The notes under the pieces were generated by a model. That model did no database searches. It had not been told where the DNA came from and saw nothing but the letters and a program-made list of their open reading frames with translations. The position numbers and the translations under genes are program-made. Below, one piece after another: positions 1 through 64,000 of a DNA stretch of 64,000 bases. Source of the DNA: Alphaproteobacteria bacterium (GTDB taxonomy: Bacteria; Pseudomonadota; Alphaproteobacteria; MPNO01; VGEU01); assembly GCA_016869145.1 (NCBI GenBank), contig VGEU01000001.1:49234-113233 (forward strand), in the 5' to 3' direction. How positions within the stretch are numbered: the first letter of the stretch is position 1; each line of letters opens with the position of its first letter.

Positions 1-2088
1 ATCGTAGACGATGTGCTCGAGCATCGCCTGGCCGATGCCCTGCGCGAGCCCGCCGTGCACCTGGCCCTCGACGATCATCGGGTTGATGATCCGGCCGGCG
101 TCGTCGGCGGTGAAGTAGTCGCGCACACGTATCGCGCCGGTCTCGATGTCGACGAAGACGACGGCGAGGTGCATCGCCTCGGGATCGTTGGTATCGGTCG
201 GCTCGTAGAATTCGGTCTCCTCGAGGCCGGGCGCGATCGAGCGGTCGGGAGGAAGCCGGGCCGCGTGATAGGCGATATCGGCGACCTCGGCGAAGCCGAC
301 CGCGCGGTCCGTGCCGCCGACGCGGAAGACGCCCGCCTCGTAGTCGAGATCTTCGGCCGCGCATTCGAGACGATGCGCCGCGATCCGCCGCGCCTTGTCG
401 CGGACCTTGCGGCAGGCGAGCGCGATCGCGACGCCACCGACGGAGGCCGAGCGCGAGCCCCAGGTGCCGTTGCCATAGGGCACCTGGTCGGTGTCGCCCT
501 CGACGAGGTCGATGTCGGCGATGTCGATGCCGAGCTCGTCGGCGGCGATCTGGCGAAAGGTGATGTTGTGGCCCTGGCCGTGGCTGTGACTGCCGGAGAA
601 CAGCGTCACCTTGCCGTCGCTGTGGACGCGGACGATCGCACTTTCATAGCCGCCATGTAGCCCGCCGCGCGTCGCGAGGTTGCGGCTCGATCCGGTCCCC
701 GACTTGTCGAGAAAGGCGGCGAGGCCGATCCCCATCCAGATGCCCGCGGCGCGGCAACGGGCCTGCTCGCGCCGGAGGGCCGCGTAGTCGGCGACCGCGA
801 GGAGCTTGTCGAGGAGTGCCGGCGGATCGCCGATATCGTAGGTCCGTCCGAGGAGGTTGGGATAAGGGAACTGGTCGGCCCGGATCAGGTTCTTCCGCCG
901 CACCTCGACCACATCGAGCCCCATCTCGCGCGCGCCGTTCTCGAGAAGCCGTTCGTTGACGAACGTCGCTTCCGGCCGCCCCGACCCGCGATAGGCATCG
1001 ACCGAGACCGTGTTGGTGTAGACCCCGCGCACGCGGAGATGCACGGCCGGCGTGGTGTAGAGCCCGGTCACCGTCTGCGGGTAGGAGTTGCCGGGGATCG
1101 ACGGCGCGAACTGGGTGAGATAGGCGCCGAGCGCGGCTATGGTGTCGACCTTCATGGCGACGATGCGCCCCTCGCGGTCGAAGGCCATCGCGGCCCTCGT
1201 ATGGTGGTCGCGCGCCTGGCTGTCGGACATGAACGCCTCCGACCGGCTCGACGTCCATTTGACCGGTCGGCCCATCAGCTTCGCGGCCCAGGTGACGACG
1301 GCACCCTCGGCGATGTGGATCTTGAGCCCGAAGCCGCCGCCCACGTCGGGCGCGACGACGCGGATGCGGTGCTCGGGCTCGAACAGGAGGAATTTGGCGA
1401 GCCAACGCCGGAAATAATGCGGGATCTGCGTCGTGCACCACAGCGTGAAGCGCTCGGTCTCGGCCTCGTATTGGGCGAGGAACGACCGCGTCTCCATCGG
1501 GTTGCCGAGGACGCGGTTGCTGACGAGGGTGAGCTCGGTGACGTGGTGGGCGTCGGCGAAGATCGCCTCGACCGCGGCCTGGTTCCCCTTCTCGATCTCG
1601 AACACGAGATTGGAGCCGATCTCGGTGTGAAGGACGAGCGCGTCGGTATCGAGCGCCCGCATCGTCTCGGTCACCGCCGGCAATGGCGCGTAGGCGACGG
1701 CGACCGCCTCGGCGCCGTCGAGCGCGGCATCGCGCGTCTCGCCGATCACGCATGCGACGACATCGCCGACATGGCAGACCTTGTCCTTGGCGAAGATCGG
1801 CTTGAGCTTCTCATTCATCGGCCGGCCGTCGCTGAACGGCATCGGATGAACGCAGACGAGCTTGCCGAGGCCCGCCTGTTCCCAGTCCGCGATGGTCAGA
1901 ACCCGGAGCACCCCGGCGTGCGCGCGCGCCGGGGACGCATCGACCGAGAGGATACGGGCGTGCGCGTGCGGGCTCCGGACGAAGGCCGCGTGCAGCATGT
2001 CGGGGAGCCGGATGTCGTCGACATAGCGGCCGCGGCCGGTGATGAAACGGCGGTCTTCCGGACGGCGCAGCGCCTTGCCGAAATACAT
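1..2088 (-). CDS. Xanthine dehydrogenase / CO dehydrogenase family molybdopterin-binding large subunit (CoxL-like). N-terminus is in the window; the gene runs off the window start.
   Basis: Manual minus-strand translation from ATG at 2086-2088 with a GGGGGA RBS. It gives MYFGKALRRPEDRRFITGRGRYVDDIRLPDMLHAAFVRSPHAHARI..., and further in GGGFG, GSGRPEA, SRSASVGG and QVHGG-type motifs typical of the Mo-hydroxylase large subunit. It is not in the ORF track because no stop lies inside the window. Confidence 0.75.
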   Translation of the reverse strand, partial: MYFGKALRRPEDRRFITGRGRYVDDIRLPDMLHAAFVRSPHAHARILSVDASPARAHAGVLRVLTIADWEQAGLGKLVCVHPMPFSDGRPMNEKLKPIFAKDKVCHVGDVVACVIGETRDAALDGAEAVAVAYAPLPAVTETMRALDTDALVLHTEIGSNLVFEIEKGNQAAVEAIFADAHHVTELTLVSNRVLGNPMETRSFLAQYEAETERFTLWCTTQIPHYFRRWLAKFLLFEPEHRIRVVAPDVGGGFGLKIHIAEGAVVTWAAKLMGRPVKWTSSRSEAFMSDSQARDHHTRAAMAFDREGRIVAMKVDTIAALGAYLTQFAPSIPGNSYPQTVTGLYTTPAVHLRVRGVYTNTVSVDAYRGSGRPEATFVNERLLENGAREMGLDVVEVRRKNLIRADQFPYPNLLGRTYDIGDPPALLDKLLAVADYAALRREQARCRAAGIWMGIGLAAFLDKSGTGSSRNLATRGGLHGGYESAIVRVHSDGKVTLFSGSHSHGQGHNITFRQIAADELGIDIADIDLVEGDTDQVPYGNGTWGSRSASVGGVAIALACRKVRDKARRIAAHRLECAAEDLDYEAGVFRVGGTDRAVGFAEVADIAYHAARLPPDRSIAPGLEETEFYEPTDTNDPEAMHLAVVFVDIETGAIRVRDYFTADDAGRIINPMIVEGQVHGGLAQGIGQAMLEHIVYD

Positions 2089-2231
2089 GCGTGATCCCCC
2101 TCCCGGTGGCGGCCTCCGTGAGCGTCGGATGGAACACCGACAGGTGTCAATCGGGCGTCGCGCCGGAGCTGCTTTCCTAAATCCGCGGCCGGCCCTACCT
2201 TGATGCCATCGACCTATGATGGGAGGAACGA

Positions 2232-3260
2232 ATGAAGATCACAGGGAGGCTTCCGGCGGCGGCCGCGGCGGCGGCGCTCGTCGCGACGCTCGGGCTCACG
2301 CAGGCGCGCGCCGATACGGCCGCGGACTTCTACCGCGGCAAGACGGTCACGCTCGTCGTCGCCTCGAGCCTCGGCGCCTCGCTCGGGCTCTACGGCCAGC
2401 TCGTCGTCGACCAGATCGGGAAATACATCCCCGGCAATCCGACCGTCATCATCCAGCCGCGTCCAGGCGGCGGCGGCACGGTCGGCGTCGCCCATGTCTT
2501 CAACGTCGCGCCCAAGGATGGGACGGTGTTCTGCCTCATCCTCGCCCCGAGCGTCGTGATGCCGCTCTTCCGCGACGTCAAGTTCGATGCCTCGAAGTTC
2601 CGCTGGGTCGGCTCGATCACGCAGCGCCCGGTGGTCGTCTCGGTGCTCGACAACGCGCCGGCCCGCACGCTCGCGGATGCGAGGAAGACCGAGGTGATCC
2701 TGGGCTCCTCCGGCAAGGGCTCGGAGACCTATCTCGCCCCGGCGCTGATGAACGAGATGCTCGGCACCAAGCTCAAGATCGTCACCGGCTATCAGGGCGG
2801 CGCCGATATCAACATCGCGATGGAACGCGGCGAGGTGCACGGCCGCATGCAGTATTGGGGCGGCTGGACCAGCGTGAAGGCCGACTGGCTCCGCGACGGC
2901 AAGCTCTTCCACTTCCTGCAATACGGGCCGAAGATCGCCGATCTCCCGAACGTGCCGAGCTTCCGTGACCTCGTGAAGACCGACGAGGAACGCCAGATCG
3001 TCGACCTCCTCGAGGTTTCGCCCAATATCGGCATGGCGTTCTTCATGGCCCCCGGCGTGCCCGACGATCGCTACAACGCGATGCGCAAGGCCTTCGAGGA
3101 CCTGATGAAGGATGCGGCCTTCAAGGAGTCCGTCGTCTCCAAGGGGCTCGAGTTCGGCCCGATCGCGGCCGACGAGCTTGCCCGCATCACCGAGCGCGCC
3201 TACCGGACACCGAAGCCGATCATCGAGCGCATGCGCGACATCTTCGGCTTTCCCGGCTGA
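2232..3260 (+). CDS. Periplasmic solute-binding protein, divergent TctC/Bug-like family (paralog 1 of 3)
   Basis: 342 aa with an N-terminal signal peptide (MKITGRLPAAAAAAALVATLGLTQARA). Motifs FYRGKTVTLVV, IPGNPTVIIQPRPGGGG and KIVTGYQGGADINIAMERGEVHG are shared with the paralogs at 5668-6747 and 50076-51113. The PGxGG...DGxT pattern resembles the TctC family. Confidence 0.8.
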   Translation: MKITGRLPAAAAAAALVATLGLTQARADTAADFYRGKTVTLVVASSLGASLGLYGQLVVDQIGKYIPGNPTVIIQPRPGGGGTVGVAHVFNVAPKDGTVFCLILAPSVVMPLFRDVKFDASKFRWVGSITQRPVVVSVLDNAPARTLADARKTEVILGSSGKGSETYLAPALMNEMLGTKLKIVTGYQGGADINIAMERGEVHGRMQYWGGWTSVKADWLRDGKLFHFLQYGPKIADLPNVPSFRDLVKTDEERQIVDLLEVSPNIGMAFFMAPGVPDDRYNAMRKAFEDLMKDAAFKESVVSKGLEFGPIAADELARITERAYRTPKPIIERMRDIFGFPG

Positions 3261-3317
3261 GCCTGTCGCAACGGAAGAGGGCCGCGGCGCGCGCCGCGAC
3301 CCTCGTCCTGTCGGGGT

Positions 3318-5411
3318 TCAGATCAGGTTGAGATAGAAGATCGAGCGGAGGCCCGGGAAGAGATCCCCCAGAAGCGTCTGCGGCCATGGCTGGACCAGGA
3401 TCAGATGGAACAGCACGTAGACGAAGATCCAGACAGGCACCACGATCTTGAGCGTCGTCACCAGGCTCTCTTTGCCCTGGATGTGCATGTAGGCGATCAG
3501 ATAGACGAGCATCCCCGGCAGGATCCCGATCGTCGCGGCGATCGCGAGATAGCCGAGAAGCCAGGCGAAGAACGCGAAGGTGCGCCCCCAGAACTGTTGC
3601 TTGGTGAGGCTGCTGTAGTCGGTCTGGAGGTCGAGGTGGCCGGTATCGACCTGCTGCTGGCGACGCGGATCGAAGGCGAGGAACGCCTCCTTGGGCTTGT
3701 CGGCCGGCACATCGCCGCGCACCGGCTTGAACAGAAACCCGATCGCGAGCATCGCGACGGTGAAGACGACGCCGGACCACGCGATCACCTGCGGCACGAG
3801 CCGCGCGCCGAACTCCCAGCCGCGCGAGGACCACAGCGCATAGGCGAAGAACAGGAACACGAGGAACGTGAACACGAGATCGGGCGAGATATTGCCCGGG
3901 CTCCAGCGCAGCCGGGGCCCGCCGCTGCCGCGCGCCATGAACGAGCGGATGATCGGCGACAGGATGCCGTAGAGCGTCAGCAGCAGCATGACGACGACGA
4001 CCGGCCGCCACATCCAGCTCGCGCCATAGCGCTCGACCGAGATGAACATGTAGCGCTCAATCAGGCCGCCCAGGATGAATCCGAGCAGCATCGGCGGCCG
4101 CGGCCATTTGAGAAGCTTCATGATCCAGGCGAGCACGCCGATGCCGAGGAGAACATAGAGGTCGCCCCACGACTTCGAGCCCTCCATCGCGCCGATATAG
4201 GTGATGCCCATGATCAGCGGCACGAGGATGCTGGCGCGCACCAGCGCGAGCTTGGCGAGCTGGTTGGCGAAGAAGAAGCAGATGCCGGCGCCGAAGATGT
4301 TGGCGACTGCGATCGACCACACCAGCGTGTAGGTGATGTTGAGATTCTTGGTCAGCATCTCCGGACCCGGCACGATGCCGTGGATCAGGAAGGCGCCGAG
4401 AATGAGGGCCTGCGAGGCCGATCCGGGCACGCCGAAGGCGACCGTCGGAACGAGCGCGCCGCCCTCGCGAGCGTTGTTGGACGCCTCGGAGGCGATCACG
4501 CCGCGGATATCGCCGCGGCCGAAGGTCTCCTGCGCGCCTTTCTCGGTCCGGGCGGCATGGCCGTAGGCGATCCAGTCGACGACCGAGGACGACATGCCGG
4601 GGACGGTGCCGAGGCCTGCGCCTATCGCCGAGCAGCGGCACATCAGGAACCAGTGCTTCATCACGTCCTTGAAGCCCTCAATCTGGGCCGCCTTGGTCGT
4701 GATCATCGCCTTCTTGGCAACCGTCGACTGGGTGATCGCGAGATCGGCGATCTCGGGGATCGCGAACACGCCGAGGGCGATCGGGACGACGGAGAGCCCG
4801 TCCCAGAGATAGAGGGTGTCGAAGGTCCAGCGCAGCGTTCCCGTCTGCGGGTCGTCACCGACGGTCGCGAGCAGGATGCCCATCGCCGCGGCCGAGAGGC
4901 CCTTGAGCGGCGAGGAGCCGCTGAGCACGGCGACCAGCGAGAGGCCGAACAGGCAGAACGACAAGAGCTCCGGCGAGCCGACCAGGAGCACGATCGGCCG
5001 GAGCACCGGCACGAGAAGGCCGAGGAGGAGCGCCCCGAACAGCCCGCCGAGAACCGACGCCCCGAAGGCGGCGCCGAAGGCACGGCCGGCCTCGCCCTTG
5101 CGCGCCAACGGATAGCCGTCGAGCACGGTCGCGGCACAGCCGACGCTGCCCGGGACCCCGAACAGGATCGCCGGAATGCTGTCGGAGGTGACGTTGACCG
5201 CGAGCACGCCCACCATCATCGCGAGCGCCGCATAGGGGTCCATGTCGAAGGAGAACGGCAGGAGGATCGACAGCGCGACGATGCCGCCGATGCCGGGGAC
5301 GATGCCGACGAAGAGGCCGATCGCGACGCCCAGCACCAGGAAGACGAGCCGGGGCGGATCGAACAGGATGCCGAGGGCCGTCAGCGCGGAACCCAGCATG
5401 TCGACTTCCAT
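3318..5411 (-). CDS. Tripartite tricarboxylate transporter large permease (TctA family) with a C-terminal TctB-like small-permease extension (fused TctA-TctB)
   Basis: Start chosen at MEVDMLGSALT (M46 of the 742-aa ORF; RBS GGAGAGG). The TctA signature GIVPGIGGIVALSILLPFSF is present. About 500 aa of TctA-like TM helices are followed by about 200 aa of an extra hydrophobic 4-TM domain. Confidence 0.8.
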   Translation of the reverse strand: MEVDMLGSALTALGILFDPPRLVFLVLGVAIGLFVGIVPGIGGIVALSILLPFSFDMDPYAALAMMVGVLAVNVTSDSIPAILFGVPGSVGCAATVLDGYPLARKGEAGRAFGAAFGASVLGGLFGALLLGLLVPVLRPIVLLVGSPELLSFCLFGLSLVAVLSGSSPLKGLSAAAMGILLATVGDDPQTGTLRWTFDTLYLWDGLSVVPIALGVFAIPEIADLAITQSTVAKKAMITTKAAQIEGFKDVMKHWFLMCRCSAIGAGLGTVPGMSSSVVDWIAYGHAARTEKGAQETFGRGDIRGVIASEASNNAREGGALVPTVAFGVPGSASQALILGAFLIHGIVPGPEMLTKNLNITYTLVWSIAVANIFGAGICFFFANQLAKLALVRASILVPLIMGITYIGAMEGSKSWGDLYVLLGIGVLAWIMKLLKWPRPPMLLGFILGGLIERYMFISVERYGASWMWRPVVVVMLLLTLYGILSPIIRSFMARGSGGPRLRWSPGNISPDLVFTFLVFLFFAYALWSSRGWEFGARLVPQVIAWSGVVFTVAMLAIGFLFKPVRGDVPADKPKEAFLAFDPRRQQQVDTGHLDLQTDYSSLTKQQFWGRTFAFFAWLLGYLAIAATIGILPGMLVYLIAYMHIQGKESLVTTLKIVVPVWIFVYVLFHLILVQPWPQTLLGDLFPGLRSIFYLNLI

Positions 5412-5620
5412 GAACCTCTCCCCGTTCCTGGCTGTGGCCATAGCCCTCTCGGCGGGACCTTTGGTCGGCGTCGATGTCGCCGTCGCGTATGGTCGCGCGC
5501 CGTTTTTGCGGCTCGCGATCCGAGCCGAAACACCCAGCGCTGTCAATACGCGGATATGAACGGCCCGGCGCTGCGACGTTCGGCGTCACCGGTCCAGGGC
5601 CCGCCGCGCGGCCCCGATCC

Positions 5621-5671
5621 GGGTCAGGTCACCGGGTCATGTCACCGGGCAAGATCACCGGGTCATGTCAC
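5621..5671. repeat. Short direct repeats (TCACCGGG x3; GGTCATGTCAC x2) overlapping the stop codon of the binding-protein gene and lying in the 256-nt gap before the tctA-like gene
   Basis: Sequence gggtcaggtcaccgggtcatgtcaccgggcaagatcaccgggtcatgtcac read directly. Confidence 0.6.
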
Positions 5672-6747
5672 TTGCGGCCGATCGCCTGCTTCACCGCGGC
5701 CTTGGCCTCCGGCGAGGTCTTGGCGAGCTGGGCGAGATAGCTCCGCCCATCCTCGGGGCTCACGAGCTCCGGCTGCACCCCGATCACCCGCACATGGTCG
5801 TCGAGGAAATCCTTGTCTTTCATGAGTGAAACAAACGCCTTGTAGAGCTCGTTTATGGGCTCCGCCGGCGTGTTGGGCGGCATCAGTATGCCGCGCGACA
5901 GCCGCGTCGAGACGTCGGTAATAACCCGGTAGGCCTCGTATTGCGGGCCGGACGGCTTCTTACCGTGCGCCTCGGCGTAGACATCGGCGAAGGATTTGAT
6001 CCCCTGCCGCTCGTGCTCGGCGCTGCCGATCTCGCGGCCGTCGGGCGTGGAGACGCCATAGACCCACATCGGCATCGCGTGGCCGGGCCGGATCAGGTTG
6101 GGAAGCACCTGGCTGTAGAACGCGGGCGCCGAGCTCGATGTGAAATTGATCTCGCGCCGCTCCATCGCCTGGTTCACCTCGCCCGCCGACTGGAACCCGG
6201 TCACGACCTTGAACTTGGCGCCCATCATGTCGAGCGTGAGATGGAGCCGGACATCGTGGTTCGAGGACGCGGCGTAGCCGGCGGCGAACACATCGAACCC
6301 TTTCGCCATGTCGGCGGGTTTGGCGATCCCCGGCTTGATGTCCTTCCGACCATAAGCGACGATCCAGCCGCCGAGACCGGCGACGAGCCCGAACTTCTCG
6401 TACGGCACGCGGAGCACCGGGTCGTCGACCATCGGGGCGATCGGGTTGAGCGTGACGAACCCGACGGTCAGCCCGTCCGGCTTGCCCAGCACCCCCATCC
6501 CGAGCTGGTTGATCGCCGACATGCCCCCGGCACCTGCCACGTTCTGAACGACGATGGTGGGATTGCCCGGGATGTGCTTGGCCAGATGGCGGACATAGAC
6601 GCGCGCCTCGGTGTCGATGTTGCCACCGGCGCCGTAGTTGACGACGACGGCGAGGATCTTGCCCTCGTAGAAATTGGCCGCGTTCGCGGGGCCGGCCATT
6701 GCAGCCAGCACCAACGCGAACGCCAGTACCGAACGACGCTTGGTCAT
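5668..6747 (-). CDS. Periplasmic solute-binding protein, divergent TctC/Bug-like family (paralog 2 of 3)
   Basis: 359 aa with signal peptide MTKRRSVLAFALVLAAMAGPANA. Motifs FYEGKILAVVV, IPGNPTIVVQNVAGAGG and KVVTGFQSAGEVNQAMERREI. It lies upstream of the fused tctA-like gene on the same strand. Confidence 0.85.
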   Translation of the reverse strand: MTKRRSVLAFALVLAAMAGPANAANFYEGKILAVVVNYGAGGNIDTEARVYVRHLAKHIPGNPTIVVQNVAGAGGMSAINQLGMGVLGKPDGLTVGFVTLNPIAPMVDDPVLRVPYEKFGLVAGLGGWIVAYGRKDIKPGIAKPADMAKGFDVFAAGYAASSNHDVRLHLTLDMMGAKFKVVTGFQSAGEVNQAMERREINFTSSSAPAFYSQVLPNLIRPGHAMPMWVYGVSTPDGREIGSAEHERQGIKSFADVYAEAHGKKPSGPQYEAYRVITDVSTRLSRGILMPPNTPAEPINELYKAFVSLMKDKDFLDDHVRVIGVQPELVSPEDGRSYLAQLAKTSPEAKAAVKQAIGRK

Positions 6748-6810
6748 GGAGCCTCCTCCCGGACGACGCCGACGCGCCGCCCGCCCGACGATGGGTTGAA
6801 CGCGACAGAC

Positions 6811-7983
6811 CTAGTCCGGCCAGGCCTCCAGAAGCTCGATCGGCTCGCCGTACTGGCGCGCGGCCTTGATCACGCGCTCGGTCCGGAGCGCGGTCAGGAA
6901 GCCGTCCCGGATCAGGACGTTGTTTCCGGCCGTGACGGTCGAATCGAGGCTGATGAGGTCCATGTGGACCGGCGGCTCCTCCCAGTGCGGAATCACCTTC
7001 TTGACGTACTCGGAGGGCTTGGCGAGCTCGATCCCCCAGTGCAACGCGCCGGTATTGTTCGAGCCCGCGGGATAGATGCCGGTGCGCGGCGCTTTCGGGT
7101 TGAAACCGCAGCCGAGCTCCTGCAACACGCCGCCGACCAGCATGTCGCGGAGGATCTCCGCCTCCTTCGAGCGTCCCTCGACGCGGGTGATCTTGTCCTT
7201 CTCGAAGATGACGGCGATCTTTTCCTTGAACGGCTCGGGGAAGCCGACCGCCCATTGCGGATAGAACACGCCCTCGACGTCGTTGACCGCGTGCTTGTCG
7301 GCCTTGGTCTGGCGGTCATAGACATTTGGCCCGTGCGTCGGCAGCCAGTGGACATAGGCGCCGGGCTCGTCCGCCGTCATGTGGCCGCGCCAGCGCGTCT
7401 GATCGAGCATCCGGTTCCGCATGTCGGGGGTGAACCGCGCCCGCCAGTCGGAACCGCGCGGATCGGTGATCTTCAGCTCGAAGTTCTCGTTCTCGGGATA
7501 CATGTCCCGCGTGGCGCGGATGATCTCTCCGACGAGATCGACCGGGAAGCGTGCCTGCGGCGTCTTCAGCATGTCGAGATTGCGGAAATACGTGATCTTG
7601 ACCGAGCGCTGACCGGTGTCGCGGCGGACCTTGAGGCAATAGTCGTCGCCGATCGAGGCGAACCAGGTCGTGACGACGAATGTCGCCTTCTCATAGGCCT
7701 GCTTGAGCTCGTCGGGAAACACGCCGGAGTTCCAGTCGTGGCGCATGTACTCGTCCGGCTGCACGCCGCGAGCCCGGCAAAGCCCGCGGATCGCGTGGAA
7801 CACGCGCGGATCGATCAGCGGGTCGGACAGGAAGACGACCTTGTCGCTGGGCCGGATCGCGAACACCTTGTTGAAATTGTCGATCGCCTGGAAGTACTCG
7901 GCGACGCGGGTCGTCTCGAACGGATTGGGCGGCGTGATCGCCGTCCCCATGATCTTATGCTGGTCGACCGGATATTCGATCAT
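6811..7983 (-). CDS. Hypothetical protein, M29 aminopeptidase-T / NicX (2,5-dihydroxypyridine dioxygenase)-like fold (tentative)
   Basis: Start at MIEYPVDQHK (M60 of the 449-aa ORF; RBS GGGAG; 4-nt ATGA overlap with the upstream ykgJ-like gene). The C-terminal region (GSNNTGALHWGIE ... VHMDLISLD) resembles the GxNxS/TxxHxD metal-site pattern of the M29/NicX family. This is a weak assignment made from memory. Confidence 0.5.
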   Translation of the reverse strand: MIEYPVDQHKIMGTAITPPNPFETTRVAEYFQAIDNFNKVFAIRPSDKVVFLSDPLIDPRVFHAIRGLCRARGVQPDEYMRHDWNSGVFPDELKQAYEKATFVVTTWFASIGDDYCLKVRRDTGQRSVKITYFRNLDMLKTPQARFPVDLVGEIIRATRDMYPENENFELKITDPRGSDWRARFTPDMRNRMLDQTRWRGHMTADEPGAYVHWLPTHGPNVYDRQTKADKHAVNDVEGVFYPQWAVGFPEPFKEKIAVIFEKDKITRVEGRSKEAEILRDMLVGGVLQELGCGFNPKAPRTGIYPAGSNNTGALHWGIELAKPSEYVKKVIPHWEEPPVHMDLISLDSTVTAGNNVLIRDGFLTALRTERVIKAARQYGEPIELLEAWPD

Positions 7984-8387
7984 CGCTTGCTCCCGATGCC
8001 CTTGGTGACGGACTGACGGTCGTGCGGCTCGCCCGCTTCGCGCGGGTCGAGGAGCTTGTAGCGGCGGGCGAGATCGTGACCGGCCGCGCGCGACAATGGC
8101 TCGAGTGGCCCGCGACCGTGCGGGCAACGCATGTCCTCGACGGCGCCGAACAATCGGCACATGAACGGTCGTCGATCGTGGATATCACAGCGGCCCTGGA
8201 GCGACAACGGGCAGCGCCCGTCGTCGGGGAGCGCGGGCACCGCGTCGAGACCGCCGCGGCGGAGCTCGTGCGCGGTCCACGGCACCGGCCCGCAGCAATC
8301 GGTGCAGCCCTCGATGCAGATGAAGGACGGGATCTTCTTGTACAGGCGCTCGTGGCGCTTCGCGTCCCTCGCCCGGTCGGCCATCAT
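7980..8387 (-). CDS. YkgJ-family (UPF0153) CxxCxxCC zinc/iron-sulfur cluster protein
   Basis: 135 aa; the CIEGCTDCC motif (CxxCxxCC) plus additional Cys residues. It is translationally coupled to the downstream gene. Confidence 0.7.
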   Translation of the reverse strand: MMADRARDAKRHERLYKKIPSFICIEGCTDCCGPVPWTAHELRRGGLDAVPALPDDGRCPLSLQGRCDIHDRRPFMCRLFGAVEDMRCPHGRGPLEPLSRAAGHDLARRYKLLDPREAGEPHDRQSVTKGIGSKR

Positions 8388-8451
8388 CGCCCCCCTCGCC
8401 GGTCGAGGCGACGGCGACCGCCGCGCGCCCCGGTCGCGTATGCCCTCCCGG

Positions 8452-9690
8452 TCACGCAGGCGGCTTGTAGCTCGGAAACCGCTCGCTGACGTCGAGGTTG
8501 AACAGCCGTCGCGCGTTCTCGCCGAGGATGTTGCGCTTGGCCTTCTCCGACAGGAACGGAAGGTCCCATACGGTGTTGGGCAGATCCATATCCCAGTGCG
8601 GATAGTCGGAGGCGTAGAGAAGTTGCGTCTCGGCGTTGATGGCCCGGAACGTCGCCTCGAGGAGGTAGGTGTCGTTGGCGTGGTCGGGCCGTTCCATCGG
8701 CTGGGTCGTATAATACATCTCGCGCATGTATTCGGACGGCAGCCGCTTGAGCGAGGGACACTCCGAGGAACGCATGCGGAACTCGGTGTCGATCCGCTGC
8801 ATCAGCCACGGCACCCAGGCGATCCCCGACTCGATCCAGATCGTCTTGAGCTTCGGGAACCGCTCGGGGAGCCCGTTGACCACCCAGTTGGTGCAGTGGA
8901 CGACATTGTGCCAGGTGAAGCCGAGGGCGTGGACGGCGATGAAGCGGTTGCAGTTCTTGAGCAGCGGATCGTCCCAATTGAAGCCGGAATGGAATCCGAT
9001 CGGCTTGCCCATCTCCTCGCAGAGCGCATAGATCTTCATGTAGTCGTTGTCGTGGATCGGCTTGTGGCGGACCGTCGTCACCATGAAGCCGATGACGCCC
9101 GGGCAGTCGCCGAAGTCCTGGACCATCCGATAGGCCGCCTCGTGGTCGTTGAGCGGGAGGAACAGCATGGTCTTTATGCGCGACGAGCCGGGCAGGACCT
9201 TCTCGACGAGCCAGCGGTTATAGGCGCGCGCCAGGTTGGCCTCGACCTCGGCCTGCGGGTGCATGGCGAGACCGAGCATCGGGGTCGGGAACATGCAGGT
9301 GTAGTCGACGCCCATCGCATCCATCCAGCGATGGGTCAGATGGACGTCGCGGTGGCGGCCGTCCTTGGGCGTCGGCTCGATCCGGCGCAACGGATAGCGC
9401 GTGACGCGCCCGCCGATGTCCTGATAGCCGACGCGGCCCATCGAGAACATGCCACCGCGCTGGTTGACCAGGCGGCTCGCCTCGGCGAGCTGCTTGAGGA
9501 CCGGGTCCTCGATGAACTCGATGATCTCGCCGTAGGAATCGCTCTCGTAATGGTGCGAGTCGACATCGATGATCAGGACGTCCTGGAACTTCCGCTCGTC
9601 GCGTTGGCGCGCGGCATTGGCGAGGAGCGTCGTGGTGTCGAAGCTCTCGACACTGTGCTTGTAGTACTGCTCGCTGGTCGGAAGGTCCAT
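8452..9690 (-). CDS. Amidohydrolase_2 (ACMSD/LigW-type metal-dependent decarboxylase/hydrolase family) protein
   Basis: 412 aa. The N-terminus has IIDVDSHHYES, an internal HSGF motif and a C-terminal SDYPHWD motif, all typical of PF04909 amidohydrolase 2. Confidence 0.85.
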   Translation of the reverse strand: MDLPTSEQYYKHSVESFDTTTLLANAARQRDERKFQDVLIIDVDSHHYESDSYGEIIEFIEDPVLKQLAEASRLVNQRGGMFSMGRVGYQDIGGRVTRYPLRRIEPTPKDGRHRDVHLTHRWMDAMGVDYTCMFPTPMLGLAMHPQAEVEANLARAYNRWLVEKVLPGSSRIKTMLFLPLNDHEAAYRMVQDFGDCPGVIGFMVTTVRHKPIHDNDYMKIYALCEEMGKPIGFHSGFNWDDPLLKNCNRFIAVHALGFTWHNVVHCTNWVVNGLPERFPKLKTIWIESGIAWVPWLMQRIDTEFRMRSSECPSLKRLPSEYMREMYYTTQPMERPDHANDTYLLEATFRAINAETQLLYASDYPHWDMDLPNTVWDLPFLSEKAKRNILGENARRLFNLDVSERFPSYKPPA

Positions 9691-9803
9691 GGCTCTCTCC
9701 CCGGGTCCTGGGCTCGGCGCAGTCTAGTGCAGGATGCCGCCGGAACGGAACGGGCCGCCGACTGTCGCCGGCGGCCCGCCTCGATCACGGTCGCATGACC
9801 GCT

Positions 9804-10790
9804 TTACTTCGTCAGATTGGCCTTGAGCGCGATCTCGCGAAGCTCCTTCGCACCGTCCGCGCAGCACTGTTTGGTCACTTCCCACAGGCTCTCCGACCAC
9901 ACCTTGTTGATGAGGTCGATCTTGTCCTTGGGCAGCATGACGTCCTTGACGCCGAGCTTCATGAGCTCGTCGTCCTCGAGCTTCTGGATCGCATCGCCTT
10001 GGGCGGGCATCTCCTTCTCGAGGCGGAGGCCGACGTCGAGGAGGATCTTCTGCTCCTCGGGCTTCAACCGGCCCCAGCGGGCGAGGTTGACGAAGATCGG
10101 CACGTTCGAGGTGCCGAAGGTCGGCCGCATGCGGAACTTCGCGACCTCGAAATGCTTCATCGTGAGCATTCCCGCGGCCGGCCAGGCCGCGCCGTCGATC
10201 ACACCCTTCTCGAGCGCCGTGTAGATCTCGCCGCCGGGCAGCACGACCGGCGAGCCGCCGAGCGCCCGGATGACACCGTGATAGCTCTGCGTGCCGCGGA
10301 CCTTGCGGCCCTTGAAATCGCCCTCGGCCGTGAGCGGCTCCTTGAGGAAGATGTGGTAGCCCTGGTTGCTGCTCGCCGGCAGGCTGACGAGCTTCAACCC
10401 GTGCTGCTTCTGATAATACTGGTCGATGAAGTTCCACACCCCGGCCGAACGGCGCTTATCGACATCATACTCGATGGCATCCATGACCAGCGCGATGCCC
10501 TTCGCGCCGGCATGGTAGACGCCGTGGGTGAAGAGCATGTCGAAGACGCCCGACGTCACGGGCTGGAGCTGCTGGAACGGCGGCACCACCTCTTCGGAGA
10601 AGATCTGGATCTCGAGCTGCCCCTTCGAGGTCTCGGCGACCCATTTCTGGTAGTTGTCGATCGGCACGTAGGTCGGCCAGTTGTTCTTGCCCCAGCTGCT
10701 CAGGAGCCGCAGCTTGGTCTGGGCGTCGGCCGACATTGGCAGGCCCACGAAGATGCAGAGCGCCAGTCCCAGCGCCAGCAGACGTCGCAT
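9804..10790 (-). CDS. TRAP transporter substrate-binding protein (DctP family), tandem copy A
   Basis: Start at MRRLLALGLALCIFVGLPMSADA (signal peptide) inside the 569-aa ORF. It is about 75% identical to the copy at 10880-11866 (RGTQSYHGVIRALGGSPVVLP and AAWPAAGML are shared). Confidence 0.85.
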   Translation of the reverse strand: MRRLLALGLALCIFVGLPMSADAQTKLRLLSSWGKNNWPTYVPIDNYQKWVAETSKGQLEIQIFSEEVVPPFQQLQPVTSGVFDMLFTHGVYHAGAKGIALVMDAIEYDVDKRRSAGVWNFIDQYYQKQHGLKLVSLPASSNQGYHIFLKEPLTAEGDFKGRKVRGTQSYHGVIRALGGSPVVLPGGEIYTALEKGVIDGAAWPAAGMLTMKHFEVAKFRMRPTFGTSNVPIFVNLARWGRLKPEEQKILLDVGLRLEKEMPAQGDAIQKLEDDELMKLGVKDVMLPKDKIDLINKVWSESLWEVTKQCCADGAKELREIALKANLTK

Positions 10791-10879
10791 CGTATTCACT
10801 CCCTGTTGGTCATATCGCGATGGTCCGCAGTCTAACCATGTGACCGCGGGCCGTACAATATCGGTCTCGGCGGTGGCCG

Positions 10880-11866
10880 CTACTTGGTCATGCCCGCCTT
10901 GAGCGCGATCTCGCGGAGCTCCGGCGCGCCGTCGCCACAGCACTGCTTGGCGAGCTCCCAGAGGCTCTCCGACCAGACCTTCTTCACGAGCTCCGCCTTC
11001 TCCGGCGAGAGCTGGAGGTCCTTCACGCCGAGCTTGGCGAGCTCGACATCCTCGTTCTTGAGGATCGCATCGCCGAGTGCCGGCATCTCTCGCTCGAGCC
11101 GCAGCCCGGCGTCGAGCAGAACCTGCTGCTCGGCCGGCGTGAGCGTGCCCCATTTCGCGATGTTGATCAGGATCGGCTCGTTCGAGGTGCCGAAGGTCGG
11201 CCGGACACGGAACTTCGCGACCTCGTAGTGCTTCATGCTGAGCATGCCGGCCGCCGGCCAGGCCGCTCCCTCGACGACACCCTTCTCGAGCGCGGTGTAG
11301 ATTTCGCCCGGCGGCAGCACGACCGGCGAACCGCCGAGCGCCCTGATGACGCCGTGATAGCTCTGCGTGCCGCGGATCTTCCGTCCCGCCCAGTCGCCGG
11401 CCGGAGACAGCGGCTCCCTGAGAAAGACGTGGTAGCCGTGATTGCTGGCCGCCGGTATGGCGACGGCACGCAGGTTGTGGTGCCGCTGGTAGTAGCGGCT
11501 GACGAACTCCCACACACCCGAGGCGCGCCGCTTGTCCGGATCGTGGTCGATCGCGTCGAGGACGAGCGCGATGCCCTTGGCGCCGGCGTGGTAGACGCCG
11601 TGGGTGAAGAGCATGTCGAACACGCCGGAGGAGACGGGCTGGAGCTGCTGGAACGGCGGCACGACGTCGTCGGCAAAGATCGTGATCTGGATCGCGCCCT
11701 TGCTCATCTCGTGGACGTATTTCTGGTAGTAGTCGACCGCCGCATAGGCCGGCCAGTTCGTCTTGTTCCAGCTCGACAGCAGACGGAGCTTGGTCTGGGC
11801 GTCGGCGCTCGACACGGCGCCGAACAGAACTGACAACACGAACCCCAACGCGATGATGATCCTCAT
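10880..11866 (-). CDS. TRAP transporter substrate-binding protein (DctP family), tandem copy B
   Basis: 328 aa with signal peptide MRIIIALGFVLSVLFGAVSSADA. It is a paralog of the 9804-10790 gene. No DctQ/DctM genes are in the window. Confidence 0.85.
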   Translation of the reverse strand: MRIIIALGFVLSVLFGAVSSADAQTKLRLLSSWNKTNWPAYAAVDYYQKYVHEMSKGAIQITIFADDVVPPFQQLQPVSSGVFDMLFTHGVYHAGAKGIALVLDAIDHDPDKRRASGVWEFVSRYYQRHHNLRAVAIPAASNHGYHVFLREPLSPAGDWAGRKIRGTQSYHGVIRALGGSPVVLPPGEIYTALEKGVVEGAAWPAAGMLSMKHYEVAKFRVRPTFGTSNEPILINIAKWGTLTPAEQQVLLDAGLRLEREMPALGDAILKNEDVELAKLGVKDLQLSPEKAELVKKVWSESLWELAKQCCGDGAPELREIALKAGMTK

Positions 11867-12014
11867 GATGGCGCTCCCCGAATCCGAACCGTCACGGTCG
11901 CCGACAGTTTAGCCGTTCGGCCGGTTTGCGCAATTCGCGATCGGCCCGGCCGCTTGCCCGCCTCCGCCGCCGCCGATAAGGTCTCGCCACCGGAACGCAG
12001 AGGGAGCAAGAACA

Positions 12015-12776
12015 ATGGCAAAGCCCGTCACCCGCATCGGCACGCCGACGTCGCGCACCGACGTCCTCAAGATGCGGGGCAAGGACACGCTCAGCGATAT
12101 CGTCGGCAAGCGGTCCTTCACCGAGACGTTCTATTTCATCGTGACCGGCAAGCTGCCTAATGCCATGCAGACCAAGGTCTTCGACGCCTGTCTGATCATT
12201 CTGATGGATCATGGCATCACGCCCAACGCGCTGGTCGCGCGGATGGTCGAGGAAGCCTGTCCGGAAGACGTCCAGATCCCGATCGCGGCCGGGCTCCTCA
12301 TGGTCGGCAACAAATATGCCGGCACGATGACCGGCGCGGCGGTGATGTTGAGCGAGGGGATCAAGGCGCCGGACCACCGGGCCTGGGCGGCCGACTATGT
12401 CGCCAAGGCGCGCGCCGCCAAGCGACGGATCGCGGGCTTCGGCCATCCCTATTATTTCCCCGACGATCCGCGCGCCGCGCGCCTGTTTGAGGTGGCGCGG
12501 GAAGCCGGTGTCGATGGAAAATACATACGGCTGATCAAGCTGGTGAGCGAGGAGATCGACAAGGGCGGCAAGCACCTCACGCTCAACGTCACCGGGGCGA
12601 TGGGCGCCCTTCTCTGCGAGATCGACTTCCCGATCCCGGTCATGCGCGGCGTCTCGGTGATCGGACGCGCGGCCGGCCTCGTCTCCCACATCTACGAGGA
12701 GAAGACCAACGGCAACGCGGTCGCCAACGCGGTCATCGACCTCGTCAACAACGTCGAGTATCAGGACCCGGCATGA
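12015..12776 (+). CDS. Citryl-CoA lyase-like protein (short citrate synthase-family protein)
   Basis: 253 aa. The GFGHPYYFPDDPRA motif matches the citrate-synthase catalytic region (GFGHRVY..DPR). Its length fits the citryl-CoA lyase subfamily. Confidence 0.65.
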   Translation: MAKPVTRIGTPTSRTDVLKMRGKDTLSDIVGKRSFTETFYFIVTGKLPNAMQTKVFDACLIILMDHGITPNALVARMVEEACPEDVQIPIAAGLLMVGNKYAGTMTGAAVMLSEGIKAPDHRAWAADYVAKARAAKRRIAGFGHPYYFPDDPRAARLFEVAREAGVDGKYIRLIKLVSEEIDKGGKHLTLNVTGAMGALLCEIDFPIPVMRGVSVIGRAAGLVSHIYEEKTNGNAVANAVIDLVNNVEYQDPA

Positions 12777-12783
12777 CGGCGAC

Positions 12784-12806
12784 GGGGCGGGCCATCGGCC
12801 CGCCCC
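12784..12806. terminator. GC-rich hairpin (GGGGCGGGCC-atc-GGCCCGCCCC) downstream of the citryl-CoA lyase-like gene
   Basis: Perfect 10-bp inverted repeat with a 3-nt loop, seen directly. Confidence 0.5.
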
Positions 12807-12808
12807 GG

Positions 12809-12888
12809 CCTTGTTTCCCGGCTGGCCTCATTTCCCGGCTGGTCTTATTTCCCGGCCGGCCTTGTTTCAGGAGCCTTATTTCAGGAGG
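12809..12888. repeat. Five tandem ~14-17 bp degenerate repeats (CCTYRTTTC + CCGGCYGG or AGGAG). The last unit contains the GST stop codon.
   Basis: Sequence ccttgtttcccggctgg cctcatttcccggctgg tcttatttcccggccgg ccttgtttcaggag ccttatttcaggagg. Confidence 0.7.
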
Positions 12889-13481
12889 CCTTCGGCTTTC
12901 ATCGCCTCCTGCACCTTCGGCCGCGCGCCGACGCGGGCGTGGTAGTCCTTAAGACGCTGGTCGTTGATCTCGACGCCGACGCGCGCGCTCCAGTTCATCA
13001 CCGTGAACAGATAGGCATCGGCGACCGAGAAGTTCTTCCCCATCAGGTAATCCTTGCCCGCGAGCTCGCCCGAGATATAGGCGTAGCGCTGCGCGAGCCG
13101 CTCCTTGACGGTCGCCTTCACAGAATCGGGCGCCGTCGGGTTGAAGAGCCACGAATAGTTCTTGTGGAGCTCCGAGGTGATGAAGTTGAGCCACTCCTGC
13201 ACGCGGTAGCGCTCGACGGTGCCGTTCGTCGGCGCGAGCCCGGACTGCGGCGCCTTGTCGGCGAGGTACTGGACGATCGCGGGGCCCTCGGTGAGGCGCT
13301 GACCGTCGTCGAGCTCGAGCGTCGGCACATAGCCCTTCTTCGAGATCGCCGTGTAGTCGCCGCCGTCCTCCATCTTCCTGGCGCGGATATCGACCTTCAC
13401 CAGCGACACCGGAATCCCGGCCTCGCGCATCACGATGTGCGGCGACAGCGAGCACGCGCCGGGTGAGTAATAGAGCTTCAT
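12876..13481 (-). CDS. Glutathione S-transferase
   Basis: Start at MKLYYSPGACS (strong RBS AGGGAGGAAG). The GST N-terminal thioredoxin-like motif and C-terminal helical domain are present. Confidence 0.85.
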   Translation of the reverse strand: MKLYYSPGACSLSPHIVMREAGIPVSLVKVDIRARKMEDGGDYTAISKKGYVPTLELDDGQRLTEGPAIVQYLADKAPQSGLAPTNGTVERYRVQEWLNFITSELHKNYSWLFNPTAPDSVKATVKERLAQRYAYISGELAGKDYLMGKNFSVADAYLFTVMNWSARVGVEINDQRLKDYHARVGARPKVQEAMKAEGLLK

Positions 13482-13515
13482 CGCTTCCTCCCTCTTGCTG
13501 CTTCGATCGATCCAG

Positions 13516-15867
13516 TCACGCACGCTTGGCCGCCTTCAACGCGGCCCAGATCTTGGCCGGCGTCGCCGGCGTGTCGAGATGGGTCACGCCGCGGGTCGCG
13601 AGCGCATCGAGCACGGCGTTCATCACCGCCGGCAGCGAGCCGGCATTGCCGCCCTCGCCGCAGCCCTTGACGCCGAGCGGATTGGTCCGCGCCGGCACCG
13701 CATGGGTCGAGAACGCGAAGCTCGACAGCGTATCGGCGCGTGGCATGGCGTAGTCCATGTAGGACCCGGTCAAAAGCTGGCCGTCTTCGTCGTAGACGGC
13801 GCCTTCCATCAGCGCCTGGCCGGCGCCTTGGGCGATGCCGCCGTGCACCTGTCCCTCGACGATCAGCGGATTGAGCATGGTTCCGAAGTCGTCGACGACG
13901 GTGTAGCGCAGCATGTCGACCTCGCCCGTCTCAGGATCGATCTCGACCTCGCAGGCATGGCAGCCATTGGGATAGGTCGCGGGCGCGGTGTCGTGCGCGA
14001 GCGCGACGTCGAGTGACGTCGGCAGGCCCTCGGGCACGGTCGCGAGCGTCTTCACCTTCTGGGCCAGCGCGATCAGCCCGATGGTGCGGTCGGTGCCGGC
14101 GACGTGGAACGCACCGCCCCGATACTCGATGTCCTCGACCGCCGCCTCGAGCACGTGTGCGGCGAGCTTCTTGCCGTTCTCGATCACCTTCTCGGAGGCG
14201 GCGAGGATTGCGGTGCCCGAATGGATCGCCGATTTCGATCCGCCCGAGCCGCCGCCGATCACCATCTGGTCGGAATCGTCCTGGCGGACCGTGATGCGGT
14301 CGAACGGAACCTGGAGCTTCTCGCAGAGGATCTGGGCGAAGGTGGTCGCGTGCCCCATGCCGAAATCCTTCGAGCCGGTCCACAGCGTGACGGTGCCGTC
14401 GGGCTCGAAGCGGATGTCCGCGAGCTCCTTGCCGGGCGGCGCGGTGAGCTCGAGATAGGCGCCGATGCCGAAGCCGCGGAGCCGGCCGCGGGCTTCGGAC
14501 TCGCGCCGGCGCGCGGCGAATCCCGCCCGGTCGGCGCGCTCCATCGTCTTGTCGAGGACAGCGACGAAATCACCCGAGTCGTAGGTCATGTCGAGCGGCG
14601 TCTTGTAGGGCATCTGATCCCGCCCGATCAGATTGCGTCGCCGCAGTGCGACCGGGTCGCTCCCGGTCTCGCGCGCGGCCTGATCGATCAGCCGCTCGAG
14701 GATGTATTTCGATTCGGGCCGCCCCGCGCCGCGATAAGGCCCGGTCGGCACCGTGTTGGTCATCACGCATTTCATCGCGACGGCGACCGCCGGCGTCTTG
14801 TAGACGCTCACGATATTGCGGCTCAGCACGTTGGTCGGCGGCGCCGGCCCCATCGAGGTGAGATAGGCGCCCATGTTGCCGTGCCCGGTGATCCGGATCG
14901 CGAGGAAGTTCCCGTCCTTGTCGAGGGCCAACGCGGCATCGACGATGCTGGCCCGCCCCTGGTGATCGGAGAGGAAGCTCTCGGTCCGGTCGGCACGCCA
15001 CTTGACCGGCCGCATCAGCTTGCGCGCGGCATAGAGCACCGAGACGGATTCCGAATAAGGCTGGCCCTTCATGCCGAACGACCCGCCGACGTCTTGGCTG
15101 ACGACGCGGAGCTTCTTGGGATCGATCTTGAACACGCTCTGGGCGATGTTGTTGCGGAGCCCGAACACACCCTGCGAGCCGGTCCAGAGCGTCATCTTGT
15201 CCGACGCGGCGTCATAGGTCGCGAGCGCCGCGCGGGGCTCCATCGCGTTGACGACGACGCGGTTGTTGTCGAGGCGAAGCCGCGTGACGTGCGCGGCCTT
15301 GGCGAAGGCGGCGTCGACGGCCGCCGGATCGCCGAGGAGCCAGTCGAGGCAGACATTGTTCGGCATCTCGGGGTAGATCTGCGGCGCGCCGGGCTTCGCC
15401 CCTTCGACCGCATCGGTGACCGCCGGCAAGGGCTCGATCTCGAGCACGACGAGCTCGGCCGCATCCTGCGCCTGGTCGCGCGTCGCGGCGACGACAACGG
15501 CGACCGCGTCGCCGACATGGCGGACCCGGTCGACGGCGAGCGCCGGCCGGTGCGGGATGATGAGGGGCGAGCCATCGCGGCTCTTGAGCGGCACGACGCA
15601 GGGGAAGCCGCCGAGGCCATCGGCCGCCATGTCGGCGCCGGTGAAGATGTCGACCACCCCCGGCGCGCGTTTCGCCGCCGCGAGGTCGAGCTTTCGGATG
15701 AGCCCGTGCGCCACCGTCGAACGGACCATGACGGCGTGAACCTGGCAGGGCAGGCTCTCGTCGTCGGAATAAAGCCCGCGCCCGGTGAGGAGCCGGGGGT
15801 CCTCGGTGCGGCGGACCGGCTGGCCGATGCCGAAGCGGACGAGATCCAGGGCGCTGTCGTCGGGCAT
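13516..15867 (-). CDS. Xanthine dehydrogenase family molybdopterin-binding large subunit (orphan, no adjacent FeS/FAD subunits)
   Basis: 783 aa, N-terminus FGIGQPVRRTEDPRLLTGRGLY, with GGSFG, GAGRPES and QVHGGIAQG motifs. Confidence 0.9.
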   Translation of the reverse strand: MPDDSALDLVRFGIGQPVRRTEDPRLLTGRGLYSDDESLPCQVHAVMVRSTVAHGLIRKLDLAAAKRAPGVVDIFTGADMAADGLGGFPCVVPLKSRDGSPLIIPHRPALAVDRVRHVGDAVAVVVAATRDQAQDAAELVVLEIEPLPAVTDAVEGAKPGAPQIYPEMPNNVCLDWLLGDPAAVDAAFAKAAHVTRLRLDNNRVVVNAMEPRAALATYDAASDKMTLWTGSQGVFGLRNNIAQSVFKIDPKKLRVVSQDVGGSFGMKGQPYSESVSVLYAARKLMRPVKWRADRTESFLSDHQGRASIVDAALALDKDGNFLAIRITGHGNMGAYLTSMGPAPPTNVLSRNIVSVYKTPAVAVAMKCVMTNTVPTGPYRGAGRPESKYILERLIDQAARETGSDPVALRRRNLIGRDQMPYKTPLDMTYDSGDFVAVLDKTMERADRAGFAARRRESEARGRLRGFGIGAYLELTAPPGKELADIRFEPDGTVTLWTGSKDFGMGHATTFAQILCEKLQVPFDRITVRQDDSDQMVIGGGSGGSKSAIHSGTAILAASEKVIENGKKLAAHVLEAAVEDIEYRGGAFHVAGTDRTIGLIALAQKVKTLATVPEGLPTSLDVALAHDTAPATYPNGCHACEVEIDPETGEVDMLRYTVVDDFGTMLNPLIVEGQVHGGIAQGAGQALMEGAVYDEDGQLLTGSYMDYAMPRADTLSSFAFSTHAVPARTNPLGVKGCGEGGNAGSLPAVMNAVLDALATRGVTHLDTPATPAKIWAALKAAKRA

Positions 15868-15954
15868 GCGATACCTCTGGCAAAAGCGGGTGGCGAAAGC
15901 GGGCGGAGCCGTCTCTTTACCCGAGGCGGCGCGGAACCGGAAGTGAGGAGGTTG

Positions 15955-18099
15955 TCAGCCCGTGGCGTGAAGGCCCCAGAACGGTTTGCTGTAGCCGGGC
16001 GAACGCGGCTCCGGCCACGCGCCGTAGTAGCGGACGACCTCGTCCGGCGGCTTCCGCTTCGACCAAGCCCTCATGAACGCATCGAACGGCTTGCCCTTGC
16101 GCCGCCGCTCGCGACGGAGCGCGGCGCGGGCCCGTTCGGTCGCCGCACGGTCGACGAGGCCGGTCTCGGGATCGATCAGGACGCGATAGATGTCGCGTGC
16201 GACGGCCTCGGTGATCATGCCGTCGCGGAGGTCGCGGACGACCGCCTCGGGCTCGCGCTCGAGCACATCGCCATAGCCGCCGCCACCGCCCATGCTGAAG
16301 ATCATTAAGTCGCCTTCCTCGAACTTTTCCGCGCGCTGGCCGGACGGCTCGATGCGGTAGGTGCCGGCCAGCTTCTGCTCGGTGAGGAGCGCGTAGTAGC
16401 TGAGATCGACGTCCTCGCCCTCTGCGATGCGCGCGAAGAAATCGGACCTCTTGATGATGATGCGCGGATTGGGCGGGCCGTAATAGCCGCCCATCAGGCC
16501 GGGATTGTGGCTCAGCTTGTCGGCGCTGCCCCATGAGCTCAGGACACAACCGAGATGACCGCACGCGGTCGACACCTCGACGAGCGGCGCGCCGCCGCGA
16601 TATCTGCCGTAGCCGTGATAGTTGCGGTCGATCCGCCGATCGAGCACGAAATGCGGCAGACGGGTGTCGGTCTCCTCGGTCTCGCCCGAATCGGTGAACG
16701 GTCCCCAGAAGAACCCGATCGCGCTCTCGCCGTCGGAATCGAAGCGCGCCCCCTGCCCGGCCGCATTTGTCGCACCCGAGAAGTTCGCCGCCATATAGCC
16801 GCGCCGGTTCTCGCCCGAGAACACGAAGACGTTCTGGTTCCGCGAATGCGGTGCCTGGACCGCCTCGCGATAGGCGCTGTCGAACAGGAGCTTCGAGCCG
16901 AGGACATGCGCGCCGTTGACCACGCAGGCCGCGATCGAGGTTCCCATGCCGTGCGCGACGTCGTAGCTCGAGTTCGCGATCGACGGCCCCTCGACGAGAT
17001 AGCGGATCGGCTGCAGAAGGCCGGCGTTCGGTTTGAGCCCGCGATAGAAGTAGGAGAAGAGGTATACGGCGCTCGCCGCACGGACGAGATGCCAGGTGCC
17101 GTGCATCGGCCCGACCTTGTTCTCGGGCGAGACGCCCTGGACCAGGATCGTGAGCCCGTCACCCTCCTTGATCATCGTCACGGGTATGCGCGTCAGCCCG
17201 AGCGCGCCGCCGAGATCGTCGTCGTTGAACATGACCGCGCGGAAGATCCCGTCGTTGAGCTCGGCGATCCGCGCGCGCGCCTCGATCTCCGCCCGCATCA
17301 GGATCCGCCGCATGCCGCCGACGACCATGTGGACACCGCGCCGCTCGACCTCGCGCATGAGGCGGTCGCGGATCAGCTTCAGGGTCGCGACGCGCGAGCG
17401 GAGATCGGCGGCGAAAACGAACGGGTTGCGGACCGACCCGGTCATCATGTCGAGGACGTCCTGGTTGAGAAGCCAGTCGCTCCCGATCCGCATCATCTGG
17501 ATGTGGAGACCCTCCTCGTAGCGCGAGCGAGCCTTCGAGTTGAAGCCGCCCGGCGTCGGCGAGCCGGAATCGCCCTGATGGCCGCCACAGCTCACCCAGC
17601 CGACCAGCTCCTCGCCGAAGAACACGGGTGCGGCGGTGAACATGTCGAAGGCGTGCACGCCGCCCGCGGTCTCGTCGTTGAAGAAATAGATGTCGCCGTC
17701 GCGGAGCCCGACGGTCGGATTGGGACGGTAGTACTTGTTGACGTATTTGAGCTGGGCGTTGTTGAGCATCGTGTGGAAATAGATGCCCGTCGCGACCGCC
17801 ACCGGATCGCCCGAGGCGGTGAAGAGGCCGCAATTCATGTCGCCGGTGATGACGCTCTCGGTGATCGAAAGCGCCATGTAGACATCGCGCGCCTCTTCGA
17901 CGATCGCGGTCAGCTTGTGGTGAAGGAGCTCGACGTCGAGATCGTTCACACGCCCGATGCCTTCGGCCTCGAGCGCCGTGACCGGCTCGAGGCCGTGGCA
18001 GATCAGATCGGGGTCGACGCCCGGCCCGCGCCCATAGGCGTCACGGTCATAAGTGAGCCCCGCGGTGAGCCGGACGTGATGATCGAACAGGGCGCCCAT
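15955..18099 (-). CDS. Hydantoinase B / oxoprolinase (HyuB) family protein, acetone-carboxylase-alpha-like, tandem copy 1
   Basis: 714 aa, with GDMNCGLFTASGDPVAVATGIYFH, a glycine-rich GGGGGYGDVLEREPEAV segment and a C-terminal extension. It is about 70% identical to the next gene. Confidence 0.85.
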   Translation of the reverse strand: MGALFDHHVRLTAGLTYDRDAYGRGPGVDPDLICHGLEPVTALEAEGIGRVNDLDVELLHHKLTAIVEEARDVYMALSITESVITGDMNCGLFTASGDPVAVATGIYFHTMLNNAQLKYVNKYYRPNPTVGLRDGDIYFFNDETAGGVHAFDMFTAAPVFFGEELVGWVSCGGHQGDSGSPTPGGFNSKARSRYEEGLHIQMMRIGSDWLLNQDVLDMMTGSVRNPFVFAADLRSRVATLKLIRDRLMREVERRGVHMVVGGMRRILMRAEIEARARIAELNDGIFRAVMFNDDDLGGALGLTRIPVTMIKEGDGLTILVQGVSPENKVGPMHGTWHLVRAASAVYLFSYFYRGLKPNAGLLQPIRYLVEGPSIANSSYDVAHGMGTSIAACVVNGAHVLGSKLLFDSAYREAVQAPHSRNQNVFVFSGENRRGYMAANFSGATNAAGQGARFDSDGESAIGFFWGPFTDSGETEETDTRLPHFVLDRRIDRNYHGYGRYRGGAPLVEVSTACGHLGCVLSSWGSADKLSHNPGLMGGYYGPPNPRIIIKRSDFFARIAEGEDVDLSYYALLTEQKLAGTYRIEPSGQRAEKFEEGDLMIFSMGGGGGYGDVLEREPEAVVRDLRDGMITEAVARDIYRVLIDPETGLVDRAATERARAALRRERRRKGKPFDAFMRAWSKRKPPDEVVRYYGAWPEPRSPGYSKPFWGLHATG

Positions 18100-18141
18100 G
18101 GTCCTCCCTCCCGGCCCGACGCTGCCCGCCGCACGGCGCGC

Positions 18142-20286
18142 TCACGCACCGTTGCGATACAATCCCCAGAACGGTTCCTTATAGGATTCGAGGCGCGGTT
18201 CCGGCCAATTGCCGTAATAGGTGAGCACATCCTTGGGCGGCTTGAGCTTCGACCACGACTTGATGAACTGGTCGAAGGTCTTTCCCTTGGTGAGCCGCTC
18301 GTGGCGCGCCTTGGCGCGGCGCTTCATGGTGGCTGCGGGATCGAGAAGGCCGGTCTCGGGGGTGATCGCGACCCGATAGACCTTCTCTGCGACGTCCGTG
18401 GTGATGATGCCGGCATCGAGGTCGGCGAGCACCGCCTCGGGCTCGCGCTCGAGCACGTCGCCGTAGCCGCCGCCGCCGCCGCAGGAGTGGATGAAGATGT
18501 CGGCATCCGTGAACCGCTCGGCGCCCTTGGCGCTCGAGGACAGGATGTACTCGCCCTCGACCGTCCGCTCGGTCAGGAGCTTGTACTGGCCGAGCTCGAT
18601 GTCCTCGCCGGCGGCGATCCGTTCCTGGATGTCCGATTTCTTGAGGACGAAACGCGGGTTGGGCGGCCCGGCATAGCCGCCGAACAGCCCCATATTGTGG
18701 CTCACCTTGTTGCCCTGCCCCCAGGTCGCGACCAGGCAATTGCGATCGACGCAGCCGATCCCGATCTCGACCAGCGGCGTGCCGCCGCGGAACTTGCCGA
18801 AGCCGTGGAAATTGGTATCGAGCTTGCGCGACAGGATGATGTGCGGCATGCGGTCGTCGGCGTCCTCGACCTCGCCCGCGTCGCAGAACGGGCCCCAGTA
18901 AAAGCCGACCGCGTCCTCGGCATCCATGTCGAAGCGTCCGCCGCCGCCGCCGGCATTGACCGTACCCGTCATGTTCGCCGCGTAGTAGCCGCGCCGGTTC
19001 TCGCCGCCGATCGACGGCACCACGTAGTTGCGCGAGTGCGAGGCCTGCACGGCCTCACGATACGGGCTCCCGAACAGCATCTTGGCGCCGGCGATGAAGA
19101 GGTTCTGCGTGATGAAGGCGCAGGCCGACGGCGAGTTGCCGTGCGCGACCTCATCGGTCGCATTCACCATCGACGGCCCTTCGATCAGATAGCGCACCGG
19201 CTCGAGAAGGCCGGCATTCGGCATCAGCCCGCGGAAGAAGTAGGAGAACAGGTAGACGCCCGTCACCGCACGGGCGAGATGCCAGGAGCCGTGGAACGGC
19301 CCGATCGAGTTCTGCGGCGAGGTGCCCTGGACGAGAACGGTGAGCCCGTCGCCCTCCTTGAAGACGGTGAGCGGCACCCGCGTCAGGCCGAGATAGTTGC
19401 CGTGCTCGTCGTTGAACACGACCGAGCGGAAGATGCCGTCGTTGATCTCGCGGAGCCGCCCGCGCGCCGACTGCTCGCCCTTGATCAGGATGCGGCGCAT
19501 GCAGCCGACCACGACCTCGACGCCGCGTCGCTCGACCTCGCGGATGAGCCGCTGGCGCATCTGGAACATGGTGGCGACGCGCGACTTGAGATCGGCAATG
19601 AACACGAACGGGTTGCGCACCGCGCCGCCCATCATGTCGAGGACGTCCTGGTTGAGGCGGAAGTCGGAGCCGATCCGCATCGCCGGGATGTGGAGCCCCT
19701 CCTCGTAGCGGGTCGAAGCCTTGGGCGCGAAGCCGCCCGGCGTCGTCGAGCCGGTCTCGCCCTGGTGGCCGCCGACCTCGGCCCAGGCGATCAGCTCGCC
19801 CTTGTAGAAGATCGGCATCGCCGTGAACATGTCGAAGACATGGATGCCGCCGCCGAGCTCGTCGTTGAAGAAATAGATGTCGCCGTCCTGAAGACCTACC
19901 GTCGGGTTCGGCCGGTAGTACTTGTTGATGTACTTGATCTGGCCGTTGTTGAGGAGCGTGTGGAAGTAGATCCCGGTCGCGACCGCGACGGGATCGCCCG
20001 AGGCGGTGAATATCCCGCAGTTCATGTCGCCGGTGATGATCCCTTCCGAGATCGACAGCGCCATATAGACGTCGCGCCCCTCCTCGACGATCGAGGAGAG
20101 CTTGTGGATCATCAGATCGGCGTCGATCTCGGATACGCGCTCCATGCCGCGGCGCTCGATCTCGGTCACGGGCTCGAGGCCGTGACAGATCAGCTCAGGA
20201 TCGCAGCCGGGCCGCTTGCCGTAGACGTCCATGTCGTAGGTGAGCCCGTCGAAGAGCCGGGCGTTTTGTTCGAACAGCAAGCCCAT
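18142..20286 (-). CDS. Hydantoinase B / oxoprolinase (HyuB) family protein, tandem copy 2
   Basis: 714 aa, paralog of the 15955-18099 gene. No HyuA-type (ATP-binding hydantoinase A) gene is adjacent. Confidence 0.85.
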   Translation of the reverse strand: MGLLFEQNARLFDGLTYDMDVYGKRPGCDPELICHGLEPVTEIERRGMERVSEIDADLMIHKLSSIVEEGRDVYMALSISEGIITGDMNCGIFTASGDPVAVATGIYFHTLLNNGQIKYINKYYRPNPTVGLQDGDIYFFNDELGGGIHVFDMFTAMPIFYKGELIAWAEVGGHQGETGSTTPGGFAPKASTRYEEGLHIPAMRIGSDFRLNQDVLDMMGGAVRNPFVFIADLKSRVATMFQMRQRLIREVERRGVEVVVGCMRRILIKGEQSARGRLREINDGIFRSVVFNDEHGNYLGLTRVPLTVFKEGDGLTVLVQGTSPQNSIGPFHGSWHLARAVTGVYLFSYFFRGLMPNAGLLEPVRYLIEGPSMVNATDEVAHGNSPSACAFITQNLFIAGAKMLFGSPYREAVQASHSRNYVVPSIGGENRRGYYAANMTGTVNAGGGGGRFDMDAEDAVGFYWGPFCDAGEVEDADDRMPHIILSRKLDTNFHGFGKFRGGTPLVEIGIGCVDRNCLVATWGQGNKVSHNMGLFGGYAGPPNPRFVLKKSDIQERIAAGEDIELGQYKLLTERTVEGEYILSSSAKGAERFTDADIFIHSCGGGGGYGDVLEREPEAVLADLDAGIITTDVAEKVYRVAITPETGLLDPAATMKRRAKARHERLTKGKTFDQFIKSWSKLKPPKDVLTYYGNWPEPRLESYKEPFWGLYRNGA

Positions 20287-20342
20287 TGATCGTCCTCCCG
20301 CGCCGGCAGGCTACAGGCCGCCGGCCCACGACGCAAACGCCC

Positions 20343-21248
20343 TCACGCCCGCGCCGCCCGACCGGAGAGGATCACCAGCACGATACCGGCGATGATGGTC
20401 GCCATGCCGGCGATGAGGTTCACCGACACCGGCTCGCCGAGCGCGACGATCCCGATGAGCATGGCGAGCACAGGCGCGGCAAGATAGCCGATCGAGGCGG
20501 TGATCGGCGACAGGTTGCGCGAGGCGACATTGACCGCCCAGATGCCGAGCCCCGTGCACACGGGGCCGGCGATCGTGATCAGACCCAGCATCTCGGTCGT
20601 CCAGGTCATGCCGCGGTCGCCGTCGAAGATGAAGGCCGCGCCATTGGTGACGATGATCGCGCAGATGAGCTGCCACGGGACGAGCTGGAGGGGCGTCAGG
20701 TTCCACTTGTGGACCCGAAGCTGGATCATCGCGATCGCCCAGCAGATCGCGCAGACGAGGAGGAGCGCGTTCCCGATCACGACGTTCCGGTCCGACCAGT
20801 CGAAGTCGAGCGGGTTGAACAGGATGACGAGCCCGACCATGCCGAGCGCGAGACCGGCCGCCTTCATCCGGTCGAGACGCTCGCCGAGGACGAAGATCGC
20901 GATCGGCGTGACCCAGAGCGTGGTCGTGTAGCCGAGGAGCGTCGCCCGCCCCGCCCCGACATATTGGAGACCCAGCATGCAGAGGCATAGATAGATCCCG
21001 AGCATGAACACGCCGACCGAGATGATCGCCGGCGCGTCCTGCCAGCGCGGCCAACGGAGCTGACCGATCGCCGCGAGCACGATGAAGAGAGCGGCGAAAC
21101 CGGTCGTCATCCGCCACGCGCCGAACCAGAGGGCGGGCGCGGTCACCGCCCCGACCCGCATGAGCGGCCACAGGATCGCATAGTTGAGTACGCTGATGAC
21201 GAGGCAAATCCAGCCCATCCGCGTCGCAGACTGGAGGGAGCGGTCCAT
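20343..21248 (-). CDS. DMT superfamily (EamA-like) transporter
   Basis: 301 aa with 10 predicted TM helices and two EamA-like halves. The start could instead be at the internal MGWICLV. Confidence 0.75.
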   Translation of the reverse strand: MDRSLQSATRMGWICLVISVLNYAILWPLMRVGAVTAPALWFGAWRMTTGFAALFIVLAAIGQLRWPRWQDAPAIISVGVFMLGIYLCLCMLGLQYVGAGRATLLGYTTTLWVTPIAIFVLGERLDRMKAAGLALGMVGLVILFNPLDFDWSDRNVVIGNALLLVCAICWAIAMIQLRVHKWNLTPLQLVPWQLICAIIVTNGAAFIFDGDRGMTWTTEMLGLITIAGPVCTGLGIWAVNVASRNLSPITASIGYLAAPVLAMLIGIVALGEPVSVNLIAGMATIIAGIVLVILSGRAARA

Positions 21249-21275
21249 GCCGGCACGCAGCGCTCGACGGCGGTC

Positions 21276-22043
21276 TCAGCCGTGCATCGTGAGGCCGCCC
21301 GAGACGCTGATGACCTGGCCGGTGATGAACCCCGCGTCCCGGCTGACCAGAAACGCGACGATGCCCTCGATGTCCTCGGGTTGGCCGACACGCTTCATCG
21401 GGATCGCGCGCTGCAGCGCGTCATAGACCTTCTTGCCCTGCTCGCCCTCGCCGACGAAGGAGCGGAGGATGGGCGTATCGGTCGGCCCCGGACAGACGCA
21501 GTTGACCGTGATGCTCCGCGTCGCCATCTCGCGCGCCAGCGTCTTCGTGAAGGCGATCATGCCGCCCTTGCAGGCGGAATAGACGGATTCTCCCGACGAG
21601 CCGACCCGGCCGGCGTCGGAGGCGATCGAGACGATCGCGCCGCGACCGCGCTCGGCCATCCGTTTCACCACGTGGTGGGTGACGTTGAGCGGCCCGCCCA
21701 GGTTGATCCCGATCACCTTGTCCCAGAACGCGGGATCGCTGTCGACGAAGTTGAGGAAGCGGTCCCAGCCGGCATTGTTGACCAGGATGTCGACCGGCCC
21801 GGCCGCGGCCTCAACGGCCGCGACCGCTGCGCCGACCGCGGCGTAGTCGGTGATGTCGACGGTCCGCGCGACGGCACGACCGCCCGTGCTTCCGATCAGC
21901 CGCGCCGTCTCGGCGGCGGCCGCTTCATCGATGTCGAGCACGGCGACCACCGCGCCCTCGCGCGCCAGACGCCGACAGATCGCCCGCCCGATCGCGCCGC
22001 CGCCGCCGGTGACGATCGCAACCTTGCCCGCAAGCCCTTCCAT
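21276..22043 (-). CDS. SDR family NAD(P)-dependent oxidoreductase
   Basis: 255 aa with TGGGGAIG Rossmann motif, NNAG and the YxxxK active site (YSACK). Confidence 0.85.
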   Translation of the reverse strand: MEGLAGKVAIVTGGGGAIGRAICRRLAREGAVVAVLDIDEAAAAETARLIGSTGGRAVARTVDITDYAAVGAAVAAVEAAAGPVDILVNNAGWDRFLNFVDSDPAFWDKVIGINLGGPLNVTHHVVKRMAERGRGAIVSIASDAGRVGSSGESVYSACKGGMIAFTKTLAREMATRSITVNCVCPGPTDTPILRSFVGEGEQGKKVYDALQRAIPMKRVGQPEDIEGIVAFLVSRDAGFITGQVISVSGGLTMHG

Positions 22044-22136
22044 GGTCCCCTTCCCTCGATTGACGCGGCGTACTCTCTACGCGGCGGCGCCCGAGAGCAA
22101 GCTTGACCCGGGCCGGCCCGGTTCCGACAATCCGGC

Positions 22137-23759
22137 ATGACCGCCGCACCCGTCACGACGACGGCCTGGCCGCCGGCCACGGAGCCGTTCCTCCCCTTCG
22201 AGTCCGTCCGCGCCCTCCTCCGGAAGTACCGCGACCGGCACCCGGCAAAGCTCGCGCTCTACTCCCTCGACGAGGAGCGCGGCATCGACTTCGCGACGCT
22301 CGATGCGCTCACCGAACGCGTGGTGTGCTTTCTCCACGCCGAGGGCATCGGCCGCGGCGACCGTGTGGTGGTTCTCGCCGACGAGCGGATCGAGAAGCTC
22401 GTCCTGATGATCGCGGCGTGGCGGCTCGGCGCCGTCGCCTGCCCGTTCCACACCGAGATCAACCTCGATCATCTCCGCTTCATCCTGACCACGATCGCGC
22501 CGAAGATCGTGTTCTGGCACGAGAGCGTCGACGGGCCGTCGCTCGCCGGCCATCTCCGTGTGCCGGTGGTCCGTTTCGACCGTTGGCCGGCCGCCGGCGC
22601 CGACGCGGCCGAGCTGTTCACCCGCCTCGCCCGCGAGCCAGCCGGCGCCGCCCCCGACGTCGAGAACGGGCCCGACGACATCGCCTGCATCTTCTCGACC
22701 TCGGGCACCACCGACAAGCCGAAATGCGTCGTCTGGGACCATCTCGCGCTCTGGCTCACCACGCTCAACACGATCGACTTCACCGGCCAGAACGCCGATG
22801 ACCGGATGCTCGAGTACCGAACGTTCTCGTGGCTGTCACCGCAGATCATCTCGCTGTCGCCGTTCGTGATGCTGGGCTTCTCGCTCTATCTCGCGAACGG
22901 CTTCTCGCGGAGCCGGTTCTTCGACTGGATCCGGAACCACCGGATCACCGTCGTCGCCGGCGTGCCGACCGTGATCAACATGCTGCTCAACCGCCCGGTC
23001 GAGATCGGCTCGAACGAGCTCGAGAGCGTCCGCATCATGACGTCGTCGACGGCGCCGCTCTCGCCCGAGCAATGGCAGCGCTTCGAGACGATGTACGGCA
23101 TCCGCCTCCTGCAATTCTTCGGCGCCTCCGAGGTCGGCTGGTTCACCGGCAATCGTCACTACAATTGGAAGTTCGGCACCGTCGGCCAGCCGGCGATGTA
23201 CACCGATTTTGCGATCCTCGACGACGCGGGCAATGTCGTGCCGCCCAGTGTCGAGGGCGAGGTCGGCTTTCGCGGCCGTTGCACGGCGAACGCCTCGATC
23301 TCGCCCGACGGGGCCTGGGAGGACCGCGTGCCGACGCGCGAGACCGAGTATTCGCGCGCGGGCGATCTCGCGGTGATGGACGCGGAGGGTTTCATCACCG
23401 TCACCGGCCGGACCAAGGACCTGATCATCCGCGGCGGGGTCAACATCGCGCCGCTCGAGATCGACCGCGTGCTGATGCGCCATCCGCAGATCCAGGAGGC
23501 AGCCGCCGTCGGTGTGCCCGATCCGATCTTCGGCGAGGAGGTCGTCGCCTATGTCGTGGCGCGCGCCGCGCTCACGACGGAGACGGTGAAGGCCCATTGC
23601 GCGACGAGCCTCCCGGCCTCCAAGGTGCCGAAGGAGGTCCACTTCGTCGACAGCCTGCCGCGCTCGGACCGCGGCAAGATCCGACGGGCCGCGCTCAAGG
23701 ATCACTGGCTCGCCGCGCGCCAGGGCATCAGCAACCCTGACAAGGAGACCCTACGATGA
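22137..23759 (+). CDS. AMP-dependent synthetase/ligase (acyl-CoA or aryl-CoA ligase, class I adenylate-forming)
   Basis: 540 aa with the STSGTTDKPK AMP-binding motif, plus GEVGFRGRC and a C-terminal PRSDRGKIRR. Confidence 0.85.
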   Translation: MTAAPVTTTAWPPATEPFLPFESVRALLRKYRDRHPAKLALYSLDEERGIDFATLDALTERVVCFLHAEGIGRGDRVVVLADERIEKLVLMIAAWRLGAVACPFHTEINLDHLRFILTTIAPKIVFWHESVDGPSLAGHLRVPVVRFDRWPAAGADAAELFTRLAREPAGAAPDVENGPDDIACIFSTSGTTDKPKCVVWDHLALWLTTLNTIDFTGQNADDRMLEYRTFSWLSPQIISLSPFVMLGFSLYLANGFSRSRFFDWIRNHRITVVAGVPTVINMLLNRPVEIGSNELESVRIMTSSTAPLSPEQWQRFETMYGIRLLQFFGASEVGWFTGNRHYNWKFGTVGQPAMYTDFAILDDAGNVVPPSVEGEVGFRGRCTANASISPDGAWEDRVPTRETEYSRAGDLAVMDAEGFITVTGRTKDLIIRGGVNIAPLEIDRVLMRHPQIQEAAAVGVPDPIFGEEVVAYVVARAALTTETVKAHCATSLPASKVPKEVHFVDSLPRSDRGKIRRAALKDHWLAARQGISNPDKETLR

Positions 23760-24496
23760 CCACCCAGACCGTCCTCGTCACCGGCGGCGCGAGCGGCATC
23801 GGCCTCGCAAGCGTCGGCCTCCTCAATGCCGCGGGCCACAACGTCGTCGCCTGCGACATCCAGGCCGACAAGCTCGCGCGCGACGTGCCGAAGGATCCGA
23901 AGATCGCGACCGTCGCCGGCGACGTGACGCGGAAGGCCGACTGCGACAAGGCGGTCGCCGTCGCGCTCGAGAAGTTCGGCCGCCTTGATGCGCTCCTCCA
24001 CTGGGCCGGCATCCACGATGGCGGCACGCTAGAGGACATGAGCGAGGCCGAGTGGGACCGCGTCATGGCGATCAACGTCAAGGCCGCGTTCCTGATCGCC
24101 CAGGCTGCCGCGCGCCCGATGGTACGCCAGGGCGCCGGTGCGATCGTGCTCACGAGCTCGACCTCGGTCCTGTTCGGCGGCGCCGGCGGCGAGGGCCAGG
24201 TCGGGCCGGCCTATGTCGCATCCAAGGCGGCCATCATCGGGCTCACCCGCTCGCTCGCCCGCGGCCTCGGGCCGAAAGGCGTGCGGGTCAATGCCGTCAG
24301 CCCCGGGATCACCGAGACGCCCATGATCGGCGTGTTCTCGGACAATTTGCGCCGCGAGGCGGTAAAGCGCTTCCCGCTCGGGCGTTTCGGCCGCGCCGAG
24401 GAGATCGCGGCCGTCGGCTGCTTCCTGATCTCGGACGGCGCGAGCTTCATGACCGGCGAGGTCGTCCACGTCAATGGCGGGTCCAATTTCGGCTGA
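23756..24496 (+). CDS. SDR family oxidoreductase
   Basis: 246 aa with TGGASGIG and YVASK motifs. It overlaps the ligase stop by 4 nt, indicating translational coupling. Confidence 0.85.
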   Translation: MTTQTVLVTGGASGIGLASVGLLNAAGHNVVACDIQADKLARDVPKDPKIATVAGDVTRKADCDKAVAVALEKFGRLDALLHWAGIHDGGTLEDMSEAEWDRVMAINVKAAFLIAQAAARPMVRQGAGAIVLTSSTSVLFGGAGGEGQVGPAYVASKAAIIGLTRSLARGLGPKGVRVNAVSPGITETPMIGVFSDNLRREAVKRFPLGRFGRAEEIAAVGCFLISDGASFMTGEVVHVNGGSNFG

Positions 24497-24594
24497 CGCC
24501 CGCCCTTGGCACGCTATAGTGCCGATAGCGCACAGCACACGCCGGGCCGGGCACACGCGGGGCCTGGCACACGCGACGAATGAGGGAGGCCAGA

Positions 24595-25299
24595 ATGCAC
24601 AAGTTCGAGATGCCCAAGGACTATGTCCAGCGCGTGATCGACCGCCAGGGTCGCGCCCACACGGTCGAGAGCTTCGACACCAAGCGCACCGCCCTCGTCG
24701 TCGTCGACATGCAGATCTATTTCATGCGCGAGGACCAGCTCGGTGCCAACCCGATAGCGCAGGAGATCGTGCCCAACGTCAACCGCCTCGCCGATGCGGT
24801 GCGGCGGTCGGGCGGCATCGTGATCTGGATCCAGAACCTCGCGCCCTATGAATCCCTCGAAAGCTGGGATGTGCTCCGCGAGCGCTTCACCGACGACAAG
24901 ATCGACCGCCGCTGGGCGGCGATGCAGCGCGATGCGGAGCCGTTCCAGCTATGGCCCGGCCTCGACGTGCGGCCCGAGGACAAGCGCGTCGTCAAGCGCC
25001 GCTTCAGCGCCTTCATCCAGGGCTCGTCCGACATCGAGAACGTGCTCCGCGACGCCAATATCAAGACCATCATCGTCACCGGCGTCGCGACCAATGTGTG
25101 CTGCGAGTCGACCGCGCGCGACGCGATGATGCTCAACTACCGCTCGATGATGGTCTCCGACGGCTGCGCCACGGCGACCGACGAGGAGCACCACGCCTCG
25201 CTCTCCAATTTCTACATCCAGTTCGGCGACGTGCAGACGACCGACGAGATCATCGCCCGCCTCGATGCCTCGGCGCGGCGCAACCAGGCGGCCGAGTAG
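24595..25299 (+). CDS. Isochorismatase-family cysteine hydrolase
   Basis: Start at MHKFEM. ALVVVDMQIYF (Asp) ... K ... VTGVATNVCCEST (the catalytic Cys region) matches the isochorismatase or N-carbamoylsarcosine amidase family. Confidence 0.8.
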   Translation: MHKFEMPKDYVQRVIDRQGRAHTVESFDTKRTALVVVDMQIYFMREDQLGANPIAQEIVPNVNRLADAVRRSGGIVIWIQNLAPYESLESWDVLRERFTDDKIDRRWAAMQRDAEPFQLWPGLDVRPEDKRVVKRRFSAFIQGSSDIENVLRDANIKTIIVTGVATNVCCESTARDAMMLNYRSMMVSDGCATATDEEHHASLSNFYIQFGDVQTTDEIIARLDASARRNQAAE

Positions 25300-25327
25300 G
25301 CTGGCCGCGACGACACGGAGAACGACG

Positions 25328-25720
25328 ATGGGCAAGCGCGCACTGAAGCCGTCCTCCGTTCGGGCGAAGGGGAGCTACAGCCCCGGCTGGGAGGTCTCGA
25401 ACGGCCGCCTCATCTTCGTCGCCGGCCAGATCCCGTGGGACGAAGAGGGCCGTGTCGTCGCCAAGGGCGACGTCGCGGGCCAGACCCGGCAGGTGTTCAA
25501 AAACATCGCCGCCGTCCTCGCCGAGGCCGGCGCGACGCTCGACGACGTGATCAAGATCACCGTCTTCGCCGCCGACATCCGGTTTCGCGACCAGATCAAC
25601 CAGGTTCGGACCGAGACCTTCAAGGCCCCCTACCCGGCGAGCACCCAGGTGGCGGTCGCGGCGCTGGTCGATTCCGAGTGGATGGTCGAGATCGAGGCGA
25701 TCGCGTTCGTGCCGAACTGA
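25328..25720 (+). CDS. RidA/YjgF family protein (reactive-intermediate deaminase)
   Basis: 130 aa from MGKRALKP. GQIPWDEEGRVVAKGDVAGQTRQVFKNI and the C-terminal VEIEAIAF are typical of RidA. Confidence 0.8.
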   Translation: MGKRALKPSSVRAKGSYSPGWEVSNGRLIFVAGQIPWDEEGRVVAKGDVAGQTRQVFKNIAAVLAEAGATLDDVIKITVFAADIRFRDQINQVRTETFKAPYPASTQVAVAALVDSEWMVEIEAIAFVPN

Positions 25721-25767
25721 CGCGCCGACGCGGACGGCGACACCAGGGGACCAGTGGAGAGGGCGTA

Positions 25768-26967
25768 GTGGCCACCAAGCTCGTCATCAGGAACGTCCGG
25801 ACCATGCTCTCGGGCCGGATGGAAAAACCGATCCTCGATGCCGATACGATCGTCGCCGTCGACGGCAAGATCGCAGCGATCGGGCGTGAGAAGGACGTCG
25901 ATACCGGCCATGCGACGACGGTCATCGACGCCAAGGGCTCGTCAATCGCGCCGGGGCTGATCGACAGCCACGTGCACCCGGTCGCCGGCGACTGGACACC
26001 GCGCCAGCGCCAGGTGGACTGGATCGAATCCTCGATGAACGGCGGCGTGACGACGATGATCTCGGCGGGCGAGGCGCATTTCCCCGGCCGCGCCCGCGAC
26101 CCGGTCGGCGTCAAGGCGCTCGCCATCACCGCGCAGCGCTCGTTCGATGCCTTCCGGCCGGGCGGCGTCAAGGTCCTGGCCGGCGCGCCGATCCTCGAGA
26201 AGGGTCTCGTCGAGGAGGACTTCGCCGAGATGGCGAAGGCCGGCGTCAAGCTCCTCGGCGAGGTCGGGCTCGGGGGCGTGAAGTCCGGCGACGAGGCCAA
26301 GAAGATGGTCGCCTGGGCGCGAAAATACGGCATCCAGAGCACCATCCACACCGGCGGGCCCTCGATCCCGGGCTCCGGCCTGATCGACAAGGACGTCGTG
26401 CTCGAGGCCGACGCCGATGTGATCGGCCACATCAACGGTGGTCACACCGCGTTGCCGCTGCCGCAGATCTGCGCGCTCTGCGAGCTCTCAGCGCGCGGCA
26501 TCGAGATCGTCCACAACGGCAACGAGCGCGCCGGGCTCTACGCGCTCCGGATCGCGCGCGAGCTCCGCCAGATGAACCGCGTGATCCTCGGCACCGACGG
26601 GCCGGCCGGATCGGGCGTGCAGCCGCTCGGCATCATCCGGCTGATCGCGCTCCTCTCCGCGCTCGGCGACGTGCCGGCCGAGATCGCGTTCTGCTTCGCG
26701 ACCGGCAACACAGCGCGGATGCGCAATCTCGACCAGGGGATTCTCGAGGTCGGCCGCCCGGCCGATTTCGTCTTCATCGATAAGGCGCAGCATTCGGCCG
26801 GCCGCGATCTCCTCGACTCGGTCCAGCTCGGCGACATCCCGGGCGTCGGCATGGTGGTGATCGACGGGATCGTCCGCTGCGCGCGGAGCCGGAACACACC
26901 GCCCGCCGAGAACGCGCCCGAGATCGTCTCGGGCGGCAGCGGCGGCGGCGGCGGCGGCGGCCACTGA
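25768..26967 (+). CDS. Metal-dependent amidohydrolase (enamidase-like, dihydroorotase/imidazolonepropionase superfamily)
   Basis: GTG start with RBS GGAGAGGG. The protein begins VATKLVIRNVRTML; GLIDSHVHP (HxH) and downstream His/Asp motifs match the amidohydrolase family. It has an unusual C-terminal SGGSGGGGGGGH tail. Confidence 0.7.
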   Translation: MATKLVIRNVRTMLSGRMEKPILDADTIVAVDGKIAAIGREKDVDTGHATTVIDAKGSSIAPGLIDSHVHPVAGDWTPRQRQVDWIESSMNGGVTTMISAGEAHFPGRARDPVGVKALAITAQRSFDAFRPGGVKVLAGAPILEKGLVEEDFAEMAKAGVKLLGEVGLGGVKSGDEAKKMVAWARKYGIQSTIHTGGPSIPGSGLIDKDVVLEADADVIGHINGGHTALPLPQICALCELSARGIEIVHNGNERAGLYALRIARELRQMNRVILGTDGPAGSGVQPLGIIRLIALLSALGDVPAEIAFCFATGNTARMRNLDQGILEVGRPADFVFIDKAQHSAGRDLLDSVQLGDIPGVGMVVIDGIVRCARSRNTPPAENAPEIVSGGSGGGGGGGH

Positions 26968-27021
26968 GCGGAACGCAGGCAGCGTCGCGCTGACGCGGTC
27001 CGCGATCAGCCGAAACGACAA

Positions 27022-27050
27022 AGGGCGGGCCGTGGCCCGCCCTTCGCCTT
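27022..27050. terminator. Bidirectional GC hairpin (AAGGGCGGGCC-gtg-GGCCCGCCCTT) between convergent genes
   Basis: Perfect 11-bp inverted repeat flanked by A/T runs (aaa ... ttcgcctt; on the minus strand it is followed by tttgtcgttt). Confidence 0.6.
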
Positions 27051-27064
27051 CGTCTCGAGGACGT

Positions 27065-27880
27065 TCAGCTCCAGAACGCCGGCACGAAATCGTAGCCCGA
27101 CGCGGTCTTGCTGATGAAGCCCGTCGCCGGGAAGATCGCGTGATAGAACGAGACCTGAATGCGGTCCGCCGCCGCCATGTCGAGGAGGCGCTTGCGGGTC
27201 GCGATCGCCTGGTCGCCGTCCATGTCGAACATCAGGCGCCACTCCGGGTTGCGGGCGAAGAGGAGCGGATTGTTCGTGGTGTCGGCGACGTAGAGGAGGC
27301 GCGCATTGCCGGAGGCGATCGTGATCGCGGTGTGGCCCGGCGTGTGGCCCTTGGCATCGACTGCGGTGATGCCGGGGACGAGCTCCTTGCCCCACTCGTA
27401 CTGCTTGACGTCCTTCGCCATCGGGGCGAACACGCGGCGGATGACGTTGAAGAGGGGCTTCATCGCGTCCGGCGCCGCGCTCATGCGCGCATCATCCATC
27501 CAGAACGCCCACTCCGCCGCCGGCACCATGATCTCGGCATTGGGATAGACCGCCGCGCCTTCCTTGGTGCGGAGCCCGTTGATGTGGTCGGGATGAAAGT
27601 GGCTGATGACCACGGTATTGATCGCGTTCGGATCGATGCCGGCCGCGCGCATGTTGGCGACGAGGTTGCCCGTTGTCGGTGCGCCGTTGTTCGAGAAGCC
27701 GCTGTCGATGAGAACGAGGCGCGAGCCATTGTTGACGACGAGCGGGGTGAAGGTATTGGACCACTGGTCGGTCGGCATGAAGATCGCGCCGAGCGCCTCC
27801 TGGAAGTCCTCCTTCGACACGTTGCGGACGAAACCGTCCGGGATCGGCCCGCGCGTCGTGCCGTCGTGGAGCTGGGTCAC
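27065..27880 (-). CDS. MBL-fold metallo-hydrolase (lactonase-like), tandem copy 1, lacking a signal peptide
   Basis: 271 aa from GTG, with the HFHPDH (HxHxDH) motif and downstream His ligands. No start codon lies upstream within the in-frame remnant of a signal-peptide-like region (AAPPATPAAAQPSQPGFFRFKLGDFQ). Confidence 0.75.
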   Translation of the reverse strand: MTQLHDGTTRGPIPDGFVRNVSKEDFQEALGAIFMPTDQWSNTFTPLVVNNGSRLVLIDSGFSNNGAPTTGNLVANMRAAGIDPNAINTVVISHFHPDHINGLRTKEGAAVYPNAEIMVPAAEWAFWMDDARMSAAPDAMKPLFNVIRRVFAPMAKDVKQYEWGKELVPGITAVDAKGHTPGHTAITIASGNARLLYVADTTNNPLLFARNPEWRLMFDMDGDQAIATRKRLLDMAAADRIQVSFYHAIFPATGFISKTASGYDFVPAFWS

Positions 27881-27984
27881 CTGGAAATCGCCGAGCTTGA
27901 AGCGGAAGAAGCCCGGCTGGCTCGGCTGGGCGGCGGCCGGCGTGGCCGGCGGCGCGGCAACCCGCCCCGCCGCCCGTTGTGGTC

Positions 27985-28961
27985 TCAGAGCGTCGAGCTC
28001 CAGCGTTCGGGGATGAAGTCATAGTCCGAAGCGCTCTTGGCGATATGGCCCGTCGCCGGGAACGGCGCATGATAGAAGGCGATCCGCATGCGGTCGGCGG
28101 CCACCATGTCGAGGACCCTCTTCCGCGCGGCGATTGCCTTGTCGGGGTCCTGGTCGCCGCGGAACTTCCACTCCGGATTGCGCGCGAAGATCAGCGGATT
28201 GTTGGTGAGATCGGCGACGAAGATCATCCGTCCGTTGCCCGACGCGATGACGAAGGCGGTGTGTCCCGGCGTGTGGCCGCTCGCATCGACCGTCGTGATC
28301 CCGGACACGATCTCCTTGCTCCACTCGTATTGCTTCACGTCCTTGGCGATCGGGCCGAAGACGCGGCGCACGTTGCGGAAGGCGGGCTTCTGCGCCTCGG
28401 GCGCGGCCTCCATGCGCGCATCATCCATCCAGAACGCCCATTCCTGCGCCGGCACCATGATCTCGGCGTTAGGATAGACAAGCGCGCCCGCCTTGTCGCG
28501 AACACCGCTGATGCGGTCGCCGTGGAAGTGGCTGATCACCACGGTCGTGATCGCCATGGGATCGATGCCGGCGGCCGCCATGTTGGTGCGGAGCGCGCCC
28601 GTGGTCGGAGCGCCGTTATCGGCGAACCCGGTATCGAGAAGGATGCGGCGCGTGCCGGTGTCGACCACGAGCGGCGTGAACGAATTGGTCCACACGTCGG
28701 TCGGCAGGAACAGGCTCTCCATCGCCTTCTGCACGTCGCCGAGCGCGACGTTGCGCACGAGGTCTGCGGGATCGGCGCGCTGCCCTGCCCGTCATAGAGC
28801 TGAGTCACGACGAAATCGCCGATCTTGCGGCGGTAGAACCCGGGTGCCTGGCCAGCCGCCGGCGCGCCCTGCGCCGCGGCGGTCGCGATCGTCGCGGATA
28901 GCGCCGAAGCGGCGAGCGCGGCAGCGCCGAGCGTGAAAGCATCGCGTCGCGTGATGTCCAT
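27985..28961 (-). pseudogene. MBL-fold metallo-hydrolase, tandem copy 2 with a Tat signal peptide, interrupted by a -1 frameshift near 28765 (or a sequencing error)
   Basis: The N-terminal part is in one frame (MDITRRDAFTLGAAALAASALSATIATAAAQGAPAAGQAPGFYRRKIGDFVVTQLYDGQGSAPIP) and the body is in another (VRNVALGDVQKAMESLFLPTD...HFHGDR...). Alignment to copy 1 (GPIPDGFVRNVS) places the shift at PIP|xDLVRNV. Confidence 0.6.
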
Positions 28962-29161
28962 GGTATCTCCCCGTGTTGCTGTTCTTTGCGTCCAACCGTG
29001 CGACAATATTCTGCGTAATCTTACGTGTCGAACCGAAGTGCCAAAGCGACTCACAAAGCCGCGATCGAATGAACATGCGATGGGGCGCGAATCGCCGTGC
29101 GATGAGGGCTGCGCAGACACGCGAAGGGGCGGCACGGATGGCCGCCCCCTTGTTTCGTGAT

Positions 29162-29180
29162 CGTCGACAATTTGTCGACG
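29162..29180. promoter_or_regulatory. 19-bp perfect palindrome CGTCGACAA-t-TTGTCGACG in the promoter region of the MBL copy-2 gene, just downstream of the nicotinate-type operon
   Basis: Seen directly. It is adjacent to the GC hairpin aaggggcggc-acggatg-gccgcccctt (about 29121-29150). Confidence 0.45.
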
Positions 29181-29183
29181 GGA

Positions 29184-29768
29184 TCAGCGCAATCCGTCCT
29201 CGCCCTTGATCTCCTCTTTCTTGAGGCCGCCGACGCGCGGCAGCGGTCGGCCCGAATCCGTAACGACGACGGCGACCAGGATCTCGTTGGCGCGCGGCGC
29301 GTCGGGGAGCCCGACCTCCATGGCGTCGAAATGGCTGCGCACGAAGGCCGCGTCCTTGTGCCCGAGGGGAACGTCGATGCGCGAGCCGGGTCCGCCCATC
29401 TTCTTGGCCGACGGCACCAGCGCCGCCCCCTTCTCGACCGCCTTGCGGAGCGGTGCGCCGAGCTTCGGGTGGAGGATCGCTGCGGCGTGCTCCCACTCGC
29501 CGTTCTCGCCCACGATCGCGGCCTTGCCGTAGCCCTCGGCCCGGCTCGGCTGGATGCCGAGCGCTTCGACCGCCATGCCGCCGAGAATGGCGCCGAGCTC
29601 CTCGCCGATCCCGATCAGCTCGTCGAGGTTCTCGACATAGCGACCGGCACAGGGGTTCTCAATCACCGCGATCGCCGCCGCCTTGCGCGTCGGTGTCGCG
29701 AGCGCCTTGCCCATCTCGCGCCGGGTCTCGTCGACCACGGTCACGAGGCGTCGGATCACCGCGCTCAT
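29184..29768 (-). CDS. Amino acid synthesis family protein (PF06684/DUF1185), tandem copy 1
   Basis: 194 aa from MSAVIRRLVTVVDETRRE. It is about 40% identical to the upstream copy (IVGENGEWEHAA; VRSHFDAMEV; DAPRANEI). A 4-nt ATGA overlap with the upstream gene indicates coupling. Confidence 0.8.
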   Translation of the reverse strand: MSAVIRRLVTVVDETRREMGKALATPTRKAAAIAVIENPCAGRYVENLDELIGIGEELGAILGGMAVEALGIQPSRAEGYGKAAIVGENGEWEHAAAILHPKLGAPLRKAVEKGAALVPSAKKMGGPGSRIDVPLGHKDAAFVRSHFDAMEVGLPDAPRANEILVAVVVTDSGRPLPRVGGLKKEEIKGEDGLR

Positions 29769-30394
29769 TTCAAGCCGTCCTCGCCCTTGACGTCCTTGTC
29801 CTCGAGCCCGCCCGCGCGCGCGTAGATCCGCGGCCCCGTCGCCATCGACTGGATCCAGACGATCTCGTTGGCCCGCGGCGCATCCGCGATGCGGCATTCG
29901 ATGCAGTCGAAATGGCTCCGCACATAAGCGGCATTCACATGCGCGAGCGGCACGTCGACAACCGTGCCGGGTCCGCCGACCTTCTTGGTCGACGGCACGA
30001 TCGCCTTCGACGGCTTGATGATCTGGCGCATGCCATAACCGCCGGGATCGTGCCACAGCGCGGCATGCTCGAGCTCGCCGTTCTCGCCGACGATCGCCGA
30101 TTTGCCGTAGGCCTTGATGCGCTCCTTGCCGCCGAGTGCCGCGATCAGGCGTTCGGCCATCTGGATGCCGAGCGGCTTCAACGCCTCCATCAGCGGCAGC
30201 AGGTCCTTCACATGGCGCCCGGCATAGGGGTTCGCGGTCACCGCGGCGATATAGCCCTTGAGCTGCGGCGGATCGGCCGACGGACCGAATTCGTGCAGCA
30301 CCTCCTCGACATGGAGCACGAACTTGCGGACCTTGACGAGCCCGCCCCCTTCGGTCGCCGACGCATCGCGCGCGACCGCTTTCACCTCGTTCAT
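29765..30394 (-). CDS. Amino acid synthesis family protein (PF06684/DUF1185), tandem copy 2
   Basis: 209 aa, MNEVKAVARDASATEGGGLVKVRKFVLHVEEV..., paralog of the 29184-29768 gene. Confidence 0.8.
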   Translation of the reverse strand: MNEVKAVARDASATEGGGLVKVRKFVLHVEEVLHEFGPSADPPQLKGYIAAVTANPYAGRHVKDLLPLMEALKPLGIQMAERLIAALGGKERIKAYGKSAIVGENGELEHAALWHDPGGYGMRQIIKPSKAIVPSTKKVGGPGTVVDVPLAHVNAAYVRSHFDCIECRIADAPRANEIVWIQSMATGPRIYARAGGLEDKDVKGEDGLK

Positions 30395-31260
30395 CGCTCT
30401 CCTCCGTTGTCGAGGGCCGCGGGCACCGTGCCGACGACCCTGTACCGCCGTTTCAATACCAGCACCGCGCCCGTGACGAGTCCAGCCCGACGGAGCCGAT
30501 CGGCCTCTGCGGCGCCCTGCCCCAGCGCCTCTTCGATCGAACGCGCATCGAGCGCACCGACCGAGACCGTGACGAGGCGATCGCCGAGATCGCTGTCGAG
30601 CTCGATCGTGCTCGCCGGCGCGCGCGCGATCGCAGGATGGTCGATCGCGGTCGCGTTCGCGATCATCGTCGCCGCCGCATCGGCCGCGGCTGCGTCGTCC
30701 GCGAGAACCGTCACCGCGTCGGCGATGCCGAGCGAGAAGCTCCGCCCCGACCAGCCGCTCGTTGCGATGCCGCGGATCGGGAGCGCCGCCGTGAGCCGCG
30801 CCGTCGTGTCGATCGAGGGATTGTCGATATCGCCGACGACGCCGAGCCGGAGCTCTTCGCCGGGCGCGAGATATATCGCGATGTCGCCGCCATTGTTGAC
30901 ATAGGCCCGCGACAGCGTGCGGCCGCCGACAAGCGCGGCGATCATCTCATCGGCGACGGCGCCGGCGACGGCCGCCATCGGCGTCACGAGCCGGTCGCGA
31001 TAGGGCCAGCACGCCGCCACCATCCGCCGCGCGACCGGCCCTTCCGGCTGCCAGCGCGGCTCGGCGAGCGGCGTGCGCAAGGCAGGGAGCTCGGCGACGA
31101 GCGTCGGCAGGATGTCGGCGAAGCGCGCGACGGCCTGGCGGTAGGCGGCCGCGATCTCGTCCGGCGCGCCGAACGCCTCGATGACGAGATCGATCGGGCC
31201 GTGCTGGAGGTGGAGGCGGCGGCCGTCCGGCAGCAGCGCCGCGACCGGCCCGCCCGCCAT
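30391..31260 (-). CDS. Hypothetical protein, UPF0280-like (commonly found next to 6-hydroxynicotinate reductase-like genes)
   Basis: 289 aa, MAGGPVAALLPDGRRLHLQHGPIDLVIEAF.... The family assignment is from memory of typical neighbourhood annotations and has low certainty. Confidence 0.5.
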   Translation of the reverse strand: MAGGPVAALLPDGRRLHLQHGPIDLVIEAFGAPDEIAAAYRQAVARFADILPTLVAELPALRTPLAEPRWQPEGPVARRMVAACWPYRDRLVTPMAAVAGAVADEMIAALVGGRTLSRAYVNNGGDIAIYLAPGEELRLGVVGDIDNPSIDTTARLTAALPIRGIATSGWSGRSFSLGIADAVTVLADDAAAADAAATMIANATAIDHPAIARAPASTIELDSDLGDRLVTVSVGALDARSIEEALGQGAAEADRLRRAGLVTGAVLVLKRRYRVVGTVPAALDNGGER

Positions 31261-31279
31261 CTCGCACTCGGGCTCAGAT

Positions 31280-32767
31280 CTAGGCGAGCGCGGCGCTCCG
31301 GTCGAATGGCCACGGATTGTCGGGCCGCCAGGCCGACGGCTTGGCGCGCGGCATCTGCAGGACCTCCTCGATCCGCTTCATCCGGTCGGTGTAGCCGCCG
31401 AGCTCGACATAGTCCTGGTACGGCAATGTGAACTCGATCGGCGCGACGAGGGCCGGCGTCGGCACGTAGCCGAAGGCGCGATCGGGAAGACGCGTCACGT
31501 CGACCATCACGGTGATGCCGCCGCCCGGCCACACATAGACCGGCGCGCCGCCGACCGTCACGCGGGTGCGGAGATGCTTGATCGACCGTGTGAGCCGGAC
31601 CGGGTTCACCGTGACGCCCGCGCGGAGGCTGCCGCCGGCGCCGCCCATGAAGAGGACCGTGCATAGCGCCGGCTCGCAGTTCTCGCCGATGCGGTCGACG
31701 ACGAGCCGGATCGGATCGGGCATCGCCGCCGGCTTCGGTTTGAGCTGGTCATCGAGCACGAAGAAGGCCGAGTCCTCGCCGGTCGTCGAAACCATCAGGA
31801 GCCGGAGACCGGGCCACGCGGTCTTGGTGTCGATCCTCTCGACGATGGTGAGCGGGTCCTTGACGTCGGTGCCGCCCCAGCCGCTGCCGGGCTCGGCGAC
31901 CTGGAAATAGCGGCCGGGTGTCGATTTCCGCCCGCGCACACGGATGCCGGCATGCGGCATGTCGAGGAAGCGGCCGGCCTGGTGCTCGGTGAGGACGCCG
32001 GTGATATGGTCGTCGACCACGATCACCTCGTCGACATGACCGTGCCATTGCGGCGCGAAGATGCCGAGCGTCGCCGAGCCGCAGCCGACGCGCATCCGCG
32101 CCTCCTGCACGCCGTTGATGATCGGCGGCTTGCCGGCCTGGACGACGATCGTCGCGCCGTCGTCGATCGTCATCTCGACGGCTTCCTTGTTGCAGAGCGC
32201 GAGGAGCGCTGCGCAGGTCACCGTCCCCTCCTTCTTGCTGCCGCCGGTGAGATGGCGGACGCCGCCGAGCGCCAGCATCTGCGAGCCGTACTCGGCGGTC
32301 GTGACGTGACCGATCTGCTCGCCGTCGACGCGCACCGCGGCCGGCTCCGGGCCGATATAGCGGTCGGTGTCGATCTTGACCTTGACGCCGCAATAGCTGA
32401 ACACGCCCTCGCTGACGACGGTGACCATGTCGACGCCGTCATGCCGCGAGGCGACGATGAAGGGCGCCGGCTTGTAATCGGGATAGGTGGTCGTCGCGCC
32501 GATGCCGGTGACGAAGACCGGCGCATCGGGGCGCACGAGCGAGCCGTCCCAACGCTCCGCCGCCTCGAGGAAGGGCACGACCGCGCCCTTGTCGTCGACC
32601 GCGCGCTGGGTCACGACCAGCGGGTCCATGCGGACGAGCACGCCCGCGCTATTGCCGTAGCGGTCGCAGGCGCCGGTCTTCTCCGGCCTGATCCGGCACA
32701 GGACCGGGCAGGCATCGCAGGTGATGATGCCGTCCGCCTTGCCGCCGCCTTCGGTGATGTCGTTCAT
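31280..32767 (-). CDS. 6-hydroxynicotinate reductase-like iron-sulfur protein
   Basis: Start at MNDITEGGGKADGIITCDACPVLCRIRPEKTGACDRYGN (an N-terminal Cys cluster). 495 aa. A 4-nt overlap with the upstream Mo-subunit gene places it in the same operon. Confidence 0.7.
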   Translation of the reverse strand: MNDITEGGGKADGIITCDACPVLCRIRPEKTGACDRYGNSAGVLVRMDPLVVTQRAVDDKGAVVPFLEAAERWDGSLVRPDAPVFVTGIGATTTYPDYKPAPFIVASRHDGVDMVTVVSEGVFSYCGVKVKIDTDRYIGPEPAAVRVDGEQIGHVTTAEYGSQMLALGGVRHLTGGSKKEGTVTCAALLALCNKEAVEMTIDDGATIVVQAGKPPIINGVQEARMRVGCGSATLGIFAPQWHGHVDEVIVVDDHITGVLTEHQAGRFLDMPHAGIRVRGRKSTPGRYFQVAEPGSGWGGTDVKDPLTIVERIDTKTAWPGLRLLMVSTTGEDSAFFVLDDQLKPKPAAMPDPIRLVVDRIGENCEPALCTVLFMGGAGGSLRAGVTVNPVRLTRSIKHLRTRVTVGGAPVYVWPGGGITVMVDVTRLPDRAFGYVPTPALVAPIEFTLPYQDYVELGGYTDRMKRIEEVLQMPRAKPSAWRPDNPWPFDRSAALA

Positions 32768-35520
32768 GGCCGTTGTTCCTTCCGCGCCAGGATCGCCGCG
32801 CGCACGCGATCCGGTGTCGCCGGCGCCCGCCGGATGCGGACGCCGGTCGCCTGGTAAATGCCGCCGAAGATCGCGGGCGCGGTCGCGCACAGGACGTGCT
32901 CGCCGACACCCTTGGCGCCATAGGGCCCGGTCGGCTCCGGATCCTCGACGAGGATGGTCTCGATCTCCGGCACGTCGCCGAAGGTCGGGATGAGGTAGTC
33001 GTGCAGGTTCTCGGTGCGGCCGGGGATGTATTCCTCCATCAGCGCGAGACCGAGGCCCTGCGCGACGCCGCCGTGGATCTGGCCCTCGACCTGGGTCGGG
33101 TTGAGCGAGCGGCCGACGTCATGCGCGGCGACGATGCGGCGGACCTTGACGGTGCCGAGCTCGACGTCGACCTCGACCTCGGCGATCTGCGCCGCGAAGC
33201 CGTAGGTCGCGTATGGCACGCCCTGGCCCTTCTCGTCGAGCGGCTCGGTCGGCGGATCGAAATAGCCCTCCGCCATGATGACGTCCCCGTTGGGCCCGCC
33301 GGCCTCGAGCCGCCGGAGGTCGATCGTCTGCATCCGTCCGCGGTCCTCGACCACGATCGCGCCCGGCTCGAAGCGAAGCCACGCGTCCTGGCCGGCATTG
33401 GCGAGGCGGAGGATCTCGGCGCGGAGGTTCTCGCCCGCGCGCTTGGCCGCGCCGCCGGATACATAGGCCTGGCGCGAGGCCGAGGTCTTGCCCGAATCCG
33501 GCGTCAGGTCGGTATCGCCCCAGACCAGACGGAGACGGTCGACCGCGATGCCGAGCCCGTCGGCCGCGACCTGGCTCATCGTCGTGTTGGTACCCTGGCC
33601 GATGTCCTGCGCGCCCGAATAGAGCGTCACCGTGCCGTCGGCGGCGACCCCCATGCGCATGGTCGAGGGATTGGGCGCCGAGGTCGCGCCGCAGCCATAC
33701 CAGATCGCGCCCACGCCGACGCCGCGCCGGCGCACGCCGTCGCCCGTGCGGTTGAAGGCCTCCGCCTCGGCACGCGCCTTCCGCCAGTGCGGCCGGAGCG
33801 CCGCGAGGCACTCGGCGAGGCCCGCGCTCGCCTTCAGCACCTGGCCCGACGCGGTCGGCTGGCCGACCCGGATCGCGTTCTTCCAGCGGAACTCGAGCGG
33901 GTCCATGCCGATGCGCTCGGCCATCTCGTCCATCAGCGCTTCGTGCGTGATCGCGGCCTGCGGCACGCCGAAGCCGCGGAACGCCCCGGCCGGTGTCTCG
34001 TTGGTGAAGACCGCGCGCGTCTTCGCCCGCACCGCTGGCACGTGATAGGGACCCATCGCGTGGATCGGCACGCGGTCCTTCACGGTGAGGCCCCAGGATG
34101 TGTAGGCGCCGGTGTTGAAGTCCCCGAAGAACGTGAAGCCGCTGAGCGCGCCGTCCTTGGTGCAGCCGTATCGCGCGGTCATCCGCGCCGGATGGCGCTT
34201 GGTGGTGGAGGACATCGACTCGATCCGGTGGTAGACGCAGCGCACCGGCCGGTCGAGATGCCAGGCCGCGAGCGCGACGAGCGGCTGGACGGAGATGTCG
34301 AGCTTGCCGCCGAAGCCGCCGCCGCATGCGGTCGGAATGATACGGACCGCCTCGTTGGCGATGCCGAGCACCTGCGCGACCTCGTCGCGATCCATATACG
34401 GCGTCTGGGTCGTCACCGTGACCTCGACCCGGTCGCCGACGCGCCGCGCCCAGCCGGCCTCGGGCTCGATATAGGCGTGCTCGACGAACGCGGTCTCGAA
34501 CGTCCCCTCGACGACGACATCGGCGGCCGCGAGCGCGGCATCGGCATCGCCCCGCTCGACATAGCCGAAGGCGAGGATGTTGCCGGGCTTGTCGGTGTGG
34601 AGGCGGTGCGCACCCTCGGCGAGCGCGCTATCGACGCCGACGAGTGCGGTGCGCGGGGTGTAGTGGATCGGCACCTCGTCGTCGCGGATCGTCATCACGG
34701 TGTCGCGGTCGCCGACCAGCGCCGCGACCGCCTCGCCGCGGAAACGCACATCGCCGTCCGCCAGCACCGGCTGGTCCTTCACCTGCGGATAGACGCCGAA
34801 GCCGTTATTGCCCGGAACGTCGCGTGCGGTGAAGACGCGGACAAGACCGGGATATTTGCGGTGGAGCGCATCGCACGCGCCCACGGTGAAGGTCGCGCTG
34901 AAATGGGGCGAGCGCACGGCACGGAGCCAGAGCGCGTCCGCGGGCGCCTGATCGGCGCCGAAGATCTCGCGGCCGTCGAGCTTCTGGAGACCATCGACCT
35001 TGGGAAAGCGCGCACCGACCGCGCGGCCCGCATCGGGCGTGTTGTCGAGCGCCGCCGCCGGCACGCGGCCGGCGACATGGAGAACGGCGTCCACGATCTT
35101 GCGATAGCCGGTGCAGCGGCAGAGGACGCCGCCGAGCGCGTCCATCACCTCGTCCTCGCTCGGGCGCGCGGTGCGCTGGAACAGATCCGCCGCCGCCATC
35201 AGCATGCCCGGCGTGCAGATGCCGCACTGCGCGGCGTTGAAATGGTGGAAGGCCTGTTGCAGCGCGGTGAGTTTGCCGTCCTTCGCCAGGCCCTCGACCG
35301 TCTCGATGCGCCGGCCGGCGACCTGGCCGGCGGGAACCATGCACGCGCACACCTGCGCGCCGTCGAGGAAAACGGTGCAGGCGCCGCAGTCGCCGGCATC
35401 GCAGCCCACCTTGGTTCCTGTGAATCCGAGATCCTCGCGCAGCACATGGGCGAGGCGGCGGACCGGCGACACCTCGACCGAGGTTGCGCGGCCGTTGAGC
35501 GTGAAGGCGATGGTGGTCAT
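32764..35520 (-). CDS. Fused (2Fe-2S)-binding small subunit plus molybdopterin-binding large subunit of a xanthine dehydrogenase/nicotinate dehydrogenase-family hydroxylase
   Basis: 918 aa. The N-terminal part has both 2Fe-2S motifs (CDAGDCGACTV; CGICTPGM...CRCTGY). The remainder is CoxL-like with GGGFGGK, GFGVPQA and QIHGGVAQG motifs. Confidence 0.9.
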   Translation of the reverse strand: MTTIAFTLNGRATSVEVSPVRRLAHVLREDLGFTGTKVGCDAGDCGACTVFLDGAQVCACMVPAGQVAGRRIETVEGLAKDGKLTALQQAFHHFNAAQCGICTPGMLMAAADLFQRTARPSEDEVMDALGGVLCRCTGYRKIVDAVLHVAGRVPAAALDNTPDAGRAVGARFPKVDGLQKLDGREIFGADQAPADALWLRAVRSPHFSATFTVGACDALHRKYPGLVRVFTARDVPGNNGFGVYPQVKDQPVLADGDVRFRGEAVAALVGDRDTVMTIRDDEVPIHYTPRTALVGVDSALAEGAHRLHTDKPGNILAFGYVERGDADAALAAADVVVEGTFETAFVEHAYIEPEAGWARRVGDRVEVTVTTQTPYMDRDEVAQVLGIANEAVRIIPTACGGGFGGKLDISVQPLVALAAWHLDRPVRCVYHRIESMSSTTKRHPARMTARYGCTKDGALSGFTFFGDFNTGAYTSWGLTVKDRVPIHAMGPYHVPAVRAKTRAVFTNETPAGAFRGFGVPQAAITHEALMDEMAERIGMDPLEFRWKNAIRVGQPTASGQVLKASAGLAECLAALRPHWRKARAEAEAFNRTGDGVRRRGVGVGAIWYGCGATSAPNPSTMRMGVAADGTVTLYSGAQDIGQGTNTTMSQVAADGLGIAVDRLRLVWGDTDLTPDSGKTSASRQAYVSGGAAKRAGENLRAEILRLANAGQDAWLRFEPGAIVVEDRGRMQTIDLRRLEAGGPNGDVIMAEGYFDPPTEPLDEKGQGVPYATYGFAAQIAEVEVDVELGTVKVRRIVAAHDVGRSLNPTQVEGQIHGGVAQGLGLALMEEYIPGRTENLHDYLIPTFGDVPEIETILVEDPEPTGPYGAKGVGEHVLCATAPAIFGGIYQATGVRIRRAPATPDRVRAAILARKEQRP

Positions 35521-36359
35521 GTGGCGGTCCCCAGCTCGGCAAGCGCACGGCGCACCAGCGTGAGCGCCGCGTCAAGGCGATAGTCCCTGGTGCCGCGCAC
35601 GTCGTCGATCGGCGCCAGAGGTTCGAGATGGCGTGCGGTCGCGACATCGGCAAGCGCGCGCCCGATCGGGCGGCCCGCGAGCGCGGCCTCAAGGAGTGGG
35701 AGCCGACGTGCGACCGGCGCGCAGGAGCCGACGGCGATGCGCGCGGCGCCGACCGTACCGTCCGCCGCGCGCTCGATCACGGCGGCCACCATCACGATCG
35801 AGATGACGAGATATCGTCGCGCGCCGAGCTTGAGGAACGTGCTCGTCGCGACCCCGCTCGGCTTCGGGATGCGGATCGCGGTGACGAGCTCGCCCGGCAT
35901 GCGGACCGTGCGCCGGTTGCCGATGATGAACTCGGTCAAGGGGACCCGGCGCGTCCCCCGCGCCGAGGCGAGCTCGACGGCGGCATCGAGCGCGATCAGG
36001 GCCGGCACGCCGTCGGCGGCCGGCGAGGCGTTGCAGATATTGCCCGCGATGGTGCCGGCGTTCTGGACTTGGATGCCCCCCACCTCGCGCGCGGCGAGCT
36101 TCAGGGTGCGAAACCAAGCCGGCAGGTCGGCCGCGATCAAGCCGCTCCAGGTGACCAGCGCGCCGATCCGGATGTGATCGCCGGCATCCTCGATCCGCCG
36201 GAGCTCGGCGAGCGCGGAGAGGTCGAGCACGTCCTCGTCGACCACGCGTCCGACCCGCGCCGGGTAGAAATCCGTGCCGCCCGCGACGATCGCCAACGGC
36301 CGTTCGCCGAGCGCGCGGACGGCCTCCTCGACAGCGGTGGGGCGGAGATAGAAACCCAT
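35517..36359 (-). CDS. FAD-binding medium subunit of a xanthine dehydrogenase-family hydroxylase (CoxM-like)
   Basis: Start at MGFYLRPTAVEEAVRALGERPLAIVAGGTDFYP. AGGTDF and GNICNASPAADG are typical FAD-binding motifs. It overlaps the next gene by 4 nt. Confidence 0.85.
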   Translation of the reverse strand: MGFYLRPTAVEEAVRALGERPLAIVAGGTDFYPARVGRVVDEDVLDLSALAELRRIEDAGDHIRIGALVTWSGLIAADLPAWFRTLKLAAREVGGIQVQNAGTIAGNICNASPAADGVPALIALDAAVELASARGTRRVPLTEFIIGNRRTVRMPGELVTAIRIPKPSGVATSTFLKLGARRYLVISIVMVAAVIERAADGTVGAARIAVGSCAPVARRLPLLEAALAGRPIGRALADVATARHLEPLAPIDDVRGTRDYRLDAALTLVRRALAELGTAT

Positions 36360-36369
36360 CCTCGGTGCG

Positions 36370-36535
36370 CTCCCGGCTTGAAAAATTTGTTTGTATACAT
36401 ACAATAGTTCCGCCCGGCTCGCCGGCTGTCAAGCGTTCGCGCCGGCAAACAAGGCAGGTTAGCTGAGCCGCCTTCGATTGGCTTTGGCAACCCTGCGCGG
36501 TATATAGCATTCCGGCCGCGGAGAACGGTCCGTTC
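36370..36535. promoter_or_regulatory. Divergent promoter region between the Mo-hydroxylase operon and korAB, with a local AT-rich patch and palindromes (TGTATACA; GAACGGTCCGTTC)
   Basis: Sequence cttgaaaaatttgtttgtatacatacaatagttcc (about 36378-36412) and gagaacggtccgttctaa (about 36521-36538), read directly. It is unusually AT-rich for this genome. Confidence 0.4.
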
Positions 36536-36621
36536 TAAAGACATCCGTTCACGGGAGACCCCAGACCGCCCGATCCGCGGCCATGCGGCAGAACGCGTAT
36601 TCATCGTAGCGGAGCCTAACG

Positions 36622-38490
36622 ATGGCCACCAAGCTCGCGTCAGAACCCTCGGAGCGCCCGGCGCGACGGACGGTCGAGTCCGTCGTCATCCGATTCGCCG
36701 GCGATTCGGGTGACGGCATGCAGATCACCGGGACCCAGTTCACCCAATCGACCGCCCTGATGGGCAACGACCTCGCGACCTTCCCCGACTTCCCGGCCGA
36801 GATCCGGGCGCCGGTCGGCACGACCTATGGCGTGTCCGCGTTCCAGATCAACTTCGCGTCCTACGACATCATGACGCCGGGCGATGCGCCCGACGTCCTG
36901 GTCGCGATGAACCCCGCCGCGCTCAAGGTCCACCTCAAGGACGTGCGCAAGGGCGGCACGCTGATCCTGAATACGGGCGCCTTCAACGACCGCAATTTCC
37001 AGAAGGCCGGCTACAAGGCGAACCCGCTCGAGGATGGCTCGCTCGGCGGCTTCCGCGTGCTCCCGATCGATGTCTCCAAGCTGACGCTGAATGCGGTCGA
37101 GAAGACCGGGCTGTCGCAGAAGGATGCGCTCCGCTGCAAGAACTTCTGGGCGCTCGGCCTGATGTGCTGGATGTATGGACGCGAGCTGCAGCCGACGGTC
37201 GAGTGGATCAACAAGCGGTTCGAGAAACGGCCCGAGCTCGCCGCCGCCAACCTCGCCGCGCTCAAGGCCGGCCACGCCTATGGCGAGACGGCGGAGCTCT
37301 CCGGCTTCGAATCCGTCGAGGTGCCGAAGGCGCGCTCGTCGCCCGGCATCTACCGCGCGGTGACGGGCACCGAGGCGGTCGCGTGGGGTCTCGTCTGCGG
37401 CGCGCACAAGGCGGGCCTCAAGCTCTTCTTCGGCTCCTACCCGATCACGCCCGCCTCCTCCCTCCTCCACACGCTCGCCAATCTCAAGCAATACGGCGTC
37501 ACGACCTTCCAGGCCGAGGACGAGATCGCGGCCGTCTGCTCGTCGATCGGCGCATCCTATGCCGGCCAGATCGGTGTCACCTCGTCGTCGGGCCCGGGCG
37601 TCGCGCTCAAGACCGAAGCGATCGGCCTCGCCTTCGCGACCGAATTGCCGCTGATCATCGTCAACAGCCAGCGCGGCGGACCGTCGACCGGGCTGCCGAC
37701 CAAGACCGAGCAGTCCGACCTCTACCAGGCCGTGTTCGGCCGGAACGCCGATACGCCCGTTCCCGTCATCGCCTCGTCGACGCCCGGCGACTGCTTCTAT
37801 GTCGGCGTCGAGGCGGTGCGGCTCGCGACCAAGTACATGACGCCGGTGATCCTCCTCACCGACGGCTATCTCGCCAACGCGGCCGAGCCGTGGCTGATCC
37901 CCAATGTCGACGACATCGAACCGTTCCCCGTCAGCTTCGACATCGATCCCGAGGGGTTCCATCCGTTCCGGCGCGACGAGACGACGCTCGGGCGCAACTG
38001 GGCGACGCCCGGCATGCCGGGGCTGATGCACCGCATCGGCGGCATCGAGAAGGACTACAACTCGGGCCACATCTCCTACGAGTCGAACAACCACCACCAC
38101 ATGACCAAGGTCCGCGCGGCCAAGGTCAACGGCATCGCCAACGACATCCCGCTGCAGAAAGTCGCGAGCGGCACCGAGCGCGGCAAGCTCGCGGTCGTCG
38201 GCTGGGGCTCGACCTTCGGGGCGATCAACCAGGCCGTGGCGCGGAGCCGCGCGCGCGGGCTCGACGTCTCGCACATCCAGATCCGCCACATCTGGCCGCT
38301 GCCGCGCAATCTCGGCGCGCTCCTCGAGGGCTACGACAAGATCATCGTTCCCGAGATGAACAACGGCCAGCTCGTTACGCTCTTGCGGGCGCAGTATCTG
38401 GTGCCGGCCGAGGGCATCAACCAGATTTCCGGACTGCCATTCAAGGTCGCCGATCTCGAGGCCGAGATCAGCGCTCGCCTGGAGAAGTGA
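36622..38490 (+). CDS. korA: 2-oxoglutarate:ferredoxin (2-oxoacid:acceptor) oxidoreductase alpha subunit
   Basis: 622 aa, with GDSGDGMQITGTQF, the TPP-domain motif GSYPITPASS and the pyruvate/2-oxoacid ferredoxin oxidoreductase domain order. Confidence 0.9.
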   Translation: MATKLASEPSERPARRTVESVVIRFAGDSGDGMQITGTQFTQSTALMGNDLATFPDFPAEIRAPVGTTYGVSAFQINFASYDIMTPGDAPDVLVAMNPAALKVHLKDVRKGGTLILNTGAFNDRNFQKAGYKANPLEDGSLGGFRVLPIDVSKLTLNAVEKTGLSQKDALRCKNFWALGLMCWMYGRELQPTVEWINKRFEKRPELAAANLAALKAGHAYGETAELSGFESVEVPKARSSPGIYRAVTGTEAVAWGLVCGAHKAGLKLFFGSYPITPASSLLHTLANLKQYGVTTFQAEDEIAAVCSSIGASYAGQIGVTSSSGPGVALKTEAIGLAFATELPLIIVNSQRGGPSTGLPTKTEQSDLYQAVFGRNADTPVPVIASSTPGDCFYVGVEAVRLATKYMTPVILLTDGYLANAAEPWLIPNVDDIEPFPVSFDIDPEGFHPFRRDETTLGRNWATPGMPGLMHRIGGIEKDYNSGHISYESNNHHHMTKVRAAKVNGIANDIPLQKVASGTERGKLAVVGWGSTFGAINQAVARSRARGLDVSHIQIRHIWPLPRNLGALLEGYDKIIVPEMNNGQLVTLLRAQYLVPAEGINQISGLPFKVADLEAEISARLEK

Positions 38491-38491
38491 G

Positions 38492-39520
38492 ATGAACGTT
38501 CAGACCCCCGTCGCGAAGCTCACGCCCAACGACTACGCCTCCGATCAGGACGTCCGCTGGTGCCCCGGCTGCGGCGACTACGCGATCCTGAAATCCGTAC
38601 ACAAGGCGCTCGCCGACCTGCAGGCCCCGCTCGACACGACGGTGTTCATCTCGGGCATTGGCTGCGCCGCGCGCTTCCCCTATTACATGGCGACCTACGG
38701 CTTCCACACGATCCATGGCCGCGCGCCGGCGATCGCGACCGGCACCAAGCTCGCCAATCCCGATCTCGATGTCTGGGTCGTCATGGGTGACGGCGATGCG
38801 CTCTCGATCGGCGGCAATCACACGCTGCACGCGATCCGGCGCAACGTCGATCTCAACCTCCTGATGTTCAACAACGCGATCTACGGGCTGACCAAGGGCC
38901 AGTACTCGCCGACTTCGAAGGTCGGCACGCGCTCGCCCTCGACGCCTCAGGGCTCGGTCGACCAGCCGGTCAACGCGATCCTGTTCGCGCTCGGCGCCGG
39001 TGCGCGCTTCGTCGCCCGTTCGGTCGACACCAACCAGAAGCACTTGCCGGAGATGCTGAAGCGCGCGCACGCGCACAAGGGCGCCTCGTTCGTCGAGATC
39101 CTGCAGAACTGCATCGTCTACAACGACGGGGCCTTCTCCGACGTGACCGAGCGCGACGTCGCGCCCGACCGTCAGGTCGTGGTCGAGCACGGCAAGAAGC
39201 TCGTGTTCGGCAAGGACGGGAAGAAGGGTGTGCGCATGAAGCCGGGCGCGCTCGAGCTCGAGGTCGTGACGATCGGCGAGAACGGCGTAACCGAGGCCGA
39301 CATCCTGGTCCACGACGAGAAGAACCGCGCCATGGCGCTCCTCCTCGCAGGCATGGACGGCGGGGCGCTCCCGGTCGCGATGGGGGTCATCTACTGCAAT
39401 CCGGTCGAGAGCTATGACGTCGCGGTCCACAAGCAGATGCGCGAGGTGATCGAGAAGACACCGGCGATCGAATTCAACAAACTCCTCCGCCGCGGCAATA
39501 CCTGGACGGTGAACACCTGA
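38492..39520 (+). CDS. korB: 2-oxoglutarate:ferredoxin oxidoreductase beta subunit (TPP-binding)
   Basis: 342 aa, with WCPGCGDYAIL and the GDGD...N TPP-binding signature (VMGDGDALSIGGNH). Its start overlaps the korA stop. Confidence 0.9.
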   Translation: MNVQTPVAKLTPNDYASDQDVRWCPGCGDYAILKSVHKALADLQAPLDTTVFISGIGCAARFPYYMATYGFHTIHGRAPAIATGTKLANPDLDVWVVMGDGDALSIGGNHTLHAIRRNVDLNLLMFNNAIYGLTKGQYSPTSKVGTRSPSTPQGSVDQPVNAILFALGAGARFVARSVDTNQKHLPEMLKRAHAHKGASFVEILQNCIVYNDGAFSDVTERDVAPDRQVVVEHGKKLVFGKDGKKGVRMKPGALELEVVTIGENGVTEADILVHDEKNRAMALLLAGMDGGALPVAMGVIYCNPVESYDVAVHKQMREVIEKTPAIEFNKLLRRGNTWTVNT

Positions 39521-39548
39521 CCGTCGCGCGGCGGCCGGCGATGCGATC

Positions 39549-39578
39549 GGGCGGGTCCTCGACCCGCCCTTTTCGTTT
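39549..39578 (+). terminator. Rho-independent terminator after korB (GGGCGGGTC-ctc-GACCCGCCC followed by TTTTCGTTT)
   Basis: Perfect 9-bp stem, 3-nt loop and a T-tract, seen directly. Confidence 0.7.
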
Positions 39579-39679
39579 CCGGCCGACCGGAGACCGCTTG
39601 ATGCCCCGAAGGCCTTCGCTATCATGCGCGCGGGCCGATGCCAGACAGCAAGGAACGGCTCGCGTCTGGGGAGGCGAGA

Positions 39680-40999
39680 ATGGGCCGTAGCGTCGCGGTG
39701 GTCGGGTCTGGTCCGGGCGGCATGTACGCCGTCCAGCGCGTGCTCGACGAATGCGGCGACTGCCGCATCGACGTGATCGAGCGGCTGCCTTCTCCCTTCG
39801 GACTGATCCGCGGCGGCGTCGCGCCGGATCACCAGACCACCAAGAACGTGAGCCGCGCGTTCGAGAAGACCCTCCGGGATCCGCGCGTGCGCTATCTCGG
39901 CAATGTCGCGATGGGTCACGACGTGAGCCTCGCCGAGCTCGAGATCATCTACGACGCCGTCATCCTCGCCTATGGCGCGCCGTGGGACCGGAAGCTCGGC
40001 ATCCCCGGCGAGGACAAGAAGAACGTCTTCGGTTCCAACGCCTTTGTCGGCTGGTACAACTGCCATCCCGATTTCAAGGACCTCGACCCCGATCTCGACG
40101 TCGCAGGCGTTGCGGTCGTCGGCGTCGGCAACGTCGCCGTCGACTGCGCCCGCGTTCTCGCCAAGACGCCAAAGGAGATGGCGACGACCGATCTCGCCAC
40201 CTACGCGGCCGCGCGTATCCACGCGGCGCCGATCAAGGACATCTGGATGTTCGGCCGGCGCGGTCCGGCCGAGGCGGCGTTCACCAATGTCGAGCTCCGC
40301 GAGCTCGGCAAGCTCGAGGACTGCGCCACGCTCGTCGATCAGGCGCATCTTCCGGCCGCGATCGATTCGGTCGGCATGGACGACAAGGATTTTCGCGTCC
40401 GCTCGAAGAACCTCGAGACCATGCGCGGCTTCACCGGCGCCGACGCCGGCAGCAAGAAGAAGCGCATGCACATCGCCTTCTTCGCCTCACCCGTCGCCGT
40501 TCTCGGCGGCGAGCGCGTCGAGGGTATCCGGATGGAGAAGACCCGGATCGAGAAGGGACGCGCGATCGGGACCGGCGAGACCTTCGATGTGCCGTGCGGC
40601 CTCGTGATCACCTGCATCGGCTCGCGCGCGGAGGCGATCGAATCGGTTCCGTTCGACGAAAAGGCCGGCATCGTCCGCCACGAGCAGGGGCGCGTCCGGC
40701 CCGGTCTCTACGCCGTTGGCTGGGTGAAGCGCGGCGCCACCGGGACGATCGGCACGAACCGGCTCGATTCCTACGACGTCGTCGATCTGATGCTGAAGGA
40801 GATGGCCGCGCCCGACAAGCCGGGCGCGGCCGCGCTCGACCGGCTTCTGGCCGCGCGCAAGGTGCGCGTCGTCGGGCTCGCGGACTGGCAGAAGATCCAG
40901 AAGCTCGAAGAAGCGAACGCGCCCAAGGGCGCACCGCGGCGGAAATTCATCACGCCGGCGGAGATGCTGGCCGCGCTCGACAAGGCATCGGCGGCCTGA
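39680..40999 (+). CDS. FprA-type NADPH:ferredoxin (adrenodoxin) reductase
   Basis: Start at MGRSVAVVGSGPGGMY (dinucleotide-binding GxGxxG), with a second GVGNVAVD motif. The 440-aa length is typical of adrenodoxin-reductase-like FprA. Confidence 0.8.
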   Translation: MGRSVAVVGSGPGGMYAVQRVLDECGDCRIDVIERLPSPFGLIRGGVAPDHQTTKNVSRAFEKTLRDPRVRYLGNVAMGHDVSLAELEIIYDAVILAYGAPWDRKLGIPGEDKKNVFGSNAFVGWYNCHPDFKDLDPDLDVAGVAVVGVGNVAVDCARVLAKTPKEMATTDLATYAAARIHAAPIKDIWMFGRRGPAEAAFTNVELRELGKLEDCATLVDQAHLPAAIDSVGMDDKDFRVRSKNLETMRGFTGADAGSKKKRMHIAFFASPVAVLGGERVEGIRMEKTRIEKGRAIGTGETFDVPCGLVITCIGSRAEAIESVPFDEKAGIVRHEQGRVRPGLYAVGWVKRGATGTIGTNRLDSYDVVDLMLKEMAAPDKPGAAALDRLLAARKVRVVGLADWQKIQKLEEANAPKGAPRRKFITPAEMLAALDKASAA

Positions 41000-41063
41000 T
41001 CGCGCCGGAGGGCGCAACCGCTGCGAGCCGACCGGACCATTGGCGCAGCTCAGATGGCGCGGC

Positions 41064-42491
41064 TCAGATCGAGAATCCGCCGAGCTTGGTCTCGAGATAT
41101 TCCGCGATGCCGTCGTGGCCGCCCTCGCGGCCGAGCCCGCTCTCCTTCGCGCCGCCGAACGGCGCCGCCGCAGCAGTCGGGTTGATGTCGTTGATTCCGA
41201 CGATCCCGAAACGAAGCCCCTCGAACATCCGGAACGCGCGGCCGATATCGCGGGTGTAGATATAGGACGCGAGCCCGTAATGGGTGTCGTTCGCCATGGC
41301 GAGCGCATCCTCCTCGGTTTCGAAGGTGATTACCGGGGCGACCGGGCCGAAGGTCTCCTCGCGGTAGATCAGCATGTCCGGACGCACCTCGGCGAGGACG
41401 GTCGGTGCATAGAACGTGCCCTTGTCGAGGCCGTTCGAGATCAGCCGATGGCCGCCGCAGAGGAGCTTCGCGCCCTTGCCGACCGCGTCCTGAACCTGGC
41501 GATCCACCTTTGCGATCGCATCGGCATCGACTAGCGGGCCGATCGCGACGTTCTCCTCCATGCCGTCGCCGGCGCGCATCTTCTCGACCCGCGCGGTCAA
41601 CTCGCGCGTGAACGGCTCGGCGATCGAGCGGTGGACGAAGATCCGGTTCGGGCTGATGCAGGCTTGGCCCGTGTTGAGGAACTTCACGAGCGAGGCGCCG
41701 CGCGCGGCGTGGAGCGGATCGGCGTCGTCGAAGACGAGGAAGGGCGCATGGCCGCCGAGCTCGAGGCTGACGCGCTTCATCTGCGCCGCGGCGCGCGCGG
41801 CGATCATCTTGCCGATCTCGGTCGAGCCGGTGAAGGCGAGCTTGCGGATGCGCGGATCGGTGAGAAAGACATCGCCGACCGGCGCCGGGTCGAGCGCTGT
41901 GACGAGGTTCACGACGCCCTTGGGAATGCCGGCATCTGCGAATACGCGAAACATCTCGACCGCGCAGAGTGGCGTCGCCTCGGCCGGCTTCAGGACGATC
42001 GTGCAGCCGGCGGCGAGCGCCGGCCCGATCTTCCGCGTCAGCATCGAGATGGGATAGTTCCACGGCGTGATCGCGCCGACCGGGCCGACCGGCTGCTTCG
42101 CGACGATGAAACGCTGATCGCTGCGCGGCGCGGGAATGGTCTCGCCATAGACGCGCTTGGCCTCCTCCGCGTACCAGAGGAGGAAATCGGCGCCGTACTG
42201 CACCTCGTTGCGCGCGGCCCGGATCGGCTTGCCCTGCTCGGCGGTCATGGTCTTCGCGAGCTCTTCCTTGCGCTCGACCATCAGGGTCCAGGCCTTGTAG
42301 AGGAATTCCGAGCGCTGATAGGCGGTGAGCCGCGACCAGGTCGCGAAGGCGCGTGTCGCGGCGGCGACCGCATCGAGCGTGTCCTCGCGCCCACCGGCCG
42401 GCACCGTGCCGATGACCGCGCCGTTGGCGGGGTTGGTCACCTCGAACACGCCACCGTTCCGCGCCTTCCGCCACTCGCCGTCGATGTACAT
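41064..42491 (-). CDS. NAD(P)-dependent aldehyde dehydrogenase (succinate-semialdehyde dehydrogenase-like)
   Basis: 475 aa, with ELGGHAP (the catalytic Glu region), FLNTGQACISPNR (the catalytic Cys) and GxxxxG. Confidence 0.9.
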   Translation of the reverse strand: MYIDGEWRKARNGGVFEVTNPANGAVIGTVPAGGREDTLDAVAAATRAFATWSRLTAYQRSEFLYKAWTLMVERKEELAKTMTAEQGKPIRAARNEVQYGADFLLWYAEEAKRVYGETIPAPRSDQRFIVAKQPVGPVGAITPWNYPISMLTRKIGPALAAGCTIVLKPAEATPLCAVEMFRVFADAGIPKGVVNLVTALDPAPVGDVFLTDPRIRKLAFTGSTEIGKMIAARAAAQMKRVSLELGGHAPFLVFDDADPLHAARGASLVKFLNTGQACISPNRIFVHRSIAEPFTRELTARVEKMRAGDGMEENVAIGPLVDADAIAKVDRQVQDAVGKGAKLLCGGHRLISNGLDKGTFYAPTVLAEVRPDMLIYREETFGPVAPVITFETEEDALAMANDTHYGLASYIYTRDIGRAFRMFEGLRFGIVGINDINPTAAAAPFGGAKESGLGREGGHDGIAEYLETKLGGFSI

Positions 42492-42598
42492 CGCCCTCTC
42501 CCCGGTTCGATCCGATCTCCATACACCGGCCGGCGCGGTTTGACACCTGTCGGCGCCGCTGCCTACCGTTGCCCGTATCGCCAGAGGGAGACCGCGCG

Positions 42599-43003
42599 AT
42601 GGAACGCCAGCACATCAATCCGCCCGCGCTCTTCAAGCATCCGAGCTATACCCGCGTGGTCACCGTCCAGGGACCGAGCAAGCTCGTCTTCATCGCCGGC
42701 CAGACACCGTCCGACGAGACCTACCGTCCAATCGGCAAGGGCGATCTCAAGCGTCAGTACGAGCGCGTCATGGAGGCACTCGATCTCCAACTCCGGGCCG
42801 CCGGCGCGGGCTGGGACGACGTCGTCTTCCGCCGCATCTTCGTCCTCGACATGGACGCCTTCATCAAGGTCCAGACCGATCCGTCGACGACCTATCCGTG
42901 GCACCCCGACCGGCCGCCGCCCTCGACGCTGGTCGGCGTGACGAGGCTGTCGCACCCGGACTTCATGATCGAGATCGACCTGATGGCCGTCGTCGCAGCC
43001 TGA
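42599..43003 (+). CDS. RidA/YjgF-family protein (second copy)
   Basis: From MERQHINPPALFKHPSYTRVVTV... The alternative start at 42569 cannot be excluded. Confidence 0.7.
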   Translation: MERQHINPPALFKHPSYTRVVTVQGPSKLVFIAGQTPSDETYRPIGKGDLKRQYERVMEALDLQLRAAGAGWDDVVFRRIFVLDMDAFIKVQTDPSTTYPWHPDRPPPSTLVGVTRLSHPDFMIEIDLMAVVAA

Positions 43004-43006
43004 GCC

Positions 43007-43465
43007 CTATTCCGCGATCCGGGCGAGGAGGCGGACGAGCGTCTTCCGCTCCGCCGGGTCGAGGGGGCCGAGCGTCCGTTCGCTGATCGCCCGCGCGCCC
43101 TCGATCGCCGCCGTCATGAGCGCGTGGCCCGCCTCGGTCAGCGACAGGATGAGCCGCCGCCGGTCGTCGGGGTCGGGCCGGCGCGCGATGAGGCCGCGGG
43201 CGGCGAGACGCTGGATCACGCCCTGCATGGTGGCGGCGTCCATCGCGGTGAGCCGGCCCAGCTGGTTCTGCGAGGTTTCACCGACGTCGCGGAGCTTGAC
43301 CAGCGCCGCGAACTGGAGCGGCGTCAGCTGCGCGGCGCCGATGTTCTCGAGGAAGATCGCCGCGTGGCGCTGATGGGCGCGGCGGAGCAGATGCCCCACC
43401 TGCGCCTCGAGCCGGTATCCGGCCTCGGCCACGGCCTTGCCGGTCGGTCGTCCCGCCCCGTCCAT
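43007..43465 (-). CDS. MarR family transcriptional regulator
   Basis: 152 aa with a winged-helix region LTPLQFAALVKL...SQNQLGRLTAMDAATMQGVIQRLAARGLIAR. Confidence 0.85.
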   Translation of the reverse strand: MDGAGRPTGKAVAEAGYRLEAQVGHLLRRAHQRHAAIFLENIGAAQLTPLQFAALVKLRDVGETSQNQLGRLTAMDAATMQGVIQRLAARGLIARRPDPDDRRRLILSLTEAGHALMTAAIEGARAISERTLGPLDPAERKTLVRLLARIAE

Positions 43466-43523
43466 CGCGCCGCCAATCGTTCGTACACGAACGATGTCGG
43501 AGCCGGACCCGGCCTGTCAAGGA

Positions 43524-44747
43524 TCAGACGATGCTTTTGGACCGGAGCGCCGCGATCTCGGCTGGCGAGAGGCCCGCGAGACCGCGCAGCACCTCCTCGG
43601 TGTGCTGGCCGAGGGTCGGGGATGCGCGCTCATAGGCGATCGGCGTGCCGGAGAGCTTGATCGGGTTGGCCACCCCCGGCACCGAGCCGGCGGTCGGGTG
43701 CGGCAACTCGATCCGCAGCCCGCGCGCGGCGACCTGGGGATCGGCGAAGACCTGGGCGAGATCGTTGATCGGGCCGCACGGCACGCCTGCCTTGTCGAGG
43801 AGATCGATCCAGACCTGGCGCGGCCGCGTCCGCATGAAGTCGGTGATGATGGCGACGAGGGCGTCGCGATTGGCAACGCGCGAGACATTGTCCTTGAAGC
43901 GCGGATCGGCCGGGACCTCGGGACGGCCGGCGATCTCGCAGAAGCGGCGGAACTGGCCCTCGTTACCGATCGCGATGATGAGATAGTGATCCGCGGTCGG
44001 GAACGCCTGGTAGGGCACGATGTTGGGATGGGCGTTTCCCATCCGCACCGGTGCGACGCCGGTGACGAGGTAGTTGAGCGCCTGGTTCGCCATGCACGCG
44101 GTCGTCACGTCGAACAGCGCCATATCGACGTGCTGGCCTTCGCCGGTCTCAGCACGGCTGCGGAGCGCGGCGAGCGCGGCCACGGCCGTGTAGAGCCCGG
44201 TCAGGATGTCTGAGAGCGCGACGCCGATCTTCTGCGGCCCGCCGCCCGGCTTGTCGTCGGCCTCGCCCGTCACGCTCATCATGCCGGCGAGGCCCTGGAT
44301 CATGAAGTCGTAGCCGGCGCGCTCGGCGTTGGGGCCGGTCTGCCCGAAGCCGGTGATCGAGCAGTAGATGAGGCCGCGGTTCAGCTTGCGGAGGTCGTCA
44401 TAGCCGAGGCCGTAGCGGGCGAGACCGCCGACCTTGTAGTTCTCGATCAGGATGTCGGACGTCGCGGCGAGACGACGGATGACGTCCTGGCCTTCGGGTG
44501 TCGCGATGTCGAGCGTGACCGAGCGCTTGCCGCGGTTCGTCGACTGGAAATAGGCCGCCTCGGTCGTCGGCCGTCCGTCCGGCCCCTTGAGGAAAGGCGG
44601 GCCCCACGCGCGGGTGTCGTCGCCGGCGCCGGGGCGCTCGATCTTGATCACGTCGGCGCCGAGATCGGCCAACAGCTGACCGCACCACGGGCCTGCGAGA
44701 ACGCGGCTCAGATCGAGCACGCGAATGCCGACGAGGGGACCGCTCAT
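43524..44747 (-). CDS. CoA-transferase family III (CaiB/BaiF) protein, a candidate glutarate or dicarboxylate CoA-transferase
   Basis: Start at [37 protein letters not shown], a typical family III N-terminus, with the conserved Asp region (GYDFMIQ). Confidence 0.85.
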   Translation of the reverse strand: MSGPLVGIRVLDLSRVLAGPWCGQLLADLGADVIKIERPGAGDDTRAWGPPFLKGPDGRPTTEAAYFQSTNRGKRSVTLDIATPEGQDVIRRLAATSDILIENYKVGGLARYGLGYDDLRKLNRGLIYCSITGFGQTGPNAERAGYDFMIQGLAGMMSVTGEADDKPGGGPQKIGVALSDILTGLYTAVAALAALRSRAETGEGQHVDMALFDVTTACMANQALNYLVTGVAPVRMGNAHPNIVPYQAFPTADHYLIIAIGNEGQFRRFCEIAGRPEVPADPRFKDNVSRVANRDALVAIITDFMRTRPRQVWIDLLDKAGVPCGPINDLAQVFADPQVAARGLRIELPHPTAGSVPGVANPIKLSGTPIAYERASPTLGQHTEEVLRGLAGLSPAEIAALRSKSIV

Positions 44748-45961
44748 CAGCCGGTGAACGCCTGGATGCCGGTCTGTGCGCGGCCGAGGATGAGCGCGTG
44801 GATGTCGTGCGTGCCCTCGTAGGTGTTGATGGTCTCGAGATTCATCATGTGGCGGATGACGTGGTACTCGTCGACGATGCCGTTGCCGCCGTGCATGTCG
44901 CGGGCCAAGCGCGCGATGTCGAGCGCCTTGCCGGTCGAATTGCGCTTGACGAGCGAGATCGCCTCGGGCGCGCATTTGCCCTCGTCCATCAGCCGTCCGA
45001 GACGGAGACACGCGTGCAGCCCGAGCGTGATCTCGGTCTGCATGTCGGCGAGCTTCTTCTGGATGAGCTGGTTGGCCGCGAGCGGGCGACCGAACTGGCT
45101 GCGGTCGAGCGTGTACTGGCGCGCGGCGTGCCAGCAGAACTCGGCCGCGCCGAGAGCGCCCCAGCAGATGCCGTAGCGGGCGTTGTTGAGGCAGCCGAAC
45201 GGTCCGCCGAGCCCGCGCGCTTCGGGCAGCATGTTCTCCGCAGGCACGAACACGTCATCGAGCGCGATCGTGCCGGTCTGCGAGGCGCGGAGCGAGAACT
45301 TGCCGTCGATCTTGACGGTCGAGAGCCCTTTCATGCCGCGCTCGAGGATGAAACCGCGGATCGTGCCCTCGTCGTCCTTGGCCCAGATCACGAACACGTC
45401 GGCGAAGGGCGCATTCGAGATCCAGGTCTTCGATCCCTTGAGCACAAAGCCGCCGTCGACCTTGCGGGCACGGGTCTTCATGCCACCGGGATCGGAGCCA
45501 TGGTCCGGCTCGGTGAGGCCGAAGCATCCGGCGAGCTCGCCGGTCGCGAGACGCGGTAGGTATTTCACCCGATGCGCCTCGGTGCCATAGGTGTAGATCG
45601 GCCACATCACGAGCGAGGACTGGACCGAGAGCGTCGAGCGGTAGGCACCGTCCACCCGCTCGATCTCGCGCGCGATCAGCCCGTAGGCGACATAGCTCGC
45701 GCCGGCACAGCCATAGCCGTCGAGCGTCGAGCCGAGGAAGCCCATCTCGCCCATCTGGTTGAGGAGCGCGCGATCGAAGGTCTCGTGGCGGTTGGCCTGG
45801 ACGATGCCGGGCATCAGCTTCTCGGCCGCGAACTCGCGCGCGGCATCGCGGATCAGCTTCTCGTCCTCGCCGAGGAGATCGTCGAAGAGGAGCGGATCCT
45901 CCCACTGGAAATTCGCCCACTTCTTGACCTTGGGGCCGGCCGTCGCGGCGTCTAGTGCCAT
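44747..45961 (-). CDS. gcdH: Glutaryl-CoA dehydrogenase (acyl-CoA dehydrogenase family)
   Basis: Start at MALDAATAG; 404 aa. It has the typical GcdH N-terminus ([17 protein letters not shown]) and the C-terminal [14 protein letters not shown] motif. Confidence 0.85.
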
Positions 45962-46001
45962 CGCGTGCTCCTTTGGTGCGCGTGGTGCGCGGCGGATCCG
46001 G

Positions 46002-47060
46002 TCAGCCGAACTTCTTCTTGGCCGCATCGAGGAAGCTGAGGTCGACCATGGTCTCGTAGGTCTGCGTCTTGACCTTGGTCGCCTCGCTGAACCAGACCTT
46101 GCCGCCATTCTCGAACTGAGCCCGCGTGATCACGCCGTTGTAGTCGTAGATCGGCTTGAGATACGCGATCTCGCGCATCGCCACCTCGGGCTTAAAGTTG
46201 CCCATGAACCGGCCCTCGACGGTCTTGTAGAGCTGCTCGGGCGTGCTGTTCTTGATCAACTGGAGGGCGCGATAGACGGCGTTGACGATGCCTTGGGTCA
46301 GCGCGGGCTTGGCCTTGATCTGCTCCTCGAGCGCGAACAGGCACTGGCCCGCGAAGGCGGAGCCGAAGAACTTGTTCCACAGCGCATCGTCGGTGGCGTT
46401 GAACGCGGCCTCGCCCAGCTTCTCGTCGGCGATGGCGAAGAAGATCAGGGTGTTCGCCATGCAGGCGTCGACCTTGCCGCTCTTGAAGGCCCCGATCATC
46501 GGCGCGCCGTCGCCGGTCGAGACGAAGTTGACGTTGTCGAGGAGACCGGCCTTCAGAAACATGTGGGAGCCATAGAGCCAGCTCTGCGCGCCGACGCGCG
46601 TGACGGCGATCTGCGGCTTGGTGCCGTCGGGCTTCTTCAGATTGCCGAGCGCCTCGACGGTGCGGATACCCTTCTCCCACAACTCGTTCCGAACCATCAG
46701 GGTCATCGTGGCGCGGGTGTCGAGGCCCATCATGATCTTGGCCGACTTGCCGGCGCCGGTGAGATAGAGCGGATGGATCACGTCGCCCTGGGCATACGGC
46801 ATCTGCCCGGCCGCGACCATCTGGCGGGTGTTGGTGCCGGCGGCGCCGGTGACGACGCGGCCGTTGATGCCCTCGTCCTTGAAGTAGCCGGCGGCGGAAG
46901 CGACCATGAACTGGAGGCTGTTCGAGGTCTCGACCGGGATGCCGAGCAGCATCTCCTCCGCCTGCGCCCGGGCCGCACCGGCCCAGGTGAACGAGTAAAG
47001 CTTGGTCGCGGCCACGGCCCCGGTGCCGGCCAACATCGTCCGGCGATTGATCCCACTCAT
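46002..47060 (-). CDS. ABC-transporter-type periplasmic substrate-binding protein (NMT1/SsuA/TauA-like) with a Tat signal
   Basis: Start at [32 protein letters not shown] (twin-arginine motif). No ABC permease or ATPase genes are adjacent. Confidence 0.75.
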
Positions 47061-47279
47061 CGTCGCGCTCTCCCTTGGTCGATGCGAGCCGCGTCGGTAT
47101 GGCGGCGGCCCTGGCAGCCAGTCCAACTCATGTTCTCGAAGGCCGGACTATAACGTCTCATCGGCCTCGGGCAACGCCAAACGGCCGGCGATCGGCCGCG
47201 CCGAGCCGATCAAGTTGACTCGCTCAAGCGGCCCCTGCGATGGTGGCGACGCCGCCAACCGACAAGCTTGGAGTTCGCC

Positions 47280-48686
47280 ATGCCGCATACGCTCCGGTCG
47301 TTCCTCGACAACATCCATAACCGGATTCTCAACATCCACGATCCGGTGCGCCCGGAAACGCAGATCGGCATCCTGTGCTCGGAGAGCCGGAGCCCGCTGA
47401 TGTTCCACAATCTCGTCGGCTATCCCGGCTTCAAGCTGACCGACATCTTGATCAAGGACCGGCGCGGCCAGGCCGCCGCTCTTGGCCTCGACAACATCAA
47501 GGAGGTCTGCCCGTTCCTCGCCAAGCAGATGTCGGCCGGCCCCGGACGCTCCACCATCGTCAAAGACGGTCCGGTGAAGGAGGTCAAGCTGATCGGCAAG
47601 AACGCCGATATCCGTAAGCTTCCCATCCCGCAGCACAGCCACGGCGATGCCGGGCGCTATCTCGGCTCCGGCATCACGATCACCAAGGACCCCGAGACCG
47701 GCATCCGGAACGAGTCCATTCTCCGGATGCAGCTCACCGACGATCCGCACAAATGCCCGTTCTGGATGGCGGCACGACACAACTATAGCCACTATCTGAA
47801 ATACGTCGCGCGCGGGGAATCGATGCCGATGGCGTTCGCGATCGGCCTCCACCCGGTCTACGAGATCATTGCCAACTGGTCGGGTCGGCACGAGGACTTC
47901 GACGAGCTCGAATATGCGGCCGGCGTCCTCGGCGAGACGGTCGAGCTCGTGAAATGCGAGACCATCGACCTCGAGGTTCCGGCGCATGCCGAGATCGTCA
48001 TCGAAGGCCTCGTCCATCCGACCGAGCGCATGCCCGAGGGTCCGTTCGGCGAGTTCACCACCCTCGGCACCGGCGCCGAGGGACCGGCCCCGGTGTTCAC
48101 CGTGACCGCGATCACCCACCGCAAAGACCCGATCTTCCGCCACATGCAGGCGACGTGGTTCACCGACCACCAGCCGTTGATCACGCTTCCCATGGAGGCC
48201 GCCTATTACAACCGGCTGCGCGACACCCACGGCAACACCAAGGTCCTCGACGTGTTCGTGCCGCCCTGGGCGTCGCAGTTCATGATGGTGGTCCAGGTCG
48301 AGGCGAAATGGGACGGCCAGGTCACCGATATGCTCATGTCGGCGCTGTCGGGCCCCAACCTCCACGTCAAGGTCGCGATCGCCGTCGACGAGGACGTCGA
48401 TCTCTACAACGCCGAGGACGTCCTGTGGGCGATCGCCGCCCGCTGCAACCCGCAGACCGATGTCTGGGTGCATCCGAACTCGCGGCTCCACCCGCTCGAC
48501 GTCTCGATCCCGCAGATCGGCGACGAGTACACGGTGATGCGCGTCGGCGGCAAGCTCGCGATCGATGCGACCCGTCCGCCGACCTGGCGCAAGAAGGAGC
48601 GTGACAGTCTCGGCCGCGTCGATCCGATGGGCAAGCACGACCCGGCGATACAGAAGATCCTCGAGATGGTGCGCCTGCCGCGCTGA
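47280..48686 (+). CDS. UbiD-family (prFMN-dependent) decarboxylase, type B paralog
   Basis: Start at MPHTLRSF (RBS TTGGAG); 468 aa, with GRYLGSG, EGPFGEFTT and the UbiD fold. It is about 35% identical to the 55853-57295 gene. Confidence 0.85.
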   Translation: MPHTLRSFLDNIHNRILNIHDPVRPETQIGILCSESRSPLMFHNLVGYPGFKLTDILIKDRRGQAAALGLDNIKEVCPFLAKQMSAGPGRSTIVKDGPVKEVKLIGKNADIRKLPIPQHSHGDAGRYLGSGITITKDPETGIRNESILRMQLTDDPHKCPFWMAARHNYSHYLKYVARGESMPMAFAIGLHPVYEIIANWSGRHEDFDELEYAAGVLGETVELVKCETIDLEVPAHAEIVIEGLVHPTERMPEGPFGEFTTLGTGAEGPAPVFTVTAITHRKDPIFRHMQATWFTDHQPLITLPMEAAYYNRLRDTHGNTKVLDVFVPPWASQFMMVVQVEAKWDGQVTDMLMSALSGPNLHVKVAIAVDEDVDLYNAEDVLWAIAARCNPQTDVWVHPNSRLHPLDVSIPQIGDEYTVMRVGGKLAIDATRPPTWRKKERDSLGRVDPMGKHDPAIQKILEMVRLPR

Positions 48687-48739
48687 CGGCCTTCCGCCAG
48701 CACAGGCACCGGCACCGGCACCAGCAGCATCGTGCCCGC

Positions 48740-49957
48740 ATGACCTCGGCCGTCGCCCACGCCGACCATCGGGTCGAGAACAAGACGATCGGGTTCATCT
48801 CGATCGGGCATGCGATCAGCCATTTCTACATGCTGGTGCTGCCGCCGCTGTTCCCGGTCCTCAAGACCGAGTTCGACGTGAGCTGGGCGTGGCTCGGCGG
48901 CATCCTCACGCTCTCGGGCGTCGCGATGGGCGTGGCCCAGGTTCCGCTCGGGTTCCTGGTCGACAAGATCGGCGCGCGGCCGGTGCTGTTCTGGGGCTTC
49001 GGCATCATGGCCGGCGCGACGATGCTGTCGGGCTTCGCCGACACTTTCGTGCTCCTCCTCGTCCTCACCGTGATCGCCGGGCTCGGCAACTCGGTGTTCC
49101 ATCCGGCGGACTACGCGATCCTGTCGGCACGGATCCGTGGGCCCCGTCTCGGCCGCGCGTTCTCGGTTCATCTGTTCGCGTCCTATATCGGCTGGATGAT
49201 CGCGCCGGCGGTCATGATCGCCCTCAACGAGATCGTCGGCTGGCGCAACGCGCTGATCGTGACCGGCGCCGCCGGTCTCGTCTTCCTCGCCGTCATGATC
49301 TGGCAGCGCGACTGCGTCGACGACCGCAAGAACGTCGTCGCGCGCGGCAAGGACGCACCGGCGCCGATGACGCCGTTCGAGATGGTGCGCAACCCGCCCA
49401 TCCTTCTGTTCTTCCTGTTCTTCCTTCTGCTCGCACTCGGCGGCACCGGGCTCCACAGCTTCATCGTCACCTCGCTGGTCGAGCTCTACGGCGCCGATCT
49501 CCGCGTCGCCAACATCGCGCTCGCCGGTTTCTTCGCGGCCGGCGGCATCGGCATCCTCATCGGCGGCTACATCGCCGACAAGACCGACCGCCACGAGGAC
49601 GCGACCGCGATCGCCTATGTGATCGGCGCGGTCCTGATCGCCGCCGTCGCGTTTCCCGTGGTCGGCATCTGGGGTGCGGTCGCCCTCCTCTTCCTCGGCG
49701 GCCTCTTCAACGCCTGCGTCAGCCCCTCGCGCGACATCATGGTGCGGAACATCTCGCCACCGGGCCAGGTCGGGGCCGTGTTCGGGCTCGTCACCACCGG
49801 CTTCTCGGTCGGTGGCGCGATCGCCCCGGCGCTGTTCGGGTGGTTCAACGACATCGGCCATCCGCAATGGGTGTTCTGGTTCTCGGCGTTGACCTCGCTG
49901 CTCTCCATCCTCGCCGTCTATGCCGCCCAGATCGCGCACCGGCGCTCGCTCCGCTGA
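48740..49957 (+). CDS. MFS transporter
   Basis: 405 aa with 12 predicted TM helices and MFS motifs (GFLVDKIGARP). Confidence 0.85.
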   Translation: MTSAVAHADHRVENKTIGFISIGHAISHFYMLVLPPLFPVLKTEFDVSWAWLGGILTLSGVAMGVAQVPLGFLVDKIGARPVLFWGFGIMAGATMLSGFADTFVLLLVLTVIAGLGNSVFHPADYAILSARIRGPRLGRAFSVHLFASYIGWMIAPAVMIALNEIVGWRNALIVTGAAGLVFLAVMIWQRDCVDDRKNVVARGKDAPAPMTPFEMVRNPPILLFFLFFLLLALGGTGLHSFIVTSLVELYGADLRVANIALAGFFAAGGIGILIGGYIADKTDRHEDATAIAYVIGAVLIAAVAFPVVGIWGAVALLFLGGLFNACVSPSRDIMVRNISPPGQVGAVFGLVTTGFSVGGAIAPALFGWFNDIGHPQWVFWFSALTSLLSILAVYAAQIAHRRSLR

Positions 49958-50010
49958 TCGCGCCACCACTTGGCCGCTGACAAGCCCGGCCGAATCCCGC
50001 ACACTTCCGC

Positions 50011-50052
50011 GTCGTCCTGTGCCCGTCGTCCTGTGCCCGTCGTCCTGTGCCC
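50011..50052. repeat. Perfect tandem repeat 3 x 14 bp (GTCGTCCTGTGCCC) immediately upstream of the RBS of the TctC-like gene
   Basis: gtcgtcctgtgccc gtcgtcctgtgccc gtcgtcctgtgccc gtcatcc, read directly. The RBS GAGGAG is at about 50063. Confidence 0.85.
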
Positions 50053-50075
50053 GTCATCCGGTCGAGGAGTCCGTC

Positions 50076-51113
50076 ATGCGCCGCGCCTCTGCGTCGTTCA
50101 TCGCCGTCACCGCCTTGCTGAGCGGCGCCCTCGCGGCCGCCCCGCGTGCAGAGGCCGACGAGATCGCCGACTTCTTCAAGGGCAAGATCATCCGGATCAT
50201 CGTCGGCTTCGGCGAAGGCGGCGGCTACGATCTCTACGCCCGCTTCGCCTCCGAGCACATGGGCCGGTTCATCCCCGGCAACCCGACCATCGTCACCCAG
50301 AACATGCCGGGTGCAGGCAGCAAGCGCGCGGCGAAATTCGTCTACTCGGTCGCGCCCAAGGACGGCACCGTGTGGGGCATGGTGGCGCAATCGGTGCCGC
50401 ACGAGGCCGCGCTCGGCGACGCCGAGTTCGACTACGACGTCAACAAGTTCCAGTGGCTCGGCCGCATCACCTCGAACGTCGACGTCGGTGTCACTTGGCA
50501 CACCACCAATGTCCGGACCATCGCCGACGCCCAGGCGCGCCAGGTCGTCGTCGGCGGCACCGGCGCCGCCTCACCCTCGGTCCAGGTGCCCAAGGCGCTC
50601 AACCACATCCTCGGCACCCAGTTCAAGATCGTCACCGGCTACAAGGGCTCGGCCGATATCTCGCTCGCCATGGAGCGCGGCGAGGTCGACATGGTGGCCT
50701 CCATCGGCTGGCCGTCGATCAAGTCGACGCGGCCGCAATGGGTGCGTGACAAGCAGGTGAACTTCATCTATCAGACCGCGGTCGAGAAGCACCCCGAGCT
50801 TCCCAACATTCCGGCGCTCGGCGAGCTCGGCCGCAATGCCGACGAGACCGCGGTGCTCCACTTCATTGCCTCCTCTGCCGATATCGGCCGCGCGCTGTTC
50901 GCGCCCCCCGACACGCATCCGGGCCGGCTCGCGGCGCTGCGCAAGGCCTTCGACGCGATGGTCGCCGATCCCGTCGTCAAGGCCGACGCCGAGCGGCGGA
51001 ATGTCGACTTCGACACCGCGACCTGGCAGAAGCTGCAACAGCTCACCACCCAGATCGTAACGACGAAGCCCGAGGTGCTGGCCAAGGTGAAGGTCGCGCT
51101 TGACCAGAAATAG
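50076..51113 (+). CDS. Periplasmic solute-binding protein, divergent TctC/Bug-like family (paralog 3 of 3)
   Basis: Start at MRRASASFIAVTALLSGALAAAPRAEA (signal peptide). FFKGKIIRIIVGF, IPGNPTIVTQNMPGAGS and KIVTGYKGSADISLAMERGEVDM are shared with paralogs 1 and 2. Confidence 0.85.
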   Translation: MRRASASFIAVTALLSGALAAAPRAEADEIADFFKGKIIRIIVGFGEGGGYDLYARFASEHMGRFIPGNPTIVTQNMPGAGSKRAAKFVYSVAPKDGTVWGMVAQSVPHEAALGDAEFDYDVNKFQWLGRITSNVDVGVTWHTTNVRTIADAQARQVVVGGTGAASPSVQVPKALNHILGTQFKIVTGYKGSADISLAMERGEVDMVASIGWPSIKSTRPQWVRDKQVNFIYQTAVEKHPELPNIPALGELGRNADETAVLHFIASSADIGRALFAPPDTHPGRLAALRKAFDAMVADPVVKADAERRNVDFDTATWQKLQQLTTQIVTTKPEVLAKVKVALDQK

Positions 51114-51159
51114 GCCTGTCCGACACCGGCCGCGACAACCGCAGAAAGGAGCCCGGACC

Positions 51160-52053
51160 ATGTCCGCGACATTGTCCGACCGACCGAACGACGCCGATCT
51201 GAAGTCCCTCATGCCGCCACGCGCCGCACTGCACGCCCAGATCGATGCGTGGCTCAGGGAGGACATCGGCCGGCTCGACATCACGACCGAGTACATGATC
51301 CCGCGCGATGCGCGGGCCGAGTTCGTGATGAACACCCGCCACGACATCGTCGTCTGCGGCATCGACATCGCGGCGGAGGTGTTCCGCTTTCACGTGCCGG
51401 AGGCCGCGATCCAGATCCTGATGACGGATGGCACACGCGCGACCAAGGGCCAGGCGCTCTTGAAGGTGAGCGGGCCGGCACGCGGGCTTCTCACCGCCGA
51501 GCGGACCGCGCTCAACGTCCTCCAGTTCCTGACCGGGATCGCGACCCTGACGGCGCGCTATGCCGATCTCGTCAAGGGCACGCCGGCGACCCTCATCGAC
51601 ACCCGGAAGACGCTCCCCGGCTATCGCGCGCTCTCCAAATACGCGACCGTCGTCGGCGGCGCGCGGAACCATCGCATCCGCCTCGACGACGGCATCATCA
51701 TCAAGGACAACCACATCGCGGTGTGCGGCTCGATCACCGCCGCCGTCGCCCGCGCCCGCGCGCTGACGCCCTCGCTCACCAAGATCGAAGTCGAGTGCGA
51801 CACGCTCGCGCAGGTCGCCGAGGCCGCCGCCGCCAAGGCCGACGTCATCATGCTCGACAACATGGACGCCGCCATGATGCGCGAGGCGGTGAAGATCGTC
51901 GCCGGCCGCGCCGAGCTCGAGGCCTCGGGCGGCATCACGCTCGAGACCATCCGCGACAAGGCGATGACGGGCGTCGACTACATCTCGGTCGGACGCATGA
52001 CCCAGTCGGCGCCGGCCGCCGACATCGGGCTCGATGTGCATCTGATGGTGTGA
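51160..52053 (+). CDS. nadC: Nicotinate-nucleotide pyrophosphorylase [carboxylating] (quinolinate phosphoribosyltransferase)-family protein
   Basis: Start at MSATLSDRP (RBS AAAGGAG); 297 aa. The NadC signature LREDIGRLDITTEYMI is present, plus the KDNH catalytic region (IIIKDNHIAVCG) and GGITLETI. It is not flanked by nadA or nadB. Confidence 0.85.
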   Translation: MSATLSDRPNDADLKSLMPPRAALHAQIDAWLREDIGRLDITTEYMIPRDARAEFVMNTRHDIVVCGIDIAAEVFRFHVPEAAIQILMTDGTRATKGQALLKVSGPARGLLTAERTALNVLQFLTGIATLTARYADLVKGTPATLIDTRKTLPGYRALSKYATVVGGARNHRIRLDDGIIIKDNHIAVCGSITAAVARARALTPSLTKIEVECDTLAQVAEAAAAKADVIMLDNMDAAMMREAVKIVAGRAELEASGGITLETIRDKAMTGVDYISVGRMTQSAPAADIGLDVHLMV

Positions 52054-52058
52054 GCCCC

Positions 52059-52625
52059 ATGGCGTCATCGCGTCTGCCGCGCCGGCGCGCGCTCTGCCTG
52101 TTCTGCGGCGCCTCGGAGAAGTTCCCGCCGAGCTTCCGTGCCGCCGCCGAGGCGCTCGGCGCTGGCTCTGTCCGGAACGGCTGGCGGCTCGTCTATGGCG
52201 GCAGCCGGTCCGGGCTGATGGGCGCCGCGGCGCGCGCGGCGATGGCGGCGGGCGGCGAGGTGATCGGCGTCCGCCCGCGCGGCCTCATCGCGGCGGAAAT
52301 GCCGGCCGCCGAGATCACCGAGCAGATCCACGTCGACACATTCCATGAGCGCAAGGCCGTGATGGCGGCGCTCGCCGACCACTTCGTCGCGCTGCCGGGC
52401 GGGCTCGGCACGCTCGATGAGGTGAGCGAGATGATGAACCTCGCCGTCACCGGCATCCAGGCCCAGCGAACCTGGTTCCTCGATATCGATTCCTATTGGC
52501 GCCCGCTGATGGCGCTGTTCGCCCACTTCGATTCCTACGGCGCGTCGCGGCCGGGCTTCGAGGCCACCTATGCCGCCGTCGAGAGCGTCGATGCGCTGTT
52601 CGCCGCGCTCGACCCGAAACGCTGA
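52059..52625 (+). CDS. LOG-family nucleotide 5'-monophosphate phosphoribohydrolase (TIGR00730 Rossmann-fold protein)
   Basis: Start at MASSRLPRRRALCLFCGAS, 5 nt after the nadC stop. VYGGSRSGLMGAAA...PGGLGTLDE matches LOG-family motifs (GGGxxGLMG; PGGxGTxEE). Confidence 0.8.
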   Translation: MASSRLPRRRALCLFCGASEKFPPSFRAAAEALGAGSVRNGWRLVYGGSRSGLMGAAARAAMAAGGEVIGVRPRGLIAAEMPAAEITEQIHVDTFHERKAVMAALADHFVALPGGLGTLDEVSEMMNLAVTGIQAQRTWFLDIDSYWRPLMALFAHFDSYGASRPGFEATYAAVESVDALFAALDPKR

Positions 52626-52643
52626 CCGAGGGAACGAGACGCC

Positions 52644-53621
52644 ATGGTCCGACGTCGGTTGTTGCTCGCCGTGCTCGCGCTCGCAGGCGGTCTTGCCGTC
52701 GCCGGCGCGGCGAACGCCCAGGCCTATCCGACCAAGCCGGTCCGCATCCTCAACGGCTTCGCCGCCGGCGGCGCGCAGGACCTCCTCGGGCGGATCATCG
52801 CCGATCATCTGTCGAAGGCGCTCGGCCAGCCCTTCATCGTCGAGGCCAAGCCCGGCGCCGGCGGGATCGTCGCCGGCCAGATCCTGATCGCCTCGCCCGC
52901 GGACGGCCACACGCTCTATGTCGTGAGCCCCGGCATCATCGCGACCGCCCGGGCGATGAACGACAACATGACCTATGACCCGGCGACCGCCTTCGCGCCG
53001 GTCACCGTCCTCGCCGAAGCGCCGATGATCATCCAGATCGCCGCCGACATTGCGATGACGACCGTCAAGGACTTCATCGCCTATGGCAAGGCCAACCCGA
53101 CCAGGCTCAATCACGGTTCGCCCGGCGTCGGCACGGTGCCGCATCTCGCCGCCGAGCTGTTCCGCGCGCGCCTGGGGTTCGAGAGCGTCCATATTCCGTT
53201 CCGCGGCCAGGGGCCCTTCACCCAGGCCATCCTCCAGCGCGAGGTGCAATGGGGGTTCGGCGCGCCGATCTCGGCCCTCGCCGCGCTCCGCGGCAATAAT
53301 GGGCGGCTGATCGCCGTCACCAGCCGGACCCGCTGGTCGGCCGCGCCCGACGTGCCGACGCTCGCCGAGCTCGGCTTCGAGGACAGCGTGTGGTCGGTGT
53401 GGAACGGCCTTGTCGCGCCGGCCGGAACCCCGACCGCGATCATCGACCGCCTCGCCGGCGAGATCGCCCTCGCGATGAAGGACCCGGCCACCATCACGCG
53501 CATCCAGAACTCGGGCTACGAGCCGTGGACGCTGAGCCCGGCCGAGACGGCGCGGTTCTTCGAGGCCGAGCGGGCGCGCTGGTCGGCGGTCGCGAAGGCC
53601 AACAATATCAAGGCGGAATAG
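52644..53621 (+). CDS. Tripartite tricarboxylate transporter substrate-binding protein (canonical TctC/Bug family)
   Basis: 325 aa with a signal peptide; AYPTKPVRILNGFAAGGAQDLLGRIIADHLSKALGQPFIVEAKPGAGG is the typical Bug/TctC signature. Confidence 0.9.
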   Translation: MVRRRLLLAVLALAGGLAVAGAANAQAYPTKPVRILNGFAAGGAQDLLGRIIADHLSKALGQPFIVEAKPGAGGIVAGQILIASPADGHTLYVVSPGIIATARAMNDNMTYDPATAFAPVTVLAEAPMIIQIAADIAMTTVKDFIAYGKANPTRLNHGSPGVGTVPHLAAELFRARLGFESVHIPFRGQGPFTQAILQREVQWGFGAPISALAALRGNNGRLIAVTSRTRWSAAPDVPTLAELGFEDSVWSVWNGLVAPAGTPTAIIDRLAGEIALAMKDPATITRIQNSGYEPWTLSPAETARFFEAERARWSAVAKANNIKAE

Positions 53622-53692
53622 ACTATCATTTGACACCGACCGCCGACTGACGCATGTGAGGCGGGCACGGATCGACACTTTGGGAGAGAGCG

Positions 53693-55204
53693 ATGGCGAA
53701 GTCCCTGCGGGACATAGTCCCCGGCGGCAAGTCTGCGAGCAACCTTCAAGCTGTCCTGCCGTACAAGGACTTGCGGCAATGGCTTGAGGAAGCGAAGAAG
53801 CTCGGCGAGGTCGTCATCGCCAAGGGCCTCGGTGTCGAGGAGGAGATCGGCGCCGCCGCCGAGATGGTGATGCAGCGCGACGATGCGCCTTGCGTCGTGT
53901 TCGACGAGATCCCGGGCTACCCCAAGGGCCATCGCGTGCTCGTCAATTTCTTCGGCGGCAAGCGCAAGAACATGACGCTCGGCTTCCCAACCGAGCTTTC
54001 GAAGATCGACCTCTCGGAGGCCTACTACTCCAGCCAGATCAAGGAATTGCCGTCGATCCCTCACGTTATCGTCGAGAGCGGTCCGGTGACCGAGAACATC
54101 AAGGAGGGCGATGCGATCGACGTCACGGCCTTCCCGGCGCCGATGTGGCATCCGGCCGATGGCGGCCGCTATCTTGGCACCGGTTCATATGACGTCACCA
54201 TCGATCCCGATTCGCGGTGGATGAACCTCGGCACCTACCGCGTCATGGTGATGGATAAGAAGACGGTCGGCTTCTACATCTCGCCGGGCAAGCACGGCCG
54301 GGTCCATCGAGACAAGTGGATGGCGCGCGGCGAGCCGATGCCGGCGGTGATCGTCTGCGGCGGTGACCCGATGACCTTCCTCGCCGCCTGCACCGAGATG
54401 CCGCAGGGTCAGTGCGAGTACGACATCGTCGGCGGCATGCGCGGCGAGGCGCTCAAGTGCATCAAGGGCAAATACACCGGCATTCCCTTCCCGGCCGACG
54501 CCGAGATCGTGATCGAGGGCTTCGTCGACCCCAGGGAGCGCCGCCCCGAAGGGCCGTTCGGCGAGTGGACCGGCTATTACGGCTCCGACATGCGCGACGA
54601 GCCGGTGATGCATGTGAAGGCGGTCTATCACCGCAACAACCCGATCATCCTCGGCTGCCCGCCGCAGCGCCCGCCCGACGAGATGTGCCGCTATCGCGCC
54701 ATCACGCGCTCGGCGATGCTCCGCTCCAATGTCGAGAAGGCGGGTGTGCCCGATGTCGCCGCCGCCTGGGCGCATGAGGTCGGCAACGCGCGGATGCTCC
54801 TCGGCATCGCGATCAGGCAGCGTTATCCCGGCCACGCCAAGCAGGCCGGCCATGTCGCCGCGATGTGTCATGTCGGCGCCTATGCCGGCAAATATGTCGT
54901 GGTGACCGACGAGGACATCGACGTGTCGAACCTCGAGGAGCTCACCTGGGCGATGCTCACCCGCTCCGATCCCGCGACCTCGATCGACATCATCCATGGC
55001 GCCTGGTCGACGCCGCTCGATCCGCGCATTCCGCCCGACGAAAAGAAGAAGGGTAACATGACCAACAGCCGGGCGATCATCGACGCCTGCCGGCCCTTCC
55101 ATTGGCGGAACGAGTTCCCCAAGGTCAACGCCCCCTCGCCCGAGGAGGCGCGCCGGGCGCGCGAGCGCTTCGGCTATCTCCTCGAGGGCAAGGACAAGCC
55201 CTAG
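53693..55204 (+). CDS. UbiD-family (prFMN-dependent) decarboxylase, type A paralog 1
   Basis: 503 aa, with GGRYLGTGSY, EGPFGEWTGYYG and the C-terminal HAKQAGH...TDEDIDV. It is about 70% identical to the 57376-58884 gene, with long stretches identical at the DNA level in inverted orientation. Confidence 0.9.
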   Translation: MAKSLRDIVPGGKSASNLQAVLPYKDLRQWLEEAKKLGEVVIAKGLGVEEEIGAAAEMVMQRDDAPCVVFDEIPGYPKGHRVLVNFFGGKRKNMTLGFPTELSKIDLSEAYYSSQIKELPSIPHVIVESGPVTENIKEGDAIDVTAFPAPMWHPADGGRYLGTGSYDVTIDPDSRWMNLGTYRVMVMDKKTVGFYISPGKHGRVHRDKWMARGEPMPAVIVCGGDPMTFLAACTEMPQGQCEYDIVGGMRGEALKCIKGKYTGIPFPADAEIVIEGFVDPRERRPEGPFGEWTGYYGSDMRDEPVMHVKAVYHRNNPIILGCPPQRPPDEMCRYRAITRSAMLRSNVEKAGVPDVAAAWAHEVGNARMLLGIAIRQRYPGHAKQAGHVAAMCHVGAYAGKYVVVTDEDIDVSNLEELTWAMLTRSDPATSIDIIHGAWSTPLDPRIPPDEKKKGNMTNSRAIIDACRPFHWRNEFPKVNAPSPEEARRARERFGYLLEGKDKP

Positions 55205-55228
55205 GCCATCGACCGGACGGCCCAAGGC

Positions 55229-55254
55229 AAAGGGCGGCCCGCGGGCCGCCCTTT
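55229..55254. terminator. Bidirectional GC hairpin (AAAGGGCGGCCC-gc-GGGCCGCCCTTT) between the convergent UbiD and rhodanese genes
   Basis: Perfect 12-bp inverted repeat with flanking T-rich sequence (tttgtcgtt). Confidence 0.65.
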
Positions 55255-55278
55255 GTCGTTCCGGTTCGCGGCCGCGAC

Positions 55279-55653
55279 CTATTTGTCGACCGCGCCGCCG
55301 CCCTCGGCCCAGTCCTTGAACGCGCCGAGATTGAAGACCCGGCCATAGCCCATCTCCTTGAGGACATGGCCGGCGAGCGCCGAGCGCCCGCCGGAGGCGC
55401 AATAGACGAGGACCGTCTTGGCCCGGTCGAAATTCTTGTCGTGATAGGGCGAATCCGGATCGGCGCGGAACTCGAGCATGCCGCGCGAAACATGGACCGC
55501 GCCGGCCACCTTGCCGGTGTTGGCGACCTCGGCCGCATCGCGGACGTCGACGACGAGCGTCCCGCCTTTGGCGATCATCGCCTGCGCGTCCGCCGGCGTG
55601 ACCCGCGGCACCGCGGCATTGGCCGCCTCCATCATCGACTCCACCGTCTTCAT
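55279..55653 (-). CDS. Single-domain rhodanese-like sulfurtransferase
   Basis: Start at MKTVESMMEAANA (RBS GGAGGGA); 124 aa, with the active-site loop CASGGRS (CxxGxR). Confidence 0.8.
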   Translation of the reverse strand: MKTVESMMEAANAAVPRVTPADAQAMIAKGGTLVVDVRDAAEVANTGKVAGAVHVSRGMLEFRADPDSPYHDKNFDRAKTVLVYCASGGRSALAGHVLKEMGYGRVFNLGAFKDWAEGGGAVDK

Positions 55654-55852
55654 CGTGTCCCTCCGGTCTGGTTGATCATCAACGGGAGAATATGGTGCGC
55701 CGGCGCGGCTGCGAATAGCCCGAGCGGCCGCGAACGTGATCTGGTGCACGGTCTCCCGGTCAGAACACGGCGTCCCGGTTCGCGATGCGACCCGATGAAC
55801 GCCCGGAGACGGCGTCGATGCATGTCGGGTCGCCGCATCGTGCGAGCGCCGT

Positions 55853-57295
55853 TCACCCGAACACGTCGGGGAACTTGGCACGCACCGCTCGGGCGAGCTC
55901 GGGCGAGGTCTGGGCGACCTTTGGGAAGGTCTCGAGCCGCTCATAGGGGATGCAGGCGTCGATGACGGCGCGGCTGTTGTAGAGCTCCTTCCCCGTCACC
56001 ATCGGGTCGAGGCGCGAGGACCAGGTCTTGGTCAGGATCTGGATGTCCTGTTTCGGGTCCGAGCGCGTCCCCATCGCCCAGATGACGTCGTGGATGTCGG
56101 AGGGGTCGATATCTTCGTCGACGACGACGATGTAGCGCCCGACATAGCCGACCGGGTTGACCTGCGAGGCGACCATGCCGACCTGGGTCGAGTGGCCGAA
56201 ATAGCGCTGGCGGATCGCGACGACGACGAAGGTGCGCCCCGAGCCCGCCTGGTGCACCCACACGCCCTTGACGTCGGGAATGCCCGCGCCCTCGAGCGAG
56301 TCCATCAACGCCGCCGAGCGGATGAAGCAACGCTCGAACAGATGCGAGTGCGGCGGCTTCTGGCTCGCGGCGCAGGTGAGGATCGGGTCGTTCCGCCAAT
56401 AGGCCGCTTTGATCCGGATCAGCGGCTCCATCTTGGCGTCGCCCGCGTAATAGCCGGTCCATTCGCCGAACGGACCTTCCAGCACCTGCTCGTCCGGAAC
56501 GCACTCGCCCTCCAGCACGATCTCGGACTGCGCCGGGATCGGCAGACCCGTGATCGGGCCGGGCACGCAATCGATCGGCGCGCCGGCGATGCCACCCGCC
56601 CAATCGAGCTCGGCAACCGTGTCGGCGAGCGTGTAGCGCGCGGCGATGTAGCTCACGGGATCGATGCCGACCACGATCGCCATCGGGCACGGCTTGCCGC
56701 TCTTGAAGTATTTGTCGCGATGGATGCGGCCCTGCTTGCCGTTCGAGATGTAGGACGCGCAGCTATTGCCCGAGATCACCTGCACGCGATAGGTGCCCAT
56801 GTTGATGCGCCCGGTATCCGGATCGCGGGTGATGACGGCGCACGCGGTCCCGATATAGCGCCCGCCGTCGAGCTCGTGGTGGATCGGCACCGGAAACTTG
56901 AGGAGATCGACCGCCGCGCCTTCGGCGATGTTCTCCATCACCGGGCCGCGCTCGACCATGCGTGGCGGGATCGGCTTGTTGGTCTTGATCTGCTTGCGGA
57001 ACTGGTCGAGGAGCGCCATGCGGTCGCGGCTCGCGACGCTCGCATCGAGACCGAAGCCGAGCGCGAGCCGGAAGGGCGAGCCGAGCATGCCGTAGATGCA
57101 GCGGAAGCCCTTGGGATAGCCCGGAATGTCGTCGAAGAGTAGGAGCGGCGAGCGATCGACCTTCTCGCGGTAGAGCACCTCGGTGACCGCACCCATCTCC
57201 TTGTCCCAATGGGCCCGGTTCACCGTCTTGAGCTCGCCGCCCTTCTCGACCGCGGCGAGAAAGGCGCGGAGATCGGTTTGCACCGCGTTGCTCAT
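55853..57295 (-). CDS. UbiD-family (prFMN-dependent) decarboxylase, type B paralog
   Basis: 480 aa, with GGRYIGTACAV, EGPFGEWTGYYAG and the UbiD fold. Confidence 0.9.
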   Translation of the reverse strand: MSNAVQTDLRAFLAAVEKGGELKTVNRAHWDKEMGAVTEVLYREKVDRSPLLLFDDIPGYPKGFRCIYGMLGSPFRLALGFGLDASVASRDRMALLDQFRKQIKTNKPIPPRMVERGPVMENIAEGAAVDLLKFPVPIHHELDGGRYIGTACAVITRDPDTGRINMGTYRVQVISGNSCASYISNGKQGRIHRDKYFKSGKPCPMAIVVGIDPVSYIAARYTLADTVAELDWAGGIAGAPIDCVPGPITGLPIPAQSEIVLEGECVPDEQVLEGPFGEWTGYYAGDAKMEPLIRIKAAYWRNDPILTCAASQKPPHSHLFERCFIRSAALMDSLEGAGIPDVKGVWVHQAGSGRTFVVVAIRQRYFGHSTQVGMVASQVNPVGYVGRYIVVVDEDIDPSDIHDVIWAMGTRSDPKQDIQILTKTWSSRLDPMVTGKELYNSRAVIDACIPYERLETFPKVAQTSPELARAVRAKFPDVFG

Positions 57296-57375
57296 GGGCT
57301 CGTCCTCCCTCGACTACGCGAAGGGGCGGATCGACGACCCGCCCCTCCCGGTCCCATCGCCTGCACCGCGCCGGC

Positions 57376-58884
57376 TCACTTGGTGAGCCAGCCCCATTTC
57401 TCGCGCGCTTCCTTGGCGAGCTCGGGCGACGGCGCGTTGACCTTCGGGAACTCGTTCCGCCAATGGAAGGGGCGACAGGCGTCGATCACGGCGCGGCTGT
57501 TGGTGAAATTGCCCTTCGCCTTGTCCTCCGGCGAGATGCGCGGATCGAGCGGCGTCGACCAGGCGCCATGGATGATGTCGATCGAGGTCGCGGGATCGGA
57601 GCGGGTGAGCATCGCCCAGGTCAGCTCCTCGAGGTTCGACACGTCGATGTCGTCGTCGGTGACGACGATGTATTTCCCGGCATAGGCGCCGACGTGACAC
57701 ATCGCGGCGATGTGCCCAGCCTGCTTGGCGTGACCGGGATAACGCTGCTTGATCGACACCGCGACCAGCATGCGCGCGGTGCCGACCTCGTGCAGCCAGG
57801 CGGCGGTGACATCGGGAACGCCGGACTTGGCGATGTTCTCCTTGAGGAGCGCCGAGCGGGTGACCGCGCGATAGCGCGCGAGCTCGTCGGGCGGGCGCTG
57901 CGGCGGGCAGCCGAGAATGATCGGGTTGTTGCGGTAATAGATCGCCTTGATGTCGAGCACTGGCTCCTCGCGGTGCTTGGAGCCGTAATAGCCCGTCCAC
58001 TCGCCGAACGGCCCCTCTTCGCGCATGTTGCCCGGGCGCACGAAGCCCTCGATCACGATCTCGGCGTTGGCCGGGAACGGCAGCCCGGTATGCTTGCCGA
58101 GAACGACGTCGATCGGCTTGCCGCGGAAGCCGCCGACCACGTCGTACTCGCAGACATTCGGCGGTATCTCGCTGCAGCCCATGAGGAACGTCATCGGATC
58201 GCCGCCGCACACGATCACCGCCGGCATCGCCTCGTTGCGCTGCATGTACTTGTCGCGGTGGATGCGGCCGTGCTTGCCGGGCGAGATGTAGAACCCGACC
58301 GATTTCTTGTCGTGGATCATCACCCGGTAGGTGCCGAGATTGAGCCAGCCGGTGTCGGGGTCCTTGGTGACGTTGTAGCTGCCGGTGCCGATATAGCGGC
58401 CGCCGTCGTCGTCGTGCCAGAGCGGCGTCGGGAACGCGTTCACGTCGACCGCATCGCCCTCCATGATGTTCTCGGTCACCGGGCCCGCTGCGACCACGCG
58501 CGGCGGAATCAGCCGGAGATCCTCCATGTAGTTGTGCCGGAACGCATCCGTGAGCTCGATCTTGTTGAGCTCGGACGGGAAGCCGAGCGTCATGTTCATG
58601 CGCCGGCCGGAGAAGAAGTTGCACAGAACGCGCGAGCCCTTGATCGTGCCGGGCACGTCCTCGAACACGACGCAGGGCGCCTTCTCATCGTGCAGGATCA
58701 CCTCGGCCGCCATGCCGATGTCGCGCTGCCAGGACGCGCCCTTGACGAACTTCACCTCGCCGAGCTTCTCGGCCTCGGTCAGCCAGCCGCGAAGATCGTC
58801 ATAGGGAATGCGGAGCTCGTTGGCCCGATCGCTGCTGCCGGTCGCGGCGAGCTTGCCGATCGCGTTGCCCATGTCGTCGACCAT
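57376..58884 (-). CDS. UbiD-family (prFMN-dependent) decarboxylase, type A paralog 2 (inverted duplicate of the 53693-55204 gene)
   Basis: 502 aa. Its C-terminal half is nearly identical to that of the 53693-55204 gene (PAVIVCGGDPMTFL ... GHAKQAGH ... RPFHWRNEFPKVNAPSPE). Confidence 0.9.
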   Translation of the reverse strand: MVDDMGNAIGKLAATGSSDRANELRIPYDDLRGWLTEAEKLGEVKFVKGASWQRDIGMAAEVILHDEKAPCVVFEDVPGTIKGSRVLCNFFSGRRMNMTLGFPSELNKIELTDAFRHNYMEDLRLIPPRVVAAGPVTENIMEGDAVDVNAFPTPLWHDDDGGRYIGTGSYNVTKDPDTGWLNLGTYRVMIHDKKSVGFYISPGKHGRIHRDKYMQRNEAMPAVIVCGGDPMTFLMGCSEIPPNVCEYDVVGGFRGKPIDVVLGKHTGLPFPANAEIVIEGFVRPGNMREEGPFGEWTGYYGSKHREEPVLDIKAIYYRNNPIILGCPPQRPPDELARYRAVTRSALLKENIAKSGVPDVTAAWLHEVGTARMLVAVSIKQRYPGHAKQAGHIAAMCHVGAYAGKYIVVTDDDIDVSNLEELTWAMLTRSDPATSIDIIHGAWSTPLDPRISPEDKAKGNFTNSRAVIDACRPFHWRNEFPKVNAPSPELAKEAREKWGWLTK

Positions 58885-59080
58885 GTCCGTTCCTCCGCTC
58901 CGCTGTTGAAAGAGCCCGTTGTCGTGCCTGCGCCGTCGTTGTCGAGGTCTGAGGATGGCGGGCTCGCACCCGCCTCGATACCCCGGCCGACACCGTATTT
59001 CCAGCGTTTCCGCACCCGCCGCGGCCGGTCGATGCGCGCCGCTATTGCCACGGGCGCCTCGGGCCCCGATCGCCGCCCGC

Positions 59081-59320
59081 TCAGCGCCGCTTGAGCCAGC
59101 GGAAGAGGCGGATCACCGCGAGCACCGGCAGCACGATCGCCGCGCCGAGGAGAACATAGGAGCCGATCTTGATCCCGATCTCGGCGATGCGGTCCCAGCC
59201 GTCGCGGACCATGGCGACGATCCCCTTCCAGAACTCGACCGCGTCGATCCCGAAGAACGCGAGGACGAGACCGACGACGAAACAGATCAAGACGATCTTG
59301 AGTACCCAGGCCAGGTTCAT
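59081..59320 (-). CDS. Small hypothetical membrane protein (2 TM)
   Basis: From MNLAWVLKIVLICFVVGLVLAFFGIDAV...; a hydrophobic ORF sitting between annotated genes. No family assigned. Confidence 0.4.
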   Translation of the reverse strand: MNLAWVLKIVLICFVVGLVLAFFGIDAVEFWKGIVAMVRDGWDRIAEIGIKIGSYVLLGAAIVLPVLAVIRLFRWLKRR

Positions 59321-59374
59321 TCCGCCTCTCCGCCGCGCCGGCACCCCGCGTGTCTGCGCCATCCGTCGCTTCCC

Positions 59375-61711
59375 TCAAGCCGCGCGCTCTGCCGCGGCGA
59401 TGGCCCGCCACACGGTCTCGGCCGTGACCGGCATGTCGATCGCCGTGATCCCGAGCGGCGCGAGCGCATCGATCACCGCGTGGACGACCGCCGGCAATGC
59501 CCCGACGGTTCCGGCCTCGCCGGCCCCCTTGAGGCCGAGCGGATTGGTGCGGCACGGCACCTCGTTGGTCTCGATCGTGATCGGGCAGAAATCATCGGCG
59601 CGCGGCATCGCGTAGTCCATGAACGATCCCGAGAGCAGCTGACCGCTCGCCGGGTCGTAGGCGACGGTCTCCATCAGGGCTTGGCCGACGCCCTGCGCGA
59701 TGCCGCCGTGCACCTGGCCGTGGAGGAGAAGCGGGTTGACGACGCGCCCGACATCGTCGACCGCCGCGTAGCGGACGATCTCGATGCGGCCCGTCTCGGG
59801 GTCGATCTCGACCTCGACGATGTGGCAGCCATTGGGAAAGCTCGGCGGGCCGGTCACGAACGTGCCGGCCTCGTCGAGGCCCGGCTCCATGTCGCCCGGC
59901 AGGAGATCGGGGCGATAGGCGGCACGGGCAATCTCGGTGATCGCGATCGCGCGATCTGTTCCCGCAACCGTGAACCGGCCGGCGTCGTAGACGATGTCCT
60001 CGGGCGCCGCCTCGAGCCGGTGCGCCGCGATCCGGCCGGCCTTCGCCACCATCTTGGCGACGGCGTTCGCGATCGCGTTTCCGATCAGCGTCATCGAACG
60101 CGAGCCACCGGTGCCGCGCCCGAACGAGACGATATCGGTATCGCCCTGGACGAACCGGATCGCGTTCATCGGCACCCCGAACGCGGCCGCGACCATTTGC
60201 GGAAACACGGTCTCGTGCCCCTGACCGTTCGACATCGAGCCGACGATCAGCGTGATGTGGCCGGACGGGTCGAAGCGGATCTGGGCGCGGTCGTCGGTCT
60301 GGCCGGCGCAGCGCTCGATATAGTTCGCGATGCCGATGCCGCGGAGCCGCCCGCGTTCGCGCGCTTCGGTGCGGCGCGCGGGGAAGCCGTCCCAGTCTGC
60401 GATCGTCTTGGCGCGCGCCATGTTGGCCGCGAACTCGCCCGAGTCGTAGGTGAAGATCAACCCGGTCTTGAACGGCATCGCCTCGGGTGGGATGCAGTTC
60501 CGCCGGCGCAGCTCCGACGGATCGAGGCCGAGCTCGCGCGCCGCCTGGTCGACGACGCGCTCGATCACGTAGATCGCCTCCGGGCGGCCGGCACCGCGAT
60601 AGGGACAGGTCGAGTTGTTGTTGGTGAGGACGCCCGTCACCGCGACCGTGATCGCGGGTGTCGTGTAGACACCGGCGAGCATGCCGAGGCCGGTGACCGG
60701 CACGAAGGCGCCGAGATTGGCCACATAGGCCCCGACCGAGGCGAGCGTCGCGACGCGGAGCGCGAGGAACCGGCCGTCGGCATCGAGCGCGAGCTCGGCG
60801 GTCGAGACGTTGTCGCGCGCGTGGGCATCGCTCATCAGCGATTCCGATCGGTCGGCGATCCATTTGACCGGCCGCCCGCCGATCCGCCGCGAGGCGAGGA
60901 GGAGAAGGGGATACTCGGCATACATGTTGCCGCCCTTCATCCCGAACGAGCCGCCGAAATCGCGGCAGATGATGCGGATGCGGTTCTCCGCGATCTTCAG
61001 GATGTCCTGGGCGAGTTGCTGACGCGTGCGGTGCGGCCCCTGCAGCGGCGCATGCAGAAGATAGCGGTCCTCGGCCGCGTCCCACACGCCGATCGCGCCA
61101 CGCGTCTCCATCGGGTTGGCCGAGACACGGTTGTTGACGATCCGAACGCGCGTCACGTGCGCGGCGCGTGCGAAGGCGGCGTCGACCTTGGCGACATCGC
61201 CGGCGACGTGCTCGAAGGCGATGTTGCGCGGCGCCTCGTCCCAGACCAGCGGCCGGCCCGGATCGGTCGCGGTCGCCGTGTCGGTGACGGCGGGCAGCGG
61301 CGCATAGTCGACCTCGACCCACTCGGCGGCATCGCGCGCCGCCTCGGCCGTCTCGGCGACGATGCAGGCAAGCGCGTCGCCGACATGGCGCACCCGGTCG
61401 CCGGCGAGCAGCGGGCGGGTCGGGAGAATGCTCGTGGTCCCCGGCTTGGGTCGCGGGGCGACCTGGACCGGGATGTGCCCGAGACCCTCGGCCTCGACAT
61501 CGGCCGCGGTCAGCACCAGGAGGACACCGGGCGCCGTCGCGGCGCGTTCGGTGCGGAGCGCACGGACCCGGGCGTGGGCGTGCGGCGAGCGGACGAACAC
61601 GGCATGGGTCATGGCGGGCATGCGGACATCATCGACATAGAGCCCGCGTCCGGTCAGGAGCCTCGGGTCCTCGGTCCGCGGGACCGGCTGCCCGAACCCG
61701 AACTTCTCCAT
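59375..61711 (-). CDS. Xanthine dehydrogenase family molybdopterin-binding large subunit (orphan)
   Basis: Start at MEKFGFGQPVPRTEDPRLLTGRGLYVDD; 778 aa, with GGSFGMKG, GAGRPEA and QVHGGIAQG motifs. Confidence 0.85.
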   Translation of the reverse strand: MEKFGFGQPVPRTEDPRLLTGRGLYVDDVRMPAMTHAVFVRSPHAHARVRALRTERAATAPGVLLVLTAADVEAEGLGHIPVQVAPRPKPGTTSILPTRPLLAGDRVRHVGDALACIVAETAEAARDAAEWVEVDYAPLPAVTDTATATDPGRPLVWDEAPRNIAFEHVAGDVAKVDAAFARAAHVTRVRIVNNRVSANPMETRGAIGVWDAAEDRYLLHAPLQGPHRTRQQLAQDILKIAENRIRIICRDFGGSFGMKGGNMYAEYPLLLLASRRIGGRPVKWIADRSESLMSDAHARDNVSTAELALDADGRFLALRVATLASVGAYVANLGAFVPVTGLGMLAGVYTTPAITVAVTGVLTNNNSTCPYRGAGRPEAIYVIERVVDQAARELGLDPSELRRRNCIPPEAMPFKTGLIFTYDSGEFAANMARAKTIADWDGFPARRTEARERGRLRGIGIANYIERCAGQTDDRAQIRFDPSGHITLIVGSMSNGQGHETVFPQMVAAAFGVPMNAIRFVQGDTDIVSFGRGTGGSRSMTLIGNAIANAVAKMVAKAGRIAAHRLEAAPEDIVYDAGRFTVAGTDRAIAITEIARAAYRPDLLPGDMEPGLDEAGTFVTGPPSFPNGCHIVEVEIDPETGRIEIVRYAAVDDVGRVVNPLLLHGQVHGGIAQGVGQALMETVAYDPASGQLLSGSFMDYAMPRADDFCPITIETNEVPCRTNPLGLKGAGEAGTVGALPAVVHAVIDALAPLGITAIDMPVTAETVWRAIAAAERAA

Positions 61712-61788
61712 GCCCCGCCCTTCGTCCCGCCGGTGGTCTGATGCCACGGCGCATTGTACGGTGGCCGCCGCGTCGGGAGGAAGAACGC

Positions 61789-62925
61789 ATGACGGAGGTC
61801 GATCGCGGCGGCGGCCTGCTCCGGGCCGCGGCGCGGGCGCGCGAGGCGCATGGCTTCGCCGCGCGCCGCCTCGTCGATGCCGATCTCCGCCTCGTCGAGC
61901 TCGCGTTCTGGGACGAGATCGGCGATTTCGTCCCCGACCGCGTGATGCGCAACCTCGCGCTGGTGCGCCGCCCCGGCCGACCCGGGCTCCTGCCCCCGCC
62001 GGCGGGTTGGACCGATCTCGCCGGCCGCATGGTGCGGGAGGACGTGGCCGCGGCGCGCGCCGCCTGGCAGGGCAATGGCCACGCCGCGCCCGGCCTCCTC
62101 CGCCGCACCATGGCGGCCTTCGGCGTCGAGGCCGCGATCGTCGTGCCGACCGCCCTTCTCTTCCTCGGCGTCCACCCGCAGCCCGAGGTCGAGGTCAACC
62201 TCGCCCGTGCCTATAACCGCTGGGCCGTCGCGCGCCTCGCCGGCGAGGCCGGGCTCCGGCCGTTCCTGATCCTGCCATTCAACGTGCCGGAGGCGTGCGC
62301 GGCGATCGTGGCGGAGTTCGGCGCCGCCGACGGGATCGCCGGCTTCCTGGTCCCCGTGATGCGCACGCGTGGCATCCACGACAACGCCTACGCCCGCGCC
62401 TATGCCGCGATCGAGGAACGCGCGCTCCCGCTCGCCTTCCACGCCGCGTGGCACTGGACCGAGAGCGCGACACACCAGGCGAACCGTTTCCTCTCGGTCT
62501 ACGCGACCCAGCCGGCGCAGACGCTCGCGGTGCAGGCCACGCACTGGATCGTCAACGCGGTGCCCGAGCGTTTCCCCCGGCTCCGCGTGGTGTGGATGGA
62601 AGGCGGCCTCGCCTGGATCCCGTTCCTCGCCCAGCGCCTCGACACCGCCTACCGCGCACGCCCGTCGGAGGCACCCGGCCTGACGCGGCTCCCGAGCGAA
62701 TATCTCTGCGCCATGCATTTCGCGACACACCCGTGCGACGTCGACGAAGCGGGCCTCGCCGATGTCGTCGCCCGTGTCGGCGTCGATACGCTCCTCTGGT
62801 CGTCCGGCTATCCGCAGTGGAACTTCGATGGGCCGGCCTGGATCGACGGGGCCGCCGCGCTCGACGAGGCCGCGCGCGCGGCGATCCTCGGCGGCAACGC
62901 CCGGCGGCTGTTCGGCCTCGCCTGA
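61789..62925 (+). CDS. Amidohydrolase_2 (ACMSD-family)-like protein with substituted metal-binding and catalytic residues; a putative non-catalytic paralog
   Basis: From MTEVDRGG. It aligns along its length with the 8452-9690 protein (PEVEVNLARAYNRW; GIHDNAYARAY; PERFPRLRVVWMEGGLAWIPFLAQRLD; LPSEYL). However, the N-terminal D-S-H-H is replaced by D-L-R-L, and SDYPHWD by SGYPQWN. Confidence 0.65.
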   Translation: MTEVDRGGGLLRAAARAREAHGFAARRLVDADLRLVELAFWDEIGDFVPDRVMRNLALVRRPGRPGLLPPPAGWTDLAGRMVREDVAAARAAWQGNGHAAPGLLRRTMAAFGVEAAIVVPTALLFLGVHPQPEVEVNLARAYNRWAVARLAGEAGLRPFLILPFNVPEACAAIVAEFGAADGIAGFLVPVMRTRGIHDNAYARAYAAIEERALPLAFHAAWHWTESATHQANRFLSVYATQPAQTLAVQATHWIVNAVPERFPRLRVVWMEGGLAWIPFLAQRLDTAYRARPSEAPGLTRLPSEYLCAMHFATHPCDVDEAGLADVVARVGVDTLLWSSGYPQWNFDGPAWIDGAAALDEAARAAILGGNARRLFGLA

Positions 62926-62928
62926 GGT

Positions 62929-63738
62929 TCAGGCGAAGCGGATCGCGATCCCCTCGAGCGGCAGGCCGTGGAGACGGGTCGACCAGCTTTCCACGGACCG
63001 CACCGGGAACGCACGCGTCACGGTTCCGGTCGTCACGATCTCGCCGGCCGCAAGCGGTGGATTGTCCGGATCGCGGTCCAGGAGCGCCACGAGATGGCCG
63101 AGCGCGCGGAGCGGCCCGTCGAGTACATTGCGGGCATGGCCGCGGTCCATCCGCTCCGCGCCGCGGACGAGCTCGATCTCAAAGTCGCCGAGCGCCGCGA
63201 TCCAGTCGGTCCGCCCCTCATGCGCGGAGAGACGCGGGCCGATGAAATAGGCGCCATGCAGCCCATAGCCCGCGACCGCGTCGGGTGCGGCGAATTTCCC
63301 GCCGGGAAAGACCGACTGCACGATCTCGAAGCCGTGGCCGACCGAGTCGATGCAGCCGAGGAGGGCCTTTTCGTCCATGTCGGGTCGCGGCGCGGCGCGG
63401 AGCCCGAACACGATCTCAGGCTCGATCAGCGGCTCCGACAGCTCGGCGAGCCCGACGCCGTCGCGCGCGGCAGCGCCGTCGCGCACCGTGCGGTCGTACA
63501 TGTAGCCCCAGATCGGGGCGTCGACCTGGTATTCCGGCCAGATCGTCCGGTTTGAGAATCCGATCTTGCGCCCGACGACGCGCTCGCGCTTCGCCTCGCG
63601 CCGCGCGCGCACCCGCGCGGTGACGCGATAGGCCTCGGCGAGGCCGAATGCGGGAACGCAGCTCGTGAGCGGCCTCGTGCTGCCACCGGTTCCGAGAAGG
63701 CCGACCATCTCGGCTGCGATCACATCGACATCGACCAT
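62929..63738 (-). CDS. 2-keto-4-pentenoate hydratase / 2-oxohepta-3-ene-1,7-dioate hydratase family (MhpD/HpaH-like, FAH fold)
   Basis: Start at MVDVDVIAAEMVGLL; 269 aa. Conserved hydratase-family stretches include GRKIGFSNRTIWPEYQVDAPIWGYMYD and EPEIVFGL. Confidence 0.75.
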   Translation of the reverse strand: MVDVDVIAAEMVGLLGTGGSTRPLTSCVPAFGLAEAYRVTARVRARREAKRERVVGRKIGFSNRTIWPEYQVDAPIWGYMYDRTVRDGAAARDGVGLAELSEPLIEPEIVFGLRAAPRPDMDEKALLGCIDSVGHGFEIVQSVFPGGKFAAPDAVAGYGLHGAYFIGPRLSAHEGRTDWIAALGDFEIELVRGAERMDRGHARNVLDGPLRALGHLVALLDRDPDNPPLAAGEIVTTGTVTRAFPVRSVESWSTRLHGLPLEGIAIRFA

Positions 63739-63748
63739 GGTGGGCTCC

Positions 63749-64000
63749 TCAGACCTTGAAGACGCTCTGCACCTCCGGTGCGAAGAGTTCCTCGGGCGAG
63801 ACCTTGCGATGGCAGACACCCTGCTCGTGCGCATAGCGCAGAAACGCCTCGAGCGTGGTCCGGTTCTTCTCGATCCCGTAGGGGAAGAAGTCCTCGCCGA
63901 CCAGCGCCTTGGTCTTCTGTGCGGCGTCGTAGCACCAGGCGAACGGAAACCGCGTCGCGGTGATCTCGAGCGCGCGCGCCATCGAGCGGTTCTTCGCCTC
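63749..64000 (-). CDS. Hypothetical protein, C-terminal fragment (the gene starts beyond the window end)
   Basis: The minus-strand ORF continues to the window edge, ending ...EAFLRYAHEQGVCHRKVSPEELFAPEVQSVFKV-stop. The codon usage is consistent with neighbouring genes. No family assigned. Confidence 0.4.
   Translation of the reverse strand, partial: EAKNRSMARALEITATRFPFAWCYDAAQKTKALVGEDFFPYGIEKNRTTLEAFLRYAHEQGVCHRKVSPEELFAPEVQSVFKV

Follow-up and report, generated by a model that had tools for sequence, protein, structure and literature searches.

One open reading frame (ORF) in the window, i.e. the whole 64,000-nucleotide stretch of DNA that was analysed, is best described, as judged from its sequence, as encoding a candidate pseudo-enzyme: a protein homologous to active enzymes in which cofactor residues are replaced. 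It appears to derive from an amidohydrolase-related dinuclear oxygenase (ARO) whose Mn/Fe site was dismantled, and it is referred to as pARO in the following. We give about even chances to the reading that the protein is still translated and that relaxed purifying selection maintains it; a role in binding or structure, and not in catalysis, is what we infer as most likely. The ancestral ARO of a small clade would have lost its site-2 ligands (now G340 and Q343), and the branch that unites the window copy with P0002, its ortholog at a syntenic locus, would then have parted from a cupin partner, exchanged the site-1 His for Arg and evolved faster.

The ORF runs from its ATG to the end of its stop codon exactly where the earlier note had placed it (Table 1). 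Both its product (E=4.5e-21, Pfam) and an intact paralog in the window match PF04909, and the two proteins align over their full length, as had been claimed, with 39% identity (E=3e-91, BLASTP). The family label given in that note, ACMSD, has to be exchanged. Among PDB sequences, pARO matches 8SM7 and 8SM9 (TruffO/SfbO) as well as 6M1W_B (AibH2) with E=1e-22 to 7.5e-20, as compared to about 1e-5 for ACMSD chains, and the paralog has its best match in 8SM7 (E=2e-39; ACMSD about 1e-7). A Foldseek search with the pARO model likewise placed AibH2, SfbO and TruffO on top (TM 0.74-0.79; ACMSD TM 0.63-0.65). The AROs AibH2, SfbO, TruffO, PtmU3 and DitZ (PMC13154177, PMC10811679, PMC10401708), which share the PF04909 TIM-barrel with pARO, are thus its nearest relatives by sequence and predicted structure. 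The decarboxylases of the ACMSD, gamma-resorcylate and LigW type have the same barrel and form a non-redox branch; these enzymes differ from AROs in their N-terminal motifs and use a single-metal Zn/Mn site, whereas the paralog has the ARO motifs. Hence, both window proteins belong to the ARO family of AibH2, SfbO and PtmU3, and because of this assignment the residues lost from pARO correspond to ligands of the dinuclear Mn/Fe cofactor, not to the catalytic Asp/His of ACMSD. No NCBIfam model matches pARO or the paralog. The AlphaFold2 (AF2) model of pARO has a pLDDT of 92, a confidence that mostly mirrors an alignment dominated by canonical homologs, and the translated protein is predicted to fold as an ARO TIM barrel.

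Table 1. Coordinates of pARO, its diagnostic residues and other genes of the window
Feature	Position	Strand	Remarks
Putative ARO-derived pseudo-oxygenase ORF (pARO)	61789..62925	+	378 aa; ATG at 61789, stop ends at 62925; database cluster P0001
Shine-Dalgarno GGAGG	61776..61780	+	8 nt upstream of ATG 61789; read from sequence
D32-L33-R34	61882..61890	+	replaces ARO N-terminal D-x-H (site-1 metal ligands); His in 119/121 homologs
R61-P-G-R-P65	61969..61983	+	clade-specific motif in a loop that is variable among canonical AROs
H218	62440..62442	+	kept site-1 His (AibH2 His211 equivalent); 121/121 homologs
Y238	62500..62502	+	His in 117/121 homologs (alignment)
E271	62599..62601	+	kept Glu (AibH2 Glu265 equivalent); Gly in ortholog P0002
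G340-Y-P-Q343-W-N345	62806..62823	+	replaces ARO C-terminal D-x-P-H-x-D/E (site-2 scaffold)
Molybdenum hydroxylase large subunit, divergent	59375..61711	-	Ald_Xan_dh_C + MoCoBD_1 + MoCoBD_2; probable ATG with last base 61711, ORF reaches GTG at 61747 (start inferred from sequence)
Distant MhpD/DmpE/DmpH-like hydratase or decarboxylase, convergent	62929..63738	-	NCBIfam matches far below family cut-offs
4,5-Dihydroxyphthalate-decarboxylase-like gene, 3' part	63749..64000	-	329 aa, cut by window end
Intact ARO paralog, comparator	8452..9690	-	D44-S-H46; D362-Y-P-H-W-D367

In AROs, the residues of two signature motifs, D-x-H and D-x-P-H-x-D/E (PMC13154177), are the holders of the Mn/Fe pair. The alignments show precisely the substitutions that the earlier note had read: DVDSHH of the paralog is matched by DADLRL in pARO (D-S-H-H to D-L-R-L, with H34 changed to R), and SDYPHWD by SGYPQWN (D340G, H343Q, D345N). 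When the AibH2 ligand list (PMC7782822) is mapped onto the protein, four of the seven AibH2/SfbO-type cofactor residues are found to be replaced (H34R, D340G, H343Q, D345N); D32, H218 and E271 remain, as do the Pro and Trp of the C-terminal motif. Three positions with 94-100% conservation among canonical members, Q75, H238 and H249, are replaced as well, the latter two as H238Y and H249Q. Multiple alignment confirmed how unusual this is, with all ligand residues present in 117 of the 121 best database matches, the D, H and D of the C-terminal motif in 117-118 of them, and Arg at position 34 confined to the window protein and P0002. D340 and H343 are both missing only in pARO and three close relatives among these 121, and in four more sequences, all clade members, among 62 further homologs. 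The replacement of four of seven cofactor residues effectively rules out dinuclear oxygenase chemistry; without the dinuclear cofactor, which should be lost, O2 should no longer be activated, and the protein is almost certainly no longer functional as an oxygenase. In this respect, the proposed pseudo-enzyme is borne out. With Arg34 at a site-1 position, and with D32 and E271 gone as well in P0002, the window protein is probably metal-free.

The ligands are not merely shifted, since neither D-x-H nor D-x-P-H-x-[DE] occurs anywhere along pARO and no His lies beyond residue 314. Sequencing errors, likewise named beforehand as a possible source of the substitutions, are at odds with an independent Logan assembly (L001) that equals the window over 3,681 bp without differences, and with the recurrence of G340 and Q343 across the clade. 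The substitutions are thus best taken as a shared derived state, neither chance nor error.

This clade consists of eight alphaproteobacterial clusters that are set off by a score gap (at least 559 bits versus at most 505 for canonical proteins). Among the about 180 closest homologs, G340 is present in all eight clusters and Q343 in seven (Ala in P0002), while essentially all homologs outside the clade are canonical; position 345 is Asn in six clusters, Asp in P0002 and His in P0121. Judging from this distribution, the site-2 losses are old. The RPGRP motif is invariant in all eight members and missing from the canonical consensus. A DNA pattern for G-Y-P-Q-W-[NH]-F-D retrieved seven matches from metagenomes, of which none encodes an ARO relative, and hence no new clade members.

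Five clade members (P0003, P0121-P0124) reside in a conserved operon downstream of sulfite reductase genes, in the order cysG-DUF2849-NIR_SIR-DUF934, followed by a 170-aa cupin and then pARO. The cupin and pARO genes overlap by 4 bp and are translationally coupled. These proteins (373-382 aa) combine the RPGRP loop motif and G-[YF]-P-Q-W-[NH] with four of five retained site-1 ligands, including D-x-H, and they evolve at normal rates under normal selection, with dN values of 0.12-0.25 compared to 0.08-0.37 for their neighbours. The conserved operon and the unexceptional dN indicate that selection maintains the clade as a whole. Loss of the site-2 ligands, RPGRP and a similar length are shared with the window protein, in which, however, D-x-H, the coupled cupin and the neighbour-like rate of the cupin-linked members all have no counterpart; tblastn found no cupin in the window. 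PDB searches with the cupin returned marginal matches to uncharacterised cupins only, no NCBIfam model matches it, and our literature search found no paper on the cupin-pARO pair or on ARO pseudoenzymes besides AibH1.

The window protein and P0002 form a derived branch within the clade, marked by the change of the site-1 His to Arg, the absence of the cupin and a rate about 3-4 times that of the flanking genes. Between the window and the syntenic contig L007, identity is 83% and 87% for flanking genes as against 59% for the pARO orthologs, and dN of pARO amounts to 0.35 as opposed to 0.09-0.125 (2.8-3.8 times). In an NJ tree, the root-to-tip length of the window lineage is 0.36-0.38 (median 0.27). 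The branch has also undergone GC-driven drift toward Ala, Gly, Pro and Arg: the Lys content of pARO is 0%, Ala+Gly+Pro+Arg make up 44% of its residues, GC1 and GC2 are elevated, and P0002 is equally devoid of lysine. Of the family residues with at least 90% conservation, the window copy retains only 72% (91-98% in five canonical members checked). Among the residues that never vary in the other six clade members, it has lost 22% of those also found in canonical AROs and 37% of those specific to the clade, so that 63-78% of clade-invariant positions are kept; P0002 keeps fewer conserved residues still. The earlier description as an otherwise well-conserved ORF is thus overstated.

These observations make a serious rival of the possibility that pARO is a decaying relic, whose function went with the cupin and the site-1 His and which is drifting to a pseudogene with its ORF intact as stops are rare; we consider this somewhat unlikely. 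It would fit the accelerated dN, the eroded residues, the skewed composition and the missing cupin, along with a stepwise drop of HMM scores through the series (677, 576, 554, 466, 398 bits). It would also agree with the position of pARO as the lone plus-strand gene wedged between two minus-strand genes, with spacers of 77 bp and 3 bp, and with a promoter and terminator scan of 61400-63100, including the 77-bp divergent spacer, that revealed neither a sigma-70-like site nor a terminator, although such a scan is weak and uninformative for an alphaproteobacterium. The intact ORF alone is weak evidence against decay, since long chance ORFs arise in this 68% GC genome, as exemplified by a 358-aa antisense ORF (61654-62730) that overlaps pARO; the lack of stop codons was therefore rejected as a sign of selection. 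The GC3 of pARO, 0.90, is typical of real genes here and counts in favour of residual constraint.

Other features speak against decay. Over a distance at which flanking proteins differ by 13-17%, the full-length ORF has taken up only in-frame internal indels (four or so relative to P0002), and a strong Shine-Dalgarno sequence is retained in two genomes, the start of the L007 ortholog being preceded by a comparable GGAGGGAGG. Between the window copy and P0002, non-synonymous change is rarer than synonymous change (pN 0.28 versus pS 0.48, p=2e-8), and NG86 gives a dN/dS of about 0.46, a rough value as dS is near compositional saturation at a GC3 of about 0.9. Substitutions avoid family-conserved columns, with identity between the two rising from 0.41 at variable columns to 0.71 at columns with at least 90% conservation (p=2.6e-5). 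Moreover, the clade-specific RPGRP, G340/Q343/N345 and Y238 are every one kept in the window copy. In-frame indels, the conserved Shine-Dalgarno sequence, the dN/dS and the site-wise gradient together argue for a protein that is still translated and under selection that appears relaxed yet detectable.

The immediate neighbours are as described before, namely the large subunit of a molybdenum hydroxylase and a distant MhpD/DmpE-like gene, in a neighbourhood rich in aromatic-acid catabolic genes. By tblastn, the MhpD-like gene was found only in the window and L001 and is absent from syntenic L007. The 4,5-dihydroxyphthalate-decarboxylase-like gene matches PDB 9JP7 (E=1.5e-64), and orthologs with 83% and 75% identity lie close to clade members in L007 and L008, respectively; no NCBIfam model matches this or the heme-oxygenase-like neighbour. 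As a general ARO neighbour the decarboxylase-like gene was rejected, being absent beside two canonical AROs (a weak test with n=2), which instead have either a Rieske ferredoxin or ARO paralogs in tandem as neighbours. A nearby Rieske-type ferredoxin is typical of many AROs without being strictly defining, and such a ferredoxin is encoded two genes upstream of P0005, the closest canonical ARO. None was seen among the genes near pARO that were inspected in the window and in L001, nor in the listed or scanned neighbourhoods of L002, L005-L008 and L039-L041, where some L008 ORFs are without a Pfam match; a Pro_CA_2 gene in L006 only weakly matches a Rieske-subunit TAT-signal domain. Compared with AROs carrying both signature motifs, pARO differs in D-L-R, in G-Y-P-Q-W-N and in its surroundings. 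Neither the scaffold or regulatory role suggested earlier nor an interaction of the protein with the adjacent hydroxylase or the remote paralog finds support in the gene context.

A more specific version of such a partnership is offered by AibH1H2, a heterotetramer of two PF04909 barrels with 28% identity, in which AibH1 is essential and thought to be non-catalytic (PMC7782822). By analogy, pARO would hetero-oligomerise with the intact ARO of the window and support its hydroxylase activity, which we regard as very unlikely. Like AibH1, pARO has the ARO fold without a functional site 2, and it shares this fold, 39% of its residues and the genome with the intact ARO. However, AibH1 is encoded beside the catalytic partner to whose activity it is essential, whereas the two window genes lie 52 kb apart and no second ARO gene is found near clade members in the window and L001-L008 (up to 10 kb on each side). 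Furthermore, pARO resembles AibH2 (E=7.5e-20) more than AibH1 (E=3e-12) in sequence, and the mononuclear site of AibH1 is complete (D-x-H, H, E, D), with only the last Asp missing from the protein, while two of these five site-1 ligands are gone from pARO (Arg34, Gly340).

PF04909 includes the metal-independent lactonase LigI. With this precedent, the barrel of pARO may have been remodelled for a non-redox reaction (hydrolysis, decarboxylation or isomerisation) at a mononuclear or metal-free site, although we hold this to be improbable. The remaining D32, H218 and E271 would amount to a 1-His-2-carboxylate set, the cupin-linked members retain most of site 1 under normal selection, and aromatic-acid catabolic genes abound nearby. 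A conserved marine ARO group, discussed below, also lacks the site-2 ligands and belongs to a catabolic operon. On the other hand, D32 and E271 are not under selection in the window lineage, as P0002 has lost both. Arg34 at a metal-ligand position and the replacement of the further conserved residues Q75, H238 and H249 also count against it, and the raised evolutionary rate is unlike that of a working enzyme.

Conceivably, the dead ARO barrel of the clade serves as a non-catalytic, substrate-binding partner of the small metal-binding cupin, and the window copy is a re-recruited orphan in which Arg34 replaces the metal cation. The window protein would then work with the adjacent dihydroxyphthalate-decarboxylase-like and heme-oxygenase-like genes. 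This proposal is speculative and, in our estimate, rather unlikely; if true, it would represent an undescribed re-use of a dead ARO barrel behind assimilatory sulfite-reductase genes. For the window copy itself, we return to the non-catalytic, weakly constrained protein set out at the beginning, which is a modest case, i.e. one more likely pseudoenzyme, possibly on its way out, and no new kind of system.

The loss of site 2 extends beyond this clade. A marine alphaproteobacterial ARO group (L009-L031) that carries S-N-Y-P-L-P-D is without site-2 ligands, highly conserved and likewise paired with a dihydroxyphthalate-decarboxylase-like protein. The NJ tree, which is based on simple distances and carries no support values, does not support a single origin of the loss in both groups, since it joins the marine group to the intact window paralog plus P0109 and not to the clade. 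The marine lineage would thus be a second case in which an ARO lineage lost site 2, independently of the clade. With about 17,000 sequences, the AROs form a superfamily that was recognised only recently and is defined by exactly the two motifs which pARO lacks, so that motif-based censuses miss such proteins by construction. The clade and the marine group have shed site 2 and the window copy both sites, which provides a graded natural series from dinuclear via roughly mononuclear to metal-free and shows what the barrel tolerates without its cofactor. Such a series could inform work on metal selectivity, on annotation and on the unexplained part that dead subunits of the AibH1 type play. At present, the site-shedding ARO derivatives are all annotated as 'amidohydrolase'.

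The 378-aa window protein (pARO) matches PF04909 (E=4.5e-21) and, as the earlier note had stated, aligns along its full length with the intact paralog (39% identity end to end, E=3e-91). The ACMSD label given there to the paralog holds at the Pfam level only, as PDB matches and motifs instead identify an amidohydrolase-related dinuclear oxygenase (ARO). The best PDB match of the paralog is 8SM7 (E=2e-39), together with 8SM6 (SfbO), 8SM8 and 8SM9, followed by AibH2 (6M1W_B) and PtmU3, while ACMSD chains reach about 1e-7. Two motifs that hold a Mn/Fe pair define the ARO superfamily, an N-terminal D-x-H and a C-terminal D-x-P-H-x-D/E (PMC13154177). Carrying both (D44-S-H46 and D362-Y-P-H-W-D367), the intact paralog is a canonical ARO. 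For pARO, the E-values are 1e-22 (8SM7/8SM9), 7.5e-20 (AibH2), 3e-12 (AibH1) and 1e-5 (ACMSD). Its AlphaFold2 model (pLDDT 92, pTM 0.92; alignment of 121 homologs), the confidence of which comes mostly from the canonical sequences among these, is nearest to AibH2, SfbO and 'TruffO' structures (TM 0.74-0.79; ACMSD 0.63-0.65). Both proteins are AROs, and the label should be changed from ACMSD.

Where the paralog reads I-I-D-V-D-S-H-H-Y-E and S-D-Y-P-H-W-D, pARO indeed has the substituted L-V-D-A-D-L-R-L-V-E and S-G-Y-P-Q-W-N. Among the AibH2 ligands (PMC7782822), Asp25, His211 and Glu265 are kept as D32, H218 and E271, and His27, Asp337 and His340 are replaced by R34, G340 and Q343; second-sphere Asp342 is replaced by N345. 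Four of the seven cofactor residues are missing, including all three of the site-2 loop, and the protein would be unable to bind the second metal. Shifted ligands, named there as a refuting case, were not found: the whole protein contains no D-x-H, no D-x-P-H-x-[DE] and no His beyond residue 314 by regular expression, so that the ligands were lost, not shifted. Position 238, a His in 117/121 homologs, is Tyr, and position 249 (His in 113/121) is Gln.

All ligands are present in 117 of the 121 best matches to pARO; D340 and H343 are missing only in pARO, its syntenic ortholog P0002 and the clusters P0003 and P0004. A profile search with these four sequences added P0121-P0124, with a gap between the clade (at least 559 bits) and canonical proteins (at most 505). 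Among 62 further homologs, the C-terminal motif is missing only in P0121-P0124, P0128 showing a single D345N change. A scan of GTDB genomes also detected this clade, in one Rhodospirillaceae MAG (L008) whose protein is apparently that of P0121. The eight clusters have in common a clade-specific R-P-G-R-P loop motif, G340 (8/8) and mostly Q343 (7/8), and an NJ tree that includes five of the eight recovers the clade as monophyletic. Being common to the whole clade, site-2 loss is hence old and inherited, and its recurrence rules out the sequencing error named earlier as a refuting case. An independent Logan assembly of the region (L001) is identical across 3,681 bp. The original observation of a paralog with replaced metal-site residues is correct.

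At 68% GC, an intact ORF is weak evidence of a gene, as exemplified by a 358-aa antisense ORF overlapping pARO; this and several other long overlapping ORFs nearby are compositional artefacts, not genes. The pARO start codon agrees with that of the public record (P0001, 'MAG: amidohydrolase [Alphaproteobacteria bacterium]'). Stronger arguments than the ORF exist: a strong Shine-Dalgarno sequence at correct spacing is retained in both the window and L007, the contig of P0002. All internal indels between the two proteins, about four, are in frame, and GC3 (0.90) resembles that of bona fide window genes. Relative to P0002, non-synonymous sites differ less often than synonymous sites (pN 0.28 vs pS 0.48; crude Fisher p=2e-8), with dS near compositional saturation, which limits the dN/dS comparison. 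The two orthologs have an identity of 0.41 at columns variable in the family, which increases to 0.71 at those conserved to at least 90% (p=2.6e-5). Such a gradient would not be expected from neutral drift since their split, and part of the constraint signal may predate relaxation.

Within the clade, a derived branch comprises the window copy and P0002. In the window region and the syntenic L007, the next genes encode a 329-aa 4,5-dihydroxyphthalate-decarboxylase-related protein (PDB 9JP7, E=1.5e-64) and a 245-aa heme-oxygenase-like 'iron-containing redox enzyme' (PF14518), with 83% and 87% identity across the two regions; pARO reaches only 57-59%. Likewise, dN is 0.35 for pARO and 0.09-0.125 for flanking genes, and NG86 dN/dS 0.46 and 0.16-0.22, respectively. 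Family residues conserved to at least 90% are kept to 72% in pARO, 63% in P0002, 82-85% in P0003/P0004 and 91-98% in five canonical members; of two classes of residues that never vary among the six remaining clade members, pARO keeps 78% and 63%. It has no lysine, Ala+Gly+Pro+Arg amount to 44% (25% in the intact paralog), and GC1 and GC2 of its gene are raised. Judged by these comparisons, the window copy appears clearly to be under relaxed selection, and the 'well-conserved scaffold' proposed earlier has to be tempered. The gene may even be a decaying relic, as suggested by rate acceleration, compositional drift and loss of the cupin partner of its relatives (no cupin gene in the window, L001 or L007); we regard this as possible, if somewhat unlikely. 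Position 34 is Arg in both orthologs, and P0002 additionally lacks D32 and E271. Given Arg34 at a ligand position and the two further carboxylates discarded by the ortholog, pARO is probably metal-free; lacking the second metal and probably any, it would not be an oxygenase. The most likely state, which we hold with about even confidence, is that of a barrel that is translated, binds no metal and retains some non-catalytic role.

Five other members (P0003, P0121-P0124) retain D-x-H and are directly preceded by a gene for a 170-aa Cupin_2 protein with an H-x-H...E motif, for which no characterised homolog was found. In three loci (L039/L040, L041 and the P0123 contig), the cupin gene and that of the pARO homolog share 4 bp, and cupins from different loci have 75-82% identity. 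Directly upstream of the pair, the assimilatory sulfite reductase genes cysG-DUF2849-NIR_SIR-DUF934 are usually found, and the pARO homolog usually faces a convergent PF04909 gene for a 289-293-aa relative of 4-sulfomuconolactone hydrolase. Here, dN of the pARO homolog (0.12-0.25) falls inside the range of the neighbours (0.08-0.37), indicating ordinary purifying selection. The clade-member neighbourhoods examined showed no gene for a Rieske ferredoxin; P0005, the closest canonical ARO, has one two genes upstream. Remodelling into a non-redox enzyme is plausible for these cupin-linked relatives, but for the window protein the further ligand losses of P0002 weaken this reading, which seems improbable.

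Pseudoenzymes are common, and AibH1 is an already known non-catalytic ARO-fold subunit. A comparable partnership of pARO with the intact ARO is, however, the most doubtful reading: their genes are 52 kb apart, no adjacent ARO occurs in the clade loci scanned, pARO is closer to AibH2 than to AibH1, and it lacks the mononuclear site that AibH1 keeps. Unlike AibH1, the pARO lineage has no catalytic partner next to it and lost site 2, and one branch then lost site 1, too; no description of such an ARO lineage was found in the literature accessible.

The pARO gene is a lone forward-strand unit, adjoined by the Mo-hydroxylase subunit and MhpD-like genes named in the earlier note, the MhpD/DmpE likeness being distant and this gene absent from L007. 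In the wider region, four UbiD paralogs are interspersed with genes for TctC receptors and an MFS transporter, which suggests an island for the catabolism of aromatic or heteroaromatic carboxylates. Neither the UbiD paralogs and TctC receptors nor the second Mo-hydroxylase large subunit are conserved beside other clade members, and no 2Fe-2S (small) or FAD (medium) subunit genes were seen among the checked neighbours of the Mo-hydroxylases. In L002, the clade member has Hydantoinase_B, UbiD and MFS genes at most 10 kb away; the window has tandem 714-aa Hydantoinase_B/oxoprolinase paralogs. A DctP-type TRAP binding protein is encoded ahead of the intact ARO gene, and behind it, in place of a Rieske ferredoxin, a 135-aa CxxCxxCC (PF03692) putative Fe/Zn-chelating protein, which could be an alternative redox partner.

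Coordinates of the features (window positions unless a locus is given)
Feature	Position	Strand	Remark
pARO	61789-62925	+	
GGAGG	61776-61780		8 nt ahead of ATG 61789
Antisense ORF	61654-62730	-	
Mo-hydroxylase large subunit	59375-61711	-	divergent, upstream; 77-bp spacer
Second Mo-hydroxylase large subunit	13516-15867	-	
Distant MhpD/DmpE-like gene	62929-63738	-	convergent, downstream; 3 bp past pARO stop
Decarboxylase-like gene, 3' part	63749-64000		
Decarboxylase-like and PF14518 genes	L001:3430-5179		just beyond window end
UbiD-family decarboxylase paralogs	47268-48686, 53693-55204, 55853-57295, 57376-58884		within 12 kb
Intact ARO	8452-9690	-	
PF03692 protein	7980-8387	-	
Hydantoinase_B/oxoprolinase paralogs	15955-18099, 18142-20286	-	
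Cupin-pARO pairs	L002:9479-11137, L039:3705-5353, L041:3479-5118, L008:5566-7281		
Marine ARO-like gene (example)	L009:2871-4076	+	
Canonical ARO trio	L043:4248-9218		

A second, highly conserved ARO-like group was found in 23 marine alphaproteobacterial MAGs (L009-L031; locus GC 47-71%). Its members retain D-x-H, His and Glu, with S-N-Y-P-L-[PS]-D where canonical proteins have S-D-Y-P-H-W-D. The NJ tree places the group as sister of the intact paralog and apart from the pARO clade; site-2 loss thus probably happened twice. The marine operon runs Ldh_2, dihydroxyphthalate-decarboxylase-like, ARO-like, GST, metallo-beta-lactamase, HIBADH, the 36%-identical decarboxylase-like homolog being directly upstream of the ARO-like gene in 22/23 MAGs. 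Such a gene also lies 3.3 kb from the L008 clade member (75% identity), and its recurrence beside site-2-less AROs is suggestive. L043 has three canonical ARO genes close together, two of them directly tandem; their products, one of which is P0012, have 407, 405 and 405 aa and are possible hetero-oligomeric AROs.
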